From an uncultured virus (IMG/VR IMGVR_UViG_3300031787_000017) (lineage: Duplodnaviria > Heunggongvirae > Uroviricota > Caudoviricetes), in the IMG/VR virus record IMGVR_UViG_3300031787_000017: a stretch of 64,000 bases of DNA; one strand, 5' to 3'. The translations under genes were made by a program, and so were the position numbers. How positions within the stretch are numbered: position 1 is the first letter of the stretch; each line of letters begins with the position of its first letter. Shown here in pieces: positions 1 to 64,000 of the stretch. The notes beneath the pieces are model-generated. The model saw only the letters and a list, made by a program, of their open reading frames with translations. It made no database searches and was not told the origin of the DNA.

Positions 1-500
1 CTTAACGTATAGTTATTAGTTGTTACTGGAGATGTATTAGCATAGTCTTGTTGAGTTATAATTAAAGTTTTTTCTGTATATTCTCCCGTACTAATTACGG
101 TATTTTTTTCTTTTATAAAATACTCTTTTATATTGGATTTTGACCAAGATAAACCGCTTACTGAAGTGTTAGCAGAGTCAGCATAATTATTTGCAGAATA
201 TTTTGAATTAATATATTTGTTTAAAGTTATGTAATTCATTGGCCAGTCAATTAATGGATTAATTATATTATTAACCATCAATATTATCCAATGTCTTTCC
301 GAGGAATTATAAAATTTATCAGCTAAAATTTCTGGAGTTTCTCCTTCGGGAACTATGTAATCATAATACACAACAGAATTTTCTTTGAATCCTTCATTAA
401 ATTTAAACTTAAAAGTTAAATTCGTTATAATATCTAAAGAGGGTTGATCTCTATCAGAAAAATAAACAACTTTAGGAAAGTAATTAAAAAATTTTGCCAT
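1..500 (-). CDS. 53: Baseplate wedge subunit gp53-like (3' end runs off the window)
   Basis: Manual translation from ATG at 500: MAKFFNYFPKVVY...YYDYIVPEGETPEILADKFYNSSERHWIILMVNNIINPLIDWP, typical of T4-like gp53; adjacent to gp48. Confidence 0.85.
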   Translation of the reverse strand, partial: MAKFFNYFPKVVYFSDRDQPSLDIITNLTFKFKFNEGFKENSVVYYDYIVPEGETPEILADKFYNSSERHWIILMVNNIINPLIDWPMNYITLNKYINSKYSANNYADSANTSVSGLSWSKSNIKEYFIKEKNTVISTGEYTEKTLIITQQDYANTSPVTTNNYTL

Positions 501-511
501 TTAATAGCGCC

Positions 512-1801
512 TTATCTTAAATCTTTAGATTCATTATAACGAGTTTCAATAGAACCACTACTGTCAGAAGTAAAGTCTGTTGTAACGACATTATTAAAAT
601 TGTCTTTAGTCAGAATTTCTGTTTCTTGGAAATTCAGTGATAACTTTATGCCTACTGGCATACCAGTTTTTCCTAATGCTGGAGCTCCACCATTTTCAGG
701 AACTTCATACGCAGACCAACCGTTTGGAGCATAATCAGTGTCTATAGACGTTAAAACACAAGTTGAAATTCTAGGTATGTTAGGATTAATTCTACCATTG
801 TAGTAAAATTCAATATCAAACTCTGAAGGAGGCACCATAAAAAAACCTCCTAATGCGCCTATACCTTCTTTGAAAATTTCTGGTGCTTGATGAAATCTTA
901 ATCTGTTTAATATTCTTTGTACTTCAAGAGCTTCTTTAGAACTTCTAGGATATAACATAAAATCAAATCTAAATTCTCTAAAAGAAGGAGAAGTATATAT
1001 CATTTCGAGTTGGGGATTTAGAACTGTACCTGTTCCTGCTGCAAAAATTCCTGCACCAGCATTTCCAAATTTATTTTTTAATACACTATTCAAAATAAAA
1101 GGTGTTAAATTTTTGACAGCATCTTCAATTTTTTTATCAGAATTTTTTATTTGACTGTAACCAGCAGTTGCTGCTGCCAAATACGCTAATGGTGAAGCAC
1201 CAAATTCCATTGTAGAATATTGTTGATTATTTGTAAAATTTAATGTATCGGGCATATAGAAAGCAATACTGTCTGTAGTTCTTTCTATTGTTCTTAATCC
1301 TCTGTCTGATCCTAATAAACTAAAAACTTCTTTAGTTGCGGTAGCTATTCCTTTTCCAACAGAACTTCCTCCTTCAAGAGCATTTTCTAATGGAGCTCGA
1401 AACTGCTCATCCATATTTTCAATTCTGGCAGCTGCCTTTTCAGTAAACAAAGAGGCCTGTTTTTCCATGTAACCACCAATAACTTTTGCAATATCAGATT
1501 TGCCAACATCTTGTGCTATTTCAGTGAATCCTGAAATTGTTTGAGAGATTGGACTTTTAATTCCAGTATTTTGTTGATTTTGTAAAATAGTTGGTAAATC
1601 TCCAGAAAGTTCTTTTTTGAATCTAGTTTTCACCTGTTGATTGATATGAATGACCATATAGTGGCCTTTATCTAGAGATCCTATGTCTATAGGATATCTT
1701 AACACATTAGACATGTACTTTTTATTAGGCAAAAGATCACTAGATTTGAATCCTTTTTGCTTGTCTGATATCTTGATGTCAGTTAAAGTAAAGAACGCCA
1801 T
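512..1801 (-). CDS. 48: Baseplate tail-tube cap gp48-like
   Basis: LRYPID, NPQLEMIYTSPSFREFRFDF, CVLTSIDTDYAPNG, LSLNFQETEILTK motifs; start moved to MAFF (1801) to avoid overlap with gp4. Confidence 0.85.
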   Translation of the reverse strand: MAFFTLTDIKISDKQKGFKSSDLLPNKKYMSNVLRYPIDIGSLDKGHYMVIHINQQVKTRFKKELSGDLPTILQNQQNTGIKSPISQTISGFTEIAQDVGKSDIAKVIGGYMEKQASLFTEKAAARIENMDEQFRAPLENALEGGSSVGKGIATATKEVFSLLGSDRGLRTIERTTDSIAFYMPDTLNFTNNQQYSTMEFGASPLAYLAAATAGYSQIKNSDKKIEDAVKNLTPFILNSVLKNKFGNAGAGIFAAGTGTVLNPQLEMIYTSPSFREFRFDFMLYPRSSKEALEVQRILNRLRFHQAPEIFKEGIGALGGFFMVPPSEFDIEFYYNGRINPNIPRISTCVLTSIDTDYAPNGWSAYEVPENGGAPALGKTGMPVGIKLSLNFQETEILTKDNFNNVVTTDFTSDSSGSIETRYNESKDLR

Positions 1802-1829
1802 ACGATTCCTTTTCGAATATATAATATTT

Positions 1830-2264
1830 ATGCCATATTCAGGAAAGTTTACCCCTAAGAATCCAACAAAGTACAACGGAGATGCGACAAATATAATTTA
1901 TCGTTCTTCGTGGGAACTCTATGTCATGAAATATCTTGATGAAAATCCTATGGTAACATGGTGGGCATCAGAAGAACTTTTCATACCGTATCGAAATCCA
2001 ATCGACAAAAAGATGCATCGTTACTTTCCAGATTTTGTTGTTAAAACGAAGAAAAAAGACGGAACCGTGATGACTTACATACTCGAAGTAAAGCCAGAAT
2101 CTCAAACTAAGTTACCTAAACAAAAAAGAAAAACAAAAAGGTTTTTACAAGAGGCTGCGACATATGCGATCAATCAGGAAAAATGGAAAGCAGCAGACCT
2201 GTTCTGTAAAGAACACGGTTGGAAGTTTCTCATACTCACAGAAAACGATCTGGGTCTAGTATAA
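1830..2264 (+). CDS. 4: Head completion nuclease gp4 (TnsA-like)
   Basis: YSGKFTPKNPTKY..IIYRSSWE..WASEE..HRYFPDF..EVKP..NQEKWKAA..ILTE; start moved to MPYSG. Confidence 0.9.
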   Translation: MPYSGKFTPKNPTKYNGDATNIIYRSSWELYVMKYLDENPMVTWWASEELFIPYRNPIDKKMHRYFPDFVVKTKKKDGTVMTYILEVKPESQTKLPKQKRKTKRFLQEAATYAINQEKWKAADLFCKEHGWKFLILTENDLGLV

Positions 2265-2267
2265 ATA
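2260..2267 (+). promoter_or_regulatory. T4-type late promoter TATAAATA
   Basis: Exact TATAAATA 4 nt upstream of the gp2 ATG. Confidence 0.75.
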
Positions 2268-2271
2268 GTCG

Positions 2272-2862
2272 ATGGCATATTTAATCGACAGAATTCAAGC
2301 ATCACTTCAGAAAGAAGGTTACGCTGCTAGATCAAGAGAATCTAGAGATTGGTTACGCACGAAGGTTGAAAATTTAAAACCAACAAAAGCCAGTCTAATG
2401 AACGATATGGCAAGGTTGCGTGAACGTAGTATTGTTGGTAGAATGTATTTTTTCTTTTACGATCCTAAAACAAAAGAAAAAATGAAATATTATGATAGGT
2501 TTCCTTTAGTTCTACCAATAGAACCTTATACCGATGGTTTTTTAGGACTGAATTTGCATTATATTCATCCTAAGCAAAGAATAATACTAATGGATAAACT
2601 CAGTTCTTATGCCAATAATGACAAATTTGACAAAACCACAAAATTAAAATTAACATATCAAACATTGAAATCTGCATCAAAAATATTTGAAAAAAATGCT
2701 TGTATAAAAAGATATCTGTTTACACAAATACAATCAAGATTTTTAGAAATAAGTGCTGAAGAATGGGATATAGCTGTTTTACTTCCAATGGAAGATTTTA
2801 CATCCAATAAAAAACCCGTTTCTAAATTTCAAGTTTTTCAAGATTCTAAGGATACATTCTAA
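2272..2862 (+). CDS. 2: DNA end protector protein gp2
   Basis: GRMYFFFYDPKTKEKMKYYDRFPLVL..FLGLNLHY..CIKRYL..EWDIAVLLP motifs. Confidence 0.9.
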   Translation: MAYLIDRIQASLQKEGYAARSRESRDWLRTKVENLKPTKASLMNDMARLRERSIVGRMYFFFYDPKTKEKMKYYDRFPLVLPIEPYTDGFLGLNLHYIHPKQRIILMDKLSSYANNDKFDKTTKLKLTYQTLKSASKIFEKNACIKRYLFTQIQSRFLEISAEEWDIAVLLPMEDFTSNKKPVSKFQVFQDSKDTF

Positions 2863-3611
2863 TGTCTTTTACACCAACATTGTTTCTCTCCAACTTACGA
2901 TCAAAAGACGGACCAGCAAGAGCAAATAGATTTAAAGTAATTTTACCAATTCCTCGTTACATAGGTAATTTCGTTAGTACGGGAGTGTTAGAACAATTAT
3001 TAAATTTACCAAATACTCTTGTCACCGACATTACAGATTGGGTAAGTAAAACAACCAGTTATGAAACGACAGGAGAACCATTTAGAAGAACTTCTAATCC
3101 TTCAATTACAAGATATCTCTCTTTACAATGTGACACCGCTGAGCTCCCTGGAAAAACATTACAAACAGCTGACATAAAAATTTATGGCCCTACATTTAAA
3201 ATTCCTTATCAAAAACAATATAATGATATTAGTTTAAGTTTTATTTGTACGAATGATTTTTACGAGAGAAAGTTATTTGATCTTTGGATCGATGCAATCA
3301 TGCCGTCTGATACAAATAACTTAAGATTTCCTAAAGATGAATCGACACGTTACATGACGGATATTCAAATACTTCAGTATGATGAATTCATTAAACAAAT
3401 ATATTCTGTGAAATTAAGAGATGCTTTTCCTATAGGACTTGCCGCACAACCTCTAGCATGGAGTGATGATGGATATCATAGATTAACTGTTCAATTTGCG
3501 TATCAAAAATACGAACCAATTTATGAGGGATATTATGATCTCGGTGAAGCAGCAGCTTCTTATTTTGGAGCAAAGAGTACAAAATTATTTGAGAATTTCT
3601 TTAAATTTTAA
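2862..3611 (+). CDS. Tail tube / baseplate tail-tube initiator (gp54/gp19 family)
   Basis: ARANRFKV, CDTAELPGK, DAFPI, LTVQFAY motifs; position between gp2 and gp26. Confidence 0.75.
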   Translation: MSFTPTLFLSNLRSKDGPARANRFKVILPIPRYIGNFVSTGVLEQLLNLPNTLVTDITDWVSKTTSYETTGEPFRRTSNPSITRYLSLQCDTAELPGKTLQTADIKIYGPTFKIPYQKQYNDISLSFICTNDFYERKLFDLWIDAIMPSDTNNLRFPKDESTRYMTDIQILQYDEFIKQIYSVKLRDAFPIGLAAQPLAWSDDGYHRLTVQFAYQKYEPIYEGYYDLGEAAASYFGAKSTKLFENFFKF

Positions 3612-3622
3612 ATGGAGTTACT

Positions 3623-4351
3623 ATGTTACCTAAAATTGATGTACCTGTATATGAAATAAAATTACCTTCTACTGGTGAATTTATCAAATTTAGACCTTTT
3701 ACGGTCAAAGAAGAAAAATTATTTTTGATGGCGTATGAATCAGATGATGCAAAGTATTCTGTTGATACAATAATACAAGTTTTAAATAATTGTATCATAA
3801 GTGAGATTGATATAAAAGACTTGCCAACTTTTGATATTGAATATTTGTTTTTAAATATCAGAGCTCGTTCAATTGGAGAAATAGTTAAACTAAGATATCG
3901 TTGCAACAATGATGTTGGCACAGAAGAAGATCCTAAAAAATGTAATAGTCCAGTAGAGATAGAATTAAATGTTTTAGAGATCGATCCTATTAAGAGTTTA
4001 AATCACTCAAACAAAATAGAAATTAACGATAAATTGGGTATTTTTATGAAATATCCAAAAATGAATTTAATCAAAGACAATACTGATGTAGAAGATTTTA
4101 ATGTTGTTTTAGATTTAATCATAAATTGCATTGATTACATTTATGACGAAAATAACGTATATTATGCAAAAGATTCTTCTAAAGAAGAACTGACCGAATT
4201 CTTAGATTCTTTACAATCTAAAGATTTGGAAAAAATTAAAGAGTTTTTTGATACTATGCCAAAACTTAAAAAGAAAGTAGATTTTCATTGTAATAAATGT
4301 GGTTATCAAGAAAATATTGAGTTAGAAGGTCTACAAAGTTTTTTCGGTTAA
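3623..4351 (+). CDS. 26: Baseplate hub assembly protein gp26
   Basis: LPKIDVPVYEIKLPSTG..FRPFTVKEEK..FDIEYLFLNIRARSIGE..C-terminal CxxC and LEGLQSFF. Confidence 0.9.
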   Translation: MLPKIDVPVYEIKLPSTGEFIKFRPFTVKEEKLFLMAYESDDAKYSVDTIIQVLNNCIISEIDIKDLPTFDIEYLFLNIRARSIGEIVKLRYRCNNDVGTEEDPKKCNSPVEIELNVLEIDPIKSLNHSNKIEINDKLGIFMKYPKMNLIKDNTDVEDFNVVLDLIINCIDYIYDENNVYYAKDSSKEELTEFLDSLQSKDLEKIKEFFDTMPKLKKKVDFHCNKCGYQENIELEGLQSFFG

Positions 4352-4539
4352 TATTTGGTCATGACAACTTACAGAATCACTATCACACCAACTTTGCACT
4401 AATGCAACACCACAAGTACAGTTTAACAGAGTTGGAAAATATGATTCCTTGGGAAAAAGATATCTATGTGAATATGTTAATGAGATATCTAGAAGAAGAA
4501 GCAGAAAGATTAAAGGCTGCACAAAATCAAAAGAGATAA
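4339..4539 (+). CDS. 51: gp51-like hub assembly catalyst (first ATG 4402; conserved sequence starts upstream; possibly reached by -1 frameshift from gp26)
   Basis: Manual translation FFRLIFGHDNLQNHYHTNFALMQHHKYSLTELENMIPWEKDIYVNMLMRYLEEE; not in the ORF track. Confidence 0.8.
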   Translation, partial: FFRLIFGHDNLQNHYHTNFALMQHHKYSLTELENMIPWEKDIYVNMLMRYLEEEAERLKAAQNQKR

Positions 4540-4542
4540 TAC

Positions 4543-6456
4543 ATGGCAACTAAAAAACCACCACAGACAGGAAGATTAACAGAAATCGTTGCTTCACGCA
4601 GAAGTCAAGGCAGTAGTGTAACTGGTGCTTTAGCTGGAGGTATCAAAGAAAGGCTCAAAGAAAAGTTTGACCCTAGACAGTTAATAAATCAAAAAGGATT
4701 ATTAACAGCATTATTTCCTGGGTTAAAAACTTATCAATCAAAAACTGCTGCGACAGAAATATCTAAATCTTCTATGCAAGCCATGTCTTTTGATGAGATA
4801 AAGCCCATCTTAGAAACTATTTCTTTTAATACAAAAATGACAGTTAAAAACACCATGGTTCTTCCAGCATTACATAGAGATGTAAATGTAATGCGTCAAA
4901 ATATGGTAAAGTTAGTCAAATTAAAAAGTGGTGACGCAAGAACAAAAGCTGATATGTATTTTGTCAAAGCAAAAGATCGTGAGGACAAATACGAAAGAGA
5001 ACTAAAAAAAGAAAGAAATAAACAAAGTAAAATTCAAAAATTAAAAGATGAGGAAAGAAAAAAAGAAGAAGATAATTCTAAAAGCTTTTTTGGAAAAATA
5101 ATTTCTTCTATAGTAAAAGGACTATCTTCGATAGTTAGTGCTTTAGCTAATTTAGGTAAAGCAATATTAGGAGTATTCAAGTTTTTAGGAAATATTGTAG
5201 GTAGTATAATATTGACCATAGTAAAAGCTTTAATGAATAGTTTACTTGGAATAAATTTATCAGATAAAATATCGGATTTATTTAAGAGGCTTGTATCTAA
5301 AAACTGGATAAAATTTCTATTTGGTATTATTAGTAAAGGAATTTTCAGTTTTTTATTTAGTGCAACTGGTCTGAAAACTTTGGCCAGAAATATGGCACTT
5401 TATTTGATTCCAATAATTTTAGGTAGAGAAGCCCTTAAATCTTATATGGAAAGAAAATTGCAAGAGGGAGAAATCACATTAGAAGCGGAAAGAAAAGCTT
5501 TTAGAGATGAAGAAGGTGGTCAACAAATACCAGAATCATCTATTTCAGGCAAAGCACTAGATGAGTATAAAAATTTAGGTTTAGTAGATAAAAACACTAT
5601 AGCTTTAGGTGGAGGTCCAGGTAGAGGATTTAAATTAGATCAAACATATGCAAAAGAATTAGTTCATATGTTAAATAAAGATATTTTGTTTGAGTATCAA
5701 GAGGGAAAAAGACAATCTTATAATTTAAAGGTGCCAGGATTAACAGGAACTCAACTAATGTTTCTGACAGAAAAAGAGGCAACAGAGTGGGGTGATAACA
5801 GAAGAAAATATTTGGCTGTCATAGATAGGCTAATAAAATTCAAAGAAGGAAAAATAGATTTATCGGAAGATAAATTAGGAAATCTATATGACGCTTATGC
5901 ACAAAGTCGAAGTAAATTATTGGATTTAACGGAAAAGTATGTAAAAGAACAATATGAAAGTAGAGAACAAAAACCAGTTCTCAATGCAATACAAGTTGCT
6001 AGAGATCGTAAAAAGGAAGATTTTTTAAATATTATGGGTAGAAATATCATGGAAGATTTTATTGACCCCGTTTTTGAAAGTGTTTTTCCTACAAAGAAAC
6101 CTAAATTCATAGAAGATATTGAACGTGACGCAGGTCAAGTTGTTACTGGATTTAAACAATTAGGAAATTTACCAGAAACCATAAGAAATAATATGTCTAA
6201 AGTTCCTGATCAAATAAAAAGTTTAGTATCAGAGGCCGAAAAAAAATATATAGATCCCCTAATAGATAAAACTTTAGATAACAGAAGAAGTAGTGTTGTT
6301 TTTAAACAACCAATTATTGTCAATCAAGAAAGTGTAGTCAAAAAAAGTAATCCTGTAAATCAATTAGGAAGTCCAGCTTCAGCTTGGAACAATGATTTTA
6401 TAGATAAGTATTTTTCCGATATAATGATGAATCCTACAAAAAATATTGGTTACTAA
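4543..6456 (+). CDS. Tape-measure/baseplate-hub-like virion protein (paralog 1)
   Basis: Follows gp26/gp51; coiled-coil and hydrophobic amphipathic stretch; N-terminal ~150 aa shared with the next gene. Confidence 0.5.
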   Translation: MATKKPPQTGRLTEIVASRRSQGSSVTGALAGGIKERLKEKFDPRQLINQKGLLTALFPGLKTYQSKTAATEISKSSMQAMSFDEIKPILETISFNTKMTVKNTMVLPALHRDVNVMRQNMVKLVKLKSGDARTKADMYFVKAKDREDKYERELKKERNKQSKIQKLKDEERKKEEDNSKSFFGKIISSIVKGLSSIVSALANLGKAILGVFKFLGNIVGSIILTIVKALMNSLLGINLSDKISDLFKRLVSKNWIKFLFGIISKGIFSFLFSATGLKTLARNMALYLIPIILGREALKSYMERKLQEGEITLEAERKAFRDEEGGQQIPESSISGKALDEYKNLGLVDKNTIALGGGPGRGFKLDQTYAKELVHMLNKDILFEYQEGKRQSYNLKVPGLTGTQLMFLTEKEATEWGDNRRKYLAVIDRLIKFKEGKIDLSEDKLGNLYDAYAQSRSKLLDLTEKYVKEQYESREQKPVLNAIQVARDRKKEDFLNIMGRNIMEDFIDPVFESVFPTKKPKFIEDIERDAGQVVTGFKQLGNLPETIRNNMSKVPDQIKSLVSEAEKKYIDPLIDKTLDNRRSSVVFKQPIIVNQESVVKKSNPVNQLGSPASAWNNDFIDKYFSDIMMNPTKNIGY

Positions 6457-6457
6457 A

Positions 6458-8314
6458 ATGTCCAGATTATCAGATATAGTTTCATATCAAAGAAGGCAAG
6501 GCGGAAGTGTCACCGGATCTTTAGCCGGAGGTATTAAAGAAAGACTTAAAGAAAAGTTTGATCCTCGACAATTAATCAATCAAAGAGGATTGATGACTGC
6601 TTTATTTCCTGGATTAAAAAGATATCAAGCAAAAACAGTTTCGACTGCAAGAATATCCGGTAAATCTATAGAAAAATCTTCTACTGATGTCTCACAAATA
6701 AAACCAATTTTTGAAAATATACAGTCTGATACAAGAATTACTGCTAAAAATTTAAGTATTTTGCCGTCGATGCATAGAGACTTCAATGTGATGCGTCAAA
6801 ATATGGTAAAGCTTTTAAAATTAGAAAAAGTTGATGCTGCAACAAAGGCTGATATGTATTTTAAAGCCGCATCAAAACGCGAAGAAATGTACGAATCCCA
6901 ATTATCAAAATTAAAAGCAGACAATTCTCCAGAAAGACAAACGACTAGAGCTTCTACAGGATCTTTGACTATAGGTAATATAATGGGTAATATAATGGAT
7001 GCAGCTTTTTTTGCTGGATTATTAGGAGCAGTTACACTAGCAATTAAAGGTGTATATGATGCTGTAGAAAAAATAAGAAATATAGATTTAAAAGTAGCTG
7101 TTGATGATTTTGTATCTTCTGTAAATAAATCAATCGATGAAATATTTTCTATCAATCTTTTTCCAAGTTCTTCTGATATGGAAAGAGAATTGTCCACATT
7201 AACATTTTCAGATTTGACGGAAGAACAAAAAGAAAACTTTTTAAATGCACAAGCGAAAGCAGAAGGATTTGAAAAGTCTGGAACAAAACCAAATATACTT
7301 AACAATCCAGGAGCAATGCTTTACAAAGAAGGTGATATGTCACTGAAAGGAACAGGTGCTAAACCTTCTGAAAAACAATTCTTAGACATTAATGGAAAAA
7401 AAGTACCTTTTGCACAATTTCCTAATGTAGAAGCAGGAAAAAAAGCACAACGTCAAAAATGGGAATCATCAGCATATAGCAATTTACCACTGAATCAAGC
7501 AATAAGAAAATGGAGTGGAACAACAGATCAAGACACAGAAGCTTCTAGAAATTATATGGAACAATTATATAAATCATTGAATTTGGGTATTATGAAAAAA
7601 CCTTCTGAAAATAGAAGTGTACAAGATGTTACAATTGAAGGTTTCAGTATGAAAAAAGTTACTGGCAACTTCGGAACTTATGGTGAAATGTCTAAAGTGG
7701 AAAATATTGTCTTACATCATACTGGCGATAACAGATTGAGTAGTGCTCTTAACGAATTTGAAAGATTTCAAACGACTAAAGAAGGAAAAAGTAAAGGATA
7801 CAAACACGGATCACAATATATCATAGATCGAGATGGCATGGTTTATAATTTAGCGCCAGACAAATCAATTATGTATCATGCTGGAACTACTTCAGGAATA
7901 ACAAATGCCAACTCAATTGGTATAGAAATTGTCTCTAAAAATAGTGAGTCATTCACTGAAGCACAAACTAAATCAGCAAAAGCTCTCGTAGCGTATTTAA
8001 GAAAAAAACATGGTGATTTAAAAGTATATGGTCACGGTGAAATAGGTGCAGTTTCAGGTAAAATGAAATCTGAAGGTAAAGCATTAGCTGAAGAAATAAG
8101 AAAAAATCCTCCGGTGTTTAGTCCTATATCTATGGGCAATATGGGAGAAATTATCGATTCTTCTTCATTTGATGTGGCTTTCGGATCATTATCTGAAGAA
8201 GTACCTTTAGTTTTTGTTAATAATGTAAATAATCAAGAAAATATAACAATAGTCGGTGATGAAAATAAATCACAAGATTACTTACCAAGTTTATTTCAAA
8301 GTGTTATAGTATAA
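6458..8314 (+). CDS. Tape-measure/hub-like virion protein (paralog 2) with C-terminal N-acetylmuramoyl-L-alanine amidase (Amidase_2)
   Basis: IVLHHTG, YIIDRDG, YHAG, NANSIGIEI, YGHGE amidase motifs; central NNPG lysozyme-like motif; start at MSRL. Confidence 0.7.
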   Translation: MSRLSDIVSYQRRQGGSVTGSLAGGIKERLKEKFDPRQLINQRGLMTALFPGLKRYQAKTVSTARISGKSIEKSSTDVSQIKPIFENIQSDTRITAKNLSILPSMHRDFNVMRQNMVKLLKLEKVDAATKADMYFKAASKREEMYESQLSKLKADNSPERQTTRASTGSLTIGNIMGNIMDAAFFAGLLGAVTLAIKGVYDAVEKIRNIDLKVAVDDFVSSVNKSIDEIFSINLFPSSSDMERELSTLTFSDLTEEQKENFLNAQAKAEGFEKSGTKPNILNNPGAMLYKEGDMSLKGTGAKPSEKQFLDINGKKVPFAQFPNVEAGKKAQRQKWESSAYSNLPLNQAIRKWSGTTDQDTEASRNYMEQLYKSLNLGIMKKPSENRSVQDVTIEGFSMKKVTGNFGTYGEMSKVENIVLHHTGDNRLSSALNEFERFQTTKEGKSKGYKHGSQYIIDRDGMVYNLAPDKSIMYHAGTTSGITNANSIGIEIVSKNSESFTEAQTKSAKALVAYLRKKHGDLKVYGHGEIGAVSGKMKSEGKALAEEIRKNPPVFSPISMGNMGEIIDSSSFDVAFGSLSEEVPLVFVNNVNNQENITIVGDENKSQDYLPSLFQSVIV

Positions 8315-8340
8315 AAAACCCACCTTTCGGTGGGTTTTAT
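8314..8340. terminator. Bidirectional intrinsic terminator
   Basis: AAAAAACCCACC-TTTC-GGTGGGTTTT between convergent genes. Confidence 0.85.
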
Positions 8341-8341
8341 T

Positions 8342-9235
8342 TTAGTCTTGAGCAGCTAGTGATTTAAAGTAATCTAAATCATCGTCATCAATGTTTGTTG
8401 TGCTATCAAAGACGGGACCTTCGAGATCAGGTGAATTTTTCGGTATCACATAATCTTCAGCCTTAGTTCTTGGAGCAACAGCTTCAAAACCTAGAGCTTT
8501 ATCTAAACGTGCTTTCAATTGCTCATATGATTTAAAATGTTTCTTCTCTGTAAATTCCTTGAGAGAATATTCATTCTTCCAGAGCTGTTCAAGTTTATCA
8601 TCATCACCATCAAGTAAAGATGACTTATCAGCAAATTCAGATTTATCATAATTACGATAACCTTCAACATTACGAATCTTTAATTTGAAGTTGGCACCTT
8701 CCCACAAATCAAATGGATTTACAGGAGTTTCATCAGCAAATTCAGGATTCATTGCTTCAGTAATCTTGTCGAAGATTTTTTTACCAAACTTGAACAGTTT
8801 AATCTGACCTTCATTTTCAGGATTACTAGGATCAGATACAACATAAATGTTTGAAATATAAGATAATTTACGTTTTTGTTTACGTGCGATATCTTTATTG
8901 GCTTCAACGCCAGAATTCCATAATGTAGAATTGTGTTCACATACAGGACATTTATCGTTCAATGTAGTGAGACAATTATCAATCAACCATCCACCTGGAC
9001 CTTGAAATCCGTGATGAAAGATTCGAATCCAGGGGAGACCCTCATCACCATCGACAGCTGGTGCTGGAAGAAAACGAATCACTGCCATACCATTACCAGC
9101 TTTATCAACTGATGGTTGCCAGAATCTATTATCTTCTTTTGAATTTGAATCTGAGGATTGGGTTGTTGCTTCAATCGCTTTTGTTAGTTTGTCCAACGAA
9201 CTGCGATTGCGTTTGAGGTTTGCAAAACTAGACAT
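8342..9235 (-). CDS. 32: Single-stranded DNA-binding protein gp32
   Basis: DNRFWQP, GMAVIRFLPA, HGFQGPGGW, NCLTT..CPVCE, FGKKIFDKI, GYRNYDKSEF, acidic tail. Confidence 0.95.
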   Translation of the reverse strand: MSSFANLKRNRSSLDKLTKAIEATTQSSDSNSKEDNRFWQPSVDKAGNGMAVIRFLPAPAVDGDEGLPWIRIFHHGFQGPGGWLIDNCLTTLNDKCPVCEHNSTLWNSGVEANKDIARKQKRKLSYISNIYVVSDPSNPENEGQIKLFKFGKKIFDKITEAMNPEFADETPVNPFDLWEGANFKLKIRNVEGYRNYDKSEFADKSSLLDGDDDKLEQLWKNEYSLKEFTEKKHFKSYEQLKARLDKALGFEAVAPRTKAEDYVIPKNSPDLEGPVFDSTTNIDDDDLDYFKSLAAQD

Positions 9236-9304
9236 AGTACTTCCTTTCGTATAAACGGTGTATTAACGGTGTATAAAACGACTTATCCACATAAACATAG
9301 TATA

Positions 9305-9802
9305 TCACTTATTTAGTGAACTTTCAAGCAATTTTTTTAACTTTTCCTTAGTTTTACCTATATCTTTATGAAGTATGCCGTGACCGCCAGCCTTATTAAA
9401 ACTTTCAATTACGTCTGGAGTATCATCAATCAAAATCGTTTCTGGAGTAGCATAATCTTTCTTATGTTTTCTACCAGGAACGATATTTGCTTTATAGTTA
9501 ATACCATGACTGCGAAGCCACTTTATTTTTTGCACAGTTACTTCACCATGAAATTTCTCTCCACCAGATGAAGAAAGAATTTCAACATCAACCGGATATT
9601 TTTTAATAAAACTCAATAATTCCTTACCACCAGGATACCAATCCAATGTGGCAAAGTTTTCACCCTTAACAAATTGTTTCCAATTAGGATTAAAATTTTT
9701 CTTATCTCTTGTTTCACTCGGTGTTTCATCAAATAAATGAAAATAGCGTTTTTCAAAATCACACAAAACGCCATCCATATCAAGATATATTTTTTTAATC
9801 AT
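9305..9802 (-). CDS. HAD-family 5'(3')-deoxyribonucleotidase
   Basis: IYLDMDGVLCDF and ILIDD motifs. Confidence 0.8.
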   Translation of the reverse strand: MIKKIYLDMDGVLCDFEKRYFHLFDETPSETRDKKNFNPNWKQFVKGENFATLDWYPGGKELLSFIKKYPVDVEILSSSGGEKFHGEVTVQKIKWLRSHGINYKANIVPGRKHKKDYATPETILIDDTPDVIESFNKAGGHGILHKDIGKTKEKLKKLLESSLNK

Positions 9803-9804
9803 AG

Positions 9805-10011
9805 TTATTTTAGTAAATAGTTTGCTAACCTAAAAACTTCTGTTTCTTCTAAAAAGAAATCATAAGAGGAAGTATTTGTCATCTCACCTTCTTTATTATA
9901 CTGTTCACCAGTAAAACGTAAATGCCTCATACCTCTAGGCGATAAGCAATCTTCCATTTGAAATTTTAATTTCCAGTCATCTCTATTTGTTAGAATTTCT
10001 TTAACACTCAT
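9805..10011 (-). CDS. Hypothetical protein
   Basis: Tightly packed ORF in operon. Confidence 0.6.
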   Translation of the reverse strand: MSVKEILTNRDDWKLKFQMEDCLSPRGMRHLRFTGEQYNKEGEMTNTSSYDFFLEETEVFRLANYLLK

Positions 10012-10228
10012 AATCGTCTCCTTCGAAATATTTTTCTACTTTTGTCATTGCTTCTTCCAAAGTCACGGCAATGACTCTAACATATGCTATACCAGCACTG
10101 ATGGACATATCAAAAGGAACAGGTCCATTGAAATTAAAACTATCAGGAACGGTATATTGAACCTCAAATTCCCTCAGGTTTTTTATTCGACTCATTATGT
10201 TATCAAATTCTTTATTCATGGTATTCAA
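10001..10228 (-). CDS. Hypothetical protein
   Basis: Tightly packed ORF in operon. Confidence 0.6.
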   Translation of the reverse strand: MNTMNKEFDNIMSRIKNLREFEVQYTVPDSFNFNGPVPFDMSISAGIAYVRVIAVTLEEAMTKVEKYFEGDDYEC

Positions 10229-11010
10229 TGAGATTCGCCATCTATAATATTATTATACATGATTTCTTTAACTGTGTCAACTCTTTCTTTGGAGTTTTTA
10301 GCTCCTAATATTACTATGGCATGTTTACGATTGTTTTGTTCTACCATAATTGCTACACAATATCCAGCAGGATTAGTAAATCCTGTTTTACTGACAATCA
10401 CATTATCAAACTGAAAAAGAACTCGTCTATTGGTATTGTTTAATACAATTTTTCTGACTTTCTTTTTATATTTTGTTTCAATCAATGTGTGTTTTTTTAC
10501 ACTTATATTTTTTATCATATTATAGTTTGAAGCCTCTATAACCATATTCGCCACTTCATTTGCGGTACTAACATTATTACGACTTAATCCTGAAGGATCA
10601 TCAAATTTAGTATTCGGCATGTTTAACATCATTGCACGTATATTCATATCTCTTATAAACTTTTCTCGACCACCAGGATAGTCTGATGCTAATGTTTCTG
10701 CCGCTGCGTTATCACTACGAATTAGCATAGCTTCAAACAATTCACCTCTAGTATAACTCTTGGGTGGCAAACTAGATTTTACTTTTCTGACCAATTTCAA
10801 TTGTCTTTTCATATCTGTGTTATAGTCTAAAGCAACCATAGCTGTCATAAGTTTCGTAACACTCGCAATTGGTCTAGTATTATCAACATTCTCTCCAATT
10901 TTAGTTTTTTTCTCAGAAATATCAAAGTGAATTACTGAAGGATCTTCTCGCTTCGCATGAGAAAAGGTACAAATGGTCAATGCAATTATTGTTATTATTG
11001 TTCTAAGCAT
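10225..11010 (-). CDS. D-alanyl-D-alanine endo/carboxypeptidase, peptidase S11 (PBP7/PbpG-like)
   Basis: Signal peptide; SxxK (ASVTK), SxN (SDN) and KTG motifs all intact. Confidence 0.88.
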   Translation of the reverse strand: MLRTIITIIALTICTFSHAKREDPSVIHFDISEKKTKIGENVDNTRPIASVTKLMTAMVALDYNTDMKRQLKLVRKVKSSLPPKSYTRGELFEAMLIRSDNAAAETLASDYPGGREKFIRDMNIRAMMLNMPNTKFDDPSGLSRNNVSTANEVANMVIEASNYNMIKNISVKKHTLIETKYKKKVRKIVLNNTNRRVLFQFDNVIVSKTGFTNPAGYCVAIMVEQNNRKHAIVILGAKNSKERVDTVKEIMYNNIIDGESH

Positions 11011-11602
11011 TTAATATTTTCCTTAATATTATCTTATTTTTTGTTTGATCTTTATTCAAGAAATCATTGTATTTCAAAACTTTCATTCTGTAAGATGGCC
11101 ATATAATAGTATCTTCTATTTTTTCTTTCCACATAGGAAAAAAGTTTAATATAGAATTTAAAGTGCAGAGAGTTTCTATCTCAATCTCTTTTCTCATACA
11201 CGATGTGAGTAATTTAGGATGAGAACCTTCATCAACTAATAACAAATCATTAGGATTTTCAATATTAGAAAATAATTTGACACAATCATTCTCGAAAACA
11301 TATGAGAACGACTGTATCACCTTTTTTCTTTTCATATGCTGTATATCAGCATCATCATTTAACAAATCTCCAATCCAAAGTTTTTCATTGTTGACTAGAT
11401 TAGAAACAATAAAAAAGACTAGGTCATCTTTTAAATTAAACTTTTTTGAAAGTTTAGTAAAGTGCCATTTGTCTTTTCTATTTTCAAAAGAACTCAAACT
11501 AACATTTGTTTTGCCATTATATTTAAAGTAATCATATGACTCCTGAGTAAAATGTAGTTTGAGAGCATTATATATTCCAAAAGCCTCATAACCAGTTATC
11601 AT
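11003..11602 (-). CDS. 59: Helicase loader gp59
   Basis: YNALKLHFT..YDYFKYNGK..FENRKDK; synteny with gp33 and gp32. Confidence 0.85.
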   Translation of the reverse strand: MITGYEAFGIYNALKLHFTQESYDYFKYNGKTNVSLSSFENRKDKWHFTKLSKKFNLKDDLVFFIVSNLVNNEKLWIGDLLNDDADIQHMKRKKVIQSFSYVFENDCVKLFSNIENPNDLLLVDEGSHPKLLTSCMRKEIEIETLCTLNSILNFFPMWKEKIEDTIIWPSYRMKVLKYNDFLNKDQTKNKIILRKILNA

Positions 11603-11832
11603 ATTGGCAATCGATTACCTTTCACCTTCAATAAATTATTATTCATAGCTTCACTCTCAATCTTAGCTTTTAAATTTTGATTGATGAGTGAAGCGGCAAC
11701 CTCAATTTCAAGACCAGTTTGCTTACAATGTTCTACTATAGCTTCAATGTAATTGTAATCCGTATTTGCAACTAGTGATTCTATAGTTTTAGCAAATTTA
11801 AGCATTTCATCTTTGGTCGGCATAAATTTCAT
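11599..11832 (-). CDS. 33: Late transcription co-activator gp33
   Basis: YIEAIVEHC..EIEVAASLI..LKAKIESEA..NLLK..LPI. Confidence 0.85.
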   Translation of the reverse strand: MKFMPTKDEMLKFAKTIESLVANTDYNYIEAIVEHCKQTGLEIEVAASLINQNLKAKIESEAMNNNLLKVKGNRLPI

Positions 11833-11835
11833 ACC

Positions 11836-12189
11836 TTACAAAGATTTTGTAAGTGGACATCCGGGTTGATAACAATCATGTCTAGCCATAATATCTAATG
11901 CAAAACCGCAAATACGACATTTTTCTGGTTGCGACATAAGTTTGTTCTCATCTTTACTCCATGACGATAGAGATTCAACTATGAAATCCATACTACTTGG
12001 ACTTTTGTAAATATCTTCAGTAGATTCAATATGATCGTTCACTATATCAACCTCGCCATCAATATGGAAAGTACATCCTTTCAAAAAATAACCAAAGTTT
12101 TGTAGAACTTCATCTAATGACTCTGCATAGAATTCTGTAGAATTTTTCCAGTTAGAGTAATCATCTTCACATGTAAATGTATATTTCAT
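11836..12189 (-). CDS. Hypothetical protein
   Basis: ORF in operon; FLKGCTF motif, C-terminal Cys cluster. Confidence 0.6.
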   Translation of the reverse strand: MKYTFTCEDDYSNWKNSTEFYAESLDEVLQNFGYFLKGCTFHIDGEVDIVNDHIESTEDIYKSPSSMDFIVESLSSWSKDENKLMSQPEKCRICGFALDIMARHDCYQPGCPLTKSL

Positions 12190-12458
12190 TTTACGACCGT
12201 TTCATAAAGAGTTTCAAATTGTTCATGTACTGCAACTTCCTCATCATAATTTTGTTTATGATAAACTTTAACCATCTTGGCTACAAGTTTTTTAGGTAAT
12301 TGAAGATCCTTTGCAATGTTAGTTGTTGCTTCTTTAATGTAATCTTTTTCTCCTTCCATACGTGTCAAAGAATTAGAACATTCTTTTAAAACACCTAGAA
12401 GTTTCTCGCGGTCAGCAGGATTACTAAGCGTATTTACTGATAGTTGTTGCACAGCCAT
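12186..12458 (-). CDS. dsbA: T4 DsbA-like dsDNA-binding protein
   Basis: KMVKVYHKQNYDE..FETLYE motif; position upstream of gp33 as in T4. Confidence 0.65.
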   Translation of the reverse strand: MAVQQLSVNTLSNPADREKLLGVLKECSNSLTRMEGEKDYIKEATTNIAKDLQLPKKLVAKMVKVYHKQNYDEEVAVHEQFETLYETVVK

Positions 12459-12475
12459 AACAAAAATCTCCTATT

Positions 12476-12724
12476 TTATTTGTAACGTGTACCAGATGCT
12501 GCATGTGTGACGCAGATAATGTCATCACCCCTTGCATAGGAACAACGAACAGAAAGTGGATCGATTCCTTTTGAAATTGCATTTTCAATATTCGATGCCA
12601 TCAATTTACGTTCATTCAATCCGTAAATACAAATAGCAATAATAGCTGAAATTACTATAACAGTTATAGAAAAGATTACAGCATAACTTTTGTTGTTTGA
12701 TTCGTTACTCATTAAGTTCTCCAT
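12476..12724 (-). CDS. Small membrane protein
   Basis: Single TM helix; GIDPLSVRC motif. Confidence 0.6.
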   Translation of the reverse strand: MENLMSNESNNKSYAVIFSITVIVISAIIAICIYGLNERKLMASNIENAISKGIDPLSVRCSYARGDDIICVTHAASGTRYK

Positions 12725-12727
12725 AGT

Positions 12728-13291
12728 TTAAGCGTTCCATTTCGTTTTGTTGTAAAAAATATGTCTACCAATGTAAGCTGTTCTTTTCATGTTAGGCCAT
12801 CCAGGTGAAACATAATCCGCATGGTAAAAAAGAGCTCCTTTAGTTGGGTCTTTCATTTTATCGTGATTCAAATAAAAGTTTAAAGACAATTCAACAATCT
12901 CATTATACAATGAATTGTTACGTGTTGTCAAGCCCTGATTCTTTAAAATCGCCAATGGTTTGTCCTCACAATACCATGAAAACTGGCAAACAACATACCT
13001 ATCAAATTGTGTTTTCTGTTTCACTACTTCACAATATGAATTAGGAAAACGTCCACTTTTCATTCTGTTCAAAGTGACAAATGCTACTGCAATTTGTCCC
13101 TCAGTGGGCTCTCTAGCGGATTCGAAATAAATGTTTTGCGCTAAACACTCAACTTCTTTTCTGGCATCTTTACTTAAATCACTAAGTTTGACATCCAACT
13201 TAGTGGGTATTGGTATTTGCGAAAAAGCAAATGCAAAGAAACTTAAAAATATAGCAAATAAAATACTAGTTAATACGGTTAAAAAACGCAT
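12728..13291 (-). CDS. Cell wall hydrolase, SleB/Hydrolase_2 family
   Basis: CLAQNIYFESA, AVAFVTLNR, CQFSWYC, DPTKGALFYHA, IGRHIFY. Confidence 0.88.
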   Translation of the reverse strand: MRFLTVLTSILFAIFLSFFAFAFSQIPIPTKLDVKLSDLSKDARKEVECLAQNIYFESAREPTEGQIAVAFVTLNRMKSGRFPNSYCEVVKQKTQFDRYVVCQFSWYCEDKPLAILKNQGLTTRNNSLYNEIVELSLNFYLNHDKMKDPTKGALFYHADYVSPGWPNMKRTAYIGRHIFYNKTKWNA

Positions 13292-13338
13292 ATTTTCTCC
13301 TTGTTAGTTAGAGAGATGCCGAAGCATCTCTGTTCCCG

Positions 13339-13611
13339 TCAGGCAGACTTTTTGCTCTGTGTCTTTTCTGCTGTGATGTTAGAAACGAATCCATTCAAAG
13401 ACTGTGCTTTGTTGATGATATCGTTTTCTGTGGGATAAGTTGGAAAGGCTGGATGTTCAGGTATTGCTTGTCCGTTTAACTTAGCGGACTCTACCTTTAC
13501 TTGCCATTCATTGATTAGGCGATCTTTGCTAGAGTGATATTCTTCCAACAAAAGGTCTTTCGCCATTTTAAGAAGTTCAAGACGAATCTCGAACGGTGTA
13601 AGATTACTCAT
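13339..13611 (-). CDS. Hypothetical protein
   Basis: ORF with SD; TPFEIRLELLKMAKD motif; downstream hairpin at 13311-13332. Confidence 0.65.
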   Translation of the reverse strand: MSNLTPFEIRLELLKMAKDLLLEEYHSSKDRLINEWQVKVESAKLNGQAIPEHPAFPTYPTENDIINKAQSLNGFVSNITAEKTQSKKSA

Positions 13612-13733
13612 AATTGCTCCTGTGTGTTGTGTGTATATCGGCGAACCGATATATGTATTTAGTGTTTTTATTACTTAATGCGGTGGTTTTTTGGAACAAG
13701 TCCGGGTGATGCCACCAAACCCACAAGACTTAT

Positions 13734-13805
13734 TTAGCGATTAGCAATGTACATTGTGATTTCAAATCCAAAACGCATATCTTGTGCAGTAGGTTTAGTC
13801 CACAT
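13734..13805 (-). CDS. pqqA: PQQ precursor peptide PqqA (23 aa)
   Basis: [23 protein letters not shown] with the invariant ExxxY; SD AAGGAGA upstream; below ORF-track size cutoff. Confidence 0.92.
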
Positions 13806-13899
13806 AATTTTCTCCTTAGTTATAGACAGGTGTTTCTGTCTGTATTATCTATAGAAACAAGCATAAAAAATTTCTACTGATATTCATTAAATAAATCTA

Positions 13900-14251
13900 A
13901 AAAAATATGCAAGGTGATTGGGTGATAAGGACACCTTGCGAAACCTCATCTAGCATGTTTAAGCTGCTAGAGCGTAACTTTCATCGTTTGCAGTTACTAT
14001 TTTTGCTTGATTTACAGTCATCGCCTACTGTGTTGCCTTCTCCGCTATCTCACCCTGTCGAAACCGGTCGAGCCCATCAGAAGAACTTTCTTCAATAAAT
14101 TCGTGGAACCACCGCCAATATAGACTATGATTCCACAAATTTAAAGGAGGAAATCTATCGTTCCATTGATCCATAAAAATCCTTTTGGTGGACCCGGGGG
14201 GAATCGAACCCCCGTCCAAGATGCCTTCACCTTGAAGGGATTACAACAATT
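13900..14251 (-). ncRNA. ssrA: Circularly permuted two-piece tmRNA
   Basis: Acceptor piece ending GGTTCGATTCCCCCCGGGTCCACCA (to 14186) lies upstream of the coding piece starting GGGCTCGACCGGTTTCGAC (14075). G3:U70 pair present. Tag ANDESYALAA* at 13991-13959. Confidence 0.92.
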
Positions 14252-14257
14252 CTGTAC

Positions 14258-14286
14258 ATCATATCATAATATATATGACTTGTCAA
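14258..14286 (-). promoter_or_regulatory. Sigma70 promoter for tmRNA
   Basis: TTGACA-N17-TATGAT. Confidence 0.75.
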
Positions 14287-14290
14287 GCTT

Positions 14291-14626
14291 TTATCGGCCG
14301 TAAGGTCTTATTTGTTGACCAATACCAATTATACATAAGATGTTTTCTGTATGTTTCTCTACCAATGACCAGGTGCCTGTATTTGGATTAACAAACATGA
14401 TCGTTGGATAAGAATTAACACTTTCACCATTTTCATCATTTGTTCTTCGATGTGAGATCATATGCATCATTGGTTTTTCACCATATTCATCTAATGAAGA
14501 ATATACTACTTCAGCCCTCACACAAACCATTTTGCTTTGTAACAAAGTGAAGTCTTGTTCCTCACTTGTATCGTTACCAACTGCCAGAACTGGAAATAGT
14601 AGCAATGGTAGAAGAATCTTTTTCAT
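14291..14626 (-). CDS. Exported hypothetical protein
   Basis: Signal peptide MKKILLPLLLFPVLAVG; start moved from track. Confidence 0.6.
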   Translation of the reverse strand: MKKILLPLLLFPVLAVGNDTSEEQDFTLLQSKMVCVRAEVVYSSLDEYGEKPMMHMISHRRTNDENGESVNSYPTIMFVNPNTGTWSLVEKHTENILCIIGIGQQIRPYGR

Positions 14627-15293
14627 TTGTCCAATACCTTTCAATATAAGATTGGAGTTCTTCCATGTATTTAGACTTTTCTCTGATGAAAATCTGAGGT
14701 GTACCTTCTTCATTAGCTATTGCCACCACGATTTGTTCTATAGGTATATTGGTTCTTTCTTCGAACATAACAGCATAAGCCGTACATTGCACAAAATAAT
14801 TCTGTATCCATTCTTCTTTCTTTTCTTTTCTGGAATTCTTATAATCTATTATTGATACTTTATTATTCCAAGAAGCCACACAATCGGTTCTTCCAGCTAA
14901 CTTCAAGACATCACTATACAGAGGTAATTCTAAACCAAAAACATCTCCAATGTTTCGATCTATATGCGGTCTTAATTGCATGAAGAAATCCTTTATATCA
15001 GGCATCATCATGCGAATTTTAAAATCGCTTAGTTCATTTAGTAAATACTTCTCACAAACTTCGTGTAATTTAGTGCCTCTATCTGATGACTTTTTAGTTA
15101 TTTTGTTGGCTTCTTTCTCACCAATTCTTTGACGCCATTCTTCTAAGTGTGTTTTATCTGTAGAATGAGATAAAACGGTGGTAATTGAAGGGTAGAAATT
15201 ACCTCCTGGTGTTTTATATACTCTACCCTTCTCTGTAGTTGTGGATTCTAATTCATAATCTAATCCATCTATTTTCACATGATTGAAATTCAT
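14574..15293 (-). CDS. PD-(D/E)XK exonuclease (Cas4-like phage exonuclease)
   Basis: YPSITTVL, RGTKLH, LAGRTDC..IIDYK..YFVQCTAYA. Confidence 0.8.
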   Translation of the reverse strand: MNFNHVKIDGLDYELESTTTEKGRVYKTPGGNFYPSITTVLSHSTDKTHLEEWRQRIGEKEANKITKKSSDRGTKLHEVCEKYLLNELSDFKIRMMMPDIKDFFMQLRPHIDRNIGDVFGLELPLYSDVLKLAGRTDCVASWNNKVSIIDYKNSRKEKKEEWIQNYFVQCTAYAVMFEERTNIPIEQIVVAIANEEGTPQIFIREKSKYMEELQSYIERYWTNEKDSSTIATISSSGSW

Positions 15294-15519
15294 TAAACTT
15301 TATGTTAGTACAAACTTTCCTGTGTTAGTATTGTTGTTTATTAATTGTGTTTCCCGTTTATCAGAAAACCATCTATCAAGATCATCAAGTAACTCCCTTC
15401 TTCCTAAATTACCTCTTATGTGTTGTCTCAGAATAGGAATTTTAGTGCGAGTGTCCTTTCTTTTTGCCATAGTCTCTCCTTTACAAAAGAAAGTTAGCAT
15501 AATATAGAACCTTCTCAAA

Positions 15520-15816
15520 TTATTTGTTTTTCCATTTTTCTACAATCTGATCTGTTTTAACTTGTTTAATTGACCTTCTACCATGTTGTCTACCAACTTT
15601 ACTATTTGGATGTGCTTCTGCTACTTTAGATAAAACTTCTTTCCAAGTATCATCAGTTTTGGAATGAATATCGCCGACCATACTGGCTATGCCAAATGTG
15701 GTCAGCACCTGTCGAATGTGAGGATTTTTTTGTAGGAGTTCTTCTTTAGATGATATACTTAAGAAATCATCAAATTCTTCTCCAGTTTCAATATTTTGAA
15801 ATCTATACGTGGGCAT
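15520..15816 (-). CDS. Conserved T4-like small protein (FmdB-like N-terminus)
   Basis: MPTYRFQNIETGE..KNPHIRQV..WKEVLSKVAEAHP. Confidence 0.6.
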   Translation of the reverse strand: MPTYRFQNIETGEEFDDFLSISSKEELLQKNPHIRQVLTTFGIASMVGDIHSKTDDTWKEVLSKVAEAHPNSKVGRQHGRRSIKQVKTDQIVEKWKNK

Positions 15817-16366
15817 TATTATCAATCGCATCGATATACCAAATGGGAGGTTGTCGCTTAGTCCATTTAGCAAAATGGTTTTTCTTTTCCAAATAGTATT
15901 TATGATAAGAAGCCAAAGAATTGCCGGCAATCTTACATTCATCTGGCATAGCGGGTGTTGGATCAGTAAAATTACCTTCAGGTATATTATTTGGTAAAGC
16001 AACCAAAGCATTTTTCATTCTAGTTTCTACTGAATGAATTTTTCCATAACGATATGTATATTCTGCACACAAATAGTCCCACATTTGATATAACCAAGTG
16101 TAGTTACTGTCACTTTGTCTAACCCAGACACCTGATGGATGAGAAACATGAGAAGCTTTCATCATTACAACTTCACGTTTATCATCTAATCGCCAGCGTT
16201 TTATTTTACGATTGTTCGCAGTCAAATCATAATATTCTTGACCATCTAAAACACGGTGTGCAGTTGACATGAGTTGTGAATACTCAATAATCATTTTTAC
16301 CACATGTTTATCGAGGTGCATTTCTGCACACTCTTTAGGATTTTTGCTGAGATAAAAGATGTTCAT
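15803..16366 (-). CDS. Pyrimidine-dimer DNA glycosylase-like (DenV family) protein
   Basis: MNIFYL..HLDKHVVKMIIEYSQLMSTAH..HPS..WVR..NYTWL..EYTYRYGKIH. Confidence 0.7.
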   Translation of the reverse strand: MNIFYLSKNPKECAEMHLDKHVVKMIIEYSQLMSTAHRVLDGQEYYDLTANNRKIKRWRLDDKREVVMMKASHVSHPSGVWVRQSDSNYTWLYQMWDYLCAEYTYRYGKIHSVETRMKNALVALPNNIPEGNFTDPTPAMPDECKIAGNSLASYHKYYLEKKNHFAKWTKRQPPIWYIDAIDNNAHV

Positions 16367-16583
16367 TTTGCTTTCTCAATTCATAGTGTTCACGGGTAAA
16401 AGTTTCAAAAAGTTCGAAACATTTTTCACCACGCATCTGAATTATATGTTTTAAACCTGTCAATGTATTAGCAATATCATCGATTGAAGGATTTTTCTCC
16501 ATTACATTTTCATAAAGAAGTTGAATATCTTCATCAGTTCCCCATAAACGAATAATAGCTTGTTCTAAGTCAAATTGTGTCAT
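16335..16583 (-). CDS. Hypothetical protein
   Basis: FDLEQAI-type small phage protein. Confidence 0.55.
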   Translation of the reverse strand: MTQFDLEQAIIRLWGTDEDIQLLYENVMEKNPSIDDIANTLTGLKHIIQMRGEKCFELFETFTREHYELRKQNEHLLSQQKS

Positions 16584-16758
16584 TACCAGCTCCCATCACT
16601 AATATAAATGGTTATGTGTAAAAATAAAAATGCAATAATATATGTGTAATCATCCCAAGGGTCCATTTGTTTGTAAAACTTGGGAAAATAGTGCCAATGA
16701 AGTGGATTTAAAGGTACACTTACAGTGGCACCACTATGCTGTATATATTTTAAAATCT

Positions 16759-17343
16759 TCATTGTTGTTTCATATTTTCAATCGATTCTTCAAGTTCTTT
16801 GAATGCTCTAGAAGCTTCAATTTTAGCTGATAGTTTTTTATTCTTTTTGATTTCGGAAACTAACAGTCGATTAGACTGATCGGCATTATATTTAAGTTTT
16901 ACAAATGCACGATATCCATCTTTCTCATGTACAACTTTAAAATGAGTTCTTTGTACACCAATTAGATTAACTTTAGAAACAATCATTTTAGTTGTACGAT
17001 TAATTTCTTGTATAGTTGATGAATCGACTTCACCGATTTCTGTAACATAGTCTTTGAACATCGCATCAACATGTGATGAAAACTGTGAGGCTAATTCACG
17101 TTTAGCTGACAACATTGATTTATCAACCGCGAATTGAAAGTTCTGAGAGTATTCAGAAGCGATAGCATAAAGAGCTGTATCATCTTTTGATGGCTTCTCA
17201 TTATACCAATCTGGATATCTAACCTCTGATTGTTGACTGCCTCCACCAAACTCAGGCGCTTTAAACTCCATACCAGTTTGGTATTTAATAGAACTACAGG
17301 CAGTCATCGATAACACTAGTGGAATAAGAATATACTTTTTCAT
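16759..17343 (-). CDS. Lipoprotein (LPP20-like)
   Basis: Lipobox MTAC; PDWY; AKRELA. Confidence 0.65.
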   Translation of the reverse strand: MKKYILIPLVLSMTACSSIKYQTGMEFKAPEFGGGSQQSEVRYPDWYNEKPSKDDTALYAIASEYSQNFQFAVDKSMLSAKRELASQFSSHVDAMFKDYVTEIGEVDSSTIQEINRTTKMIVSKVNLIGVQRTHFKVVHEKDGYRAFVKLKYNADQSNRLLVSEIKKNKKLSAKIEASRAFKELEESIENMKQQ

Positions 17344-17344
17344 A

Positions 17345-18166
17345 TTAGTTTCCTGATTTAGAAATAGAACGAACTACTGAAGGTGGTACATCGCTAGAAA
17401 TTATAACTTGTTTTGAACTTTTAAAATTTACTTCTTCACTTTTTTTACTTACTGTAACATATCGATAAATGGTTTTTTTGAATTTTGAATCCAAAGAATT
17501 CACCATATTTGAAAATTCGAAATAATTTAAAGTTTTTTTATCAATAAGTTTTTCTTTAGAAAAGATAAAAACTAAAAGTTCTTTAGACTGAAAAGAATTT
17601 CTAGGTAATTTTAATTTAATTTTTTCATTTTCATTTTTAAGTTTTATCTCATTGTTTAATCTACTTAATGGCAATTCATATACTTTTTCATATAAGTCGT
17701 TTCTAAAATTGTAAATAGAAACATGTCCTTTAGTATTAGAAACAAATGAGAAATCTAATTCTTCATTTTCAAAATAATCGAATTTTCCCGAAATATTAAA
17801 CTTTGTTCTATTGTCATTCCTTTCAACTACAGTATCGATGATAACTCTGCAAACTTTTTTACCAAAATCTTGATAAACTTTAACATCTTTATTCGAAATA
17901 TGTTTTATTTTACCAAACATTTGTGTATAAGTTTCAACATCAATCGAACACTTCGTTTCACTTACACAATTCTCTTTTGTAAATGATTCGATTTCTTCAC
18001 CAAAAACCCGTTGTAAAGCATCTTGTTTAGATTTTTGAAAGGCATATTCACAAGCAGTATTTTCTGCTGTTTCTGGACCAAAGTAAAATTCTCCTACTCC
18101 AGTAGCTACATTTGCATAACATAATGAAGGGAAAATTAACGAAAAAAGTAATTTTTTTTTCATAAA
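17345..18166 (-). CDS. Exported protein, partner of the lipoprotein
   Basis: Signal peptide MKKKLLFSLIFPSLCYA; start moved from track. Confidence 0.55.
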   Translation of the reverse strand, partial: FMKKKLLFSLIFPSLCYANVATGVGEFYFGPETAENTACEYAFQKSKQDALQRVFGEEIESFTKENCVSETKCSIDVETYTQMFGKIKHISNKDVKVYQDFGKKVCRVIIDTVVERNDNRTKFNISGKFDYFENEELDFSFVSNTKGHVSIYNFRNDLYEKVYELPLSRLNNEIKLKNENEKIKLKLPRNSFQSKELLVFIFSKEKLIDKKTLNYFEFSNMVNSLDSKFKKTIYRYVTVSKKSEEVNFKSSKQVIISSDVPPSVVRSISKSGN

Positions 18167-18246
18167 ACTTGGGGGCACGGCGAGTATCTCCCGATAGTCT
18201 GTTGTTGTTTAAAAGTAAGCACGCCTGCCACTTCCCCATAACTTAA

Positions 18247-18786
18247 TTAGTCGATAATACTATCACGAATTTCATTAACGAGATCATTCACTTCAGGATC
18301 AAATGAATCATTCATAATTTCTTCAACTACTGGTACATCGAACTGAGTTTGAACTGGTTTAGAGTTCAAATCTTTTAGTTTAGTAACAGGTTTAGCAGTT
18401 TTAACTTTAGGTGTTTTTGCTTTCACCACTTTTGTTTTCGCAACAGGTTTAGCTGCGGCTTTTGCACCACCACGGGTGATTTTTTGTGCTTGACCAGGTA
18501 CGAAATTTGCGGCGGTTACGCCAGCAGATTTCATATATTGTTTCACTTCACTTACGTTGGTGATTTGATAAGCCGTCACTTTGCGGCCATCTTTAATAGC
18601 CTTCACAACACCGTTAGCAAAGGTTTTGATATGCCAAATGTATGTCGAAAGACGATACATGTGAATTTCTTTACCTAGTGTTGCCTCGATTTCATCAATC
18701 GTTACAGGCTTACCGCTAATCATCACGGTGAGCAATTTCTCGAAAGGTTTTAGTTTAACAGCTTTCACAGGTTTAGTTTTTGCCAT
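18247..18786 (-). CDS. Basic putative DNA-binding protein
   Basis: HTH-like N-terminus, K/P/A-rich linker; own promoter and SD. Confidence 0.55.
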   Translation of the reverse strand: MAKTKPVKAVKLKPFEKLLTVMISGKPVTIDEIEATLGKEIHMYRLSTYIWHIKTFANGVVKAIKDGRKVTAYQITNVSEVKQYMKSAGVTAANFVPGQAQKITRGGAKAAAKPVAKTKVVKAKTPKVKTAKPVTKLKDLNSKPVQTQFDVPVVEEIMNDSFDPEVNDLVNEIRDSIID

Positions 18787-18871
18787 GATAAAATACTCCT
18801 ATTTCATTAAATGAGATTATAGTATACCACAAGTCGCACATTTTGGCAAGCGATATGTGGATGTTTGCCGA

Positions 18872-19270
18872 TCAAGAAACATAATCCTCAGAACAGAATT
18901 CGGCAAAGTCTGTCCAAGACCCATTAAAAAGTACGTTATTTTCTTTTGAATACCCCGAATAAACAATAACTTTATCCTCAAAAACATGGTACTCATATTC
19001 TTGCCAAGAGTCTTGGTCTAGATCGGTGGAAAATAAATAAAATCCTCCTGCAGCTTCTTTAAAGGCTGCCACCATTTGTGCAGCAAGACAACCCATACCA
19101 TTAAAAAGTTTTTCGTTTGATCCTAAAGGAATTCCATTTACGAGTTTACCATCGAAAAGAAATTCAGCAAGTTCTTGCCCATGACCTGAAGGGTAACCAT
19201 CAAATTGACGATACATGCAAACTACTGGAGTTTTTCCGTCATAAACAAAAGTAAGCGAACGAGTACCCAT
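18872..19270 (-). CDS. Hypothetical protein
   Basis: MGTRS..YRQFDGYPSGHG phage family motif. Confidence 0.65.
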   Translation of the reverse strand: MGTRSLTFVYDGKTPVVCMYRQFDGYPSGHGQELAEFLFDGKLVNGIPLGSNEKLFNGMGCLAAQMVAAFKEAAGGFYLFSTDLDQDSWQEYEYHVFEDKVIVYSGYSKENNVLFNGSWTDFAEFCSEDYVS

Positions 19271-19654
19271 TAGTTATATCCTCTTTCATAGTTTTGAACA
19301 TCGAGCATGTCAGCTTCAAGCACAGCATCTTGATAATTATTTGCTCCGAGCTGAATCACTTCACCTTCAGAATAACAAGCAACATAACATTCTGAAACGG
19401 AATCATATTCCACACTAAGTAGAAAATTCATTTTAGTATTCCTCTCCATAATAACCATAATCTTCATCAGTGCCAAATCCAGCAGATGCCATGGCAGAAT
19501 CAAAATCGCCGTCCATGGAATCATCAAACTGTTTCATCATTTCTTCATAAATGAGTTCAACATCACCAACAGGAACATTATACTTTTCAGCAATTTGTGC
19601 CCAAGTCAATTCTCCAAAAGAAAGTTCTTCTTCAATCATAATGACGATATTCAT
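19270..19654 (-). other. Two small acidic hypothetical genes (19270-19431, 19433-19654)
   Basis: Abutting ORFs with SD sites. Confidence 0.55.
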
Positions 19655-19655
19655 A

Positions 19656-20405
19656 TTAAGCAGCTTTCAACATAAAAGTAGGATATTTTACAAAGCCGGT
19701 CGTATCTTTTTTCGCTTTACCTTTTGCGTACAAACCGACCACAACACCTTTCGGATCAATAAAGCGCAAATCACTGTCATCGCCATTATATACGGGGCGA
19801 CCCATATATTCATCAGGCATCGATTCTGTTTTTTTCAACCCGAACACCACAGCTACATTATAACCTTGCTCGATAGCTTTTGCTACATCAGCATCATTAC
19901 CATCAGCAGCAGAAAATGTCAAGTGATAATTTTCAATATTTTGAATTTTACGACCAAGAATCTTGGTGTAATCATAAAATTGGACTTCAGGAAAAGCCGC
20001 AAAGATATTGCGATACAGTTTGCCTGCACGGACTACCTCATATTTTTCCCACGCGAGGTCGCTAGTACCATTCAAGCGGAATACAGGAATCAAATTAAGT
20101 TTAGCCGATTGTTTAATGGCTTTTTCAATATCTTTTACTAACCACTCAAAGAAGCCGTTACGCTCTTCGAAAAAGAATTGGGTTTTGCGAATTCGAGCTT
20201 GTTGAATAACATTAGTCGTTTCGCCTTTTTTGAACATACCGCCTCGACCAGCTGTATTCAAGCAAGCAGCAGTACACCCAGCGGTACGCTTAGGACATGT
20301 TTCAAAACCAGAAACATTTGCTGGTGCTAAATGAAGAATATAGGTATTATAACCTTGTTTCATTCCTTTTAACACTTTTGGGTTACCAGTAGAAAGAAGT
20401 TTCAT
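19656..20405 (-). CDS. Gene-product-88-like protein (Cys-cluster, radical-SAM-like)
   Basis: TCPKRTAGCTAACLNTAGRG, RLNGTSD, QFYDYTK, DGDDSDLRF-type motifs. Confidence 0.6.
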   Translation of the reverse strand: MKLLSTGNPKVLKGMKQGYNTYILHLAPANVSGFETCPKRTAGCTAACLNTAGRGGMFKKGETTNVIQQARIRKTQFFFEERNGFFEWLVKDIEKAIKQSAKLNLIPVFRLNGTSDLAWEKYEVVRAGKLYRNIFAAFPEVQFYDYTKILGRKIQNIENYHLTFSAADGNDADVAKAIEQGYNVAVVFGLKKTESMPDEYMGRPVYNGDDSDLRFIDPKGVVVGLYAKGKAKKDTTGFVKYPTFMLKAA

Positions 20406-20435
20406 AATTTATATCTCACTCAATCAACAAGACCA

Positions 20436-20484
20436 ATTATACAGGAGCCACGGAGGAAGGCAAGCATTATTTTTGTTATCAAAA
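20436..20484 (-). promoter_or_regulatory. Early sigma70 promoter cassette (copy A)
   Basis: CTTGCC..TGTATAAT; 47 of 49 bp identical to 43278-43326. Confidence 0.75.
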
Positions 20485-20495
20485 TAGAAATATTG

Positions 20496-20849
20496 TCATC
20501 TTCGCATCGTCGCCTGATCTTTAGCTTCTTCGTCCGTGAACACAGGAACCGCGTTGGACTTGTGGAGGGTGCCAATTCCCTTCATCGCTGTACCAGTGTA
20601 CTGGGTCACCTTGTCCTTGCGATTCCAGTTCGCCAGGCCGCCTCCAGAATCGACCGATTTTATATCGTAAGGGTTACGACCTTCTGGAATTGTCAATTTT
20701 GGAAACCTTGTCGATTTGACAATTTTCTTTTTGACAACTACTGGTTTTGCATGTTTATTAACTATTTTGTTCCAAGAATCTTGAAGCTCACGCTCTTTTG
20801 CGGTGAGCTTTTTCTTTTTCTTGGATTTTTGATAAGTGTAAATTATCAT
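20496..20849 (-). CDS. Conserved T4-like hypothetical protein
   Basis: YTG..GIGTLHKSNAVPVF..ATMRR motif. Confidence 0.7.
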   Translation of the reverse strand: MIIYTYQKSKKKKKLTAKERELQDSWNKIVNKHAKPVVVKKKIVKSTRFPKLTIPEGRNPYDIKSVDSGGGLANWNRKDKVTQYTGTAMKGIGTLHKSNAVPVFTDEEAKDQATMRR

Positions 20850-21387
20850 TAGCAGACAGGATCTTGCACTTCAATTTCAGAAATTAATTTATCTTGAATC
20901 GCAAAATTTAAATAATCGGATAAACGATTTGCATTTTCAGAATCAGAAATAAGTTCAGCCAGTAGTTTTAATTGCGCTGGTGTCATTTTCGAAATATTAT
21001 CGGCAGCAGCGACAACGATAAAAGTATTCAAATTTCCCATTACACAGCTCCAGTCCAACGAACACGGTCAAAGGTTTTTTCAATCACATTGCCTCGAGCA
21101 AAATTACGAGCAGGAGCATTCCACGAAGCAGCCATCAAAATGTCGCCTTTTTTAAATTTAGCGTCATCTTTCAAGCAAATGAAAGAATGTACAGAACAAC
21201 CGCCTTTTCTATCTTTAAAAACTTTGATATATTTTGAACCGGCGCTATATGTTAAACCATCACAAAAATCCTGGTACATTTCTTCCTGAATAGTATTACC
21301 AGGCGTCACCATAGTCAAATAGTCAGCTTTGATAGCTTCCAGATATGCATCTAAATTCGTTATCATTTTCTTAACCTTATCAATCAC
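20849..21387 (-). other. Two hypothetical early genes (20849-21040, 21040-21387)
   Basis: Second gene has the KGDILMAASWNAPARNFARGN motif. Confidence 0.6.
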
Positions 21388-21423
21388 TCAACAGGATCAA
21401 TTATACAGGAATAGGTAATAATG

Positions 21424-21849
21424 TCAAGCGGTTTGTTGTTGTTTTTCTGCAACAGCCTTAACATGTGAACAAGTTCTACGATACCCGAACCCTGTACAGT
21501 TGCAATTATAGAAACTTCCTGGAATGTTATAAGAAACGTAATATTCTTTACCTTTTGATAAGACTTTGAAATTACGTATATTTGCAGATTTGACAAGTTG
21601 CGGTTTTTGCAACTTGTTTTCTTTTTGATAATCTTTTGGTATCAAATTGGAAAGTTCTTTATTGACAACTTCGATAAACTTTCGATAACGCTTATCAAAA
21701 TCCCAACCATTTTTCAATTTGACAATATCACCAGTTTCGCCATTTGCAAAAGCGATAACTTTATTTTTCGGACTTATCAAATATATATGATTGCAAACTT
21801 GATAATTGCAATCTGACCAGTCCGTTATTTCTTTGAGAATTTTAAACAT
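21424..21849 (-). CDS. SWIM zinc-finger protein
   Basis: C-terminal CNCTGFGYRRTCSH. Confidence 0.7.
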   Translation of the reverse strand: MFKILKEITDWSDCNYQVCNHIYLISPKNKVIAFANGETGDIVKLKNGWDFDKRYRKFIEVVNKELSNLIPKDYQKENKLQKPQLVKSANIRNFKVLSKGKEYYVSYNIPGSFYNCNCTGFGYRRTCSHVKAVAEKQQQTA

Positions 21850-22229
21850 GCTTGGATTGTGTCACAAATCCTAGCATTTGTCAATAGGTGTTGTATTTTT
21901 ACAACATTAACCCTTTAACAACTGTTGTCCAGATTCTCTTTCCGATTCTTCGAATTCGGCTAATTTTAATCTATTCAATTGATCTTGAAGAATTTTTTTG
22001 TCGCCTTGAAAATTAGCGATTGTTACTTCAAGTTCTTTTATTTGTTTTTCTAAGATTTCTTTATAAGACATAACTATCCTTATCTTCTTTCATTAAACGA
22101 TAAAAACTTTTATCATGGTGTCTACTTTTTTCCTGTTTAGCTTTCTCACGATCTTGATTTTTTCTAAACTTAGTTTTTTGAGTTTTTTGATATTTTTGAC
22201 CACCGTGAATCATCTTGTTTTTTTCCTCC

Positions 22230-22793
22230 TTAAAAAACATTGTCTGCTATGCCAAGTTCTAAAAGTTCCTCTGTCGTAAACCAAACATCACTTGGCGGAA
22301 TAAGTTTAGTCTTAATTGTACGAGTGTCTAGTCCTGTACAACTCTTTAACAGAGATAACATTCTTTGATTTACTAAATCATTTTCTTTTGCAGCTGATTT
22401 TAGATCGTGATATTTTCCATCAAACCCGTTTGAGAATTGATGGCACATAACAGATGAAGATTTACTAATATACCTCTCACCTTTATGTCCTGCTGCAAAA
22501 ATTAAAAATGCTGATGAACAAACTGATCCTAGGCCGACCGTCTTTATTTTTTTCTTAGACTTTTTCATAATTTCAATTAGTGCAAAAGCATCCTCTAAAC
22601 TTCCACCATTTGAATTTATATAAAGTATTAAGTCGTTATTTCCTGGTATTAAATTTTCGTACATGATCCATTTGATCGTTTCTAATGTATTGTGTTCGTC
22701 AATATTACCATTTAAAAAATGTACATGATTCTTTAATAAGACTAAACCAATCTCATCTGAAGTAGTTGAAAAGTCAAGATTTTTTTCTGCCAT
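22230..22793 (-). CDS. clpP: ClpP-like protease subunit
   Basis: LYINSNGG, GSVCSSA (catalytic Ser), MCHQ (His), D-x-W..LELGIAD. Confidence 0.8.
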   Translation of the reverse strand: MAEKNLDFSTTSDEIGLVLLKNHVHFLNGNIDEHNTLETIKWIMYENLIPGNNDLILYINSNGGSLEDAFALIEIMKKSKKKIKTVGLGSVCSSAFLIFAAGHKGERYISKSSSVMCHQFSNGFDGKYHDLKSAAKENDLVNQRMLSLLKSCTGLDTRTIKTKLIPPSDVWFTTEELLELGIADNVF

Positions 22794-23733
22794 TTTTTTC
22801 CCAATTATATGCAGTTTTCACGATAGATGAAATGTCATGTTTAGGATCATAGTTTAATATTTTTTTAGCTAAATTGATATTTGAGACTAATTTTGGTGGG
22901 TCACCCGCACGGCGCGGATGATATTCTTTGAATACTTTTTGATTTGTATTTTTTTCAACTGCATCTATAACTTCCAATACTGAGTAACCTGTTCCTGTAC
23001 CTAAATTTAGTACATGAGATTTTTTTTCGGATAACAAATATTTTGCTGCGTCAACATGCACCTTCGCAACGTCAGATACATGTACATAATCCCTCACGCA
23101 AGTACCATCTTCAGTTTCATAATCCGAACCATATATTTCAAAACTATTTAGATTTTGTAGAATTTTAGGAATCAGATGAGTTTCTGGTTCGTGATTCTCA
23201 CCTATATCTCCTTCTTCATCAGCACCAGCTAAATTGAAGTATCGAAAAATTATGTAATTAAACCTGGATTGTTTTATAGCCAATTCTGATGCATATTTAC
23301 TACCAGCATAAGGATTGTTTAAAGGATTTAACTCATCTTCTTCAATTAGTGGATCATCTTTTGATTGATACAATCCGGCAGTTGAAGAATAAATGATATT
23401 TTCACATCCATATTTTTTCATCAAAAGTAATAGTGTACAAGTTCCACCAGTATTTGTATGGTAGTAATAAGTTGGTTTATTTACCGATTCACCTACTTCT
23501 ATTTCACCAGCGAAGTGAAACACTATGTCAAAATTGTTTTTTTTCCAAAAAAAATGATTCATCTTTTCATAGTCACAAATATCAACTTGTGCAAAATGAT
23601 CATAATACTTATGATTAGGTTCTTTTAAATCAAGTATCGTAACATTCCAGTTCTCATGTTTCAACATTTTACAAACGTGAGAACCTAGATATCCTGAACC
23701 TCCTGTAACAAGTACTTTAGGTCTAGAAAACAT
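22774..23733 (-). CDS. galE: UDP-glucose 4-epimerase
   Basis: VTGGSGYLGSH, HFAG..VGES, YAGSK, RYFNLAGA, DGTCVRDYVHV; start moved to MFSR. Confidence 0.9.
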   Translation of the reverse strand: MFSRPKVLVTGGSGYLGSHVCKMLKHENWNVTILDLKEPNHKYYDHFAQVDICDYEKMNHFFWKKNNFDIVFHFAGEIEVGESVNKPTYYYHTNTGGTCTLLLLMKKYGCENIIYSSTAGLYQSKDDPLIEEDELNPLNNPYAGSKYASELAIKQSRFNYIIFRYFNLAGADEEGDIGENHEPETHLIPKILQNLNSFEIYGSDYETEDGTCVRDYVHVSDVAKVHVDAAKYLLSEKKSHVLNLGTGTGYSVLEVIDAVEKNTNQKVFKEYHPRRAGDPPKLVSNINLAKKILNYDPKHDISSIVKTAYNWEKNGRKKS

Positions 23734-23734
23734 A

Positions 23735-24487
23735 TTACGCAACGATTCGAATGCCAGGTCCAATTTCATCAATAGTTTTAGTTCTATAAAGCCAAGGATA
23801 GTTTTTATTATACTTTTCCTCAGTAACTTTGTTTCCTTTTTCAAAGAATTCTAAGTTTACTGAATTCTCATTACCATCAAGTCTATAACACAACGAATAC
23901 TGGTTTGAACATTCAAATTTAGGAAAATTTCTTTTTAGATGGGTGAAAAATTGCCTATCGGCACCCCACTGGCCATACCAGGCGTGGCCAATAGCAACAG
24001 CAACGTCACGCCTAACAGCAAAACTTGAGGTATCAATATGAAATACTTCATCATTAAAATAAACAGGCCATTTGCCAAGCGATTCACAATTGTCCTCACA
24101 GAGATATTCTCCTTCTTTGTTGTAAATTTTTCTTAACGAATAAGCCCACTGGTTTCCTTCTTGAAGTACCTTAACCAATTCCTCAATGTGATTAGGCTCA
24201 ATCCAATTATCTTCATCGAGGTAACATATAACATCAGCATTGACAAGAAAACTACATGCAGCATATACACGATGCCCATACCAACCTTTTCCCACATTTT
24301 CTTCAAGGCGGACTGTTTTGACCTTTGTCGCACCCTCAAGTTGATGCCAAATTTTATTACCATACTCTTTTTCACCATCAAGAAAAATATAATGTGTCAA
24401 ATTTTCATATGTTTGTTCATCAACAGATTGAATACATTGACTTAATGTTTCAGATCCAATCGTTGGAGTTACAACAGCTACCTTCAT
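23735..24487 (-). CDS. Glycosyltransferase family 2
   Basis: VAVVTPT..CIQSV..Q; YLDEDNW (DxD). Confidence 0.8.
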   Translation of the reverse strand: MKVAVVTPTIGSETLSQCIQSVDEQTYENLTHYIFLDGEKEYGNKIWHQLEGATKVKTVRLEENVGKGWYGHRVYAACSFLVNADVICYLDEDNWIEPNHIEELVKVLQEGNQWAYSLRKIYNKEGEYLCEDNCESLGKWPVYFNDEVFHIDTSSFAVRRDVAVAIGHAWYGQWGADRQFFTHLKRNFPKFECSNQYSLCYRLDGNENSVNLEFFEKGNKVTEEKYNKNYPWLYRTKTIDEIGPGIRIVA

Positions 24488-25249
24488 TTATTTCCTCTCA
24501 ATATCTTCTTCATTGCACTCCTCACCATATTGTATTTCAACTATTCTACACGGAGTTTCATACGGATTACAAAGTTGATGCCACTCACCCAATGGCACAA
24601 AATATGTATCGTGTTTAAATAAAATTTTTGTAGGCATGTCATATCCACCAGGCAACATACTTTTAACGTCACATTGCCCTTCAGTAACGACCCAATATTC
24701 CCGTCGTTTTTTATGTCTTTGCATACTTAACTTCTGTCCAGGATTTACAGTTAGTTCTTTAACTTTAGTTCCAGGAACTTCATGTAAAACTCTATAGTAA
24801 CCCCAAGGTCTTTCTGTTTTGGGTGATTTCCATTCGTTTAGAATCCAACTACTTGAATTTTTCTTGTCCTCACCACCAACACCAAAAACAAAAGAAACAT
24901 CAGATACCTTCATCTCAGGTATATTTTCTTTTGTTCTATCACCACCATTAGCAAATATAATTTCATATTTACCAAAAGTCCAATAATAATCTTTTATTCG
25001 TTCCAGTAACTCACATGCAGTATCATCAGAGTCATCAAACTCCCAAACAGCATCAACCCATTTAATAGATTCTAAGACTTTTTTTCTTTCTTGTAGAGGC
25101 ATGAATTCTTTGCCTTTTTTGCGGCGAAGCCAATCATCAGAATTCACACCAACAATTAGCATGTCACCCAAAGCAGAAGCCTTCTTTAAGAGTTCAATAT
25201 GTCCAGAGTGAACGGGATCAAAACCACCAGACACTACAACAATTTTCAT
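24488..25249 (-). CDS. Cytidylyltransferase-like (RfaE/TagD) fused to mannose-6-phosphate isomerase cupin
   Basis: SGGFDPVHSGH, FANGGDR, NSSS; C-terminal RPWGYY..LSMQRH..EIQYG..EEDIER. Confidence 0.8.
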   Translation of the reverse strand: MKIVVVSGGFDPVHSGHIELLKKASALGDMLIVGVNSDDWLRRKKGKEFMPLQERKKVLESIKWVDAVWEFDDSDDTACELLERIKDYYWTFGKYEIIFANGGDRTKENIPEMKVSDVSFVFGVGGEDKKNSSSWILNEWKSPKTERPWGYYRVLHEVPGTKVKELTVNPGQKLSMQRHKKRREYWVVTEGQCDVKSMLPGGYDMPTKILFKHDTYFVPLGEWHQLCNPYETPCRIVEIQYGEECNEEDIERK

Positions 25250-25678
25250 TTACGCCTCAAAAGGTAAATCTGGATAAACTTCTTTGATGAATTTTTTGGT
25301 TAAAAATTTGATCTTTAAATCTTTTTTCAACATTCGCACATAAAGATCCGCTTCATCTTTGTGTAAAGTTTCTAAGAGAATTAATAGTAGTTCAGTTTGT
25401 TTTTTTGGTTTTAGTCCATTAGCCCTTTTGGGATGACCAACAATAAATCTGTAGGTTCTTTCTAACTCAGAATCAAGATATGCATTATTTAATCCGGCTG
25501 GATCCAATGAAGGTTTGTATTCAGGTATTTCTACATCAAATACAATATTTGGATTAAAAACATAATTAAAAAATTCTTTAAACGTTGGATGTTCAAATCT
25601 TTTTAATACATCAATTTTTTCTTTTTTTGTTGGAGCCTTCTCAAACATATCAAGAATCTCCGAATAAAGATATTCCAT
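25250..25678 (-). CDS. Conserved T4-like hypothetical protein
   Basis: LLETLHKDEADL motif; follows rnh. Confidence 0.6.
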   Translation of the reverse strand: MEYLYSEILDMFEKAPTKKEKIDVLKRFEHPTFKEFFNYVFNPNIVFDVEIPEYKPSLDPAGLNNAYLDSELERTYRFIVGHPKRANGLKPKKQTELLLILLETLHKDEADLYVRMLKKDLKIKFLTKKFIKEVYPDLPFEA

Positions 25679-25686
25679 TTTAGTCC

Positions 25687-26547
25687 TTAAAATTCGTCAA
25701 TCACTTCAATCAGGTTTTTAAGACGATTGGAGATCATGTAGTTCATAAATTCATTTTTACTTTTCGGTTTCACACTATCATATCTATCTAAAATTTTCTC
25801 AACAAGACTTTCTGGTATTTTAGTTAAATCGATTAACATTTCATTACGATTATAGTTGCGGAACATTTCTTCATTACAAAAATCTTTCGCTTCTTGGTTC
25901 AACCAATTTATAATTTTTGCTTCTGTTATTGGTTTTTGCCTGCCGCCTGTAGTGAATACATCATCTTTAGAAAGAATATTCGGAATACCATCACCCTTAT
26001 CACCACGAATAATTAGTTGTTTGAGTTGAAGAAGTGGTAAAGGTTCTTTAATGTATTTTTTAAGAATTGGAGAATACTGTTCAACATTTGGAAATCTTTG
26101 CAGTTGAGCAAAGTCTTTATCCGAAGAAAGTATCATGACGTTTTGTGTTGAAGAATGTTTCATCGTCAAAACAGCAATAATATCATCCGCCTCACAAGTA
26201 TCAACATCGATAACTTTATAAGGCGAATGATCTTTTAATTCCTGTTTAATTTTACCTAGAACTTCAAAAATAGAAGTCCAGTCATGACCCGAGGCATCTC
26301 GACTTTTCTTCCTTGAAGCTTTATATTCTGGAAATATATCACGGCGCCAGTAGTTTTTATTATCACAAGCAATAATAACTTCTGGTCCGTATTTTTCTTT
26401 AAACTTTTTTACATAGGTACGAATCACATTTAGAATCATGTGTCGTACCAAATCTTCTTCAACAGGTTTTTTAGAAGAACCGATTTGTTCCATTAGTGAC
26501 GAAATTGCCACTTGATTGTAATCAAAGATAATCATTTTGTTTTTCAA
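25687..26547 (-). CDS. rnh: T4-type RNase H (5'-3' exonuclease)
   Basis: YWRRDIFPEYKASR, EADDIIA, ILSSDKDFAQLQ, GDKGDGIPN. Confidence 0.92.
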   Translation of the reverse strand: MKNKMIIFDYNQVAISSLMEQIGSSKKPVEEDLVRHMILNVIRTYVKKFKEKYGPEVIIACDNKNYWRRDIFPEYKASRKKSRDASGHDWTSIFEVLGKIKQELKDHSPYKVIDVDTCEADDIIAVLTMKHSSTQNVMILSSDKDFAQLQRFPNVEQYSPILKKYIKEPLPLLQLKQLIIRGDKGDGIPNILSKDDVFTTGGRQKPITEAKIINWLNQEAKDFCNEEMFRNYNRNEMLIDLTKIPESLVEKILDRYDSVKPKSKNEFMNYMISNRLKNLIEVIDEF

Positions 26548-26563
26548 TTAGTTTGTGAAGTAT

Positions 26564-27454
26564 TTAGTCAATCTCCACATACTTTAGTTTAAAAGTATCG
26601 GCACGTTCTTCGTAACCATCGTACCCTCTAGGATTACATACAACTCTTGTCGTACCAATCATATAGTCAAAATCCTCATGGGTATGTCCATGAGTCCATA
26701 ATTTGATCTGCCTACGATCTAGAATAAAGTTATCCAGATTAGTACTGTATGCGCCATTCATTATAACTTCTTTTTTATAACGTGGATGTGTACTTGCCTT
26801 ACTTGGTGCATGATGTCCAACAACTACAAACTGATGATTTGGATATAAACCAAGAGCAAGATCAAGTCCTTTTAAAAATTCTTTATGGTCGATCACAGTA
26901 TCTTCTGGAGTAAACTGAGCAGTTTTTTCTTTAAAAATAAAACTTTCTTTATTATTTTCATCGAAAACTGGCACACGATATTGAACCATCTTTGAAGAAT
27001 TATCTACTCCTCTATAGTCATTCATACAGTAAGCCATTTCTCGCATTGTTCTTGGATCTTCATTATTCATATCAGTCCATAATGTACCACCATAAAAAAA
27101 GACACCGTTGATATTGATCCAATCTTTATCTAGAAAATAAAAATTTTTCAAATCACCAAATGTTCCTTTAATAAGTTTATCACTTTCGGCAAAATCACCG
27201 TGATAGTGTTCATGATTTCCCATGATATAAATTACAAAAGGAAATCTTTCGCAACAACGATTGATAAAATTTATATATCTTTCAGCACGTAAAGACAATG
27301 TTTCTGTCACTTTAACAATCGGTGATCCTGCACCTTTTAAATCTTCTGCAACGAGAATATCTCCACCAAGAATCAAAACGTCAGCACCTTCATCATTGTG
27401 AAGGTCTAAGTCTCCAAATTCTAGGTGAAGATCACTGCAAACTGCAATTTTCAT
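26564..27454 (-). CDS. Calcineurin-like metallophosphoesterase
   Basis: SDLHLE, GD, GNHE, HHAP, HGHTH, CNPRGY. Confidence 0.85.
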   Translation of the reverse strand: MKIAVCSDLHLEFGDLDLHNDEGADVLILGGDILVAEDLKGAGSPIVKVTETLSLRAERYINFINRCCERFPFVIYIMGNHEHYHGDFAESDKLIKGTFGDLKNFYFLDKDWININGVFFYGGTLWTDMNNEDPRTMREMAYCMNDYRGVDNSSKMVQYRVPVFDENNKESFIFKEKTAQFTPEDTVIDHKEFLKGLDLALGLYPNHQFVVVGHHAPSKASTHPRYKKEVIMNGAYSTNLDNFILDRRQIKLWTHGHTHEDFDYMIGTTRVVCNPRGYDGYEERADTFKLKYVEID

Positions 27455-28530
27455 TTTACTATCCTTAGTAGTATCGTATCTTCATTTAATCTTCCACTCA
27501 GAGGTGCTGCAACAGCTTTAATTCCATCAATTGCATTTCTCAAATAAACTTTTCCACCTTTAAGTATCTCGGGTAAAGTAACTTCAGGTTTACGCAGTTT
27601 TTTCTGAATCGATTTATCTTCACTGTAATTCTGAAGCGAACTTCCTTTGATACTTAGGCCACCTGCATCACTGGCGTGATAAACGCCAAGTTTTCTAGTT
27701 TTGGTATTGTAGACCCAAAGTTGCATAGTTCCTATTATACTCTTAATATCGATGGAAGTCAAGTTTAATTCTTTAAACTCTTGGCAAATTTTAACTTTTG
27801 CCGTAAGTTGTTCTGCTGTTTTTACCTTACGTTTCCTTGGTTTTCTAGATTTTACAGCTTCACCCGAAATCTTATTTGCATCCAAAATAACTTGATCACA
27901 GAAAGCAATAAGTTTTTTCAAATCAGTTTTTTTGAAATTTGAATAACCTTCTTTTATTTCTGGATCAGTAGTACTTATAACCAAATCGTATTCACCACGA
28001 ACCTTCTTAAATCTATCTATGACATGTTTTGTATGCACACTTTTTATTTCCATCGTATGCATTATACTGTAAGGTGATACATTTTCAGTAAATCTGGAAT
28101 CAATTAAAATGTCAATCATTCCTTCCAATTCACCAACACACTCACTTGCTTTTTCTTTGATTCTATCTTGGATGTTAGGTGTATTAACTTTATTTGTTTT
28201 ATCTTCAACAACTTTTTTTGTCGAAACTTTCTTTTTAACATCTTCAACTTCAGAATCAAACCACTCTTGATCTTTTTGAGATAAAATTCCACCATTAGAA
28301 ACTATTCTACACACGAAACCAAAAGTTGGTGGTTTCGTTTTAGTTATATCGGAAATATTCATCTTAAATTTTTTCTTAAAATAGTCAGAAGCGTATTTCT
28401 GAGAATCTTTCGAATCTTTATTTTGTGAATACCAGGATAAAGCTTTAGAAAGATCAATTTGTGTCAATTCTGTTGAAAATTTCGGTTCTGCGCCTGCAAA
28501 CTTTTGATTAGCATCGAGCATACGTGCCAT
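27451..28530 (-). CDS. Conserved hypothetical protein of large T4-like phages
   Basis: LWVYNTKTRKLG..KKLRKPE..GRLNEDTILLR; start moved to MARM. Confidence 0.65.
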   Translation of the reverse strand: MARMLDANQKFAGAEPKFSTELTQIDLSKALSWYSQNKDSKDSQKYASDYFKKKFKMNISDITKTKPPTFGFVCRIVSNGGILSQKDQEWFDSEVEDVKKKVSTKKVVEDKTNKVNTPNIQDRIKEKASECVGELEGMIDILIDSRFTENVSPYSIMHTMEIKSVHTKHVIDRFKKVRGEYDLVISTTDPEIKEGYSNFKKTDLKKLIAFCDQVILDANKISGEAVKSRKPRKRKVKTAEQLTAKVKICQEFKELNLTSIDIKSIIGTMQLWVYNTKTRKLGVYHASDAGGLSIKGSSLQNYSEDKSIQKKLRKPEVTLPEILKGGKVYLRNAIDGIKAVAAPLSGRLNEDTILLRIVK

Positions 28531-28545
28531 TTTAAATCTCCAATA

Positions 28546-28612
28546 AAAAACCCGCCTGAATTTTAGACTTACACTATTATATAGCATTTCAGTCTAAATG
28601 TCAAGCGGGTTA
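28546..28612 (-). terminator. Intrinsic terminator with an embedded sigma70 promoter
   Basis: Long inverted repeat with U-tract; contains TTGACA-N17-TATAAT. Confidence 0.7.
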
Positions 28613-28650
28613 TGTTATCAAAATATTAATACTGTTGTTTTTTTACAACA

Positions 28651-29427
28651 CTAGTTTTCGCAATCTATCCACTTTAAATTATTGTAATGTTGATAAGGCC
28701 AAGTGCCTTTCGGTATTAAACATTTACCCAATTCTGGTTGATGTTCTACTCTAACTTGAACTATTGCCCAAACTAACCAAATAAAATATAAAATAGCTAA
28801 ACTGCTCATACTCCAACACATAATTTTATATTGCAATCTTTTTTTGCGGCGAGCTTTTATTTTCGATTTTTCTGCATTTTTTCTCATTTCAGCAGCAATA
28901 ACAATACTTTGTTCTTTGCCAACTTTTCTCATCATTTCTTCAACATCAAGATACAACGGACCTAACTCTGGTGGACTTTGATAGACCATAATTTCACGCA
29001 ATTCTGCACTCATGTGTTCCAGTTGTTTTTTAAGTAGTACACGCATCAAAGCCCGTTTACCTAAACTATCTTCACCGTGATATACTTCAGTTCGACTGCG
29101 GCGTTCTTCTTCCTCAAACACAGCTAAACATTTGTAATAGTTGTCGAAATACACACCTAAGTGTTGTCCTATTTGTGTATAGATATCGGTTGTCTCACCA
29201 CCCTTTTTGTTTAATTCAATTATTCGATTTTTCTCCGTGACGAACTGATTACGTTCAGCCACGGTTGGAGGATGATCTTTAAATTTACTATTGAATTGGT
29301 CGTCAAGATCCTTGAGAACATCTTTAATGTCCCCAGCAGCTCCTTGAATGTCCTTGTAAAGTTTACAACCTTCTTTTACAAGTTTAACCGCACCGTTTGC
29401 TAAAGCAAAAAGTGTTAGTGGATCCAT
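28651..29427 (-). CDS. Hypothetical membrane-anchored coiled-coil protein
   Basis: MDPLTL.. N-terminus; C-terminal TM helix. Confidence 0.6.
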   Translation of the reverse strand: MDPLTLFALANGAVKLVKEGCKLYKDIQGAAGDIKDVLKDLDDQFNSKFKDHPPTVAERNQFVTEKNRIIELNKKGGETTDIYTQIGQHLGVYFDNYYKCLAVFEEEERRSRTEVYHGEDSLGKRALMRVLLKKQLEHMSAELREIMVYQSPPELGPLYLDVEEMMRKVGKEQSIVIAAEMRKNAEKSKIKARRKKRLQYKIMCWSMSSLAILYFIWLVWAIVQVRVEHQPELGKCLIPKGTWPYQHYNNLKWIDCEN

Positions 29428-29433
29428 TTTAGA

Positions 29434-29649
29434 CTATTTTCTTTTTTTACTTTCTACCGCATCTTTTAACATATCTTTAAAAAGTTTGACGGTATTTTGT
29501 TTATTTTTCTCTGCAAACATTTTCACTACGATTAACTTATCATCGTAACTTTTCGCATTATCTAAAAATTCTTCCGGTACTGCAAGTTTTTTCTTTTTTG
29601 GTTTAAATTTACTTAAGTCAGGTTTTATATCTTCCGAACTATCGGACAT
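29434..29649 (-). CDS. Hypothetical protein
   Basis: ORF track; abuts the next gene. Confidence 0.5.
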   Translation of the reverse strand: MSDSSEDIKPDLSKFKPKKKKLAVPEEFLDNAKSYDDKLIVVKMFAEKNKQNTVKLFKDMLKDAVESKKRK

Positions 29650-29811
29650 TTTGGTTACCCTTGATTGTTGTCATATCAAACAACGCAAGTAAAACAAAGA
29701 ATTATGAGAACGGCACAACCTAAGTTGCGGTCAAGACACTTGATAATATACACCAAGTTTGAGGTGGATCATTATTACTATTTAGTATTAATAATAGTAG
29801 TTTGGAATGTA

Positions 29812-29836
29812 AGTGGGAACTAACGTAGTTCCCACT
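29812..29836. terminator. Hairpin downstream of ahpD
   Basis: AGTGGGAACTA-ACG-TAGTTCCCACT, 11-bp stem. Confidence 0.6.
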
Positions 29837-29839
29837 GTT

Positions 29840-30358
29840 TTAATTGGCTAAAACGCTTGCGACACTTTTCATTACTGCGGCGATACGACCAATATCTCTG
29901 AGTTGTTCGACCGTATAACCTTCTTTCTTTAAAGTCTCATAATGAGCTTTTACACAGAAATGACATTTACCAACAATACTTGCAGCTAAACTGTAAGCCT
30001 CAAATCTTGCTTTAGTTGTGCCACCGTGATTTGCGATAGCATTCATACGTAGTTGCGCTGGAAGTCCAGAAAGATTTGGATCATCAGCCATTTCAACATA
30101 GGGATACCAAACGTTATTTTGCGCCATAATTGCACCAGCAGTAAGTGCAGCATCAGCTTCTTTGCGATCCGATATTTGCAAATGAAGCCATGTCCAAAAT
30201 TTCGAATTACCTGTTGCAAACGCTGCTGCAAGTGCTACTGCCTCTGCTTCTTCTACTGGTAATGTGCTACGCTTAATTACTGCATCAATATTAAGTTTTG
30301 TATCCTTAGCATAATCAGGAATACTTACTTCTTTTAACGAATCTACCCACGTTGTCAT
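29840..30358 (-). CDS. ahpD: Alkyl hydroperoxide reductase AhpD
   Basis: IPDYAKDTKLN, MAQNNVWY, SLAASIVGKCHFCVKAH. Confidence 0.9.
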   Translation of the reverse strand: MTTWVDSLKEVSIPDYAKDTKLNIDAVIKRSTLPVEEAEAVALAAAFATGNSKFWTWLHLQISDRKEADAALTAGAIMAQNNVWYPYVEMADDPNLSGLPAQLRMNAIANHGGTTKARFEAYSLAASIVGKCHFCVKAHYETLKKEGYTVEQLRDIGRIAAVMKSVASVLAN

Positions 30359-30771
30359 TTTGTTTGATCTCCTAAAATTTTATATCCTTTATATGTTGGA
30401 TGTACACCGTCAGAACTAATATTGGTTTCAGGTCTTGTTATCACCGTATCACCAAATTCTGCTGCAACCAACTTTACAGATTCAACTTGTTTTGGCTTTA
30501 GTTTTTGACTAGGTAACAACCAGAATACTCTTTCAGCTTGAGCATTTGTACGAAGTGAACGAATATTACCTTCTGTATTGATTCCCAAATCATTTGCACC
30601 GAGACTGATGATTAAAGTTTTAGTGGGTTTTAATTTGTGTAAGTGTTTTTTATTCCAATCACTAGAATTAATTCCACTTTTCACAATAGCTTGACATTCA
30701 GGCCTAACTTGACTCACACCAACCGCAATACTATCTCCAACGATTAAACATTCCAACATATTTTCCTCCAA
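30355..30771 (-). CDS. SGNH/GDSL hydrolase
   Basis: GDSIA, LGAND, DGVHP. Confidence 0.8.
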   Translation of the reverse strand: MEENMLECLIVGDSIAVGVSQVRPECQAIVKSGINSSDWNKKHLHKLKPTKTLIISLGANDLGINTEGNIRSLRTNAQAERVFWLLPSQKLKPKQVESVKLVAAEFGDTVITRPETNISSDGVHPTYKGYKILGDQTK

Positions 30772-30773
30772 TA

Positions 30774-31310
30774 TTAAAGTGTTTCGCCACCGATTGTGCG
30801 ATTACAAGCACAAAGTTCTCCAGTTTGAAGAGCATCAAGAACACGAAGTGTTTCTTCAGGTGAACGGCCTACATTGAGGTTGTTAACCGTAACGTGTTGT
30901 ATAACATTATCAGGGTCGATAATAAAAGTAGCACGAAGAGCTGCGCCCGCTGGTTCATAGAAAACTCCTAATTGTGTGATAAGTGATTTTTCCCAATCCC
31001 TACTTGTGTCAGCAAATTGAATATGTTTGATCTTTTTCAAATCTTCATGTGAAGCTTGCCAACCAAGTTTACAGAATTCATTATCTGTTGAACCTGTCAA
31101 TAGAACTGCATCACGATCCGCAAAGTCTTGGAACAATTTGTCATACGCAACAATTTCTGTTGGACATACGAATGTGAAATCTTTTGGATAGTAAACAATT
31201 ACTTTCCACTTACCATCAAAAGATTTTTCGGTAATATCAAAAAATTTATCACTACCAGGATTAATACCAGTTACTACAAATGGTTCGATTACATCGCCTA
31301 CTGTTTTCAT
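30774..31310 (-). CDS. ahpC: Peroxiredoxin AhpC
   Basis: YPKDFTFVCPTEI, RATFIIDP, GRSPEETLRVLDALQ, LCACN. Confidence 0.93.
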   Translation of the reverse strand: MKTVGDVIEPFVVTGINPGSDKFFDITEKSFDGKWKVIVYYPKDFTFVCPTEIVAYDKLFQDFADRDAVLLTGSTDNEFCKLGWQASHEDLKKIKHIQFADTSRDWEKSLITQLGVFYEPAGAALRATFIIDPDNVIQHVTVNNLNVGRSPEETLRVLDALQTGELCACNRTIGGETL

Positions 31311-31321
31311 TTATTTCCTCC

Positions 31322-31358
31322 AAAAAAAAAAGACTAAGTACCACTACAGTACTTAGTC
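31322..31358 (-). terminator. Intrinsic terminator at the end of the tRNA array
   Basis: GACTAAGTAC..GTACTTAGTC followed by T10. Confidence 0.75.
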
Positions 31359-31428
31359 ATAGTTTACATCAATTATACTAAAAAGTCTAATGATATTTTT
31401 CTATCGTAATAATAGATAGAATAAAACT

Positions 31429-31515
31429 TGGTGCCTCGAGCCGGAATCGAACCGGCACGCCCTCGCGAGCGGCAGATTTTAAGTCTGCTGTGTATACCTG
31501 TTTCACCACCGAGGC
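31429..31515 (-). tRNA. tRNA-Leu(TAA)
   Basis: Cloverleaf, long variable arm, encoded CCA. Confidence 0.95.
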
Positions 31516-31522
31516 ATTAAAA

Positions 31523-31993
31523 CTAAGCTGCTCTTAAACTTTTGAATCTGTCAGCAGCGTATGATGCCGCAAATGCATTTGGTTTAATTAAAGGTATTAC
31601 ATTACAAGTACCACGAATATAACCAATTGCTTCTTGCATCACACAGTTACTTCCGTGATGTTCATCAGGATTAATATCTAAATGAACTTCAACATGTCTA
31701 TCTTCAAGCACATCCGCAAGTTTAATGTAAAGTTCGGATACTTTATAAACTTCATTCATCAAACGATATCTAGGACGATTTTTCTTTTGATCGTAATCTC
31801 TTTCTCTCTGAACTTCACCAAAAAGTTTGCATCCGTTGTTTCCATTTATATGGACTACCACAGCAAGAATGTAATCGGCGTACCAGACACCATCAACTTT
31901 AAATCGCTCAGAATCACAACCAATATAAATTTTGGTTTCGGGTGATTGATTGTTGATGTAATCTTTTACTTTATTTAAATCAAGTTTACGCAC
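31523..31993 (-). CDS. RNase H-like YkuK/DUF458 family protein
   Basis: IYIGCDS, RLMNEV, EVHLDIN, KPNAFAASYAAD. Confidence 0.75.
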   Translation of the reverse strand: MRKLDLNKVKDYINNQSPETKIYIGCDSERFKVDGVWYADYILAVVVHINGNNGCKLFGEVQRERDYDQKKNRPRYRLMNEVYKVSELYIKLADVLEDRHVEVHLDINPDEHHGSNCVMQEAIGYIRGTCNVIPLIKPNAFAASYAADRFKSLRAA

Positions 31994-32013
31994 GACACAT
32001 TCTCCTTATTGTT

Positions 32014-32105
32014 TGGTGCCTCCGGCGGGAGTCGAACCCACATTGGCCAATTATCTGTTGCACACGGGATATAAATCCGCTGTTTTACCGTTAAACTACA
32101 GAGGC
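32014..32105 (-). tRNA. tRNA-Ile(TAT) with long variable region
   Basis: Anticodon loop TTTATAT; about 22-nt variable region; A73; CCA. Confidence 0.7.
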
Positions 32106-32170
32106 GTTTTATAATTATACAGCATCTACATTTCTTTTGCAAGATTTTTTAATTACTTTAACCGACATAA

Positions 32171-32178
32171 TATAAATA
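32171..32178 (+). promoter_or_regulatory. Late promoter TATAAATA
   Basis: 5 nt upstream of the radical SAM ATG. Confidence 0.75.
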
Positions 32179-32183
32179 ACGCA

Positions 32184-33668
32184 ATGAATCATTGCATATT
32201 ATTTTCTATAACATCTAACCTAAGAAGTCGTCCAAGCGGTGTTCACCGAATAGCACACCATCTTCGAACTCAAGGATGGAATGCCGAAGTTATCGACTTT
32301 TTCTATGGATGGACTCTTGAAGAACTAAAAGAACTTGTCCGATCAAGAGTAACCAAGAACACCCGTTTTTTTGGATTTTCATGGTTATTTTTCAGCAACG
32401 AAATAAAAAATACCATAAATCCTTTTTGTGAGTGGGTAAAAATTAATTACCCGGATATAATATTCATCAGTGGTGGACAGACAGAACAAATTTCAAATGA
32501 TATTATCCATTATCACATTGCTGGTTACGGAGAATATGCGTTAAACACATTACTATCTTATTTGTTCAGTAATGGTAAAAAACCTAGATTTTCTTTTCAA
32601 ACACGAAGTAAAACAAAACTCATAAACGCTATACATAGTTATCCTGCTTTTCCCATGCAAGATCCCATGATCAAATATGAATCTCGGGATTTTATTGTAC
32701 CTGGAGAATGGGGTAGAATAGAATTTAGTAGAGGCTGCAAATTTAGCTGTAAATATTGTAATTTTCCTGTTTTAGGCGTAAAGGGTGATTACACCCGTAC
32801 AGCAGAAAGCGCTAGAGAACAATTACTACATGCTTATGATAATTGGGGTATTGAAGATTATCTAGTTTCTGACGAAACATTTAATGATTATACCGAAAAA
32901 ATTACAAAGTTTGCTAATGTTGTCGAAACACTTCCTTGGAAACCTTATTTTGCGGGGTTCATTAGAGGTGATTTATTGGTAAGCAGACCAGCAGACAGAC
33001 ATGAGTTACTTAGAATGGGTTTTTTTTCACACTATTATGGTATTGAAACTTTCAATCAAAAATCCGCACAATTTGTTGGTAAAGGTATGAAAGTTGAAAA
33101 AATACAATCGGGTTTAATAGATGTAAAAAATTTTTTCAAATCCAATACACCAAAAAATTATTATGCTGGATCAATGGCGTTTATTTCTGGACTTCCTTAT
33201 GAAACACTGGAAAGTTTAGAAAGCACTCATCAGTGGATTCGTAGTAATTGGTTGGATCAAATAGTTATTGCAAGTCCTTTAGAAATAAACAAAAACTTTA
33301 CTTTTAGATACTCAGACATTGATGAAAACTTCTCATCTTATGGTTATAGAGAAATGAAAATTAATGATATTGAACTCGACATAACAAAAATTAATGACTT
33401 TTATGGTAATGGTGGCCACGTAATATGGGAAAATGACAATATGAACTTTATTCAGGCATTAGATTGGGCAGAAAAAATTCGTTCCCTTAAAATTATAGCT
33501 GGACACGATTATCAACGATTAAGTATGGGTGATATATGTAATATACTTTGTGATGAGAATGGTGATCCTTTACCGAGGGATAAAAAATTATCCGTCACAA
33601 GAGGAAATTCACGCAATCATTGGAATCTTTTCTTAGAAAAGTATAAGAAAAAGAAACTTAGTATTTAA
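32184..33668 (+). CDS. B12-binding radical SAM protein
   Basis: SRGCKFSCKYC (CxxxCxxC), DETFND, GIET; N-terminal cobalamin-binding-like domain (GG..GYGE). Confidence 0.85.
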   Translation: MNHCILFSITSNLRSRPSGVHRIAHHLRTQGWNAEVIDFFYGWTLEELKELVRSRVTKNTRFFGFSWLFFSNEIKNTINPFCEWVKINYPDIIFISGGQTEQISNDIIHYHIAGYGEYALNTLLSYLFSNGKKPRFSFQTRSKTKLINAIHSYPAFPMQDPMIKYESRDFIVPGEWGRIEFSRGCKFSCKYCNFPVLGVKGDYTRTAESAREQLLHAYDNWGIEDYLVSDETFNDYTEKITKFANVVETLPWKPYFAGFIRGDLLVSRPADRHELLRMGFFSHYYGIETFNQKSAQFVGKGMKVEKIQSGLIDVKNFFKSNTPKNYYAGSMAFISGLPYETLESLESTHQWIRSNWLDQIVIASPLEINKNFTFRYSDIDENFSSYGYREMKINDIELDITKINDFYGNGGHVIWENDNMNFIQALDWAEKIRSLKIIAGHDYQRLSMGDICNILCDENGDPLPRDKKLSVTRGNSRNHWNLFLEKYKKKKLSI

Positions 33669-34333
33669 AATTCATACTTATGTTTTTTTATGATATCAAA
33701 ATTTGATATCTCAACCATTTTCATTAACTCATCAGTATAATAATCTTTATAATTTTTTTTTGATACAGTCACATTCAAAGGCGGTTCTTTAAAGATAGAA
33801 CTTTCTATTTCGGTCGTTAGTTCACCACATCTATCTAACATATAAATCAATTCTTTTCTTATATTTTCTTGTTTACCAATATATGTGGCATATTTCGTAA
33901 AAACATTATAATAGTTTTGAAAGACTGAAACCTCATTCGTTAACCATTGATAAGGCATATATTTGTTCACATCATTAACAGTTTCTTTATTCAACATAAC
34001 AAATAATCTACTGTAGTTGTACATTTTGTTTTTGAATTCATAAGTAGGATTATTCATCAAATGAATCCATTCAGAAAAATCTTTATGTGTAATCTTTTCG
34101 TATAAAAATCCTTCTGTTCCCATTATATCAGAACCATTTTTATTAAATTCATACTGACTAACATACCAGTCCCACGGATTTCTAGTAAAAACAAAAACCT
34201 CTTTGTTTTCAGGTTTTGTAAACAATATTCCATGTTTACGTTGATTCAGTGTAAGTGGTTCAAGAATTTTTTTAATCCAAGTACCTGCTGTTTTTGGTAT
34301 GTGTAAAAATATAGCGTTTTTTGTTACATACAT
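33665..34333 (-). CDS. Sulfotransferase family protein
   Basis: FLHIPKTAGT (5'-PSB) and RNPWDWYVS (3'-PB). Confidence 0.8.
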   Translation of the reverse strand: MYVTKNAIFLHIPKTAGTWIKKILEPLTLNQRKHGILFTKPENKEVFVFTRNPWDWYVSQYEFNKNGSDIMGTEGFLYEKITHKDFSEWIHLMNNPTYEFKNKMYNYSRLFVMLNKETVNDVNKYMPYQWLTNEVSVFQNYYNVFTKYATYIGKQENIRKELIYMLDRCGELTTEIESSIFKEPPLNVTVSKKNYKDYYTDELMKMVEISNFDIIKKHKYEF

Positions 34334-34346
34334 AAATTTTTATATT

Positions 34347-34421
34347 TGGTCCGGCTGCAGGGAATCGAACCCCGATTTAAAGATTAGAAGTCTCTTGTAT
34401 TATCCGTTATACGACAGCCAG
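34347..34421 (-). tRNA. tRNA-Arg(TCT)
   Basis: Cloverleaf, CCA. Confidence 0.93.
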
Positions 34422-34425
34422 AAAT

Positions 34426-34501
34426 TGGAGCGGATAGCCAGGCTCGAACTGGCGACATTTTGCTTGGCAAGCAAACATTCTACCAACTGAATTATATCCG
34501 C
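34426..34501 (-). tRNA. tRNA-Gly(GCC)
   Basis: Cloverleaf, CCA. Confidence 0.93.
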
Positions 34502-34507
34502 ATGAAT

Positions 34508-34712
34508 AAGTGTTAAGCTACTAGTCCTCACTAGCCCTCAACTGAGCTGTTACTCTGTCCATCACATTTACTTCTGGTCAAACAAGGCGTGATACCCACC
34601 TACGATTTTTCTGGCACCCATGTAATTGAGTTCTGAGGCAGATCGTATGCGCCTTGGCGTTATGGTTAAGCCAACAGACCCCCTATCAATAACGGGTAGG
34701 GACCCCGAGGTT
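34508..34712 (-). ncRNA. Structured ~200-nt ncRNA A (homolog of 35465-35654)
   Basis: GC-rich non-coding spacer; shares GCGCATACG and GGACAGRGTAACARCTCAG with element B. Confidence 0.6.
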
Positions 34713-34715
34713 TTT

Positions 34716-34789
34716 TGGAGCGGGATATCAGAATCGAACTGATAACAACAGATTGGAAATCTGTAGTTTTACCATTAAACTAATCCCGC
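34716..34789 (-). tRNA. tRNA-Gly(TCC)
   Basis: Cloverleaf, CCA. Confidence 0.93.
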
Positions 34790-34947
34790 TTTGTTTCTTG
34801 TTTATCTTCAAAAGCATCCAATACACAATCTTCAGTACTCAATTCATCCTGATATTCATTCTTAAAAATTTTATCCCAATTATCAGAAAACTTATCTTGT
34901 GGAACCGAAAATGGTCTTGGTCTACTTCCTTTGCCGCCGTCATTCAT
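34780..34947 (-). CDS. Small protein (55 aa)
   Basis: MNDGGKGSRPRPFSVPQDKFSDNWDKIF...; SD present; stop lies within the tRNA-Gly 5' end. Confidence 0.6.
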   Translation of the reverse strand: MNDGGKGSRPRPFSVPQDKFSDNWDKIFKNEYQDELSTEDCVLDAFEDKQETKRD

Positions 34948-34963
34948 TTTACTTCCTTGTTAT

Positions 34964-35037
34964 TGGTGCCCTTTGACAGAATCGAACTGCCAATAGATGA
35001 TTACAAATCAACTGTTATACCATTTAACTAAAAGGGC
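34964..35037 (-). tRNA. tRNA-Thr(TGT)
   Basis: Cloverleaf, CCA. Confidence 0.92.
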
Positions 35038-35056
35038 TATTATACACTACTTATGC

Positions 35057-35131
35057 TGGTAGTAGTGGCAAGATTCGAACTTGCACCTAACACCGTATGA
35101 AGGTGGCGCACTACCATTATGCTACACTACC
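35057..35131 (-). tRNA. tRNA-CAT (Ile2 or Met)
   Basis: Anticodon loop TTCATAC; CCA. Confidence 0.85.
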
Positions 35132-35133
35132 AT

Positions 35134-35211
35134 TGGTTGCGGGTGTGGGATTCGAACCACACGATTTCTTGCTTATGAGACAAGCGAGGACGACCTCTCC
35201 TCTAACCCGCA
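35134..35211 (-). tRNA. tRNA-Met(CAT), fMet-like acceptor end
   Basis: Anticodon loop CTCATAA; 3' end CCCGCAACCA. Confidence 0.85.
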
Positions 35212-35258
35212 ATTGAAAAGGTGGGAGATTTTACTCTCCTCGCCTCACACGCGAAACT

Positions 35259-35342
35259 TGGTGGGTAGCCACGGAATCGAACCGCGTATGCCGAAGCGCC
35301 TGATTTACAGTCAGGTGTAGTCACCAATGCTACTCGCTACCC
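35259..35342 (-). tRNA. tRNA-Tyr(GTA)
   Basis: Cloverleaf with variable arm, CCA. Confidence 0.93.
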
Positions 35343-35344
35343 AT

Positions 35345-35464
35345 ATTAGAATTGTAGTCTGCACTATTTGCTGTGCTCAACGGAATTACCGGCCGGATGT
35401 ACCGTTTGTATGCATAGTTACTCAGGCATGATCAAGCCCATGGCTTACAGACTACAAATCTAAT
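35345..35464 (-). ncRNA. Stem-closed small RNA
   Basis: Termini ATTAGATTTGTAGTCTG / CAGACTACAATTCTAAT form an approximately 17-bp helix. Confidence 0.5.
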
Positions 35465-35654
35465 ATTGCTTAGGCCACGTTTTTCCACGGTCGCCCCCAA
35501 GCTGAGTTGTTACCCTGTCCGAACACTAATCAGCGGTTTGCTACGTAGTGTCCACGCTGCTATGTTGTCTGCTTACGTATGCGCTAACGGTGCCATAGCC
35601 ACCGAACAATTTTCGTAGTTACACGCTACTTTCAGGAAAGTAGTAACCGGATTC
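35465..35654 (-). ncRNA. Structured ~190-nt ncRNA B (homolog of 34508-34712)
   Basis: Shared motifs and equivalent 3' stem-loop with compensatory differences. Confidence 0.6.
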
Positions 35655-35733
35655 TGGCTCCGCATTTGAGGATCGAACTCAACTAACCAGTGGTTAACAG
35701 CCACGCCCATGCACCAAGCTCGGGTTCTGCGGA
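35655..35733 (-). tRNA. tRNA-Asn(GTT)
   Basis: Cloverleaf, CCA. Confidence 0.9.
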
Positions 35734-35740
35734 ATAGATT

Positions 35741-36076
35741 TTAATCTACATTTAACTTTTCTGCATGTACTTCACGATGACAATTCGCACAAAGCAAAGA
35801 ACATTTATCTATTTCATTTTTTATTTTTTCCCAGGAATAAGTATTGCCTGTTTTAGAAATACCGAATTCTTTTTCATTAGGATCAAGGTGATGAAACTCT
35901 AATGCCTCAACACACTTGTCATATCCACATTTTTCACATTTACCACCTTTGTATTCTATCGCTTGTAATTTTAAATTTCTTCTTTTCTTCTTAGTATGAA
36001 ATTTGTTTTTACATTTTATGCCACAAAATACCGTTTCAGTTTCATTAGTACAAAGATGCCATTTACATTTATTCAT
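35741..36076 (-). CDS. HNH endonuclease (free-standing, within tRNA array)
   Basis: GGKCEKCGY..LEFHHLDP..LCANCHREVH; late promoter TATAAATA at 36108-36101. Confidence 0.85.
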   Translation of the reverse strand: MNKCKWHLCTNETETVFCGIKCKNKFHTKKKRRNLKLQAIEYKGGKCEKCGYDKCVEALEFHHLDPNEKEFGISKTGNTYSWEKIKNEIDKCSLLCANCHREVHAEKLNVD

Positions 36077-36119
36077 AAGATTATCCTTTACAGTTAATCT
36101 TATTTATAAATCTTAAACT

Positions 36120-36196
36120 TGGCGACACTTAGGGAACTCGAATCCCTGACCTCCGCCGTGACAGGGCGGCGTTCTAACCAACTGAACTAAAGTGCC
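36120..36196 (-). tRNA. tRNA-Asp(GTC)
   Basis: Cloverleaf, CCA. Confidence 0.93.
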
Positions 36197-36298
36197 ATAT
36201 TGAAACACACTATGCAGAAGTCTCTAATCTCACCCCGACAGGAGTATAACACACGACCTCGGTGCTCCAGTGTGTCCAGAATATAATGTGCTTCAATA

Positions 36299-36373
36299 TG
36301 GTACACCCAACCGGAATCGAACCGGTGTTACTGCCGTGAAAGGGCAATGTCCTGACCGCTAGACGATGGGTGC
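36299..36373 (-). tRNA. tRNA-Glu(TTC)
   Basis: Cloverleaf, CCA. Confidence 0.93.
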
Positions 36374-36382
36374 AAAAATTAT

Positions 36383-36466
36383 CAAATTGTTAATGAACTC
36401 TTACTCTAGAAAATCTATTATACACTAACCACAGTATTTGTCAAGTGGTGTTGTAAAAATACAACA
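36383..36466 (-). promoter_or_regulatory. Internal tRNA-operon promoter with boxA-like element and upstream palindrome
   Basis: TTGACA-N16-TATAAT (36444-36417); GTTCATTAACAATTT downstream; TGTTGT-N6-ACAACA upstream. Confidence 0.7.
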
Positions 36467-36485
36467 TTATCAACTTGATAATAAA

Positions 36486-36563
36486 TGGAGGTAAGGGTGG
36501 GATTTGAACCCACGGTTTTACAGTTTTGCAGACTGCTGCTTTGGACCACTCAGCCACCTTACC
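36486..36563 (-). tRNA. tRNA-Cys(GCA)
   Basis: Cloverleaf, U73, CCA. Confidence 0.93.
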
Positions 36564-36564
36564 A

Positions 36565-37182
36565 TTAATCTACAGTGGGACCATTTCCATTTTTAAATCC
36601 AATAGTCCCACCTTGTTCTTTAATTTTCTTAATCGCATCCTCAAAAAGAATTGGACGATAATCGGTGTGTTCAACACAAGCGCACCAATATCTCGGATCA
36701 AGAACTTTTTTCTGTGTAGTAAAAGGTCTTTCATCGTAAGGACCCCATTCTTGGACACTAATCGTTTTCATCACTCTGTTGTAATGAAGATGTCCATGAA
36801 TATTTGTTCCAAAACGCCCAAGACTTTCTTCATGTACAGGAATATGACTAAGAATCATTCCATTCATTACATGGTAACCACGAACATCACGAAAATGTTT
36901 AGTGTAATCTTCAAGTTTAAAAATATCGTGGTTGCCTTTAATCAACACTTTATCTCCGTTCAACCTTTCAAGGATTTGGAGAGACTTGCGATTGATTACA
37001 ACATCACCAAGATGGTAAACTTTATCATTAGGTCGAACTGTTTCGTTCCAACGTTTTACCATTTCTTCATCCATTTCTTCTGGATTATCCCATGGCCTAA
37101 GTTTCGTACCATCGTCACGCAGGAATCTACATACGCCAGCATGACCAAAATGTGTATCACTAACTAGAAATACTGCTGGCAT
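36565..37182 (-). CDS. Calcineurin-like phosphoesterase
   Basis: SDTHFGH, HLGDV, KGNHD, SHIP, HGHLH. Confidence 0.85.
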   Translation of the reverse strand: MPAVFLVSDTHFGHAGVCRFLRDDGTKLRPWDNPEEMDEEMVKRWNETVRPNDKVYHLGDVVINRKSLQILERLNGDKVLIKGNHDIFKLEDYTKHFRDVRGYHVMNGMILSHIPVHEESLGRFGTNIHGHLHYNRVMKTISVQEWGPYDERPFTTQKKVLDPRYWCACVEHTDYRPILFEDAIKKIKEQGGTIGFKNGNGPTVD

Positions 37183-37191
37183 AATGCCCCC

Positions 37192-37440
37192 TTATTCGAA
37201 TGGAATTTCTTTTGAAGGATTTTCCAAAATACTTTCTACCACAAATACATCAAACAATTGATCATCTTCTGGATGTTTTATTTCTTCCAAAAAAGTATGA
37301 TTAAACTTTGTTCGCCAATGTACAAATACTTGTTTATCAGCATTCCATCGTGCTTCACTTGCATTACGACAACTGCCTGCATAATAAGCGCCATGAATTA
37401 AATTCTGTTTTGCAATTTTAGCTTCGTATGACTCGTACAT
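37192..37440 (-). CDS. Hypothetical protein
   Basis: YYAGSCRNASEARW..FVHWRTKF; start moved to MYES. Confidence 0.6.
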   Translation of the reverse strand: MYESYEAKIAKQNLIHGAYYAGSCRNASEARWNADKQVFVHWRTKFNHTFLEEIKHPEDDQLFDVFVVESILENPSKEIPFE

Positions 37441-37455
37441 AATTTTTCCTTTAAA

Positions 37456-37545
37456 TGGCGGTGAGTATTGGATTCGAACCAATGGAAGGTTTAACCCTTC
37501 GACGGTTTAGCAAACCGCTGCCTTAAGCCACTCAGCCAACTCACC
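37456..37545 (-). tRNA. tRNA-Ser(GCT)
   Basis: Long variable arm, G73, CCA. Confidence 0.95.
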
Positions 37546-37670
37546 ATTGTATCACAAAAATTAGCAAACATGAGGCAACTAAACATGAGTAATGCAATTC
37601 CAATACCTAATACAAACCAATAAAAAAATATTTGTAGTACTATATTGAGTATCATGTTTTTTCCTTTAAA

Positions 37671-37758
37671 TGGCGGAAGCGGTGAGATTCGAACTCACGG
37701 ACCTTTTACAGTCGTCGGTTTTCAAGACCGATACCTTAAACCACTCAGACACACTTCC
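37671..37758 (-). tRNA. tRNA-Ser(TGA)
   Basis: Long variable arm, G73, CCA. Confidence 0.95.
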
Positions 37759-37766
37759 ATAAATTT

Positions 37767-37842
37767 TGGCCGGTCCTGAGAGAATCGAACTCCCACCTGC
37801 GGGTCCGTAGCCCGCCGTAATCATCCATTTTACTAAAGACCG
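37767..37842 (-). tRNA. tRNA-Arg(ACG)
   Basis: Cloverleaf, CCA. Confidence 0.92.
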
Positions 37843-37845
37843 ATA

Positions 37846-38040
37846 TTAAATTGTTTTGTCGATGTTACTTCCTTTAGTGACAATATCTATAACACCATTT
37901 ACATCATACACAGTGGTCGGATAATATCTACGCTCAACGACAACTACATCATTACCGTTTGGATAATCATAATTAATTCTTTTTTCTATAGTTCGTAGAT
38001 TTTCTTGCCATCCCAAATATGTAATAGAATTTATTTGCAT
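37846..38040 (-). CDS. Hypothetical protein
   Basis: Strong SD AGGAG; lies between tRNAs. Confidence 0.55.
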   Translation of the reverse strand: MQINSITYLGWQENLRTIEKRINYDYPNGNDVVVVERRYYPTTVYDVNGVIDIVTKGSNIDKTI

Positions 38041-38053
38041 GATTACTCCTTAA

Positions 38054-38130
38054 TGGTGCCCCAGAGGAGAGTCGAACTCCTAAAATTTGGCTTCTAAGAC
38101 CAACACGTATACCAGTTCCGTCACCGGGGC
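38054..38130 (-). tRNA. tRNA-Leu(TAG), short variable loop
   Basis: Anticodon loop CTTAGAA; 77 nt. Confidence 0.88.
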
Positions 38131-38136
38131 AAATTT

Positions 38137-38211
38137 TGGTTCCGGTTGGTGGGAACGATCCACCGACCCTCGCCTTATCAAGACGATGCTCTACCACTGA
38201 GCTAAACCGGA
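38137..38211 (-). tRNA. tRNA-Ile(GAT)
   Basis: Cloverleaf; atypical T-loop GATCG. Confidence 0.88.
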
Positions 38212-38213
38212 GT

Positions 38214-38289
38214 TGGTGCAACCTCCAGGAATCGAACCTGATTCAACGGCTCTTCAGGCCGCCGCTATGACCACATCAGCTAAAGTTGC
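38214..38289 (-). tRNA. tRNA-Phe(GAA)
   Basis: Cloverleaf, CCA. Confidence 0.92.
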
Positions 38290-38290
38290 A

Positions 38291-38364
38291 TGGTGCTCTC
38301 AACAAGAATCGAACTTGTAATGCATCCTTACCAAGGATGAGTTATGCCACTTAACTATGAGAGC
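38291..38364 (-). tRNA. tRNA-Thr(GGT)
   Basis: Cloverleaf, CCA. Confidence 0.92.
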
Positions 38365-38375
38365 TGCATAACATT

Positions 38376-38451
38376 TGGTGGAGGATAGCAGATTCGAACT
38401 GCTTACTCATGCTTGCAAAGCACATGTGTTCCCAATTAGCACCAATCCCCC
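38376..38451 (-). tRNA. tRNA-Ala(TGC)
   Basis: G3:U70, CCA. Confidence 0.93.
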
Positions 38452-38452
38452 A

Positions 38453-38617
38453 TTAAACATAAAACTTTGTTTGATCCTGTTTCTTTTGATTAATCAAACG
38501 ATTTCTCTCACACCACGGACAACCACCGTGATGTTCACAACTTTTTGAAACATATTGCGGACGACCATCTCTAACTTTTTTTGAAGTTTTTCTTTCTTTA
38601 CGAAAAGTCCTAGACAT
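38453..38617 (-). CDS. Small basic Cys/His protein (54 aa)
   Basis: MSRTFRKERK..SKSCEHHGGCPWCERNR; SD AGGAG; different frame from the track ORF. Confidence 0.6.
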   Translation of the reverse strand: MSRTFRKERKTSKKVRDGRPQYVSKSCEHHGGCPWCERNRLINQKKQDQTKFYV

Positions 38618-38633
38618 ATCATTCTCCTAAATT

Positions 38634-38707
38634 TGGTCTCGGTAGAAGGAATCGAACCTCCGCCGCATGGTCCCAAACCACGCATGATACCATTTCACCA
38701 TACCGAG
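38634..38707 (-). tRNA. tRNA-Pro(TGG)
   Basis: Cloverleaf, CCA. Confidence 0.93.
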
Positions 38708-38712
38708 TTATT

Positions 38713-38787
38713 TGGTGCATCGTGATGGTTTCGAACCACCGACAACTTGCTTGTAAGGCAAGGACTCTACCACTGAGCTAACGATGC
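38713..38787 (-). tRNA. tRNA-Val(TAC)
   Basis: Cloverleaf, CCA. Confidence 0.93.
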
Positions 38788-38788
38788 A

Positions 38789-38864
38789 TGGGGTAACCTA
38801 TGAGGATCGAACTCATACTGCCAGGTCCACAATCTGGCGTGCAGACCACTACACTAAGGTCACC
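38789..38864 (-). tRNA. tRNA-His(GTG)
   Basis: G-1:C73, CCA. Confidence 0.93.
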
Positions 38865-38952
38865 ATTGTATCATATAGAAACACATTCTTGGATTCTCGT
38901 AACAGTAATCCATAACCCCGGGTGTCATTATGTGTTTGAATGTGTTTTTATA

Positions 38953-39028
38953 TGGTGGGGCCACAGGGATTCGAACCCTGACCTTACAGATTAAAAGTCT
39001 GATGTCTTAACCATTTGACTATAGCCCC
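38953..39028 (-). tRNA. tRNA-Lys(TTT)
   Basis: Cloverleaf, CCA. Confidence 0.93.
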
Positions 39029-39169
39029 AGCATCTTGCCACTCTTGTCACTATCCATGACAGGACTCCTTTTTAAAAATTTTTGTGTATGTAAAAAATAA
39101 AAACCACCACTAGTATTAAAACTGATATTGCCCCATGATTGTTTCTCCTTATTATAGTTTACATAATCA

Positions 39170-39243
39170 TGGCTCCGGTGGAGGGAATCGAACCCCCACT
39201 AACGGTTTTGGAGACCGCCGCACTGCCATTATACTACACCGGA
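39170..39243 (-). tRNA. tRNA-Trp(CCA)
   Basis: Cloverleaf, CCA. Confidence 0.93.
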
Positions 39244-39325
39244 ATATTCACCAAATAGAAGAATACTCTGTCGCCGTTTTTGCTACGCAGGTAACGACCA
39301 AGACCTCAAAGAGTATTCTTTTGTT

Positions 39326-39399
39326 TGGCAGGGGATGTAAGAATCGAACTTACAATAACGGAATCAAAATCCGCTGTGATACCACTTCACCAATCCCCA
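39326..39399 (-). tRNA. tRNA-Gln(TTG)
   Basis: Cloverleaf, CCA. Confidence 0.92.
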
Positions 39400-39505
39400 A
39401 TTGATCCGGATTTTACTCTGCTGTTATCGCCAGCGTTTTCATCCTCGGTTCCGACCTTTTGCCATTTTATTGTACGCCGGCTCACACTCGTTGCGAATAG
39501 CGTAT

Positions 39506-39543
39506 AAAACAAAAAACCCTAAGTCTTTCGATCTTAGGGTTTC
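39506..39543 (-). terminator. Attenuator terminator upstream of the tRNA array
   Basis: AAACCCTAAG-ATCGAAAGA-CTTAGGGTTT followed by TTTGTTTT. Confidence 0.85.
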
Positions 39544-39569
39544 TGTAGGTTATCTGGTACTTCAATAAT

Positions 39570-39695
39570 CTATACAAAAACCCCTTGATCGTGGTAGCCT
39601 AGTCCGCTTGTATTAATAAAGCGTGCTGAGGCCTGCCAAATTGATGGCATTTCTATATCTAAAGCGGGTTTGCAATTTAATTCGTTTTTCATCAT
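39570..39695 (-). CDS. Putative attenuator leader peptide (41 aa, all 20 amino acids)
   Basis: MMKNELNCKPALDIEMPSIWQASARFINTSGLGYHDQGVFV*; last codons complementary to the terminator 5' arm. Confidence 0.65.
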   Translation of the reverse strand: MMKNELNCKPALDIEMPSIWQASARFINTSGLGYHDQGVFV

Positions 39696-39741
39696 AGTAC
39701 CTGTATTTATGTTTTTTTACTGCAAATTTCAATATGTGTGT

Positions 39742-39793
39742 AGTATATAGTAAAAAATATTTTTTGTCAAGCGGCTGTTGCACAAATACAACA
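39742..39793 (-). promoter_or_regulatory. Sigma70 promoter for the leader/tRNA operon, with upstream palindrome
   Basis: TTGACA-N17-TATACT; TGTTGT-N6-GCAACA at 39793-39776. Confidence 0.8.
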
Positions 39794-39827
39794 TTATCAC
39801 CTTGATAATTAGTTATCAAATTGACAA

Positions 39828-39904
39828 TGGTGGGCCGGGAGAGATTCGAACTCTCTATCCCCCGATTATGAGTCGGACGCATATACCTAAAATGCTTCCG
39901 GCCC
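39828..39904 (-). tRNA. tRNA-CAT (Ile2 or elongator Met)
   Basis: Anticodon loop CTCATAA; CCA. Confidence 0.88.
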
Positions 39905-39912
39905 CTCAAAAC

Positions 39913-40746
39913 TTATTCGAGTGTAAAATCTACACCTTTAATTGAATCGAATCTAAAGGAACGCCAACCTTTTGCTTCTACGTCGAAAACAGGCAAAGCG
40001 TCATCTGAAAATTTTCTTTGTGATTCAGTATTTTTTGGAATCCAGTGTTCAGAAATTATTTCATCTTTCAGTGTACATTTCATTACTCGTTCAGTACCAT
40101 CAGTTTTAGTAAAAGTAATTTCAACAACGCCATCTTTCAAAAGACCTTTAATCCAATCTTTTGCGGTATCTGAAGTAAAGTCCTCAGGTTCATCATCATC
40201 ATTACTCCAATCTATTTCTTCATTCCATTCTGCATCATCCAACATGCGATCACGAATACCCCAATATTCAACTATATCCTCAGGAATATCATCCAGAGAT
40301 TCTAGGTCAGAATATTCATAATTTTCATCAATACCATCAACGAATTTACCAACGAAAGCCATACCTTCTTCGTGATAATAAGCTTCTACATCAAATCCTT
40401 GATTTTCCATTTCTTCATACAATGCAATTGGAGGTCCCCAAGGCGAATCGAACCAGAATGTAATAGTATCTTCATCACGATCCCAATCTTGAGCGTCACA
40501 ATTCCATTTACAACCCCAATTATCTAACGACCAAGAATACCAATCTTGATATCCATACTTAGCCATCAGTTCTTCGTTGCGTTTATCGTGGAATGAAACA
40601 TCACCAACATTTTTCAATTCTTCAGGACAAGGCAGAATGAAGTCGAACCACTCTTTACCATTTTTATCATCCAGAAATTTTTGAAATTTATCAATAGATT
40701 CGATATCACCCTTCACAGTGATAGAGTTGTTGCACCAATTAGGCAT
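39913..40746 (-). CDS. DUF1281/ferredoxin-like domain fused to a C-terminal WYL-like SH3 domain
   Basis: MPNWCNN..NWGCKW..FDSPWGPP; C-terminal FTKTDGTERVMKCTL..VFDVEAKGWRSFR. Confidence 0.65.
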   Translation of the reverse strand: MPNWCNNSITVKGDIESIDKFQKFLDDKNGKEWFDFILPCPEELKNVGDVSFHDKRNEELMAKYGYQDWYSWSLDNWGCKWNCDAQDWDRDEDTITFWFDSPWGPPIALYEEMENQGFDVEAYYHEEGMAFVGKFVDGIDENYEYSDLESLDDIPEDIVEYWGIRDRMLDDAEWNEEIDWSNDDDEPEDFTSDTAKDWIKGLLKDGVVEITFTKTDGTERVMKCTLKDEIISEHWIPKNTESQRKFSDDALPVFDVEAKGWRSFRFDSIKGVDFTLE

Positions 40747-40765
40747 AATATAGTTCCTTATTCAA

Positions 40766-43700
40766 TTAAGATTTAGTTTCGGCAATACTTCTCAATGCAT
40801 CTATCATTTTGGATATTGTAACAGGCTTTGCTACTCTAGTGAGGTAATCTTGAAACCATTCTACCGACTTATCAGTTTTACGGCAAAAACAACCGTAAAT
40901 TTCCGAGCCCATTAAAGTTTTACTAACATATGTGATGGGATCAATAAAAATTGCCTCAAAAGCATCGTCAAATTCAGGTTTTCCAAAATCATTACGTTTA
41001 AAAAAGGCAACATGAAACATATCACCCATTTTTGAGTTATCAATAGGATTGCCATCACTCAATTCATTCTTTAATTTGAAAAAATGAAAGATAAATCCTT
41101 CTTCATTTTCATTTTCAGGCGGTAAAAAGTAAAATCCATCATAATCTTCAGGGACAGTGCCTTCAGTACGCATAATTTTCTCGGATTTCTTTTCGTATTT
41201 TCATTTTTTCGACAGATCGAACAAAATCTTTCGCTGTTTTTTGTCTTTTCAGTGAATATTTTGGCGTTCTTAAGTCTTTTGCTACAAAATTTCGAATTTT
41301 TATTGAATCTTTAAACATTTTTTCACTCAAAAAATGACTTTATGCTCATTTTCCTCTAATTTTACTAATTTTTCGATTTTTCCTCGAACAAGGTACGCTG
41401 AAAATTCTTCCCATTCAGTGTATTTTTTGTCTAAGTGACGATAGAAACGAATTTCGCCCGTAAAAGTTTCATTTTTTACCCAATTTTCATTAAATTTTTC
41501 CAAATAGCCTTTGAAAAGCGAATTTTCGTCATCAACCCAGCGTGATTGATACTGTTCTTCATACAAAAATCCATCTTTCAACTCATAATTATCAAGTAAT
41601 TGATTCGGCGTATCTTTGGTTTGATACTCATTACCTTCAAAACGCAAATAATCAAACATTCCCATATTATTTTATTCCGATAATGTGAATTTACTTAATA
41701 CTTCATTGGCTTCTGTATAATCATCATCCATCATATTTTCCATCATTTCATACTTAATTAACATCAGTAAGGATGTTGCAGTTATACGATCACGTTTATT
41801 CAATGAACTTACCCAATATTGAAGTTGTTCTTTATTGTCCATGCTCCACATAATTTGAAGCATTTTCTTTTCTTTTTTGGTCAAACCATCTAGTGAAATT
41901 AAAATTTTAACCTCCTGCGCCGTAACTGTGCCACATGACATAGTTATACACCTCTTGAACACCTTGTTCACCCGTTTCGAAAACAGAAGCTGGCGTGTTT
42001 CCTTCCCAATACTTGTTAGGAGATTCCCACCATTTGTAAACTAGTTCGGCAGAACCCAACATAGAGAACAAATGGCGGTTAATTTGGTGTATAGTTTCGT
42101 TATCACAGGTCATATTTGTATTTATTAGTTATTTAATTTTTCTGTCACTTCGAAATGCGTAGTTAAAATCACACTGAGTACAACGAAAGGAATAATCAGT
42201 ATGTAAAACCAAAGACTTTTATTTATAGCCAAAAAAGTAATCGCCACCACACCAATCAAATCAAAATTGGTGATATCTTTTTTAAATAAAAATCGATAGA
42301 GATATTTCATCAATTACCTCCAAGTTGACCAATGGTGTAAATCAACAAATAAACACCCACAGTGAGTGGTATAAGTGTTGCTAGATAATCTTTATAGTCA
42401 ATTCGAATACCATCTTTCTTTCGAAAGAGTATCATACTGGAATTCATACCAGCAATAAAAATATTTGCTACACCTAAAATAAAATTTACAATAGCTAAAC
42501 TCATTTAACACTCCTCAATTGACGGCATTGTTCACGCATTTGCTGCGTATAATCAGGACTAATTTCCGCAATACTACAGGAAATTACAGTATCATTTTTC
42601 GGATAAGTCCAAATAGCTAAAAAGAGTGCGCCAAGTATGGCGACACCCATAATCAAATATTCTTTTATCATTTTGTTAGTTCGTAAGGTTTATTCCATTT
42701 ACCGATATTTACATCAATATACCAACCTACATTAAAGTAATCGTATTGAATTTCGGATTTATCCCAGTTTCCATCATTCATAGCAGGAATCACTTCAGAC
42801 AAAAAGGCCTTAGATTTGCCGGTAAAGTGGTCTTTGTACCAGTAGGGGTTTACCTGGATGCCGAACTTTCGAGCATCATCAGAATTACCATAATCGCTGA
42901 TAAAATCGATTTTACCAGATTTTATATTTAACGCTAGCGTAGAATGATTACGCACAGCAAGACTGGCTTTTACGCCATACTTTTTGCAAATTGCTTTAAT
43001 CTGAGGTGCCAATTTAGATTTCAATTCTTGAGATACGTAAGCCATGATTAACCCCTTACAGTTTCAATAAATTTGTTTTCCAGAATCACTCGGTCACGAA
43101 TTGCATTATAGACAACAACTGGTGTTGTCAAAACGACATGATGGGAGACTTCGCCGCCGTATTGCACTCTTGACAATTCGACAACACCTGTCACTGGGAA
43201 TTCACCCATGTACATTCCGCTAACTTCCAGACCTTCGAGATTCCACATAATGCGTCCTTATCAACTCAACAGGATTGATTATACAGGAACCACGGTGGAA
43301 GGCAAGCATTATTTTTGTTATCAAAAGAACAACGAAGTTATCACAATTGCAACAAATGTCAATTGAATAACAGCTGCAGAAACCATAACGATTACAGAAT
43401 TTGTAATGGTCCCCGTTTTAGGGTCCTCACGAATTTCGATATCATTCAGAAAATCAAAAATCAGCCGTATATCCATTGTCCGAGTTTAAACCCTAACCAA
43501 ATAAAACCAAAAGAAAGAAAACCGTTTACCATTGTAACCACAAAGATTATTGGCCTGTCCATTGTGTATTTACCTTTTCACGAATATAGTCAATCACATC
43601 CCGAGCTTCTTGCATATCGGAACATTCAACGGCCAACTCAATCATTTCCCAGTATTGGTCATAGAGGTCATTTATGAGGTGGTCCAAGATTTGTCGTTTA

Positions 43701-45835
43701 CGATTCATTATTTACCTCTTGTCAAAATGTTTTTATCAACATAATTCATAATCATATACTTTTTAAGTTTTGCATTATCCAGTTGCCGAAACTTATCTAA
43801 GTAACTATCTTGAATTTGACTGTACATAAAATTTATAATTTTCTTTTCTAGTTCTTCACTTACGCCGATTTGATCGATCATATTATAACTGATTGCCAAA
43901 TTGCTTTTATGGTATTTTGTTTTTGTTAGAATATACTTCTCGTAGTCTTTTATGATTTTAGACTTATTTCTTTGATCGAAACAAATTCTGTAGTTTAAGG
44001 TCATTTCCTTAAACGTATTAAAGGAATGTTCTTTACATATATCTCTACAATTTTGTATGAGAAACTCTAGAGTATCTTCCGAAGAATTCGTAGAATCTGC
44101 ATAGTCACAGATAATTTTATGTTTTATGTCCATTCCGGCGCTTCCGCGCTATCCAACGAATTTGTTTTCCAACAGAGTCCGACTTTGGACTGCCCAATAA
44201 TTTTCCACAGCTCTCTTAGCAAAGTCCTGTTCGATATAGTGGCCGAGCGGTCGTTCATCATCCATTTTGAAAGCGAACTCGTAACTTCCCGTGTTGACCA
44301 CGGAGCCCCAGACTTCTTGTAGTGCCACTTTAAACGTAGAGCCGACAATCATACCTGTTTCGGTATCGTAGTAGTACCACTTGGCGTTTCGTTCACGCCA
44401 TTCATAATTTTTGGTCATGTATAGAATTTTTCAATCAATTGGGGTTTATTTGAGGCCACACGGAATAGTTCATTTTTATCCAGAGGGAATACTTTGGCAT
44501 TCGAAACAGCCTCTGGAATTAAATGTTCATATTCATCATCATAACAGGTTTCTTTGAGAATGTCAATGACTTGTCCACCATTTTCCGCCATGACAACCCA
44601 CGTACCACCATATTCTGAACGTGGAAACGGTACCCAATAATCACCAATATAAAGGTTCATAAGTTTACAATGCTTTCATTTTAAGTTTACAATCACTTCT
44701 CAATAGGTTTACAATCGTGTTCTTTGGCTTGTTTTTCTTTTAACCAGACTTTATGGCAGAGGGTACAATGGTAAGCCTCACCATCTCTGGAGAATGGATA
44801 GTTTTTAATGGGGTGTCGGTCTGTAATGGTTCTGATTTTTTCGATCATACTAGTGGTCGTCATCAACACATAATATGATCATACAAAACACAATTATCAC
44901 AATGATGGAAACAAGTAAAACAGTATAACCCATATTTATTTACTCACAGTAAAAGATATCCAAAGTAACCCAAACCCGCCACCAAACCTAAACCAATCAT
45001 ATAGGGAATTACAAATAACACCAATCGAAACAATCCATAAACCAACAATAAGACTAAAATTATTGCGATAGCCTCAGCCATTACATTACCACCCACAGTC
45101 TTTGTTACCGTTATAGTCTCCGCAGGTTTGACCACAATGATCGGTTCAGTTACCACCGTTTCATTCGAATCTAAACTTTCGGATGCCTCAACTTCAGGCC
45201 TAAGTACGACTGGCATATTAATCCTTATAATTCACTAATACTTGCAGTGCTTCCCATTGACCCCATGTCAGAGAGAATTTATTATCAGAGGTACCAGATA
45301 CAAACACATCCATACCTTCTCCATTACTCCACTCAGTCAATTCGATAAAATCGTTTTTCTCAGAGAAAGGACAGTAATCCTTCAGGTCAATATACTTCGC
45401 TTTTCTCGTATAGGTACTGATACTCATAGTGCAGGTCCCCAATATTGATACTTCAGTAGATCCGCAGAATCTTCATCATATAACCAAGACAGCGCAGACC
45501 ACACAGAATCTTCCACATTGTACCACTCACGGTATGAGGTATAGTACTGCTTGAAGAAATACGAATCACCACGCGCCTCTGCATACCTCTCTGCACGCTT
45601 TAGAAATTCCATGTTGTCCATATTAATCAATCCAGCAACTATCAGCATCGACCACATGATACTCATTACCACCAATATAATCACCATTAAAGCCTGAATC
45701 ATACGGTGCTTTCAATGTCAACATACTACCATTGATCTTAGTGATATAACCCCACTGCTCAATGTCACACTTAAAGCCAACAGCATCACCCACGTTTACG
45801 ATTTGACCATCTACTTTTGCCATTTTGTTCTCCAT
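40766..45835 (-). other. Cluster of about 20 small early hypothetical genes (e.g. 40766-41173, 41327-41665, 41907-42113, 42668-43045, 43048-43248, 43708-44133, 44149-44418, 44415-44660, 45218-45427, 45623-45835)
   Basis: Co-oriented abutting ORFs with SD sites; no recognisable function. Confidence 0.6.
43278..43326 (-). promoter_or_regulatory. Early sigma70 promoter cassette (copy B)
   Basis: Near-identical to 20436-20484. Confidence 0.75.
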
Positions 45836-46168
45836 AATAAAAATTCTGATGCGACTTCCAGAGACTTCCGGATACCGGAAAAAATTTTACTGCGATTTCT
45901 TGGAGGGATTCGAAAATCGTCCAAAGTAACAGAGCTAAAGAACCTTATACGAACTGTAGTCTGCTTGTAGAGGACTCCTTCCCTCTGCCGCTTTTTCGCT
46001 TTTGACCACAGCTCCCGAGCTACTGTAGTGTAGTGGGCTCGGGCTCTGTCAAGCTGTATCGTTGAGCTATATCGAACACCACGTCCTGCGGCAGCCCTGT
46101 ATAGTCAGCTACTTGAGCTATCGTATAGCCGTCACTTATCATTTCGACAATCTCAATTACAAATTCTT

Positions 46169-46486
46169 TCATCTTACCCATTCTAGCACCTTTGCGGGAA
46201 ATTCTATTTGGCCATCATATTCAAGCTGATCTCGCTCATAATCAGTCAGATAATCGTCCTCGACCAGCTGGAGGTTCACAACAGTCTCCCGAATATAATC
46301 GTCATTTCGCTCGACAATCTTGCGAACTCGCTGCAGAATTTCTGTCATGCGGCTCTGATCAACATTCAGCACAACATACTCATCACCACCCTTGGCTTTC
46401 CAGTATGCTGCATCGCCCTTGCCGATAGAGCCGTCCTCGCGCCATGCATAATTTTCGTAAACCTGGGTGGTGAATAGTGCTTTCAT
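46169..46486 (-). CDS. Hypothetical protein
   Basis: TQVYENY..YWKAKGG phage family motif. Confidence 0.65.
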   Translation of the reverse strand: MKALFTTQVYENYAWREDGSIGKGDAAYWKAKGGDEYVVLNVDQSRMTEILQRVRKIVERNDDYIRETVVNLQLVEDDYLTDYERDQLEYDGQIEFPAKVLEWVR

Positions 46487-46487
46487 A

Positions 46488-46784
46488 TTAAGCGCTCATA
46501 GAGATAACGGTTACAGGACTTGGCTTACGTGCAGCTTTTTTCGCAGCAAGGCCAACTTTCGGAGCTTTCATCGCAGCAAGCTTCGCTTCGAGCTTCGCAA
46601 TACGCTCAGCTTTCTTAGCTTCGCGGGATGCAGCTTTCTCAGCTTTAGCCTTCGCTTTCATTTCCTTAGTAATCGCCTTCGAGGCTTTCACTTCGAATCG
46701 AGCAGTGGCCAACTCAGCGCGGAGAGCCTTCAGGGTTTCACGGGTTGCGGAAATCGCAGTTTTCAATTCAGTAACGGTTTTCAT
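46488..46784 (-). CDS. Lys/Ala-rich basic protein (histone H1-like composition)
   Basis: KAKAKAEKAASREAKKAERIAK; own promoter at 46821-46848. Confidence 0.6.
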   Translation of the reverse strand: MKTVTELKTAISATRETLKALRAELATARFEVKASKAITKEMKAKAKAEKAASREAKKAERIAKLEAKLAAMKAPKVGLAAKKAARKPSPVTVISMSA

Positions 46785-47534
46785 AATATTAACTCCTAGT
46801 AATCTCAATCAACAAAGTACATTATACAGGTTTAGGCGGAAATGTCAAGCACTTTTCCTGCCCGGAGAGCAGCTTCTCGAGCGCTCGTAAAAGCGTAATC
46901 ATTTGACAAGCTGTTATAACCCGAATAATACGTCCACTCACCATCTTTTAACACTTCGACAATTACATCATAGACAACTTCAAAGGGGCTACCCTCAGTA
47001 CGGATTCTTACAAATTCACTAATCTTTTCAATCATTTAACAGTCTCCCAATACCAGAGGCCTTCATTCCAATCCCAGTCAGGACCGTTCCATCGCGGATC
47101 GGAGCCGAACATAGCCTCTAGCATCTCATTATATTCAATTTCAGTCAGCTCATCATAGTAAGCTCGGGCTAGATACTGGAGCTCAGCATTAATGTCATTT
47201 ATATTCATTTTGATAATTTTCTCTCAAACCCAACACCGTCATTATACAGAAAACCCTGGCAAGTGGCAAGCACTATTTGCGGCAATCTTTTCTATCTGAC
47301 AATGCATCCCACAGCAGGTAGGCCATTACAAAAGGTGTAACAATTACAAAAAGGAAAACAATCGGTTCTATTTCAATCATGACAATTAACCCAAAGTAGT
47401 AACAGTACCGCTTGTATGAGCCAGATAGCCCCAAAAGCCTATCAAACCGACAATTATCAAAAAAGTAAACATTTCAAGCTCCAATCAAATCACCACGGTA
47501 CCCATTATACAGGTAACCTGGGTTTTGGCAAGCA

Positions 47535-47846
47535 TTAAAATGTATTGAGGGAGGGTTGCAATTCTGATATCAGTTCTCGTTCACGCTGATAGGCTGGCTT
47601 ACGGCCTCGCACCACCTCCAGTACCTCATAGTCCAGCTCTACTTCCGGGTTCTGGCGTATAAAGTTACAGAGCTCCCAATTTTTAGATTCACACTTAGCT
47701 CGGGATAGGTGCTTTTGGACACGGACCTTAACAGAGCGTAGAAAAGCACGGCCGGTAGCAACAGTAAGGCCAATATAGCTGTCACCAGTATCCGGCCAGA
47801 TAATTTGATATAGTACATAGTTCCGGTCATTTCGTTTTTTTCTCAT
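47535..47846 (-). CDS. GIY-YIG-like nuclease-domain protein
   Basis: VLYQI..SYIGLT..R..H..ERELI..PSLN. Confidence 0.65.
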   Translation of the reverse strand: MRKKRNDRNYVLYQIIWPDTGDSYIGLTVATGRAFLRSVKVRVQKHLSRAKCESKNWELCNFIRQNPEVELDYEVLEVVRGRKPAYQRERELISELQPSLNTF

Positions 47847-48085
47847 CGCGGATTAAAGCCCAGCTCAAACTCCATCATAATCATTTTAGCTATATTGATA
47901 CACTGGCGAGCAACTTCATTTGCACCCGACTGATTAGAAGCTATCAGCTCCTGAGCATCGGACAAGTAGCTAGCCACTACCATGCCAGGACCACTTAGTT
48001 TAAAAGTCAGAGAATCCTGTACAGACTCCAGAATTTTATCTTTCGGCGACCCGTAGGCCTGTATTTCCCATTCAAGTTTATTCAT
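47843..48085 (-). CDS. Hypothetical protein
   Basis: LSDAQEL..ARQCINIAK motif. Confidence 0.6.
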   Translation of the reverse strand: MNKLEWEIQAYGSPKDKILESVQDSLTFKLSGPGMVVASYLSDAQELIASNQSGANEVARQCINIAKMIMMEFELGFNPR

Positions 48086-48255
48086 AGTTTCATTCCGTTC
48101 GCAAGGTAAGCAATATAGCCAGGGTTTTTGTTCAGCACCACCACAGGCTCAATACTCGGTGTCACGCCAGTCTCCCTCCATGCCTTCGTAGCATAGGCCA
48201 CAGCGGCTTTCAGCGTCTTGAATTTTCTTTCATCACAGGTATACATCATTATTCC

Positions 48256-48528
48256 TTATTTAAACACTATTAGAGCCAGTAGTATGCTGTTAAAGAAGAA
48301 GCCCACAGCGTTACTGATTATATACAACTTATCGTTCCGAGCTAGGGCACGTATCAGAAACAGAAACAAGCCACTCCAGACTAGTAGAACCATGCTCAGG
48401 GGCGGCAACTTATCACTATAGCCTAGTATCACTCCCAGACTAGTGGGGAGCGTAGCCGCATGTATTAGTATCATGCCGACCCACCCGCAGGCCTCACTTA
48501 CATCAAATTTCGTTTTTCTCTTTACCAT
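48256..48528 (-). CDS. Three-TM membrane protein (PQ-loop/SemiSWEET-like)
   Basis: GWVG..LP; three hydrophobic helices; IISNAVGF. Confidence 0.55.
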   Translation of the reverse strand: MVKRKTKFDVSEACGWVGMILIHAATLPTSLGVILGYSDKLPPLSMVLLVWSGLFLFLIRALARNDKLYIISNAVGFFFNSILLALIVFK

Positions 48529-48782
48529 ACCTACATCATACAGGTTTTGGCAGGAATGGCAAGCATTATTTGAGGTTGTCAGAAATGCAACGGAATCTCG
48601 TTAATACTCTGATAACTTACAGAAATGACAATGTTTTTCGAATGTTCGTTTCTTTTCGTTATAGTTCGCTTTTTTCGCTACGTCCAGCTAGTGCGTTTGC
48701 ATGACACAAAATCCCACTTTATCCCACTAAAGTGCATTATATTGCATGTTCCTATACACTGGCTGCACTATACTTCGGTTCT

Positions 48783-49178
48783 CTATGCGGTCTTATAATA
48801 CTTGCGTCCTGGACTACTATAGTCCTTATTCATTAGCGTTTTAAAGGTGTGGCAGTTCGCACACAATGTTTGGAGGTTTCTTTTACGGTTATCTGATGGA
48901 TTGCCGTTCTTATGGTCTACTTGTAATTGACCCTCTATACGGATCTTATAATTACACTTAAACCCTAATCGGCCGTCTTTATTCTCACAATAATCTTTAC
49001 GGTATTGTTTATATTCCCATCCCATAATACCGTATCGCATTCCGTGGTGTTTTGTGCATTGTTTACGGAAAAGTGGAGTGCCGTCTTTACGGTAATTTCC
49101 CGTATGCTGTCCAGGGTTATTGCACCCCGGATGGGAGCATTTTGGACGCTTCGATATATCAATAATTTTCTTTTTCAT
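48783..49178 (-). CDS. HNH endonuclease
   Basis: LQVDHKNGNPSDN..NLQTLCANCH. Confidence 0.85.
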   Translation of the reverse strand: MKKKIIDISKRPKCSHPGCNNPGQHTGNYRKDGTPLFRKQCTKHHGMRYGIMGWEYKQYRKDYCENKDGRLGFKCNYKIRIEGQLQVDHKNGNPSDNRKRNLQTLCANCHTFKTLMNKDYSSPGRKYYKTA

Positions 49179-49340
49179 TAGTAGACCTCACGCTCATATA
49201 CATCGAATTCCTCTATAGTATTCTCAGCAACTAGTGCTTCACCATAGGCAATAGCATCATCATACTTTGCAAATACACGGAGGACAGTATCACCCTCATA
49301 TGGTATCGGTTCTACTACAATAAAAACTTTGTTCATTTTA

Positions 49341-52300
49341 TCACCCTAAATCATCAGCGGTTGCAAGGTCGCCGTCAGTTCCCCACCCATACCCACCAGC
49401 AAGAATAGTCGAGCCGGGAATCAGAGTGTCAGAATCAGTACAGGCGCAAGTCCAACAAGTAAATCGGTCATAGTACCCGGCAAATACTCGCGGAACAAGT
49501 GCGGTAGAACAACAAGGACAAATTGGTGTAGTCATTTTGATAACCTCTCTCAGTATGGAGTAATTATCTCATAAAACGGTGGATTTGGCAACCATTGTCT
49601 TTTTGACAACAATTATCTATTTGATACTACATTTCTCGCATAGGTGCTGGTGATATTCTAGTGCGGTTTCAAGGGTATCGGCTCGACTATGCATTTCCAC
49701 ATACCCATTCTCATTATATAAGTGGATTTCATACCCATTCCCGGTGTCTACGGTAATCGCTACTTGGGTTGAATTGTGGGATACTTTGATTATTTTCATT
49801 TCTTAGGCCATGTAACATACTGAACTATAGCAATAGATATCATAACACCTACGGCTACACCGAAAAAGAATGTCGTCCAAACTAGCGCAGTCATTCTTTC
49901 AATCCAAAATGTTTATAGATGGTCTTATCTATACGCCTCTGGTACTGCTCATCGGTAAAGGTCAGTTTAAACAAATCAGCACATTCCTTTATGATTAACT
50001 CGGCAAACTTTTCTGTGGCTTCATGAGCATTACCGATTCTACTACTGGGACCTAATAGTGCAGCCTGCTCGGCCAGTTCTCCGATTCGTTTATTCATCAT
50101 TCAGTTCTCCAGTATTGTGTACCTCTCCAAACCTCTACACTATTCAACATACTCTTAGCACGATAAATTGCACGCTCTTTGGCAGTTTCTTCAGAACTAT
50201 AATGCACAGGATATTTCGTTGTTTGATCATCAAATTTATAACACGAATCATACCTCCAGATAAACCAGTTCTTATAGTACACCTGATACTCCTTCAAATG
50301 AGCATCATATACGACTTTGGTACTCTTGTATAATCGTTTCATTCTTCAACTCCGAAATGTTTCTTAATCTCATTTGAATAATCGGCAATAGAAGCCAATA
50401 ATATCACCTGTTCCTGTTCGGAGTGTGTATTGATGTAGTGGTTTGCTAAAGTATCGCCTTGTCCAATACATTCCTCAATAATCAACTCGCCAAACCTCTC
50501 CAATATAACATCATAGTACAACTCCCCCCATTCGGTCATCTCAAAGGCTCGGTTCTTCAGTTCTTTCAATTTTTCATTCATCTATTCAGTTCCTTATACA
50601 TCCATTCATATTCTTCCAGCCGTTTTATCTCTGCGGCGGCCTCGACCAGTAAATCACGGACTTTTACATGATCCATACGTTCAGGATCGAATAACCCACC
50701 AGACAGTAAATACTCCTTGATTCTCTCAGTAACAGGATTATTCATTTTAAAGGTATCTCAAATCGATCTAGTATCGCGGAACCTATATCTTTTCTTCCCA
50801 TAGTTTCCATCAAGGCAGCAACTAAAGCACACTCCTGTATAACCAATTCGGCAAACTTTTGTACATCAAAATGTAAATGACCATCTATCAATACACCATC
50901 AATATAATGACTCCAGCACTGTTTTTCCAACTCTCGTAATCTCTCGTTCATTTTGTACTCCACTCGCAAACAATACGATTCTTTTCTATACAATGCGTGG
51001 CAGGTCGGTCAGACACCGATATTACTCTCAATTGATACGGTGAGGCACAGCCGGAAAGTAATAACACCAGTAATAACTTATTCATTTAAAATGTCGGTTT
51101 ATCTCGTTTTCCACCATGACCGCACCTGTATACGGATTCTGTATACCTGAGCTCTTTAATGTATGCTCTCGAGCCACCTTCGAACACTCGCGGACAATCA
51201 TCTCACCATAGATACGATTAAACATATCCGCAAAAATGACCTGATCGGCCTTCTCACTTTTTAACCTCTCGGTATATTGCTGGTAAGCCGTATCGTGCGC
51301 CTCATTAGCTATACGGTCATATAATGTCTCAGTATTTCGATGCTGTAAACTCATTCTTTAATCTCCTTCAACTCAAAGATATAATGACCACCACGGCGAG
51401 ACTGTACCCAATTTAAATGCCACATCATCTCGTTTCTTTGCATGGCTCGTATAATCGATTCATTACCCGACCAACCTGCGGTCGAAATATAATAACGATG
51501 AACTATTTTATCCTTATCCCAATCGTGTGGTTCATTCTTTTCATTCCAGCCAAAGTCATGATATGCCCATAGTCCTTCGATAAACTTAAACCAGCCAGGT
51601 ATATCGTCCCAATGCCACTTTTCAATAGCCTCTAATGCTCGATCAGTAGGATAACCATCTTCATCAACAAAATAAGAATCATCAAGCAAAGTCTTTAATC
51701 TGGCCTTATTCTCAGTAATTTTTCGAATGACATCCTCAGCAGTATATTCACTCATACCTCAATACCCTTTCCATAAAGAAAAAAACGAAACATGGTTTGC
51801 ACCACTTTCGGATAATTGTGCGGATTCGGCAAATCAACCGTTGTCTCTACAAACTCCTGTACTAGGCGATTCTTTTCATCAATCGGCAATTCTCTATAAA
51901 TAATCATATGTGGTTACTCCTTCTCATCGTACTTTCATCAGAGCCCCCACACAAACATAAGGGCTCAATATTTAACCTCTACAAAACAGAGGCAGAGTGT
52001 ACCGCCGATATGGAAAAGGCCATTCATTCACTCTCACTCAAAGGCACAAAAGTCAACGCATCTTGTACCTTCAAAGACTACCTTACACCCAACTCTACAT
52101 TTTAATTACAACTTTACGGTCAAGACAAAAATAACCATCGACCGTTTTCACCAGTATACCGTTCTTAGCTGTACACTCCTGGTCTTTAAAACTAAGTGGC
52201 AACATTATAATCCAACTCAGCAATAAAATCAAAACGACCGTGGTCATCATAATCACAAAAAATTTCATTCTTCAACTCCTAAATGTTTTACTGATTTTAT

Positions 52301-53027
52301 CAGCACAATAATGACCATCCATTCCTTTATCACCTAGTTCTTCACATATACCTAAGCATTCATTAATAATCAACTCAGCAAACTTTTCCAACTCACCATC
52401 ATATTGTGACGACCAATCAACGATAGCACCTTCTGGCTTCCATGGCTCATCTTCCCATAGTAGGAAACCCGACTTTTCGGCCAATAGTTTAAACTTTTCA
52501 TTCATGATCTAAATTACTCCACTTTTTTAACTTTTCACGTTTTTTCTTTATATGTACGGTCAACTCACCTTCATTTAAAATTCTTTTCTCAATACAGAGT
52601 TCAATCATACACAATAAATCACCAATTTCCTTGTGTAGTAAATCATCATTATATTCACTAGTCAAAGGATTATAACCTCTTAGGCCGTAACGATGAATCT
52701 TCGAAATGATTTGCGAAACTTCGGCACATTCTTCCTGCAATATAACTAGCAGTTCATCACAATTTAATCGACTCATGGTAAATTGTAATCTCTACTGTAT
52801 TGACTTGTAATCGACCAATGAGCATCTGGTCCCTTATATTTTATATCACTCGGCACTTCATAACCAAATCGTTTAAGGATATTTTTCTTATCGGCCTGAC
52901 TACCACAACAAGCAATACATTCTTTGATAATCAAATCAGATATCATTTCAATCCTCGACTGGCAATCAGCATCAATATATTTGTGTATGCCATACTTCTG
53001 CATCAATTCTTTTATTTGATCATTCAT
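49341..53027 (-). other. Small early genes including six KFAELIxxEC-family paralogs and a MazG-like gene (52498-52776)
   Basis: Repeated MNE..EL..KFAELIIxEC..IKKHFG pattern; EECAEV..EIGDLL in 52498-52776. Confidence 0.65.
51908..52105 (+). CDS. Small exported two-Cys protein under a late promoter
   Basis: TATAAATA at 51895-51902; hydrophobic N-terminus; paralog of 54433-54615. Confidence 0.6.
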   Translation: MWLLLLIVLSSEPPHKHKGSIFNLYKTEAECTADMEKAIHSLSLKGTKVNASCTFKDYLTPNSTF

Positions 53028-53388
53028 GTTTCATACTCTCTCTTATTTTAGTGGCAGATATAGATTCTGTATTTTCATCAAAATGTTCTCGCTCAATGAC
53101 ATAACCCACATCCCGACCATAAGTAATGTTTACAATATTCGGCACAATGAGTATCTCATACATTCCTTTATATTCATCATCTAAATCATCACGAATGAAT
53201 TTTATCACTTGTTTTATATCGAAAGGATTGTTATTTTGCCATCCTTGACAATCACGAATCATAATACACACTTGTCCGGTTTTTTGTATAGCACGTTCGA
53301 ATAATGATCTGTGACCAGCATGCCATGGTTGCCATCGACCTAACATTTGAACAGTAGGTTTCTGCCAATCAAATACTTTTTTGGACAT
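53020..53388 (-). CDS. HxGH nucleotidyltransferase (cytidyltransferase-like)
   Basis: GRWQPWHAGH, YGRDVGY, ISATKIR; start moved to MSKK. Confidence 0.75.
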   Translation of the reverse strand: MSKKVFDWQKPTVQMLGRWQPWHAGHRSLFERAIQKTGQVCIMIRDCQGWQNNNPFDIKQVIKFIRDDLDDEYKGMYEILIVPNIVNITYGRDVGYVIEREHFDENTESISATKIRESMKHE

Positions 53389-54019
53389 CTCTACCCCATG
53401 AAATTTTATTCCACACTCTTTCGTGAAAATAATATAAAATAATTTTAGTAAAAAATTCCACACTAGCAATACTCATTGCTATCTTAGGTTCACCTGTCAA
53501 TAAAAGACTTACGATGAATGTATCTAAAGTACCTGTTACTCGCCAAGTAATGGCTTTAGTTAAACTTCTATACTGTTTTTCTTCAGACTCATAAAAATTA
53601 GATTCTAGTTTATCTGATATTACAGAAGCCCACCTTTTAGCCGATTTAGCCATAATTCTATAATCATATTTTTCTGGACTTACGAATATTTTATTCGTAT
53701 CTTCAAATCGACTCTCATCAATTGTGTCTAACCATATGGTCATATCAGCAGAAAAAACTTCTCGCATTTTAGGTAGTGGAGCAACAAAATCGCAGATAAC
53801 AAAATTAGCTGAAGATTTTTCTGATAGTTCTTTCATTCTAGAGCTTTGCCTGATTCTACCTTCTTCAGAAAAATCCCAATCATTAAATCGTTCTCTTATT
53901 TCATCAGCATTAAACCACTCAACTGAAAATCCTTTTTTATGTAATTGCTCCTGCAATTCATTGGCTAAATAAGTTTTACCTGAGCCAGGCAATCCCATAA
54001 TTAAAATTCTAAAACTCAT
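53369..54019 (-). CDS. Adenylylsulfate kinase-like protein with C-terminal DUF2061-type membrane domain
   Basis: GLPGSGKT, NADEIR, DFSEEGRIRQ; RSLTKAITWR..LYYFHERVW. Confidence 0.75.
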   Translation of the reverse strand: MSFRILIMGLPGSGKTYLANELQEQLHKKGFSVEWFNADEIRERFNDWDFSEEGRIRQSSRMKELSEKSSANFVICDFVAPLPKMREVFSADMTIWLDTIDESRFEDTNKIFVSPEKYDYRIMAKSAKRWASVISDKLESNFYESEEKQYRSLTKAITWRVTGTLDTFIVSLLLTGEPKIAMSIASVEFFTKIILYYFHERVWNKISWGRDVQKSI

Positions 54020-57000
54020 TCATCTTCTTTTATACCAAAATGTTTTTTGATTAAATCAAATGCTTGACCGCGAGATATCATATCACGAAGCTCAGGATGC
54101 AAAGCCTTACGACATTCTTCAATTATCATCTCAGTGTATTCTTCCATGAATTTTGTATCACTCATTTTTTCTCCCATTTTATACCCATCATTTTATAAAG
54201 CATCTTACGATAGAATGGTGGTTCATCTTTTGTTTTAATTACTGTAGTATCTACATCAATCGATAAATTGCTAGCAACGAAGGTAGTGTTAGTATGATTT
54301 ATATTTTGTATAGTATAATTCGAATGTAATTTTAATGGTGAAAGTTTTGATGATTCGCAACCTGTATAATCGAGGTCAAGAGGAATTTGTTCTGTTAGTG
54401 GCCAAAAAAACTTTATTTCTAATTGCTGCATATTATCTCCTAGCACTAGGTACACAATTTGCTGTTACTCTATATTTGTCAGACTCCCAGGCCTTTTTTA
54501 CATAATCCCGTACTTGATGACATTCTTCAATACTTTGAGTAGGTAAAGTTATTGATCCTTTTGATGGAGGTACATTCGGTGAAATGGCGTGCAACATGAT
54601 AACTAGAGTCCACATTATTTACTCTCAATCAATACTTTTTAAAAATCCTACAACTTCGAGATAAGGCATATCAACAACAACTGATTGTCCATCTGTTGTA
54701 AAAATCCATGATCGATGCGAATCACCATGTTCTTCAACTCTAACAATTTGATTACACACAATTGATACCGAACGACCGATTGTGGTAGTGGTTAAAACTT
54801 TCATAATATTTTCCTCAATTCTTTTATTTAAATAGTGTATTCAAAACAAATGCACCAAACATGGCGCTCATAAACAAATAAAGATAGGCAGAAACTTTTT
54901 TACCCTCATTATAATTTTCACTTGACCAGTGCCAAAATAACCAAGAAAAAAAAGTATCAACAAAAAGACTAAGAATTCCCATTCTCTTTTGCTTTCTTCA
55001 TTAAATCAATTAAAGATAATAAGTCATTTACTGGAATTTTCTCAGAACCAAAGTAATCAGAATCAATTATAGGTTCTGGCTTTTCTTGAGGCTTTAAGTA
55101 AATGACATTATTTGCGTTCATTGTAGTATTTTAGGTGTTGTGATTCTTTCTTTTTTTATTGTTCCTAGAAATGTATAAAAATCAGATTCATTATCGGTTT
55201 CCCTGTTTAGCATCATTAGTCGGGCTAACACAATACCATTAATTGCATTTACACCAAAACCCTGTTTAACTAATTCAAGCAAAAACTCGTCTAATTTTAC
55301 CGCAGCTTCGATGATCTCGTCATCGAAAATTGTATCGTCCATTGTGTTAGACCCTAAACGTAAAAAAACCGAAAATTCCTTTTAATTTAAAAGGCACTTC
55401 AATTTCAAATGAAGAATCACTCTCTTGCTCTTGTTTTTGTCGAATGTAAAAAGGCGTATCACAACCAAGTTCTTTCACCTTTTGTAAAATAGATTCTAAA
55501 TCGTCTTTATCGATTAGAATTTCTTTATTGCCGTTGTCCAAAATATCTCCTTGAATGAATGAGTTTATTGTATTATACTTCATCTAAATTTTTTTGTCAA
55601 TGTGATTGTTGTATAGGTAACACACTCATAATTAATTGCCATCCCACTTATCATACCATCTCCAAAATGCTCCTTCCATACTTTCATTTAATAACCACTC
55701 ACAACTCCAACCCATCATGCCGCCTTTCCATGTTCCTGCTTTTTTGCCTAATTCAATATCTGAATCACATGAAACGACCCTTTCAACTTTATTGAATATT
55801 GGCAACCATGTAAACCATAACCAACGCCATTCTCTTTCTTCGCCGGTGAGTGCGATAGTCGCTTTTTGATTTCTGCCATCTTTTGTATAATGATCCAATT
55901 CTACTGTTCGAGTACAACGATCTAATAAACTCTTTCGAATATTTGGATCGTGCCAGCCTTCTAGAATTTGATGCCATTGGTAATGTTTACCAATTTCTTT
56001 GCCATAATAATCCCAACGATTGCTTTCATATACACTACCATTAGGTAGCAAAAGGTCATGGCGAACAATTTGCCAACGCCACGGCATATCAATCGCTGTG
56101 TACTTATCGAGGCCTTTAAAGATAAACAAAACACCATCACTATATGAGAATCCATATTTTGGTCCCATAATTGAAGAAAAATCTCCGACACCTTTTGTTG
56201 GCCATAGTCCAATACTTGCAAAGAATTTCCAAAAACCAAATGAAATTTTTAAATATTTGTCCTCACTATTTTCTGTAGGCCATACAAAATACATATGCCA
56301 GAAATTATAATCTGACCAAGTGATTTCAAAGAAATTATTTCTCATTCTAATTCTCTCGCATAAATTTTAAAAATCAAATCAGTAACGAATTGTGGATCCA
56401 ACTCTGTAGAATTATTATCTTCAAACGGTATGATTTCAACAACATCAGCATTTACATCATACCAAGCCCAAATACAAACTTCTTCTTTTGGTCGATGAAT
56501 CAGAGCCCACGGTGTCAATTCATGCGGTGGAAATTCCTCCGTCAATGAATTTTTGTGTATGAATACCGCAAACGACATTGTGTTTGTATCATTATTTTCT
56601 AAATCATTTTCTTCATCATAACCATACCCATCAAAAATGATTTTCACACCAAATGGTGCTTCACCGGAATCGTCACCGGCCTCTAATGTGCCTTCATCCA
56701 TTGTTGCAATGAAATCTCGAATCCATTGTTCGACAATTTCACTATATTCTCGTTCATCGTCATAGTAAATCATAGTATTTTTCCTTCTTTTCGGAGTTTT
56801 CCTACTAAATGATTGGGTATCGAAACAAGTCTGGCACGATATATTTTACTCATTTCATTCATATCGTCCTGTGCAGTAAATTCAATATGATTTGATTTCA
56901 TCAGTTCATCTAATAATTTTCCAATCAACCTTTCTTTGATCAATTCCTTGTATTCATTCTCATCTTTTATTGAGAATAAAAGAAATTCACTCTGGCTGAC

Positions 57001-57322
57001 ACTCATTTGAGCCCAAATGGTTGACAGAGAATTCATCACTTCATCATTTAATGTCATCTTGTGTCATCTTTCTTTCATATCGTTCAGCGTCAAGTCTTTT
57101 CCATTCTTGTTCTCTTTCCAACATTTCTTCATCCCATTTCATTTGATTTAAAACTACTTTGTAAATGGCATGTATAAGAATACCAAGTAAAACGATACCA
57201 AACATAGGAAGAATCCAATTTGTTGGAATGTTCATCATAATAAAGGTTAGAAATAATATCAGCATGAAGAAAGACAGTATGATGAGAGCTGTCTTAATTG
57301 CTGCTTTCTTGTGTATTTTCAT
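54016..57322 (-). other. Small hypothetical genes (54016-54164, 54162-54431, 54433-54615, 55118-55342, 55347-55583, 55632-56345, 56342-56773, 56770-57057, 57044-57322)
   Basis: Co-oriented abutting ORFs. Confidence 0.6.
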
Positions 57323-58034
57323 TTTTTGTAAAAGTAAAAATAGTAGTTAATTGATTTAAATGTGTGATTTTAACATGAAAAGCCTCGATACTCTTTTTAA
57401 ATTCTTCTGTGAATGTTTCGACGCAAAAATTTCCATTTAGTTTTTTAATTTCTATGAAGAAATCATACCCAAAAGTTTTGTAATGGTCGTTTTCTCCATG
57501 TATAAGAATTCTTTCTTCATCACTAGTTAAAAACTCGCCTCCTTCTATTGTTTTTGTTGATAAAAAATCTTTTGCAAGAGGAACATGAAATATCATACGT
57601 CCCTTAGGTTTAAGTATTCTAACAAGTTCAGTTAAATGATCGACATATTTTCCCGGAATATGTTCTAAAACACTAGAATGTATGATAAGGTCGAAGTAAT
57701 TGTCGGAAAATATTCTAATATCGTCCGGTAGTTTTAATCTAAGGAAAGGTATGGGTAAGTTTTCATTATAGTTTTCGTAGTATTTTGATTTATAGTCAGA
57801 TAAGTAATATCCTGATCCAATTATTGAAAATAAATTATTTACTATTCCTGGATCAGGAGAAATATGTAAAACTCTTATATTTTCGAATGTGGTTTTTTTG
57901 TTTAAATATCCATACTTTTCTAATGTGGAATAAAGCAATCTATGCCTAGACTCGCTTCCACAATTTTCACACATTTTTTGTTGAAATTTTTTCTCACCAC
58001 AAATATTACATGACGATTCATTCTTTATACTCAC
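57294..58034 (-). CDS. SAM-dependent methyltransferase (type 11-like) with N-terminal Zn-ribbon
   Basis: CxxC..CxxC..SRHR; VLHISP; FDLIIHSSVLEHI..RILKPKG. Confidence 0.75.
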   Translation of the reverse strand: MSIKNESSCNICGEKKFQQKMCENCGSESRHRLLYSTLEKYGYLNKKTTFENIRVLHISPDPGIVNNLFSIIGSGYYLSDYKSKYYENYNENLPIPFLRLKLPDDIRIFSDNYFDLIIHSSVLEHIPGKYVDHLTELVRILKPKGRMIFHVPLAKDFLSTKTIEGGEFLTSDEERILIHGENDHYKTFGYDFFIEIKKLNGNFCVETFTEEFKKSIEAFHVKITHLNQLTTIFTFTKNENTQESSN

Positions 58035-58278
58035 TATTTACCCTTTCACCGTCAATACAGACTTCGCCTTTAAAAACATAAACATTTGAATCAACACGTA
58101 TTTGTTCAAATACTTGATTGTTTACGCATTTATAGGGATCTTTGTAATTCGAAAAATAATAGTATGCACCATAACCAATGCCTGCTAATACAAGCAGTAT
58201 AGGAATTATTTTAATATACTTTGATAACTCTGGCAAGGCCGAGAGTATTTGTGGTAGAAATTTAAGTAAATCTTTCAT
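58018..58278 (-). CDS. Small membrane protein
   Basis: TM helix plus two Cys. Confidence 0.55.
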   Translation of the reverse strand: MKDLLKFLPQILSALPELSKYIKIIPILLVLAGIGYGAYYYFSNYKDPYKCVNNQVFEQIRVDSNVYVFKGEVCIDGERVNSEYKE

Positions 58279-58682
58279 TGGTAATTTGCTACAAAAGATT
58301 CATAAAGGTTTAAACCGTAGAGTTCTGCTTCAATTTCCCAAGGTTTGTTTTCGTAGGTGATATTTTGAGAAACTTTTTTGCCTCGCCATCTTGTCATCGA
58401 TTCATTTAAATATCCTAACGAATATTGTTTTACGTGAACCATTTCATGTGCCAAGGTTTTTAGTTTATCATCTGTACTCAAACAACGATCTATTTCAATG
58501 ATAAAAGAATCTGGTTTGCCTTTAAGGTTGTAATTATCTATATAGACTAGACCGAAAACGTCTAAATTTTTATATTTTACCGTAATTTCTAATTGATAGA
58601 TTCTTGCAGGCGTGAATAGTAACTCGGCAAAATGGTTAATTGCCAAGAGATGCGTTTTCGGTATTTTTCCATTGATAATCAT
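58275..58682 (-). CDS. Zn metallopeptidase-like protein
   Basis: TLAHEMVHVKQ..PWEIEA (HExxH). Confidence 0.75.
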   Translation of the reverse strand: MIINGKIPKTHLLAINHFAELLFTPARIYQLEITVKYKNLDVFGLVYIDNYNLKGKPDSFIIEIDRCLSTDDKLKTLAHEMVHVKQYSLGYLNESMTRWRGKKVSQNITYENKPWEIEAELYGLNLYESFVANYQ

Positions 58683-58718
58683 ACGTCATTGTAACACGGA
58701 AAAAGGTATTTGTCAAGC

Positions 58719-59654
58719 TCACCACTTTTCTGCCCGAGCCCATGATGAATCGTAATCTAGATTATAATCGGTTACGTCAGGAATGTCAACAGCAAAATCA
58801 TCTACCGAAATTTCTCTCCAATCTTCACCTTTGTTCATTGCCGTGACCATGCGGCGAGATTTTTCTTGGGTAGCAATACCTTCAGGTGTTTGGTGATATT
58901 CAATAAGTTTTTTGCGGCGAACTTTTTTATCTTCTTCGGTATGCTCACGAACATTGCCGCAAGACCTTGAGCAATATGGACCACGTTTTGTGTGGGTGGT
59001 GCCGCAGCGAGGACAAGATTTTTCTTTTGCCATAAAAATACCCAGACTATGCTGGGTTCTCGTTGCCTTGTAATAATATACTAGGATTTTTTTCGCAAAG
59101 AAAGTTTATATACTTAACTGCTTCATTTTCGTTATCGAAATAACGAATGATAGTTTGGCATGTGTAAGCAGAAACAAAAATGAGTAGTACTTGTTCATCC
59201 TTTAAAAAGGAGAATTTAATGTACCACCCATTTCGTTCTACTGGTGACCAAAATTTTAAATCACTTTTTATTTGATTGTACCTTACCTGGCTCAAAGTCA
59301 ATGGCTTCTTTTGCATAGTTCCCTAATCCTACTACAAATTTTTCAGACTCTTTGGTATATGTAGTAAAAAAGGAATATGTAGCATTGTCGAAAGCTTTGA
59401 TATAAGCTTTGTAGCCATCAACTTTCAAATCAACGAAAGCTTTCATAAAATCTTTTTGACGCTCTGCGACTTCATTGAAAGTTGGTACTGTTGGGAATGT
59501 ATAAAACATATTAGTTTCTCCTGTAATTTGAATAATATTGAATCCAATGTTCTACATCAGCGGTAGACTTTGGATTTTTTGACTCAATAAATAGTTCTAT
59601 CTCCGATTTATGATCCGGTGCTAGAAAATTGATTATTTTTTGTAGATAACTCAT
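58719..59654 (-). other. Small hypothetical genes (58719-59033, 59047-59316, 59261-59509, 59511-59654)
   Basis: ORF track plus manual 47-aa ORF MSYLQKIINFLAPDHKSEIELFIESKNP... Confidence 0.55.
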
Positions 59655-59756
59655 AAAAACTCCTATACAAGTATATATCCAATTTTATGTTGTGCTGCAA
59701 TATAAAATAGGGTAATTGTGAGTTTGACTAAATAGTGTATCAATCAAGAGGTATTC

Positions 59757-60401
59757 ATGGCCAATACAAGAGTAAAATCATTTAATTTAGCAAATACCGA
59801 AGTTACACCAGGTTCTTATGGTAATACATCGGGTTTATCTCCGTCATTAACAGTTGATGCTCAAGGTAGATTAACTTCATGTGTTAATAAAACAGATTTC
59901 TTATTATATCGATTAAATTCACCTGTAGTTGGTTCAAATGCTACCGGAAATCAAAGTGTTTTTGGAGCTTCTGCTACAGTAGAATCAAATACTCAATATG
60001 AAATTGAAGCCCTTTACGCATTTTCTAAATCAGCCGGTGTAACATCACATAACTTTTTAATTGGATTTGGTGGAACATCAACTTTTAATAATATAAACTA
60101 TTCAAGTATAATTAAATATAATACTGCCAGTTTTACTCAAGGTATAACTACAGATAGTATTCAATCATTCATTTCTGTTAACACTCAAACAGCAATTTTA
60201 AGTGGTTTAACTAGTGCTGCGGGATTTATTGTAATTCAAATTCGTGGAAGTTTTAGTATAAATTCAGGAGGAACTTTTATTCCACTATATTTATTAAGTG
60301 CAGCACCTGGTGGTGCTTATACAACTTCAATAGGAAGTTATTGCAAATTAACCAAACTCGGAAGTTCAGGTTCAAATATTTCTATTGGCACATGGGCTTA
60401 A
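59757..60401 (+). CDS. Virion/tail-fibre-associated protein
   Basis: VTPGSYG..LTVDAQGRLT fibre motif; CTAAATA late-promoter variant upstream. Confidence 0.6.
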   Translation: MANTRVKSFNLANTEVTPGSYGNTSGLSPSLTVDAQGRLTSCVNKTDFLLYRLNSPVVGSNATGNQSVFGASATVESNTQYEIEALYAFSKSAGVTSHNFLIGFGGTSTFNNINYSSIIKYNTASFTQGITTDSIQSFISVNTQTAILSGLTSAAGFIVIQIRGSFSINSGGTFIPLYLLSAAPGGAYTTSIGSYCKLTKLGSSGSNISIGTWA

Positions 60402-60481
60402 TTTAAAAATAACAGTTACAACATTAGGTTCAGATACGATTTACACATTCACAGGTTCAGGTTCAATTACTTTCTAAACAT

Positions 60482-60634
60482 ATGACGATTACAAAACTAT
60501 CAACTGGTCTTATTAAACCAGGTACAATTAAAACAGTAGACTTAAATACTGAAGTTACTGCGAACATTAATTACGCAATGGCTACAGCAAATACAGCAGC
60601 ACAATTTCATCCATTCGTACTTTCGGGAATGTAA
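60482..60634 (+). CDS. Small structural protein (50 aa), N-terminus similar to the gene at 63660
   Basis: MTITKLSTGLIKPGTIKTVDL.. versus MPLTQLTDGLIQPGTIQQSDL. Confidence 0.55.
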   Translation: MTITKLSTGLIKPGTIKTVDLNTEVTANINYAMATANTAAQFHPFVLSGM

Positions 60635-60636
60635 AA

Positions 60637-60966
60637 ATGCCAACAACATATAAAGTTTTAGGACAATCAGCACCATCAGCCACAACTGATACGACATTAT
60701 ATACTGTACCTGCATCTACTCAAGCAGTAGCATCATCAATCTCAGTATGTAATCGTTCATCAACTGGTGGTACATTTAGAATTGCTATACGTCCTGCCGG
60801 TGAAACCATTGCAAACAAACATTACATAGCATATGATACTGCCGTACCAGGAAATGATTCGATTCATTTAACGATGGGTATGACATTAGGTAATACCGAT
60901 GTAATCACTGTGTATGCAAATAATACCAGTTTAAGTTTCAATCTATTTGGTACGGAGTTGACCTAA
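60637..60966 (+). CDS. Virion structural protein
   Basis: YKVLGQSAP..TTLYTVP..SFNLFGTE family. Confidence 0.65.
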   Translation: MPTTYKVLGQSAPSATTDTTLYTVPASTQAVASSISVCNRSSTGGTFRIAIRPAGETIANKHYIAYDTAVPGNDSIHLTMGMTLGNTDVITVYANNTSLSFNLFGTELT

Positions 60967-63647
60967 TGGCAATTCGTAGAACGGGTTCGCAAACACTAGT
61001 CAATAGAGGTGTTACAGCTGCAGCAGCGACACCCGTAAATATTATTACAGGTAGTGGTGGTGGCGGTGCAACAGTAAATATTTCTTCAATTCAAATTGCG
61101 AATTCTACGTTTGTCGTAAAAGATGATACTGCCATCGATACAGCTGGCGGATTCATGATTATCAATGGTACAGGATTTCAAAGTGGTGCTGTAGTTTACA
61201 TTCAAGGTACAGCAGCAACATCAACAGCATTTGTAAGTTCTTCACGATTAAATGTTACAGTACCAGCATTAAGTAGTGGATTATTAGATGTTTATGTGGT
61301 CAATACAGATGGATCGGGTTCTATCTATTTACGATCACTTAATGCAAATGGTACACCTTCATGGACTACAACATCACCATTAACAACTCAAGACTCAGGG
61401 ACCGCATTTGCAATTAATTTAGTGGCTTCAGGTGCAGCAGGCGATGGTACAATTACATATGCAGTTTCTTCTGGTAGTTCTTTGCCTTCAGGTACATTCT
61501 TAGCATCAAATGGATATTTTTATGGCACAGTGAGTGTAGGTACAGAAACGACTTATAGTTTTAGTGTTGATGCGATTGATGCACAAAACCAAGAAACTGC
61601 AAGATCATTTAATATAACAGTACAAATTCCTGACCCATACTTCAACCTAACTACATTGTTGTTATCGGGTAATGGCACAAACAATGCTAACAACAACGTG
61701 TTCCAAGATTCCAGCACTAATAACTTCACCATTACTCGTAACGGCAACACGACGCAGGGTACGTTCTCGCCGTTTAGCCAGACTGGGTGGAGTAACTTCT
61801 TTGATGGAACTGGCGATTACTTACAGACTGCTTCAGGCAGCTCTACGTCTTTTGGCGCTGGTGACTTCTGTGTAGAGTGCTGGTTTTATAAGACATCGAG
61901 TACTGCTACCGGCGGTTATTTAGTTGCCAATCTTGAGAGCAACAGCGATGCTCAATGGGCGTTGATGATTACTGGTACAGGGTTAATTCGTTGGCAGGGA
62001 TGGAATACGATTTGGCTGAACCCATCTGCCCCTGCCATTAACCAATGGAACCATGTTGCAGTATGCAGGTCTGGTACAACACTTTCTTTATTTGTAAATG
62101 GTAGTAGGTCGGCAACTTTATCAAGCCATAGTAATAATTACTCCGCTACTACAGATGTAAGAGTCGGGGCATATGCTAGTGGAACAGACCCGTTTACTGG
62201 ATATATTTCTAATGCAAGGGTTATAAAAGGTTCAACGCCCTATGATCCGACACTCACTACGTTGACTGTACCAACCGCACCGCTAACAGCAATTACGAAC
62301 ACTTCGTTACTAACATGTCAGTCGAATCGTTTTATCGACAACAGCACCAACGGTTTTGCTATCACACGCCACGGTGATGTTAGCGTCCAAGCCTTCAGCC
62401 CATTCGCTCCTACTGCTGCATACAGCGCGGCTACTGTAGGTGGTAGTGGGTTCTTTGATGGTACTGGAGATTTTTTAAGAGTACCAAGTACAGGAGAAGG
62501 ATTTAGTTCTATAACCACCTTTACCTACGAATGTTGGATATATCCTACCTCAGCATTGACTACTAACTGTATTTTTGACATCAGCGAATGTCAACCCTTT
62601 AGGTTTGTATTATCTAGTTCAAATGTAGTGTGGCAGGCTACAAGTTCGGGCAGTACAATTTTAACTGCAACCTTTACTTGGATAATAGGAGCATGGCACC
62701 ACGTAGTGTTCGTAAGAGATGTTAGCGGCAACATATCAATTTTTATTAATGGAACACGTTACGCAACTGCCAATTACGGAAGTTGGGGCTCGACTGGAGT
62801 AGGTGGTGTAAACATTGGTTGCAATCGAGGTGATACTTGGTTCTTCCCTGGTTTTATTTCTAATGCAAGATTTGTTAAAGGCACTGCGGTTTATACGGGT
62901 GCATTTACTCCACCGACAAGGCCGCTATCGGCATCTGGCGCAGATTCCGCTTCGGCCTATCCGAGCACATCAAACGTCAACACTTCTTTCGCTGCGTCCG
63001 CGACCAGCCTGTTCCTCAACTTCACCAACGCAGGTGTCGTAGACTCGGCCGCCAAGAACGTACTAGAGACAGTAGGCAACGCGCGGATCAGCACGACGCA
63101 GAGTAAGTTTGGTGGTAGCTCGATGTACTTCGATGGTACGGGGGATTACCTAAAGTTTCCGTCAAGCGAGTTAGTGCCTTTTGCATCTAACGAAAAGTTC
63201 ACAATAGAAGGCTGGATATACCCATCGGCTGCAACTGCTGGGCAAATTTACGGCATCTATACAACGCGAAACAGCGGCATATCAGCCTATGCTATTGCTA
63301 TCACATTGTTTGGGAGTCCGTTGAAAATAAATGTTGAGATAGCCACCTCTGGAAGTGCATTGGTGACTATTTCATCATCAACAACGATAAGTGCAAACAC
63401 TTGGTATCACTTTGCTGTGGTACACGATGGTACGCAATTAAAACTTTATTTGAACGGAACAAGCGAAGGCACTCCTGCTACGACATCGCAAGCAACAACA
63501 CTAAAGGTGATGGCTTTAGGAAGATATTATGTGGACATCGATAACTACTACTTTAATGGCTATATTGATGACTTCCGCATTACCAAGGGTTACGCACGAT
63601 ATACTTCTAACTTTACACCACCTACATCAACATTTTTAACAAAATAA
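60966..63647 (+). CDS. Tail fibre/adhesin with IPT/Ig-like and three LamG/concanavalin-A-like domains
   Basis: Repeated FDGTGDYL..FTxECW..WNHVAV..LFVNG..GYISNAR units. Confidence 0.8.
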   Translation: MAIRRTGSQTLVNRGVTAAAATPVNIITGSGGGGATVNISSIQIANSTFVVKDDTAIDTAGGFMIINGTGFQSGAVVYIQGTAATSTAFVSSSRLNVTVPALSSGLLDVYVVNTDGSGSIYLRSLNANGTPSWTTTSPLTTQDSGTAFAINLVASGAAGDGTITYAVSSGSSLPSGTFLASNGYFYGTVSVGTETTYSFSVDAIDAQNQETARSFNITVQIPDPYFNLTTLLLSGNGTNNANNNVFQDSSTNNFTITRNGNTTQGTFSPFSQTGWSNFFDGTGDYLQTASGSSTSFGAGDFCVECWFYKTSSTATGGYLVANLESNSDAQWALMITGTGLIRWQGWNTIWLNPSAPAINQWNHVAVCRSGTTLSLFVNGSRSATLSSHSNNYSATTDVRVGAYASGTDPFTGYISNARVIKGSTPYDPTLTTLTVPTAPLTAITNTSLLTCQSNRFIDNSTNGFAITRHGDVSVQAFSPFAPTAAYSAATVGGSGFFDGTGDFLRVPSTGEGFSSITTFTYECWIYPTSALTTNCIFDISECQPFRFVLSSSNVVWQATSSGSTILTATFTWIIGAWHHVVFVRDVSGNISIFINGTRYATANYGSWGSTGVGGVNIGCNRGDTWFFPGFISNARFVKGTAVYTGAFTPPTRPLSASGADSASAYPSTSNVNTSFAASATSLFLNFTNAGVVDSAAKNVLETVGNARISTTQSKFGGSSMYFDGTGDYLKFPSSELVPFASNEKFTIEGWIYPSAATAGQIYGIYTTRNSGISAYAIAITLFGSPLKINVEIATSGSALVTISSSTTISANTWYHFAVVHDGTQLKLYLNGTSEGTPATTSQATTLKVMALGRYYVDIDNYYFNGYIDDFRITKGYARYTSNFTPPTSTFLTK

Positions 63648-63659
63648 AAAGAAAAAGAT

Positions 63660-64000
63660 ATGCCATTAACACAACTAACAGATGGTCTAATTCAACCAGG
63701 AACGATTCAACAATCTGATTTAAGTCCATCGATTGCAGCAAACATATCTTCTGCTTTTGCTGCGGCTAACTCTGCGGCGTCATATGCTAATTCTGCATTT
63801 GCTGCGGCGAATACAGCTGTAACAGATCCAATAGATGCATATGCTAGAAATACTGCGAATAGTTCTGGTGTATATGCTAATGCCGCTTACGCTGCAGCCA
63901 ACACAGGATCACCAGATACTTTAGCTAGAAATACAGCGAATAGTGCTGGTGTTTATGCTAATTCTGCATTTGCTGCGGCTAATACTGTTGATCAAAAATC
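63660..64000 (+). CDS. Ala/Asn-repeat fibre protein (runs off the window)
   Basis: YANSAFAAANT / ARNTANSAGVYAN repeats. Confidence 0.7.
   Translation, partial: MPLTQLTDGLIQPGTIQQSDLSPSIAANISSAFAAANSAASYANSAFAAANTAVTDPIDAYARNTANSSGVYANAAYAAANTGSPDTLARNTANSAGVYANSAFAAANTVDQK

Follow-up and report, generated by a model that had tools for sequence, protein, structure and literature searches.

Leader-peptide attenuators are familiar from enterobacteria, where they include the trp, his, leu and pheA leaders and the multivalent thr and ilvGMEDA leaders. T-box leaders sense tRNA charging by directly binding one uncharged tRNA and need neither a ribosome nor an ORF. The erm and cat leaders and the leaders of ABC-F genes respond to ribosomes that drugs have arrested at specific peptide motifs, and many of them act on translation initiation. 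To our knowledge, the regulation of phage tRNA genes has hardly been addressed. Among titles and abstracts in the literature we found no account of leader-peptide control of tRNA genes. Phage tRNA genes are usually viewed as aids to codon usage or as substitutes for host tRNAs that are degraded or fall to defence nucleases (PMC11464382, PMC11555353, PMC11025619).

We analysed a stretch of 64,000 nucleotides from an uncultured lake virus (the window), in which a promoter, a short ORF and an intrinsic terminator stand on the minus strand ahead of an array of tRNA genes. This unit is likely to be a ribosome-mediated attenuator that heads the phage tRNA array, with a peptide selected for every amino acid and most decoding classes. 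The features of the locus are the following.

39770..39742 (-): sigma-70-type promoter TTGACA-N17-TATACT, 11/12 positions, second best site in 31000..41000
39735..39696 (-): 5′ UTR of about 40-46 nt, in the window clade only
39695..39570 (-): leader ORF of 41 codons plus TAG, product MMKNELNCKPALDIEMPSIWQASARFINTSGLGYHDQGVFV
39648..39633 (-): hairpin within the ORF, TGCCA-loop-TGGCA, with a Trp codon in its 3′ arm
39584..39573 (-): antiterminator 5′ arm GGGGTTTTTGTA, the last four sense codons; stop codon TAG at 39572..39570
39547..39536 (-): antiterminator 3′ arm TACAGAAACCCT, overlapping the terminator 5′ arm
39543..39506 (-): intrinsic terminator with a stem of 12+2 bp, a GAAA loop and a U tract
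39505..39400 (-): conserved 106-nt spacer with a weak promoter-like site
39399..36486 (-): fifteen tRNA genes and interspersed small ORFs, between the switch and the next promoter

The near-consensus promoter, the unannotated 41-codon ORF, the strong intrinsic terminator and the first four tRNA genes (Gln, Trp, Lys, His) described in the initial annotation were all recovered, and the promoter is unchanged in the related loci L004 and L005. The tRNA genes continue with Val, Pro, Ala, Thr, Phe, Ile, Leu, Arg, Ser, Ser and Cys. At least 15 of them had been placed downstream of the switch; fifteen lie before a strong internal promoter at 36444..36417 (-), and this promoter means that the switch could govern 15 tRNAs at most. 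The weak Shine-Dalgarno sequence proposed for the ORF is present as AGG but is not conserved in two close relatives. A simple terminator scan missed 39543..39506, probably because the stem has a bulge.

In its layout the unit resembles attenuators of the trp and his type: a short ORF lies close to the promoter, and an intrinsic terminator is mutually exclusive with an antiterminator whose 5′ strand would be masked by a ribosome at the end of the ORF; a pause hairpin within the leader is possibly present too. It differs from them in standing before phage tRNA genes rather than genes of biosynthetic enzymes, and in offering about one codon per amino acid, together with alternative Ser, Leu, Arg and Ile classes, instead of a run. 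Its peptide is also longer (31-44 codons in the family), and most family members appear leaderless. Like a T-box, the unit places a terminator/antiterminator switch upstream of genes of the translation apparatus. Unlike a T-box, it would read all tRNAs through the ribosome, and the covariance models of Rfam recognised no specifier loop or T-box sequence in the window. With the erm, cat and ABC-F leaders it shares a short ORF that would report slowed ribosomes, whatever slows them, by way of an alternative RNA fold; in this case selection on the composition is for completeness, and tRNA transcription would be the output. Unlike known leaders, the unit matches no leader family of Rfam: the only Rfam families in the window are tRNA and tmRNA, none fits the unit, and nothing better than E = 3.8 was obtained within 39380..39830.

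The leader ORF encodes all 20 amino acids and uses 31 distinct codons among its 41, which agrees with the first count. A run of regulatory codons is absent, as no amino acid is enriched or in tandem; the composition is near-flat and complete, each amino acid having a single codon or a few, scattered along the ORF. What takes the place of regulatory codons is the fit of the codon set to the regulated tRNAs: 23 of the 25 anticodon kinds in the array have a cognate leader codon, and only Arg-TCT and Thr-GGT, the same two classes that had been named as exceptions, do not. When 9361 sliding 41-codon windows are taken from the long ORFs of this phage, only 2 cover 23 anticodon kinds. All 20 amino acids occur in none of the 155 other ATG ORFs of 28-45 aa in the window and in 16 of 9361 sliding 41-aa windows of its long ORFs. 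In the classical kinetic models, the sensitivity of an attenuator depends on tandem codon runs (PMC1183508).

Units like that of the window are present in uncultured T4-like phages. An RNA-only pattern that ignores the ORF gave at least 142 distinct matches, of which at least 49 have a same-strand tRNA within 150 nt and constitute the family as we define it. Among the matches listed, 44 of the 49 tRNA-adjacent ones contain an ORF of 23-42 codons. The combination of promoter, short ORF, antiterminator and terminator that the initial annotation had suggested seeking beside related tRNA arrays is indeed found there. ORF-anchored patterns added only three new contigs (L025, L030 and L084), and a search with the peptide alignment A5 added one new locus (L207). 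The loci L014-L020 have neither tRNAs nor the leader ORF.

Known phages and protein families gave little more. In a blastn search of 50,697 phage records, the window leader and the surrounding 7.9-kb region matched tRNAs only, leaders of the L012 type had no match and those of the L048 type matched tRNA-Ser only. No cultured phage carrying the window leader was identified among these records. The nearest record, G001, stops short of the leader and matches only a paralogous promoter motif. A Pfam/PHROG scan of five leader peptides gave no family match (best E-value 0.18).

Completeness of the amino-acid set is a property of the family. All 20 amino acids are found in 37 of the 44 family ORFs and in 34 of 43 distinct peptide entries (both among the matches listed), and each of the 7 incomplete ORFs is short of one to three amino acids. 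Some complete ORFs have just 31-32 codons; with a flat composition, the probability of obtaining all 20 in 31 draws is 0.002. By comparison, 3 of 755 background small ORFs contain all 20, and two of these three are family members that the definition missed, which leaves 1 in 753 after their removal. The diversity is not that of background small ORFs (37/44 versus 1/753). Sliding 31-aa windows of real phage proteins are complete in 0 of 9751 cases.

The complete set is also kept while the peptides diverge, as had been anticipated. Clustering at 70% identity gave 16 peptide clusters, 13 of which have a complete member (among the matches listed), even though the 16 representatives share a median identity of 34% and no invariant column. 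Cys, His, Lys, Asp and Glu shift position among the representatives and the set is still complete. When the columns of the 16 representatives are shuffled, a mean of 0.86 and a maximum of 6 are complete, compared to the 13 observed, a number reached by 0 of 20000 shuffles. We also counted 24 decoding classes: one for each of the 20 amino acids, one for the second codon box of each of Ser, Leu and Arg, and one for ATA. The representatives contain 22.44 classes on average versus 19.74 after shuffling, and the observed mean is reached by 0 of 5000 shuffles. Among leaders with at least two codons of the amino acid concerned, both codon boxes are used by 33 of 40 for Ser, 29 of 32 for Leu and 20 of 22 for Arg. 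An independent protein-profile search of 1.84 billion protein representatives returned 22 short matches, of which 18 are complete, and two of the other four come from gene calls truncated at the N-terminus. The leader peptide has thus been under selection for a complete set of amino acids and isoacceptors.

The RNA structures of the unit are conserved as well. The mutually exclusive antiterminator, first described as 11 bp with one G:U, was found as a 12-bp helix between GGGGTTTTTGTA and TACAGAAACCCT that includes G:U pairs, a length reached by 0 of 500 shuffled leaders. In all 11 of the loci found without using the antiterminator, the best helix between the leader and the 5′ flank of the terminator is the antiterminator (9-13 bp). 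It starts 9-18 nt ahead of the stop codon in these loci, and shuffled leaders match it in 0-10 of 500 cases. Across all 44 loci the stop codon lies 8, 10, 13, 14 or 15 nt past the start of a GGTTT motif, so that this conserved motif is read in all three frames. In every case the stop codon is inside the conserved arm or directly behind it; the antiterminator 5′ arm is kept at the nucleotide level despite the three reading frames across the family. The stop codon itself is located about 25-35 nt upstream of the terminator stem.

Both stems covary, in line with another prediction made for the related arrays. In the terminator alignment 97.9% of cells are paired and 5 pairs are changed on both sides; for example, the terminator of L004 carries a compensatory CCTCAAG/CTTGAGG change. 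In the antiterminator, 8 of the 12 pairs of alignment A2 are set by the search pattern and hence uninformative. The free pairs 14:69 (GC30/GU4/AU3) and 20:63 (GC34/UA2/GU1/UG1) have zero unpaired cells. The locus L207 has an A.G mismatch inside the antiterminator.

This anatomy suggests how the switch would operate. The strong promoter would start the transcript, and the short ORF would be translated as the RNA emerges. An unhindered ribosome at the stop codon would cover the antiterminator 5′ arm in the last four codons, whereupon the terminator would fold and most transcripts would end at 39506. A ribosome held upstream for want of a usable aminoacyl-tRNA would leave the 5′ arm free to pair with the segment overlapping the terminator 5′ arm; no terminator would then form, and transcription would read through into the tRNA genes. 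That the ORF is translated, that stalling sets the fold and that the response has this direction is inferred. Val appears only in the masked end of the window leader, as had been noted, and is confined to the last six codons in 12 of the 16 family representatives (among the matches listed); a stall at Val there should resemble normal termination. Tyr34 and His35 of the window peptide are also near the antiterminator arm.

A mini-gene that contains all 20 amino acids and ends in a hairpin competing with a terminator means that the phage can probably raise its tRNA output when decoding is slow. The idea that defence nucleases or host shut-off deplete host tRNAs and so act as the natural trigger is speculative, and a link to anticodon nucleases or PARIS-type defence is likewise speculation. 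We lean, by a modest degree, towards the more specific proposal that a widespread freshwater T4-like phage family gates its tRNA array with a 'pan-tRNA gauge'. In this proposal, selection would keep a mostly leaderless mini-gene that samples each of the 20 amino acids and almost all isoacceptor classes a single time, so that losing any one host tRNA species, through shut-off decay or an anticodon nuclease of a defence system, would stall the ribosome and release replacement tRNAs. A leader peptide with the complete set implies supply on demand, in which the phage would measure decoding and top up the tRNAs that run short. Leader-peptide attenuation would be extended to a new target, tRNA genes, and to a new sensing logic based on completeness and not repetition. 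If true, the unit would be the first leader-peptide attenuator with demonstrated control over tRNA genes, and no earlier one would have been built to sense the decoding repertoire as a whole. The unit would be a compact natural sensor of global decoding capacity, and the all-20 signature could be used to find more of them.

Folding with a ribosome footprint, a check proposed with the initial annotation, agreed with this mechanism in one part and gave mixed results in the other. With the footprint on the stop codon or on the last 8-11 codons, the terminator folds in 19 of 19 leaders. With stalls further upstream, the antiterminator is the minimum free energy (MFE) fold at most positions in the window, L009, L091, L080, L006 and L048. 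In L038, L034 and L070 the terminator remains the MFE fold wherever, or almost wherever, the upstream stall is placed, and in L011 and L012 it does so for most placements. Given these mixed equilibrium folds, the decision would have to be kinetic, and for a decision of that kind we consider equilibrium folding the wrong test. Structure in the leader is strong (z = -5.4). Contigs from RNA libraries of three studies start in the middle of the ORF, span the terminator and end 3-7 nt before the 5′ end of tRNA-Gln, with spacer and terminator under continuous cover. Their crossing of the terminator is a hint bearing on read-through, although these assembled contigs could include DNA carry-over; their cover is informative only outside 39678..40000 and the tRNA-Gln gene.

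The start of the unit differs between the window and most of its relatives, in which 6-9 nt separate the -10 box from the ATG. This distance implies leaderless mRNA, and by this criterion most family members look leaderless. Past the terminator, a weak promoter-like site of the window clade, with the sequence TTCGCA-N17-TACAAT and located at 39497..39469 (-), possibly bypasses the switch. Clear extra promoters at this place occur in four other lineages (L037/L042/L088, L038, L070 and L080). With bypass promoters, the switch would modulate the array and not gate it. In most members the first tRNA lies 19-53 nt past the terminator with no promoter between.

The same anatomy could serve an attenuator that gauges only the availability of ribosomes, or their pace with RNA polymerase (e.g. 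after host shut-off), and not particular aminoacyl-tRNAs. Single scattered codons would give weak specificity, and in the many members that look leaderless initiation could be the limiting step that is sensed. Nonetheless, such a gauge leaves unexplained the upkeep of the complete set, of both Ser, Leu and Arg boxes and of ATA against drift, as well as the match of the window leader to 23/25 array anticodon kinds, and we consider it unlikely. Less probable again is an ordinary small early gene that has a promoter and terminator of its own, encodes a functional 31-44-aa peptide and adjoins the tRNA array by chance; the all-20 composition would in that case belong to the peptide as such. The ORF is conserved with in-frame indels, and in the peptide a core (W-Q-A-x-Y-R, G-F-I-G) can be recognised and the N-terminus is conserved. 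We rejected this reading on the low identity (median 34%, no invariant columns), on residues (Cys, His, Lys, Asp, Glu) that wander while the set stays complete, and on a C-terminus encoded over one conserved RNA motif in three frames. It also fits poorly with the absence of a Pfam/PHROG match for the five peptides and of a promoter between terminator and first tRNA in most members. Moreover, the unit tracks tRNA arrays and not the neighbouring gene, and L014-L020 are without both tRNAs and ORF.

Two further readings seem highly improbable to us, one about as much as the other. The transcript might be a non-coding 5′ leader of the tRNA precursor whose ORF is untranslated and which serves processing, folding or stability or acts as a small RNA. 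This would suit the strong structure, the RNA contigs that extend from mid-ORF to the tRNA 5′ end, and the nucleotide conservation of the leader in the close relatives (83-91%), which is no lower than the 79% amino-acid identity that L004 shows for the flanking gene. A non-coding leader was rejected because all 44 family loci (among the matches listed) retain an open frame of 23-42 codons and its composition is far from that of untranslated sequence; further, the ATG is fixed relative to the -10 box in most members, and the stop stays 8-15 nt from the motif start although three frames are used. Alternatively, the logic of the switch might be another, with read-through requiring full translation or the terminator insulating the array from the early promoter while the true promoter is downstream. 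The promoter-like sites past the terminator in the window clade and the four lineages listed above would be in keeping with this, and the timing could invert the outcome, as the 5′ arm is free again once the ribosome is released. However, most members (those with 19-53-nt spacers) have no downstream promoter, and the stop codon is too far from the terminator stem for a terminating ribosome to melt it. The insulator was rejected since it would require neither ORF nor antiterminator.

The hairpin at 39648..39633 may be a transcription pause hairpin. A counterpart with another stem sequence is predicted in 14 of the 16 representatives, and z averages only -1.47. The window shows no enrichment of the pattern GYTCTTTAAMAATTT, which occurs 3 times where 3.3 are expected. 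A likeness to boxA would be tentative; the boxA consensus was sought in PMC4807359 and not found there. Finally, the region upstream of the 39770..39742 promoter contains a motif of about 45 nt that is common to the internal promoter at 36444..36417.

The leader unit lies at the head of the tRNA array of a T4-like phage genome, which encodes a gp32-type ssDNA-binding protein, a baseplate tube cap and wedge proteins together with 27 tRNA genes and a two-piece tmRNA of betaproteobacterial type. All of the elements listed in the initial annotation (promoter, short ORF, terminator, tRNAs and antiterminator) were found, the antiterminator spanning 12 bp with G:U pairing included.

Elements of the leader unit and its surroundings in the window.
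39904..39828, minus strand: lone tRNA-Met, upstream of the leader promoter
39770..39742, minus strand: near-consensus promoter TTGACA-N17-TATACT (11/12 positions; rank 2 in the 10-kb region)
39695..39570, minus strand: leader ORF of 41 codons (ORF call)
39633..39648, minus strand: predicted hairpin within the leader ORF, whose 3′ arm includes the Trp codon (fold prediction)
39584..39573, minus strand: antiterminator 5′ arm GGGGTTTTTGTA, formed by the last four codons (12-bp pairing, G:U included)
39547..39536, minus strand: antiterminator 3′ arm TACAGAAACCCT, overlapping the terminator 5′ arm (12-bp pairing)
39543..39506, minus strand: strong intrinsic terminator (folding)
39497..39469, minus strand: weak promoter-like site TTCGCA-N17-TACAAT after the terminator (promoter scan)
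Between terminator and tRNA-Gln, minus strand: conserved spacer of 106 nt (comparison)
39399..39326, minus strand: tRNA-Gln, followed by further tRNAs (tRNA calls)
36444..36417, minus strand: internal promoter TTGACA-N16-TATAAT (12/12 positions)

The leader peptide, MMKNELNCKPALDIEMPSIWQASARFINTSGLGYHDQGVFV, contains all 20 amino acids and uses 31 codon kinds, and none of 500 shuffled window leaders reached an antiterminator of 12 bp. The ORF is unusual on its own composition: none of the window's 155 other ATG ORFs with lengths of 28-45 aa reaches 20 residue kinds, and 16 of 9361 sliding 41-aa stretches from its 39 long ORFs do. The statement that the leader holds a codon for every anticodon class of the array except Arg-TCT and Thr-GGT is confirmed (23 of 25 anticodon kinds), a coverage that only 2 of 9361 41-codon stretches from the phage's genes reach.

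IMG/VR relatives were sought through the 277-aa protein encoded upstream of the unit (39913..40746). Two close relatives, L004 and L005, have the same Met-gap-Gln layout with leaders 83-91% identical to that of the window and an intact ORF; a compensatory change has occurred in the terminator stem of L004. The distant loci L006/L013, L008-L010, L011 and L012 have a promoter and a 40-42-codon ORF directly before the first tRNA. These ORFs differ strongly in sequence from the window leader, their stop lies inside a GGGTTTGTGTA motif and the complementary CACAAACCC overlaps the terminator. All of these leader peptides, close and distant, contain the 20 amino acids, so that the combination of promoter, short ORF, antiterminator and terminator with complete composition, which the initial annotation had suggested looking for in related tRNA arrays, recurs in divergent relatives. 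No leader was found in L007, where the array begins directly behind another gene. L014-L020, which are distant partial homologues, lack both tRNAs and an ORF of this kind, and the unit therefore tracks tRNA arrays and not the neighbouring gene.

A census that ignored the ORF, using only the RNA arms and the U tract as pattern, gave at least 142 distinct matches in IMG/VR and a metagenome collection. Among the matches listed, a same-strand tRNA starts within 150 nt in 49 of 142. Coincidence accounts for most of the remaining 93. In 13 of these 93, the motif contains the end of an ATG ORF of 28 aa or more, and one of those 13 encodes a complete peptide. This locus, L113, genuinely belongs to the family; an HNH homing-endonuclease gene (L113:623-997) is inserted between its terminator and tRNA array, with a new promoter behind the insertion. 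From the 49 we left out L035 and L189, which have no ORF, and L148/L171 and L040, which precede tRNA-Cys and have low-complexity ORFs. The latter (30-38 codons, 10-11 residue kinds, rich in Thr, Ser, Gly, Asn, Phe, Ile and Cys) share the arm and terminator motif with the family, and they may be leaders matched to a sub-block of tRNAs.

The 44 family loci among the matches listed precede tRNA-Gln(ttg) (37), Ser(tga) (3) or Ser(gct) (4), with ORFs of 23-42 codons. All 20 amino acids are present in 37 of these 44 ORFs and in 34 of 43 distinct peptide entries, including four ORFs of only 31 codons and one of 32. The incomplete members comprise L070 (without Ala), L088 (without Trp), L128 (without His) and L146 (without Trp and Tyr). 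The remaining exceptions are short ATG ORFs whose true start probably lies further upstream; for example, in L206 a GTG after a good Shine-Dalgarno sequence gives 33 codons and 19 residue kinds. Directly past the terminator of L045, L048 and L068, a tRNA-Ser-like sequence missed by ARAGORN can be seen by eye.

Such completeness is rare in the background: among 755 other small ORFs in all fetched DNA, 20 residue kinds were found in three, two of which are family members missed by our definition. Even with a flat composition, the probability of drawing all 20 is 0.002 in 31 draws and 0.044 in 41. The peptides form 16 clusters at 70% identity, and 13 of the 16 have complete members. For a column shuffle, each cluster contributed one representative, picked by alphabetical order and hence irrespective of composition (median pairwise identity 34%), and residues were permuted within alignment columns. 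Complete sequences numbered 13 of 16 as observed versus a mean of 0.86 and a maximum of 6 after shuffling, with 13 reached in none of 20000 shuffles. Completeness is therefore kept in each sequence and not inherited with the family profile. We also counted 24 decoding classes, adding ATA and the second boxes of Ser, Leu and Arg to the 20 amino acids; the representatives covered 22.44 on average versus 19.74 in shuffles, the observed mean being reached in none of 5000, and leaders with at least two such codons use both boxes in 33/40 cases for Ser, 29/32 for Leu and 20/22 for Arg. As an independent sample, a profile of 15 peptides was searched against 1.84 billion protein representatives. It yielded 25 matches, of which 22 are short. 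Complete peptides make up 18 of these 22, and two of the four incomplete ones are N-terminally truncated gene calls. Several matches have other C-terminal tails, which makes the family wider than the RNA pattern. L207, a locus found through these peptides, is complete, precedes tRNA-Gln and has an antiterminator with one A.G mismatch.

The switch itself was examined in A2, an alignment of 38 distinct switch regions. In the terminator, 97.9% of cells are paired and five pairs changed on both sides. Eight of the 12 antiterminator pairs are fixed by the search pattern and thus uninformative. Among the free ones, 14:69 (GC 30, GU 4, AU 3) and 20:63 (GC 34, UA 2, GU 1, UG 1) have no unpaired cells, and 13:70 is formed in 31 of 38 sequences. 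Because column 69 also pairs in the terminator, the ORF-internal 5′ arm changes along with both terminator arms, as in GAGG/CCTC/GAGG of L008/L009. For the 11 distinct sequences whose discovery did not depend on the arms, the best helix joining the leader to the terminator flank always lies at the ORF end (9-13 bp, starting 9-18 nt ahead of the stop codon). At the nucleotide level the arm motif is conserved, yet it is translated in three frames (GFV*, GVCV*, GVCVS*, KGFVCS*, WGLCNL*), and the stop codon falls 8-15 nt past the motif start in 44/44 loci among the matches listed, as would be expected if the end position of the ribosome matters and not the C-terminal residues.

Folding with a ribosome footprint agreed in part with the switch put forward in the initial annotation. 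Placed on the stop codon or over the final 8-11 codons, the footprint left the terminator as the lowest-energy structure in 19/19 leaders. The expected shift to the antiterminator with the footprint further upstream appeared in some leaders only: at most positions in the window, L009, L091, L080, L006 and L048 and along a portion of the ORF in several more leaders, while the terminator remained the minimum-energy fold at all or nearly all positions in L038, L034 and L070 and at most positions in L011 and L012. Since equilibrium folding cannot settle a co-transcriptional choice, we count this result as compatible with attenuation, not as proof. Fold prediction places the ORF-internal hairpin, its 3′ arm holding the Trp codon, in 14 of 16 representatives, with stem sequences that differ between clades; its predicted position on TGGCAGGCC would explain the nucleotide-level conservation there, and the hairpin may act as a site of pausing. 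The ATG of most members follows the -10 box of a TTGACx-N17-TATAAT promoter at a distance of 6-9 nt, and their mRNA is therefore predicted to be leaderless or nearly so. The 5′ UTR of the window clade is 46 nt; the AGG of the weak Shine-Dalgarno sequence proposed earlier is present but not conserved in this clade.

These sequences are best read as classical ribosome-mediated attenuation that employs a novel type of leader. We propose that the predicted leader is translated and regulatory: a ribosome reaching the stop would mask the antiterminator arm and transcription would end, whereas a ribosome held upstream would leave the arm free and polymerase would read into the tRNA genes. Anticodon nucleases or other defence systems would be a plausible but speculative trigger, as recent work connects phage tRNAs with defence (PMC11464382, PMC11555353). 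The unit would work like the trp/his/leu/thr/ilv leaders and has their structural hallmarks. Unlike them, it lacks a run of cognate regulatory codons and would regulate tRNA genes, and for these two reasons we regard it as a variation on such leaders and do not count it as a member of any described family. No model in Rfam, Pfam or PHROG fits it, the texts reached by a full-text literature search contained neither leader-peptide control of tRNA genes nor an all-amino-acid leader, and no such leader was found in cultured phages at blastn sensitivity (50,697-record collection).

Several observations weigh against the simple picture. Val is confined to the last six codons, in the antiterminator arm that would be masked, in 12 of 16 representatives; Cys, likewise encoded in the arm, is unlike Val also kept upstream. 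Single leader codons are a further difficulty, as they should give low sensitivity in kinetic models (PMC1183508). Promoters downstream of the switch also count against it. Four lineages (L037/L042/L088, L038, L070 and L080) have a clear extra TTGACx-N17-TAtAAT promoter between attenuator and first tRNA, with which the switch would raise output above a basal level instead of acting as the array's gate; in the window clade, only the weak promoter-like site at 39497..39469 occupies this place. Because of the strong internal promoter at 36444..36417, the switch could govern at most 15 tRNAs, Gln to Cys.

In contigs of public RNA libraries, three studies each contain an RNA contig wholly within 39402/39406..39618-39630, which crosses the terminator by more than 31 nt on each side and ends 3-7 nt before the tRNA-Gln 5′ end; a fourth contig covers 39527..39677. 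Such contigs hint weakly at the existence of read-through molecules cleaved at the tRNA 5′ end, and may include DNA carry-over.

The internal promoter shares an upstream motif of ~45 nt with the leader promoter and is followed by a box, GTTCATTAACAATTT, and tRNA-Glu, forming a second array entry (36384..36444, minus strand) without leader ORF. Most relatives (L006, L009, L011, L012, L033, L053 and others) have a conserved box, GYTCTTTAAAAATTTG, 12-20 nt before the first tRNA, which we take to resemble boxA of rrn and lambda antitermination; by analogy, it would make polymerase termination-resistant across the untranslated array. TAG is the stop of 29 of 44 family leaders among the matches listed, and the array of L004 includes an amber-reading tRNA (anticodon CTA, 'Pyl' according to ARAGORN; 6021-6095); amber read-through of the leader may play a part. 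The window also encodes a 92-nt tRNA-Ile with anticodon TAT (32014..32105, minus strand). The permuted tmRNA (13888..14300, minus strand) scores 150 bits with Rfam beta_tmRNA and 143.9 bits with tmRNA_permuted, its tag is ANDESYALAA according to ARAGORN, and its type hints at a betaproteobacterial host.
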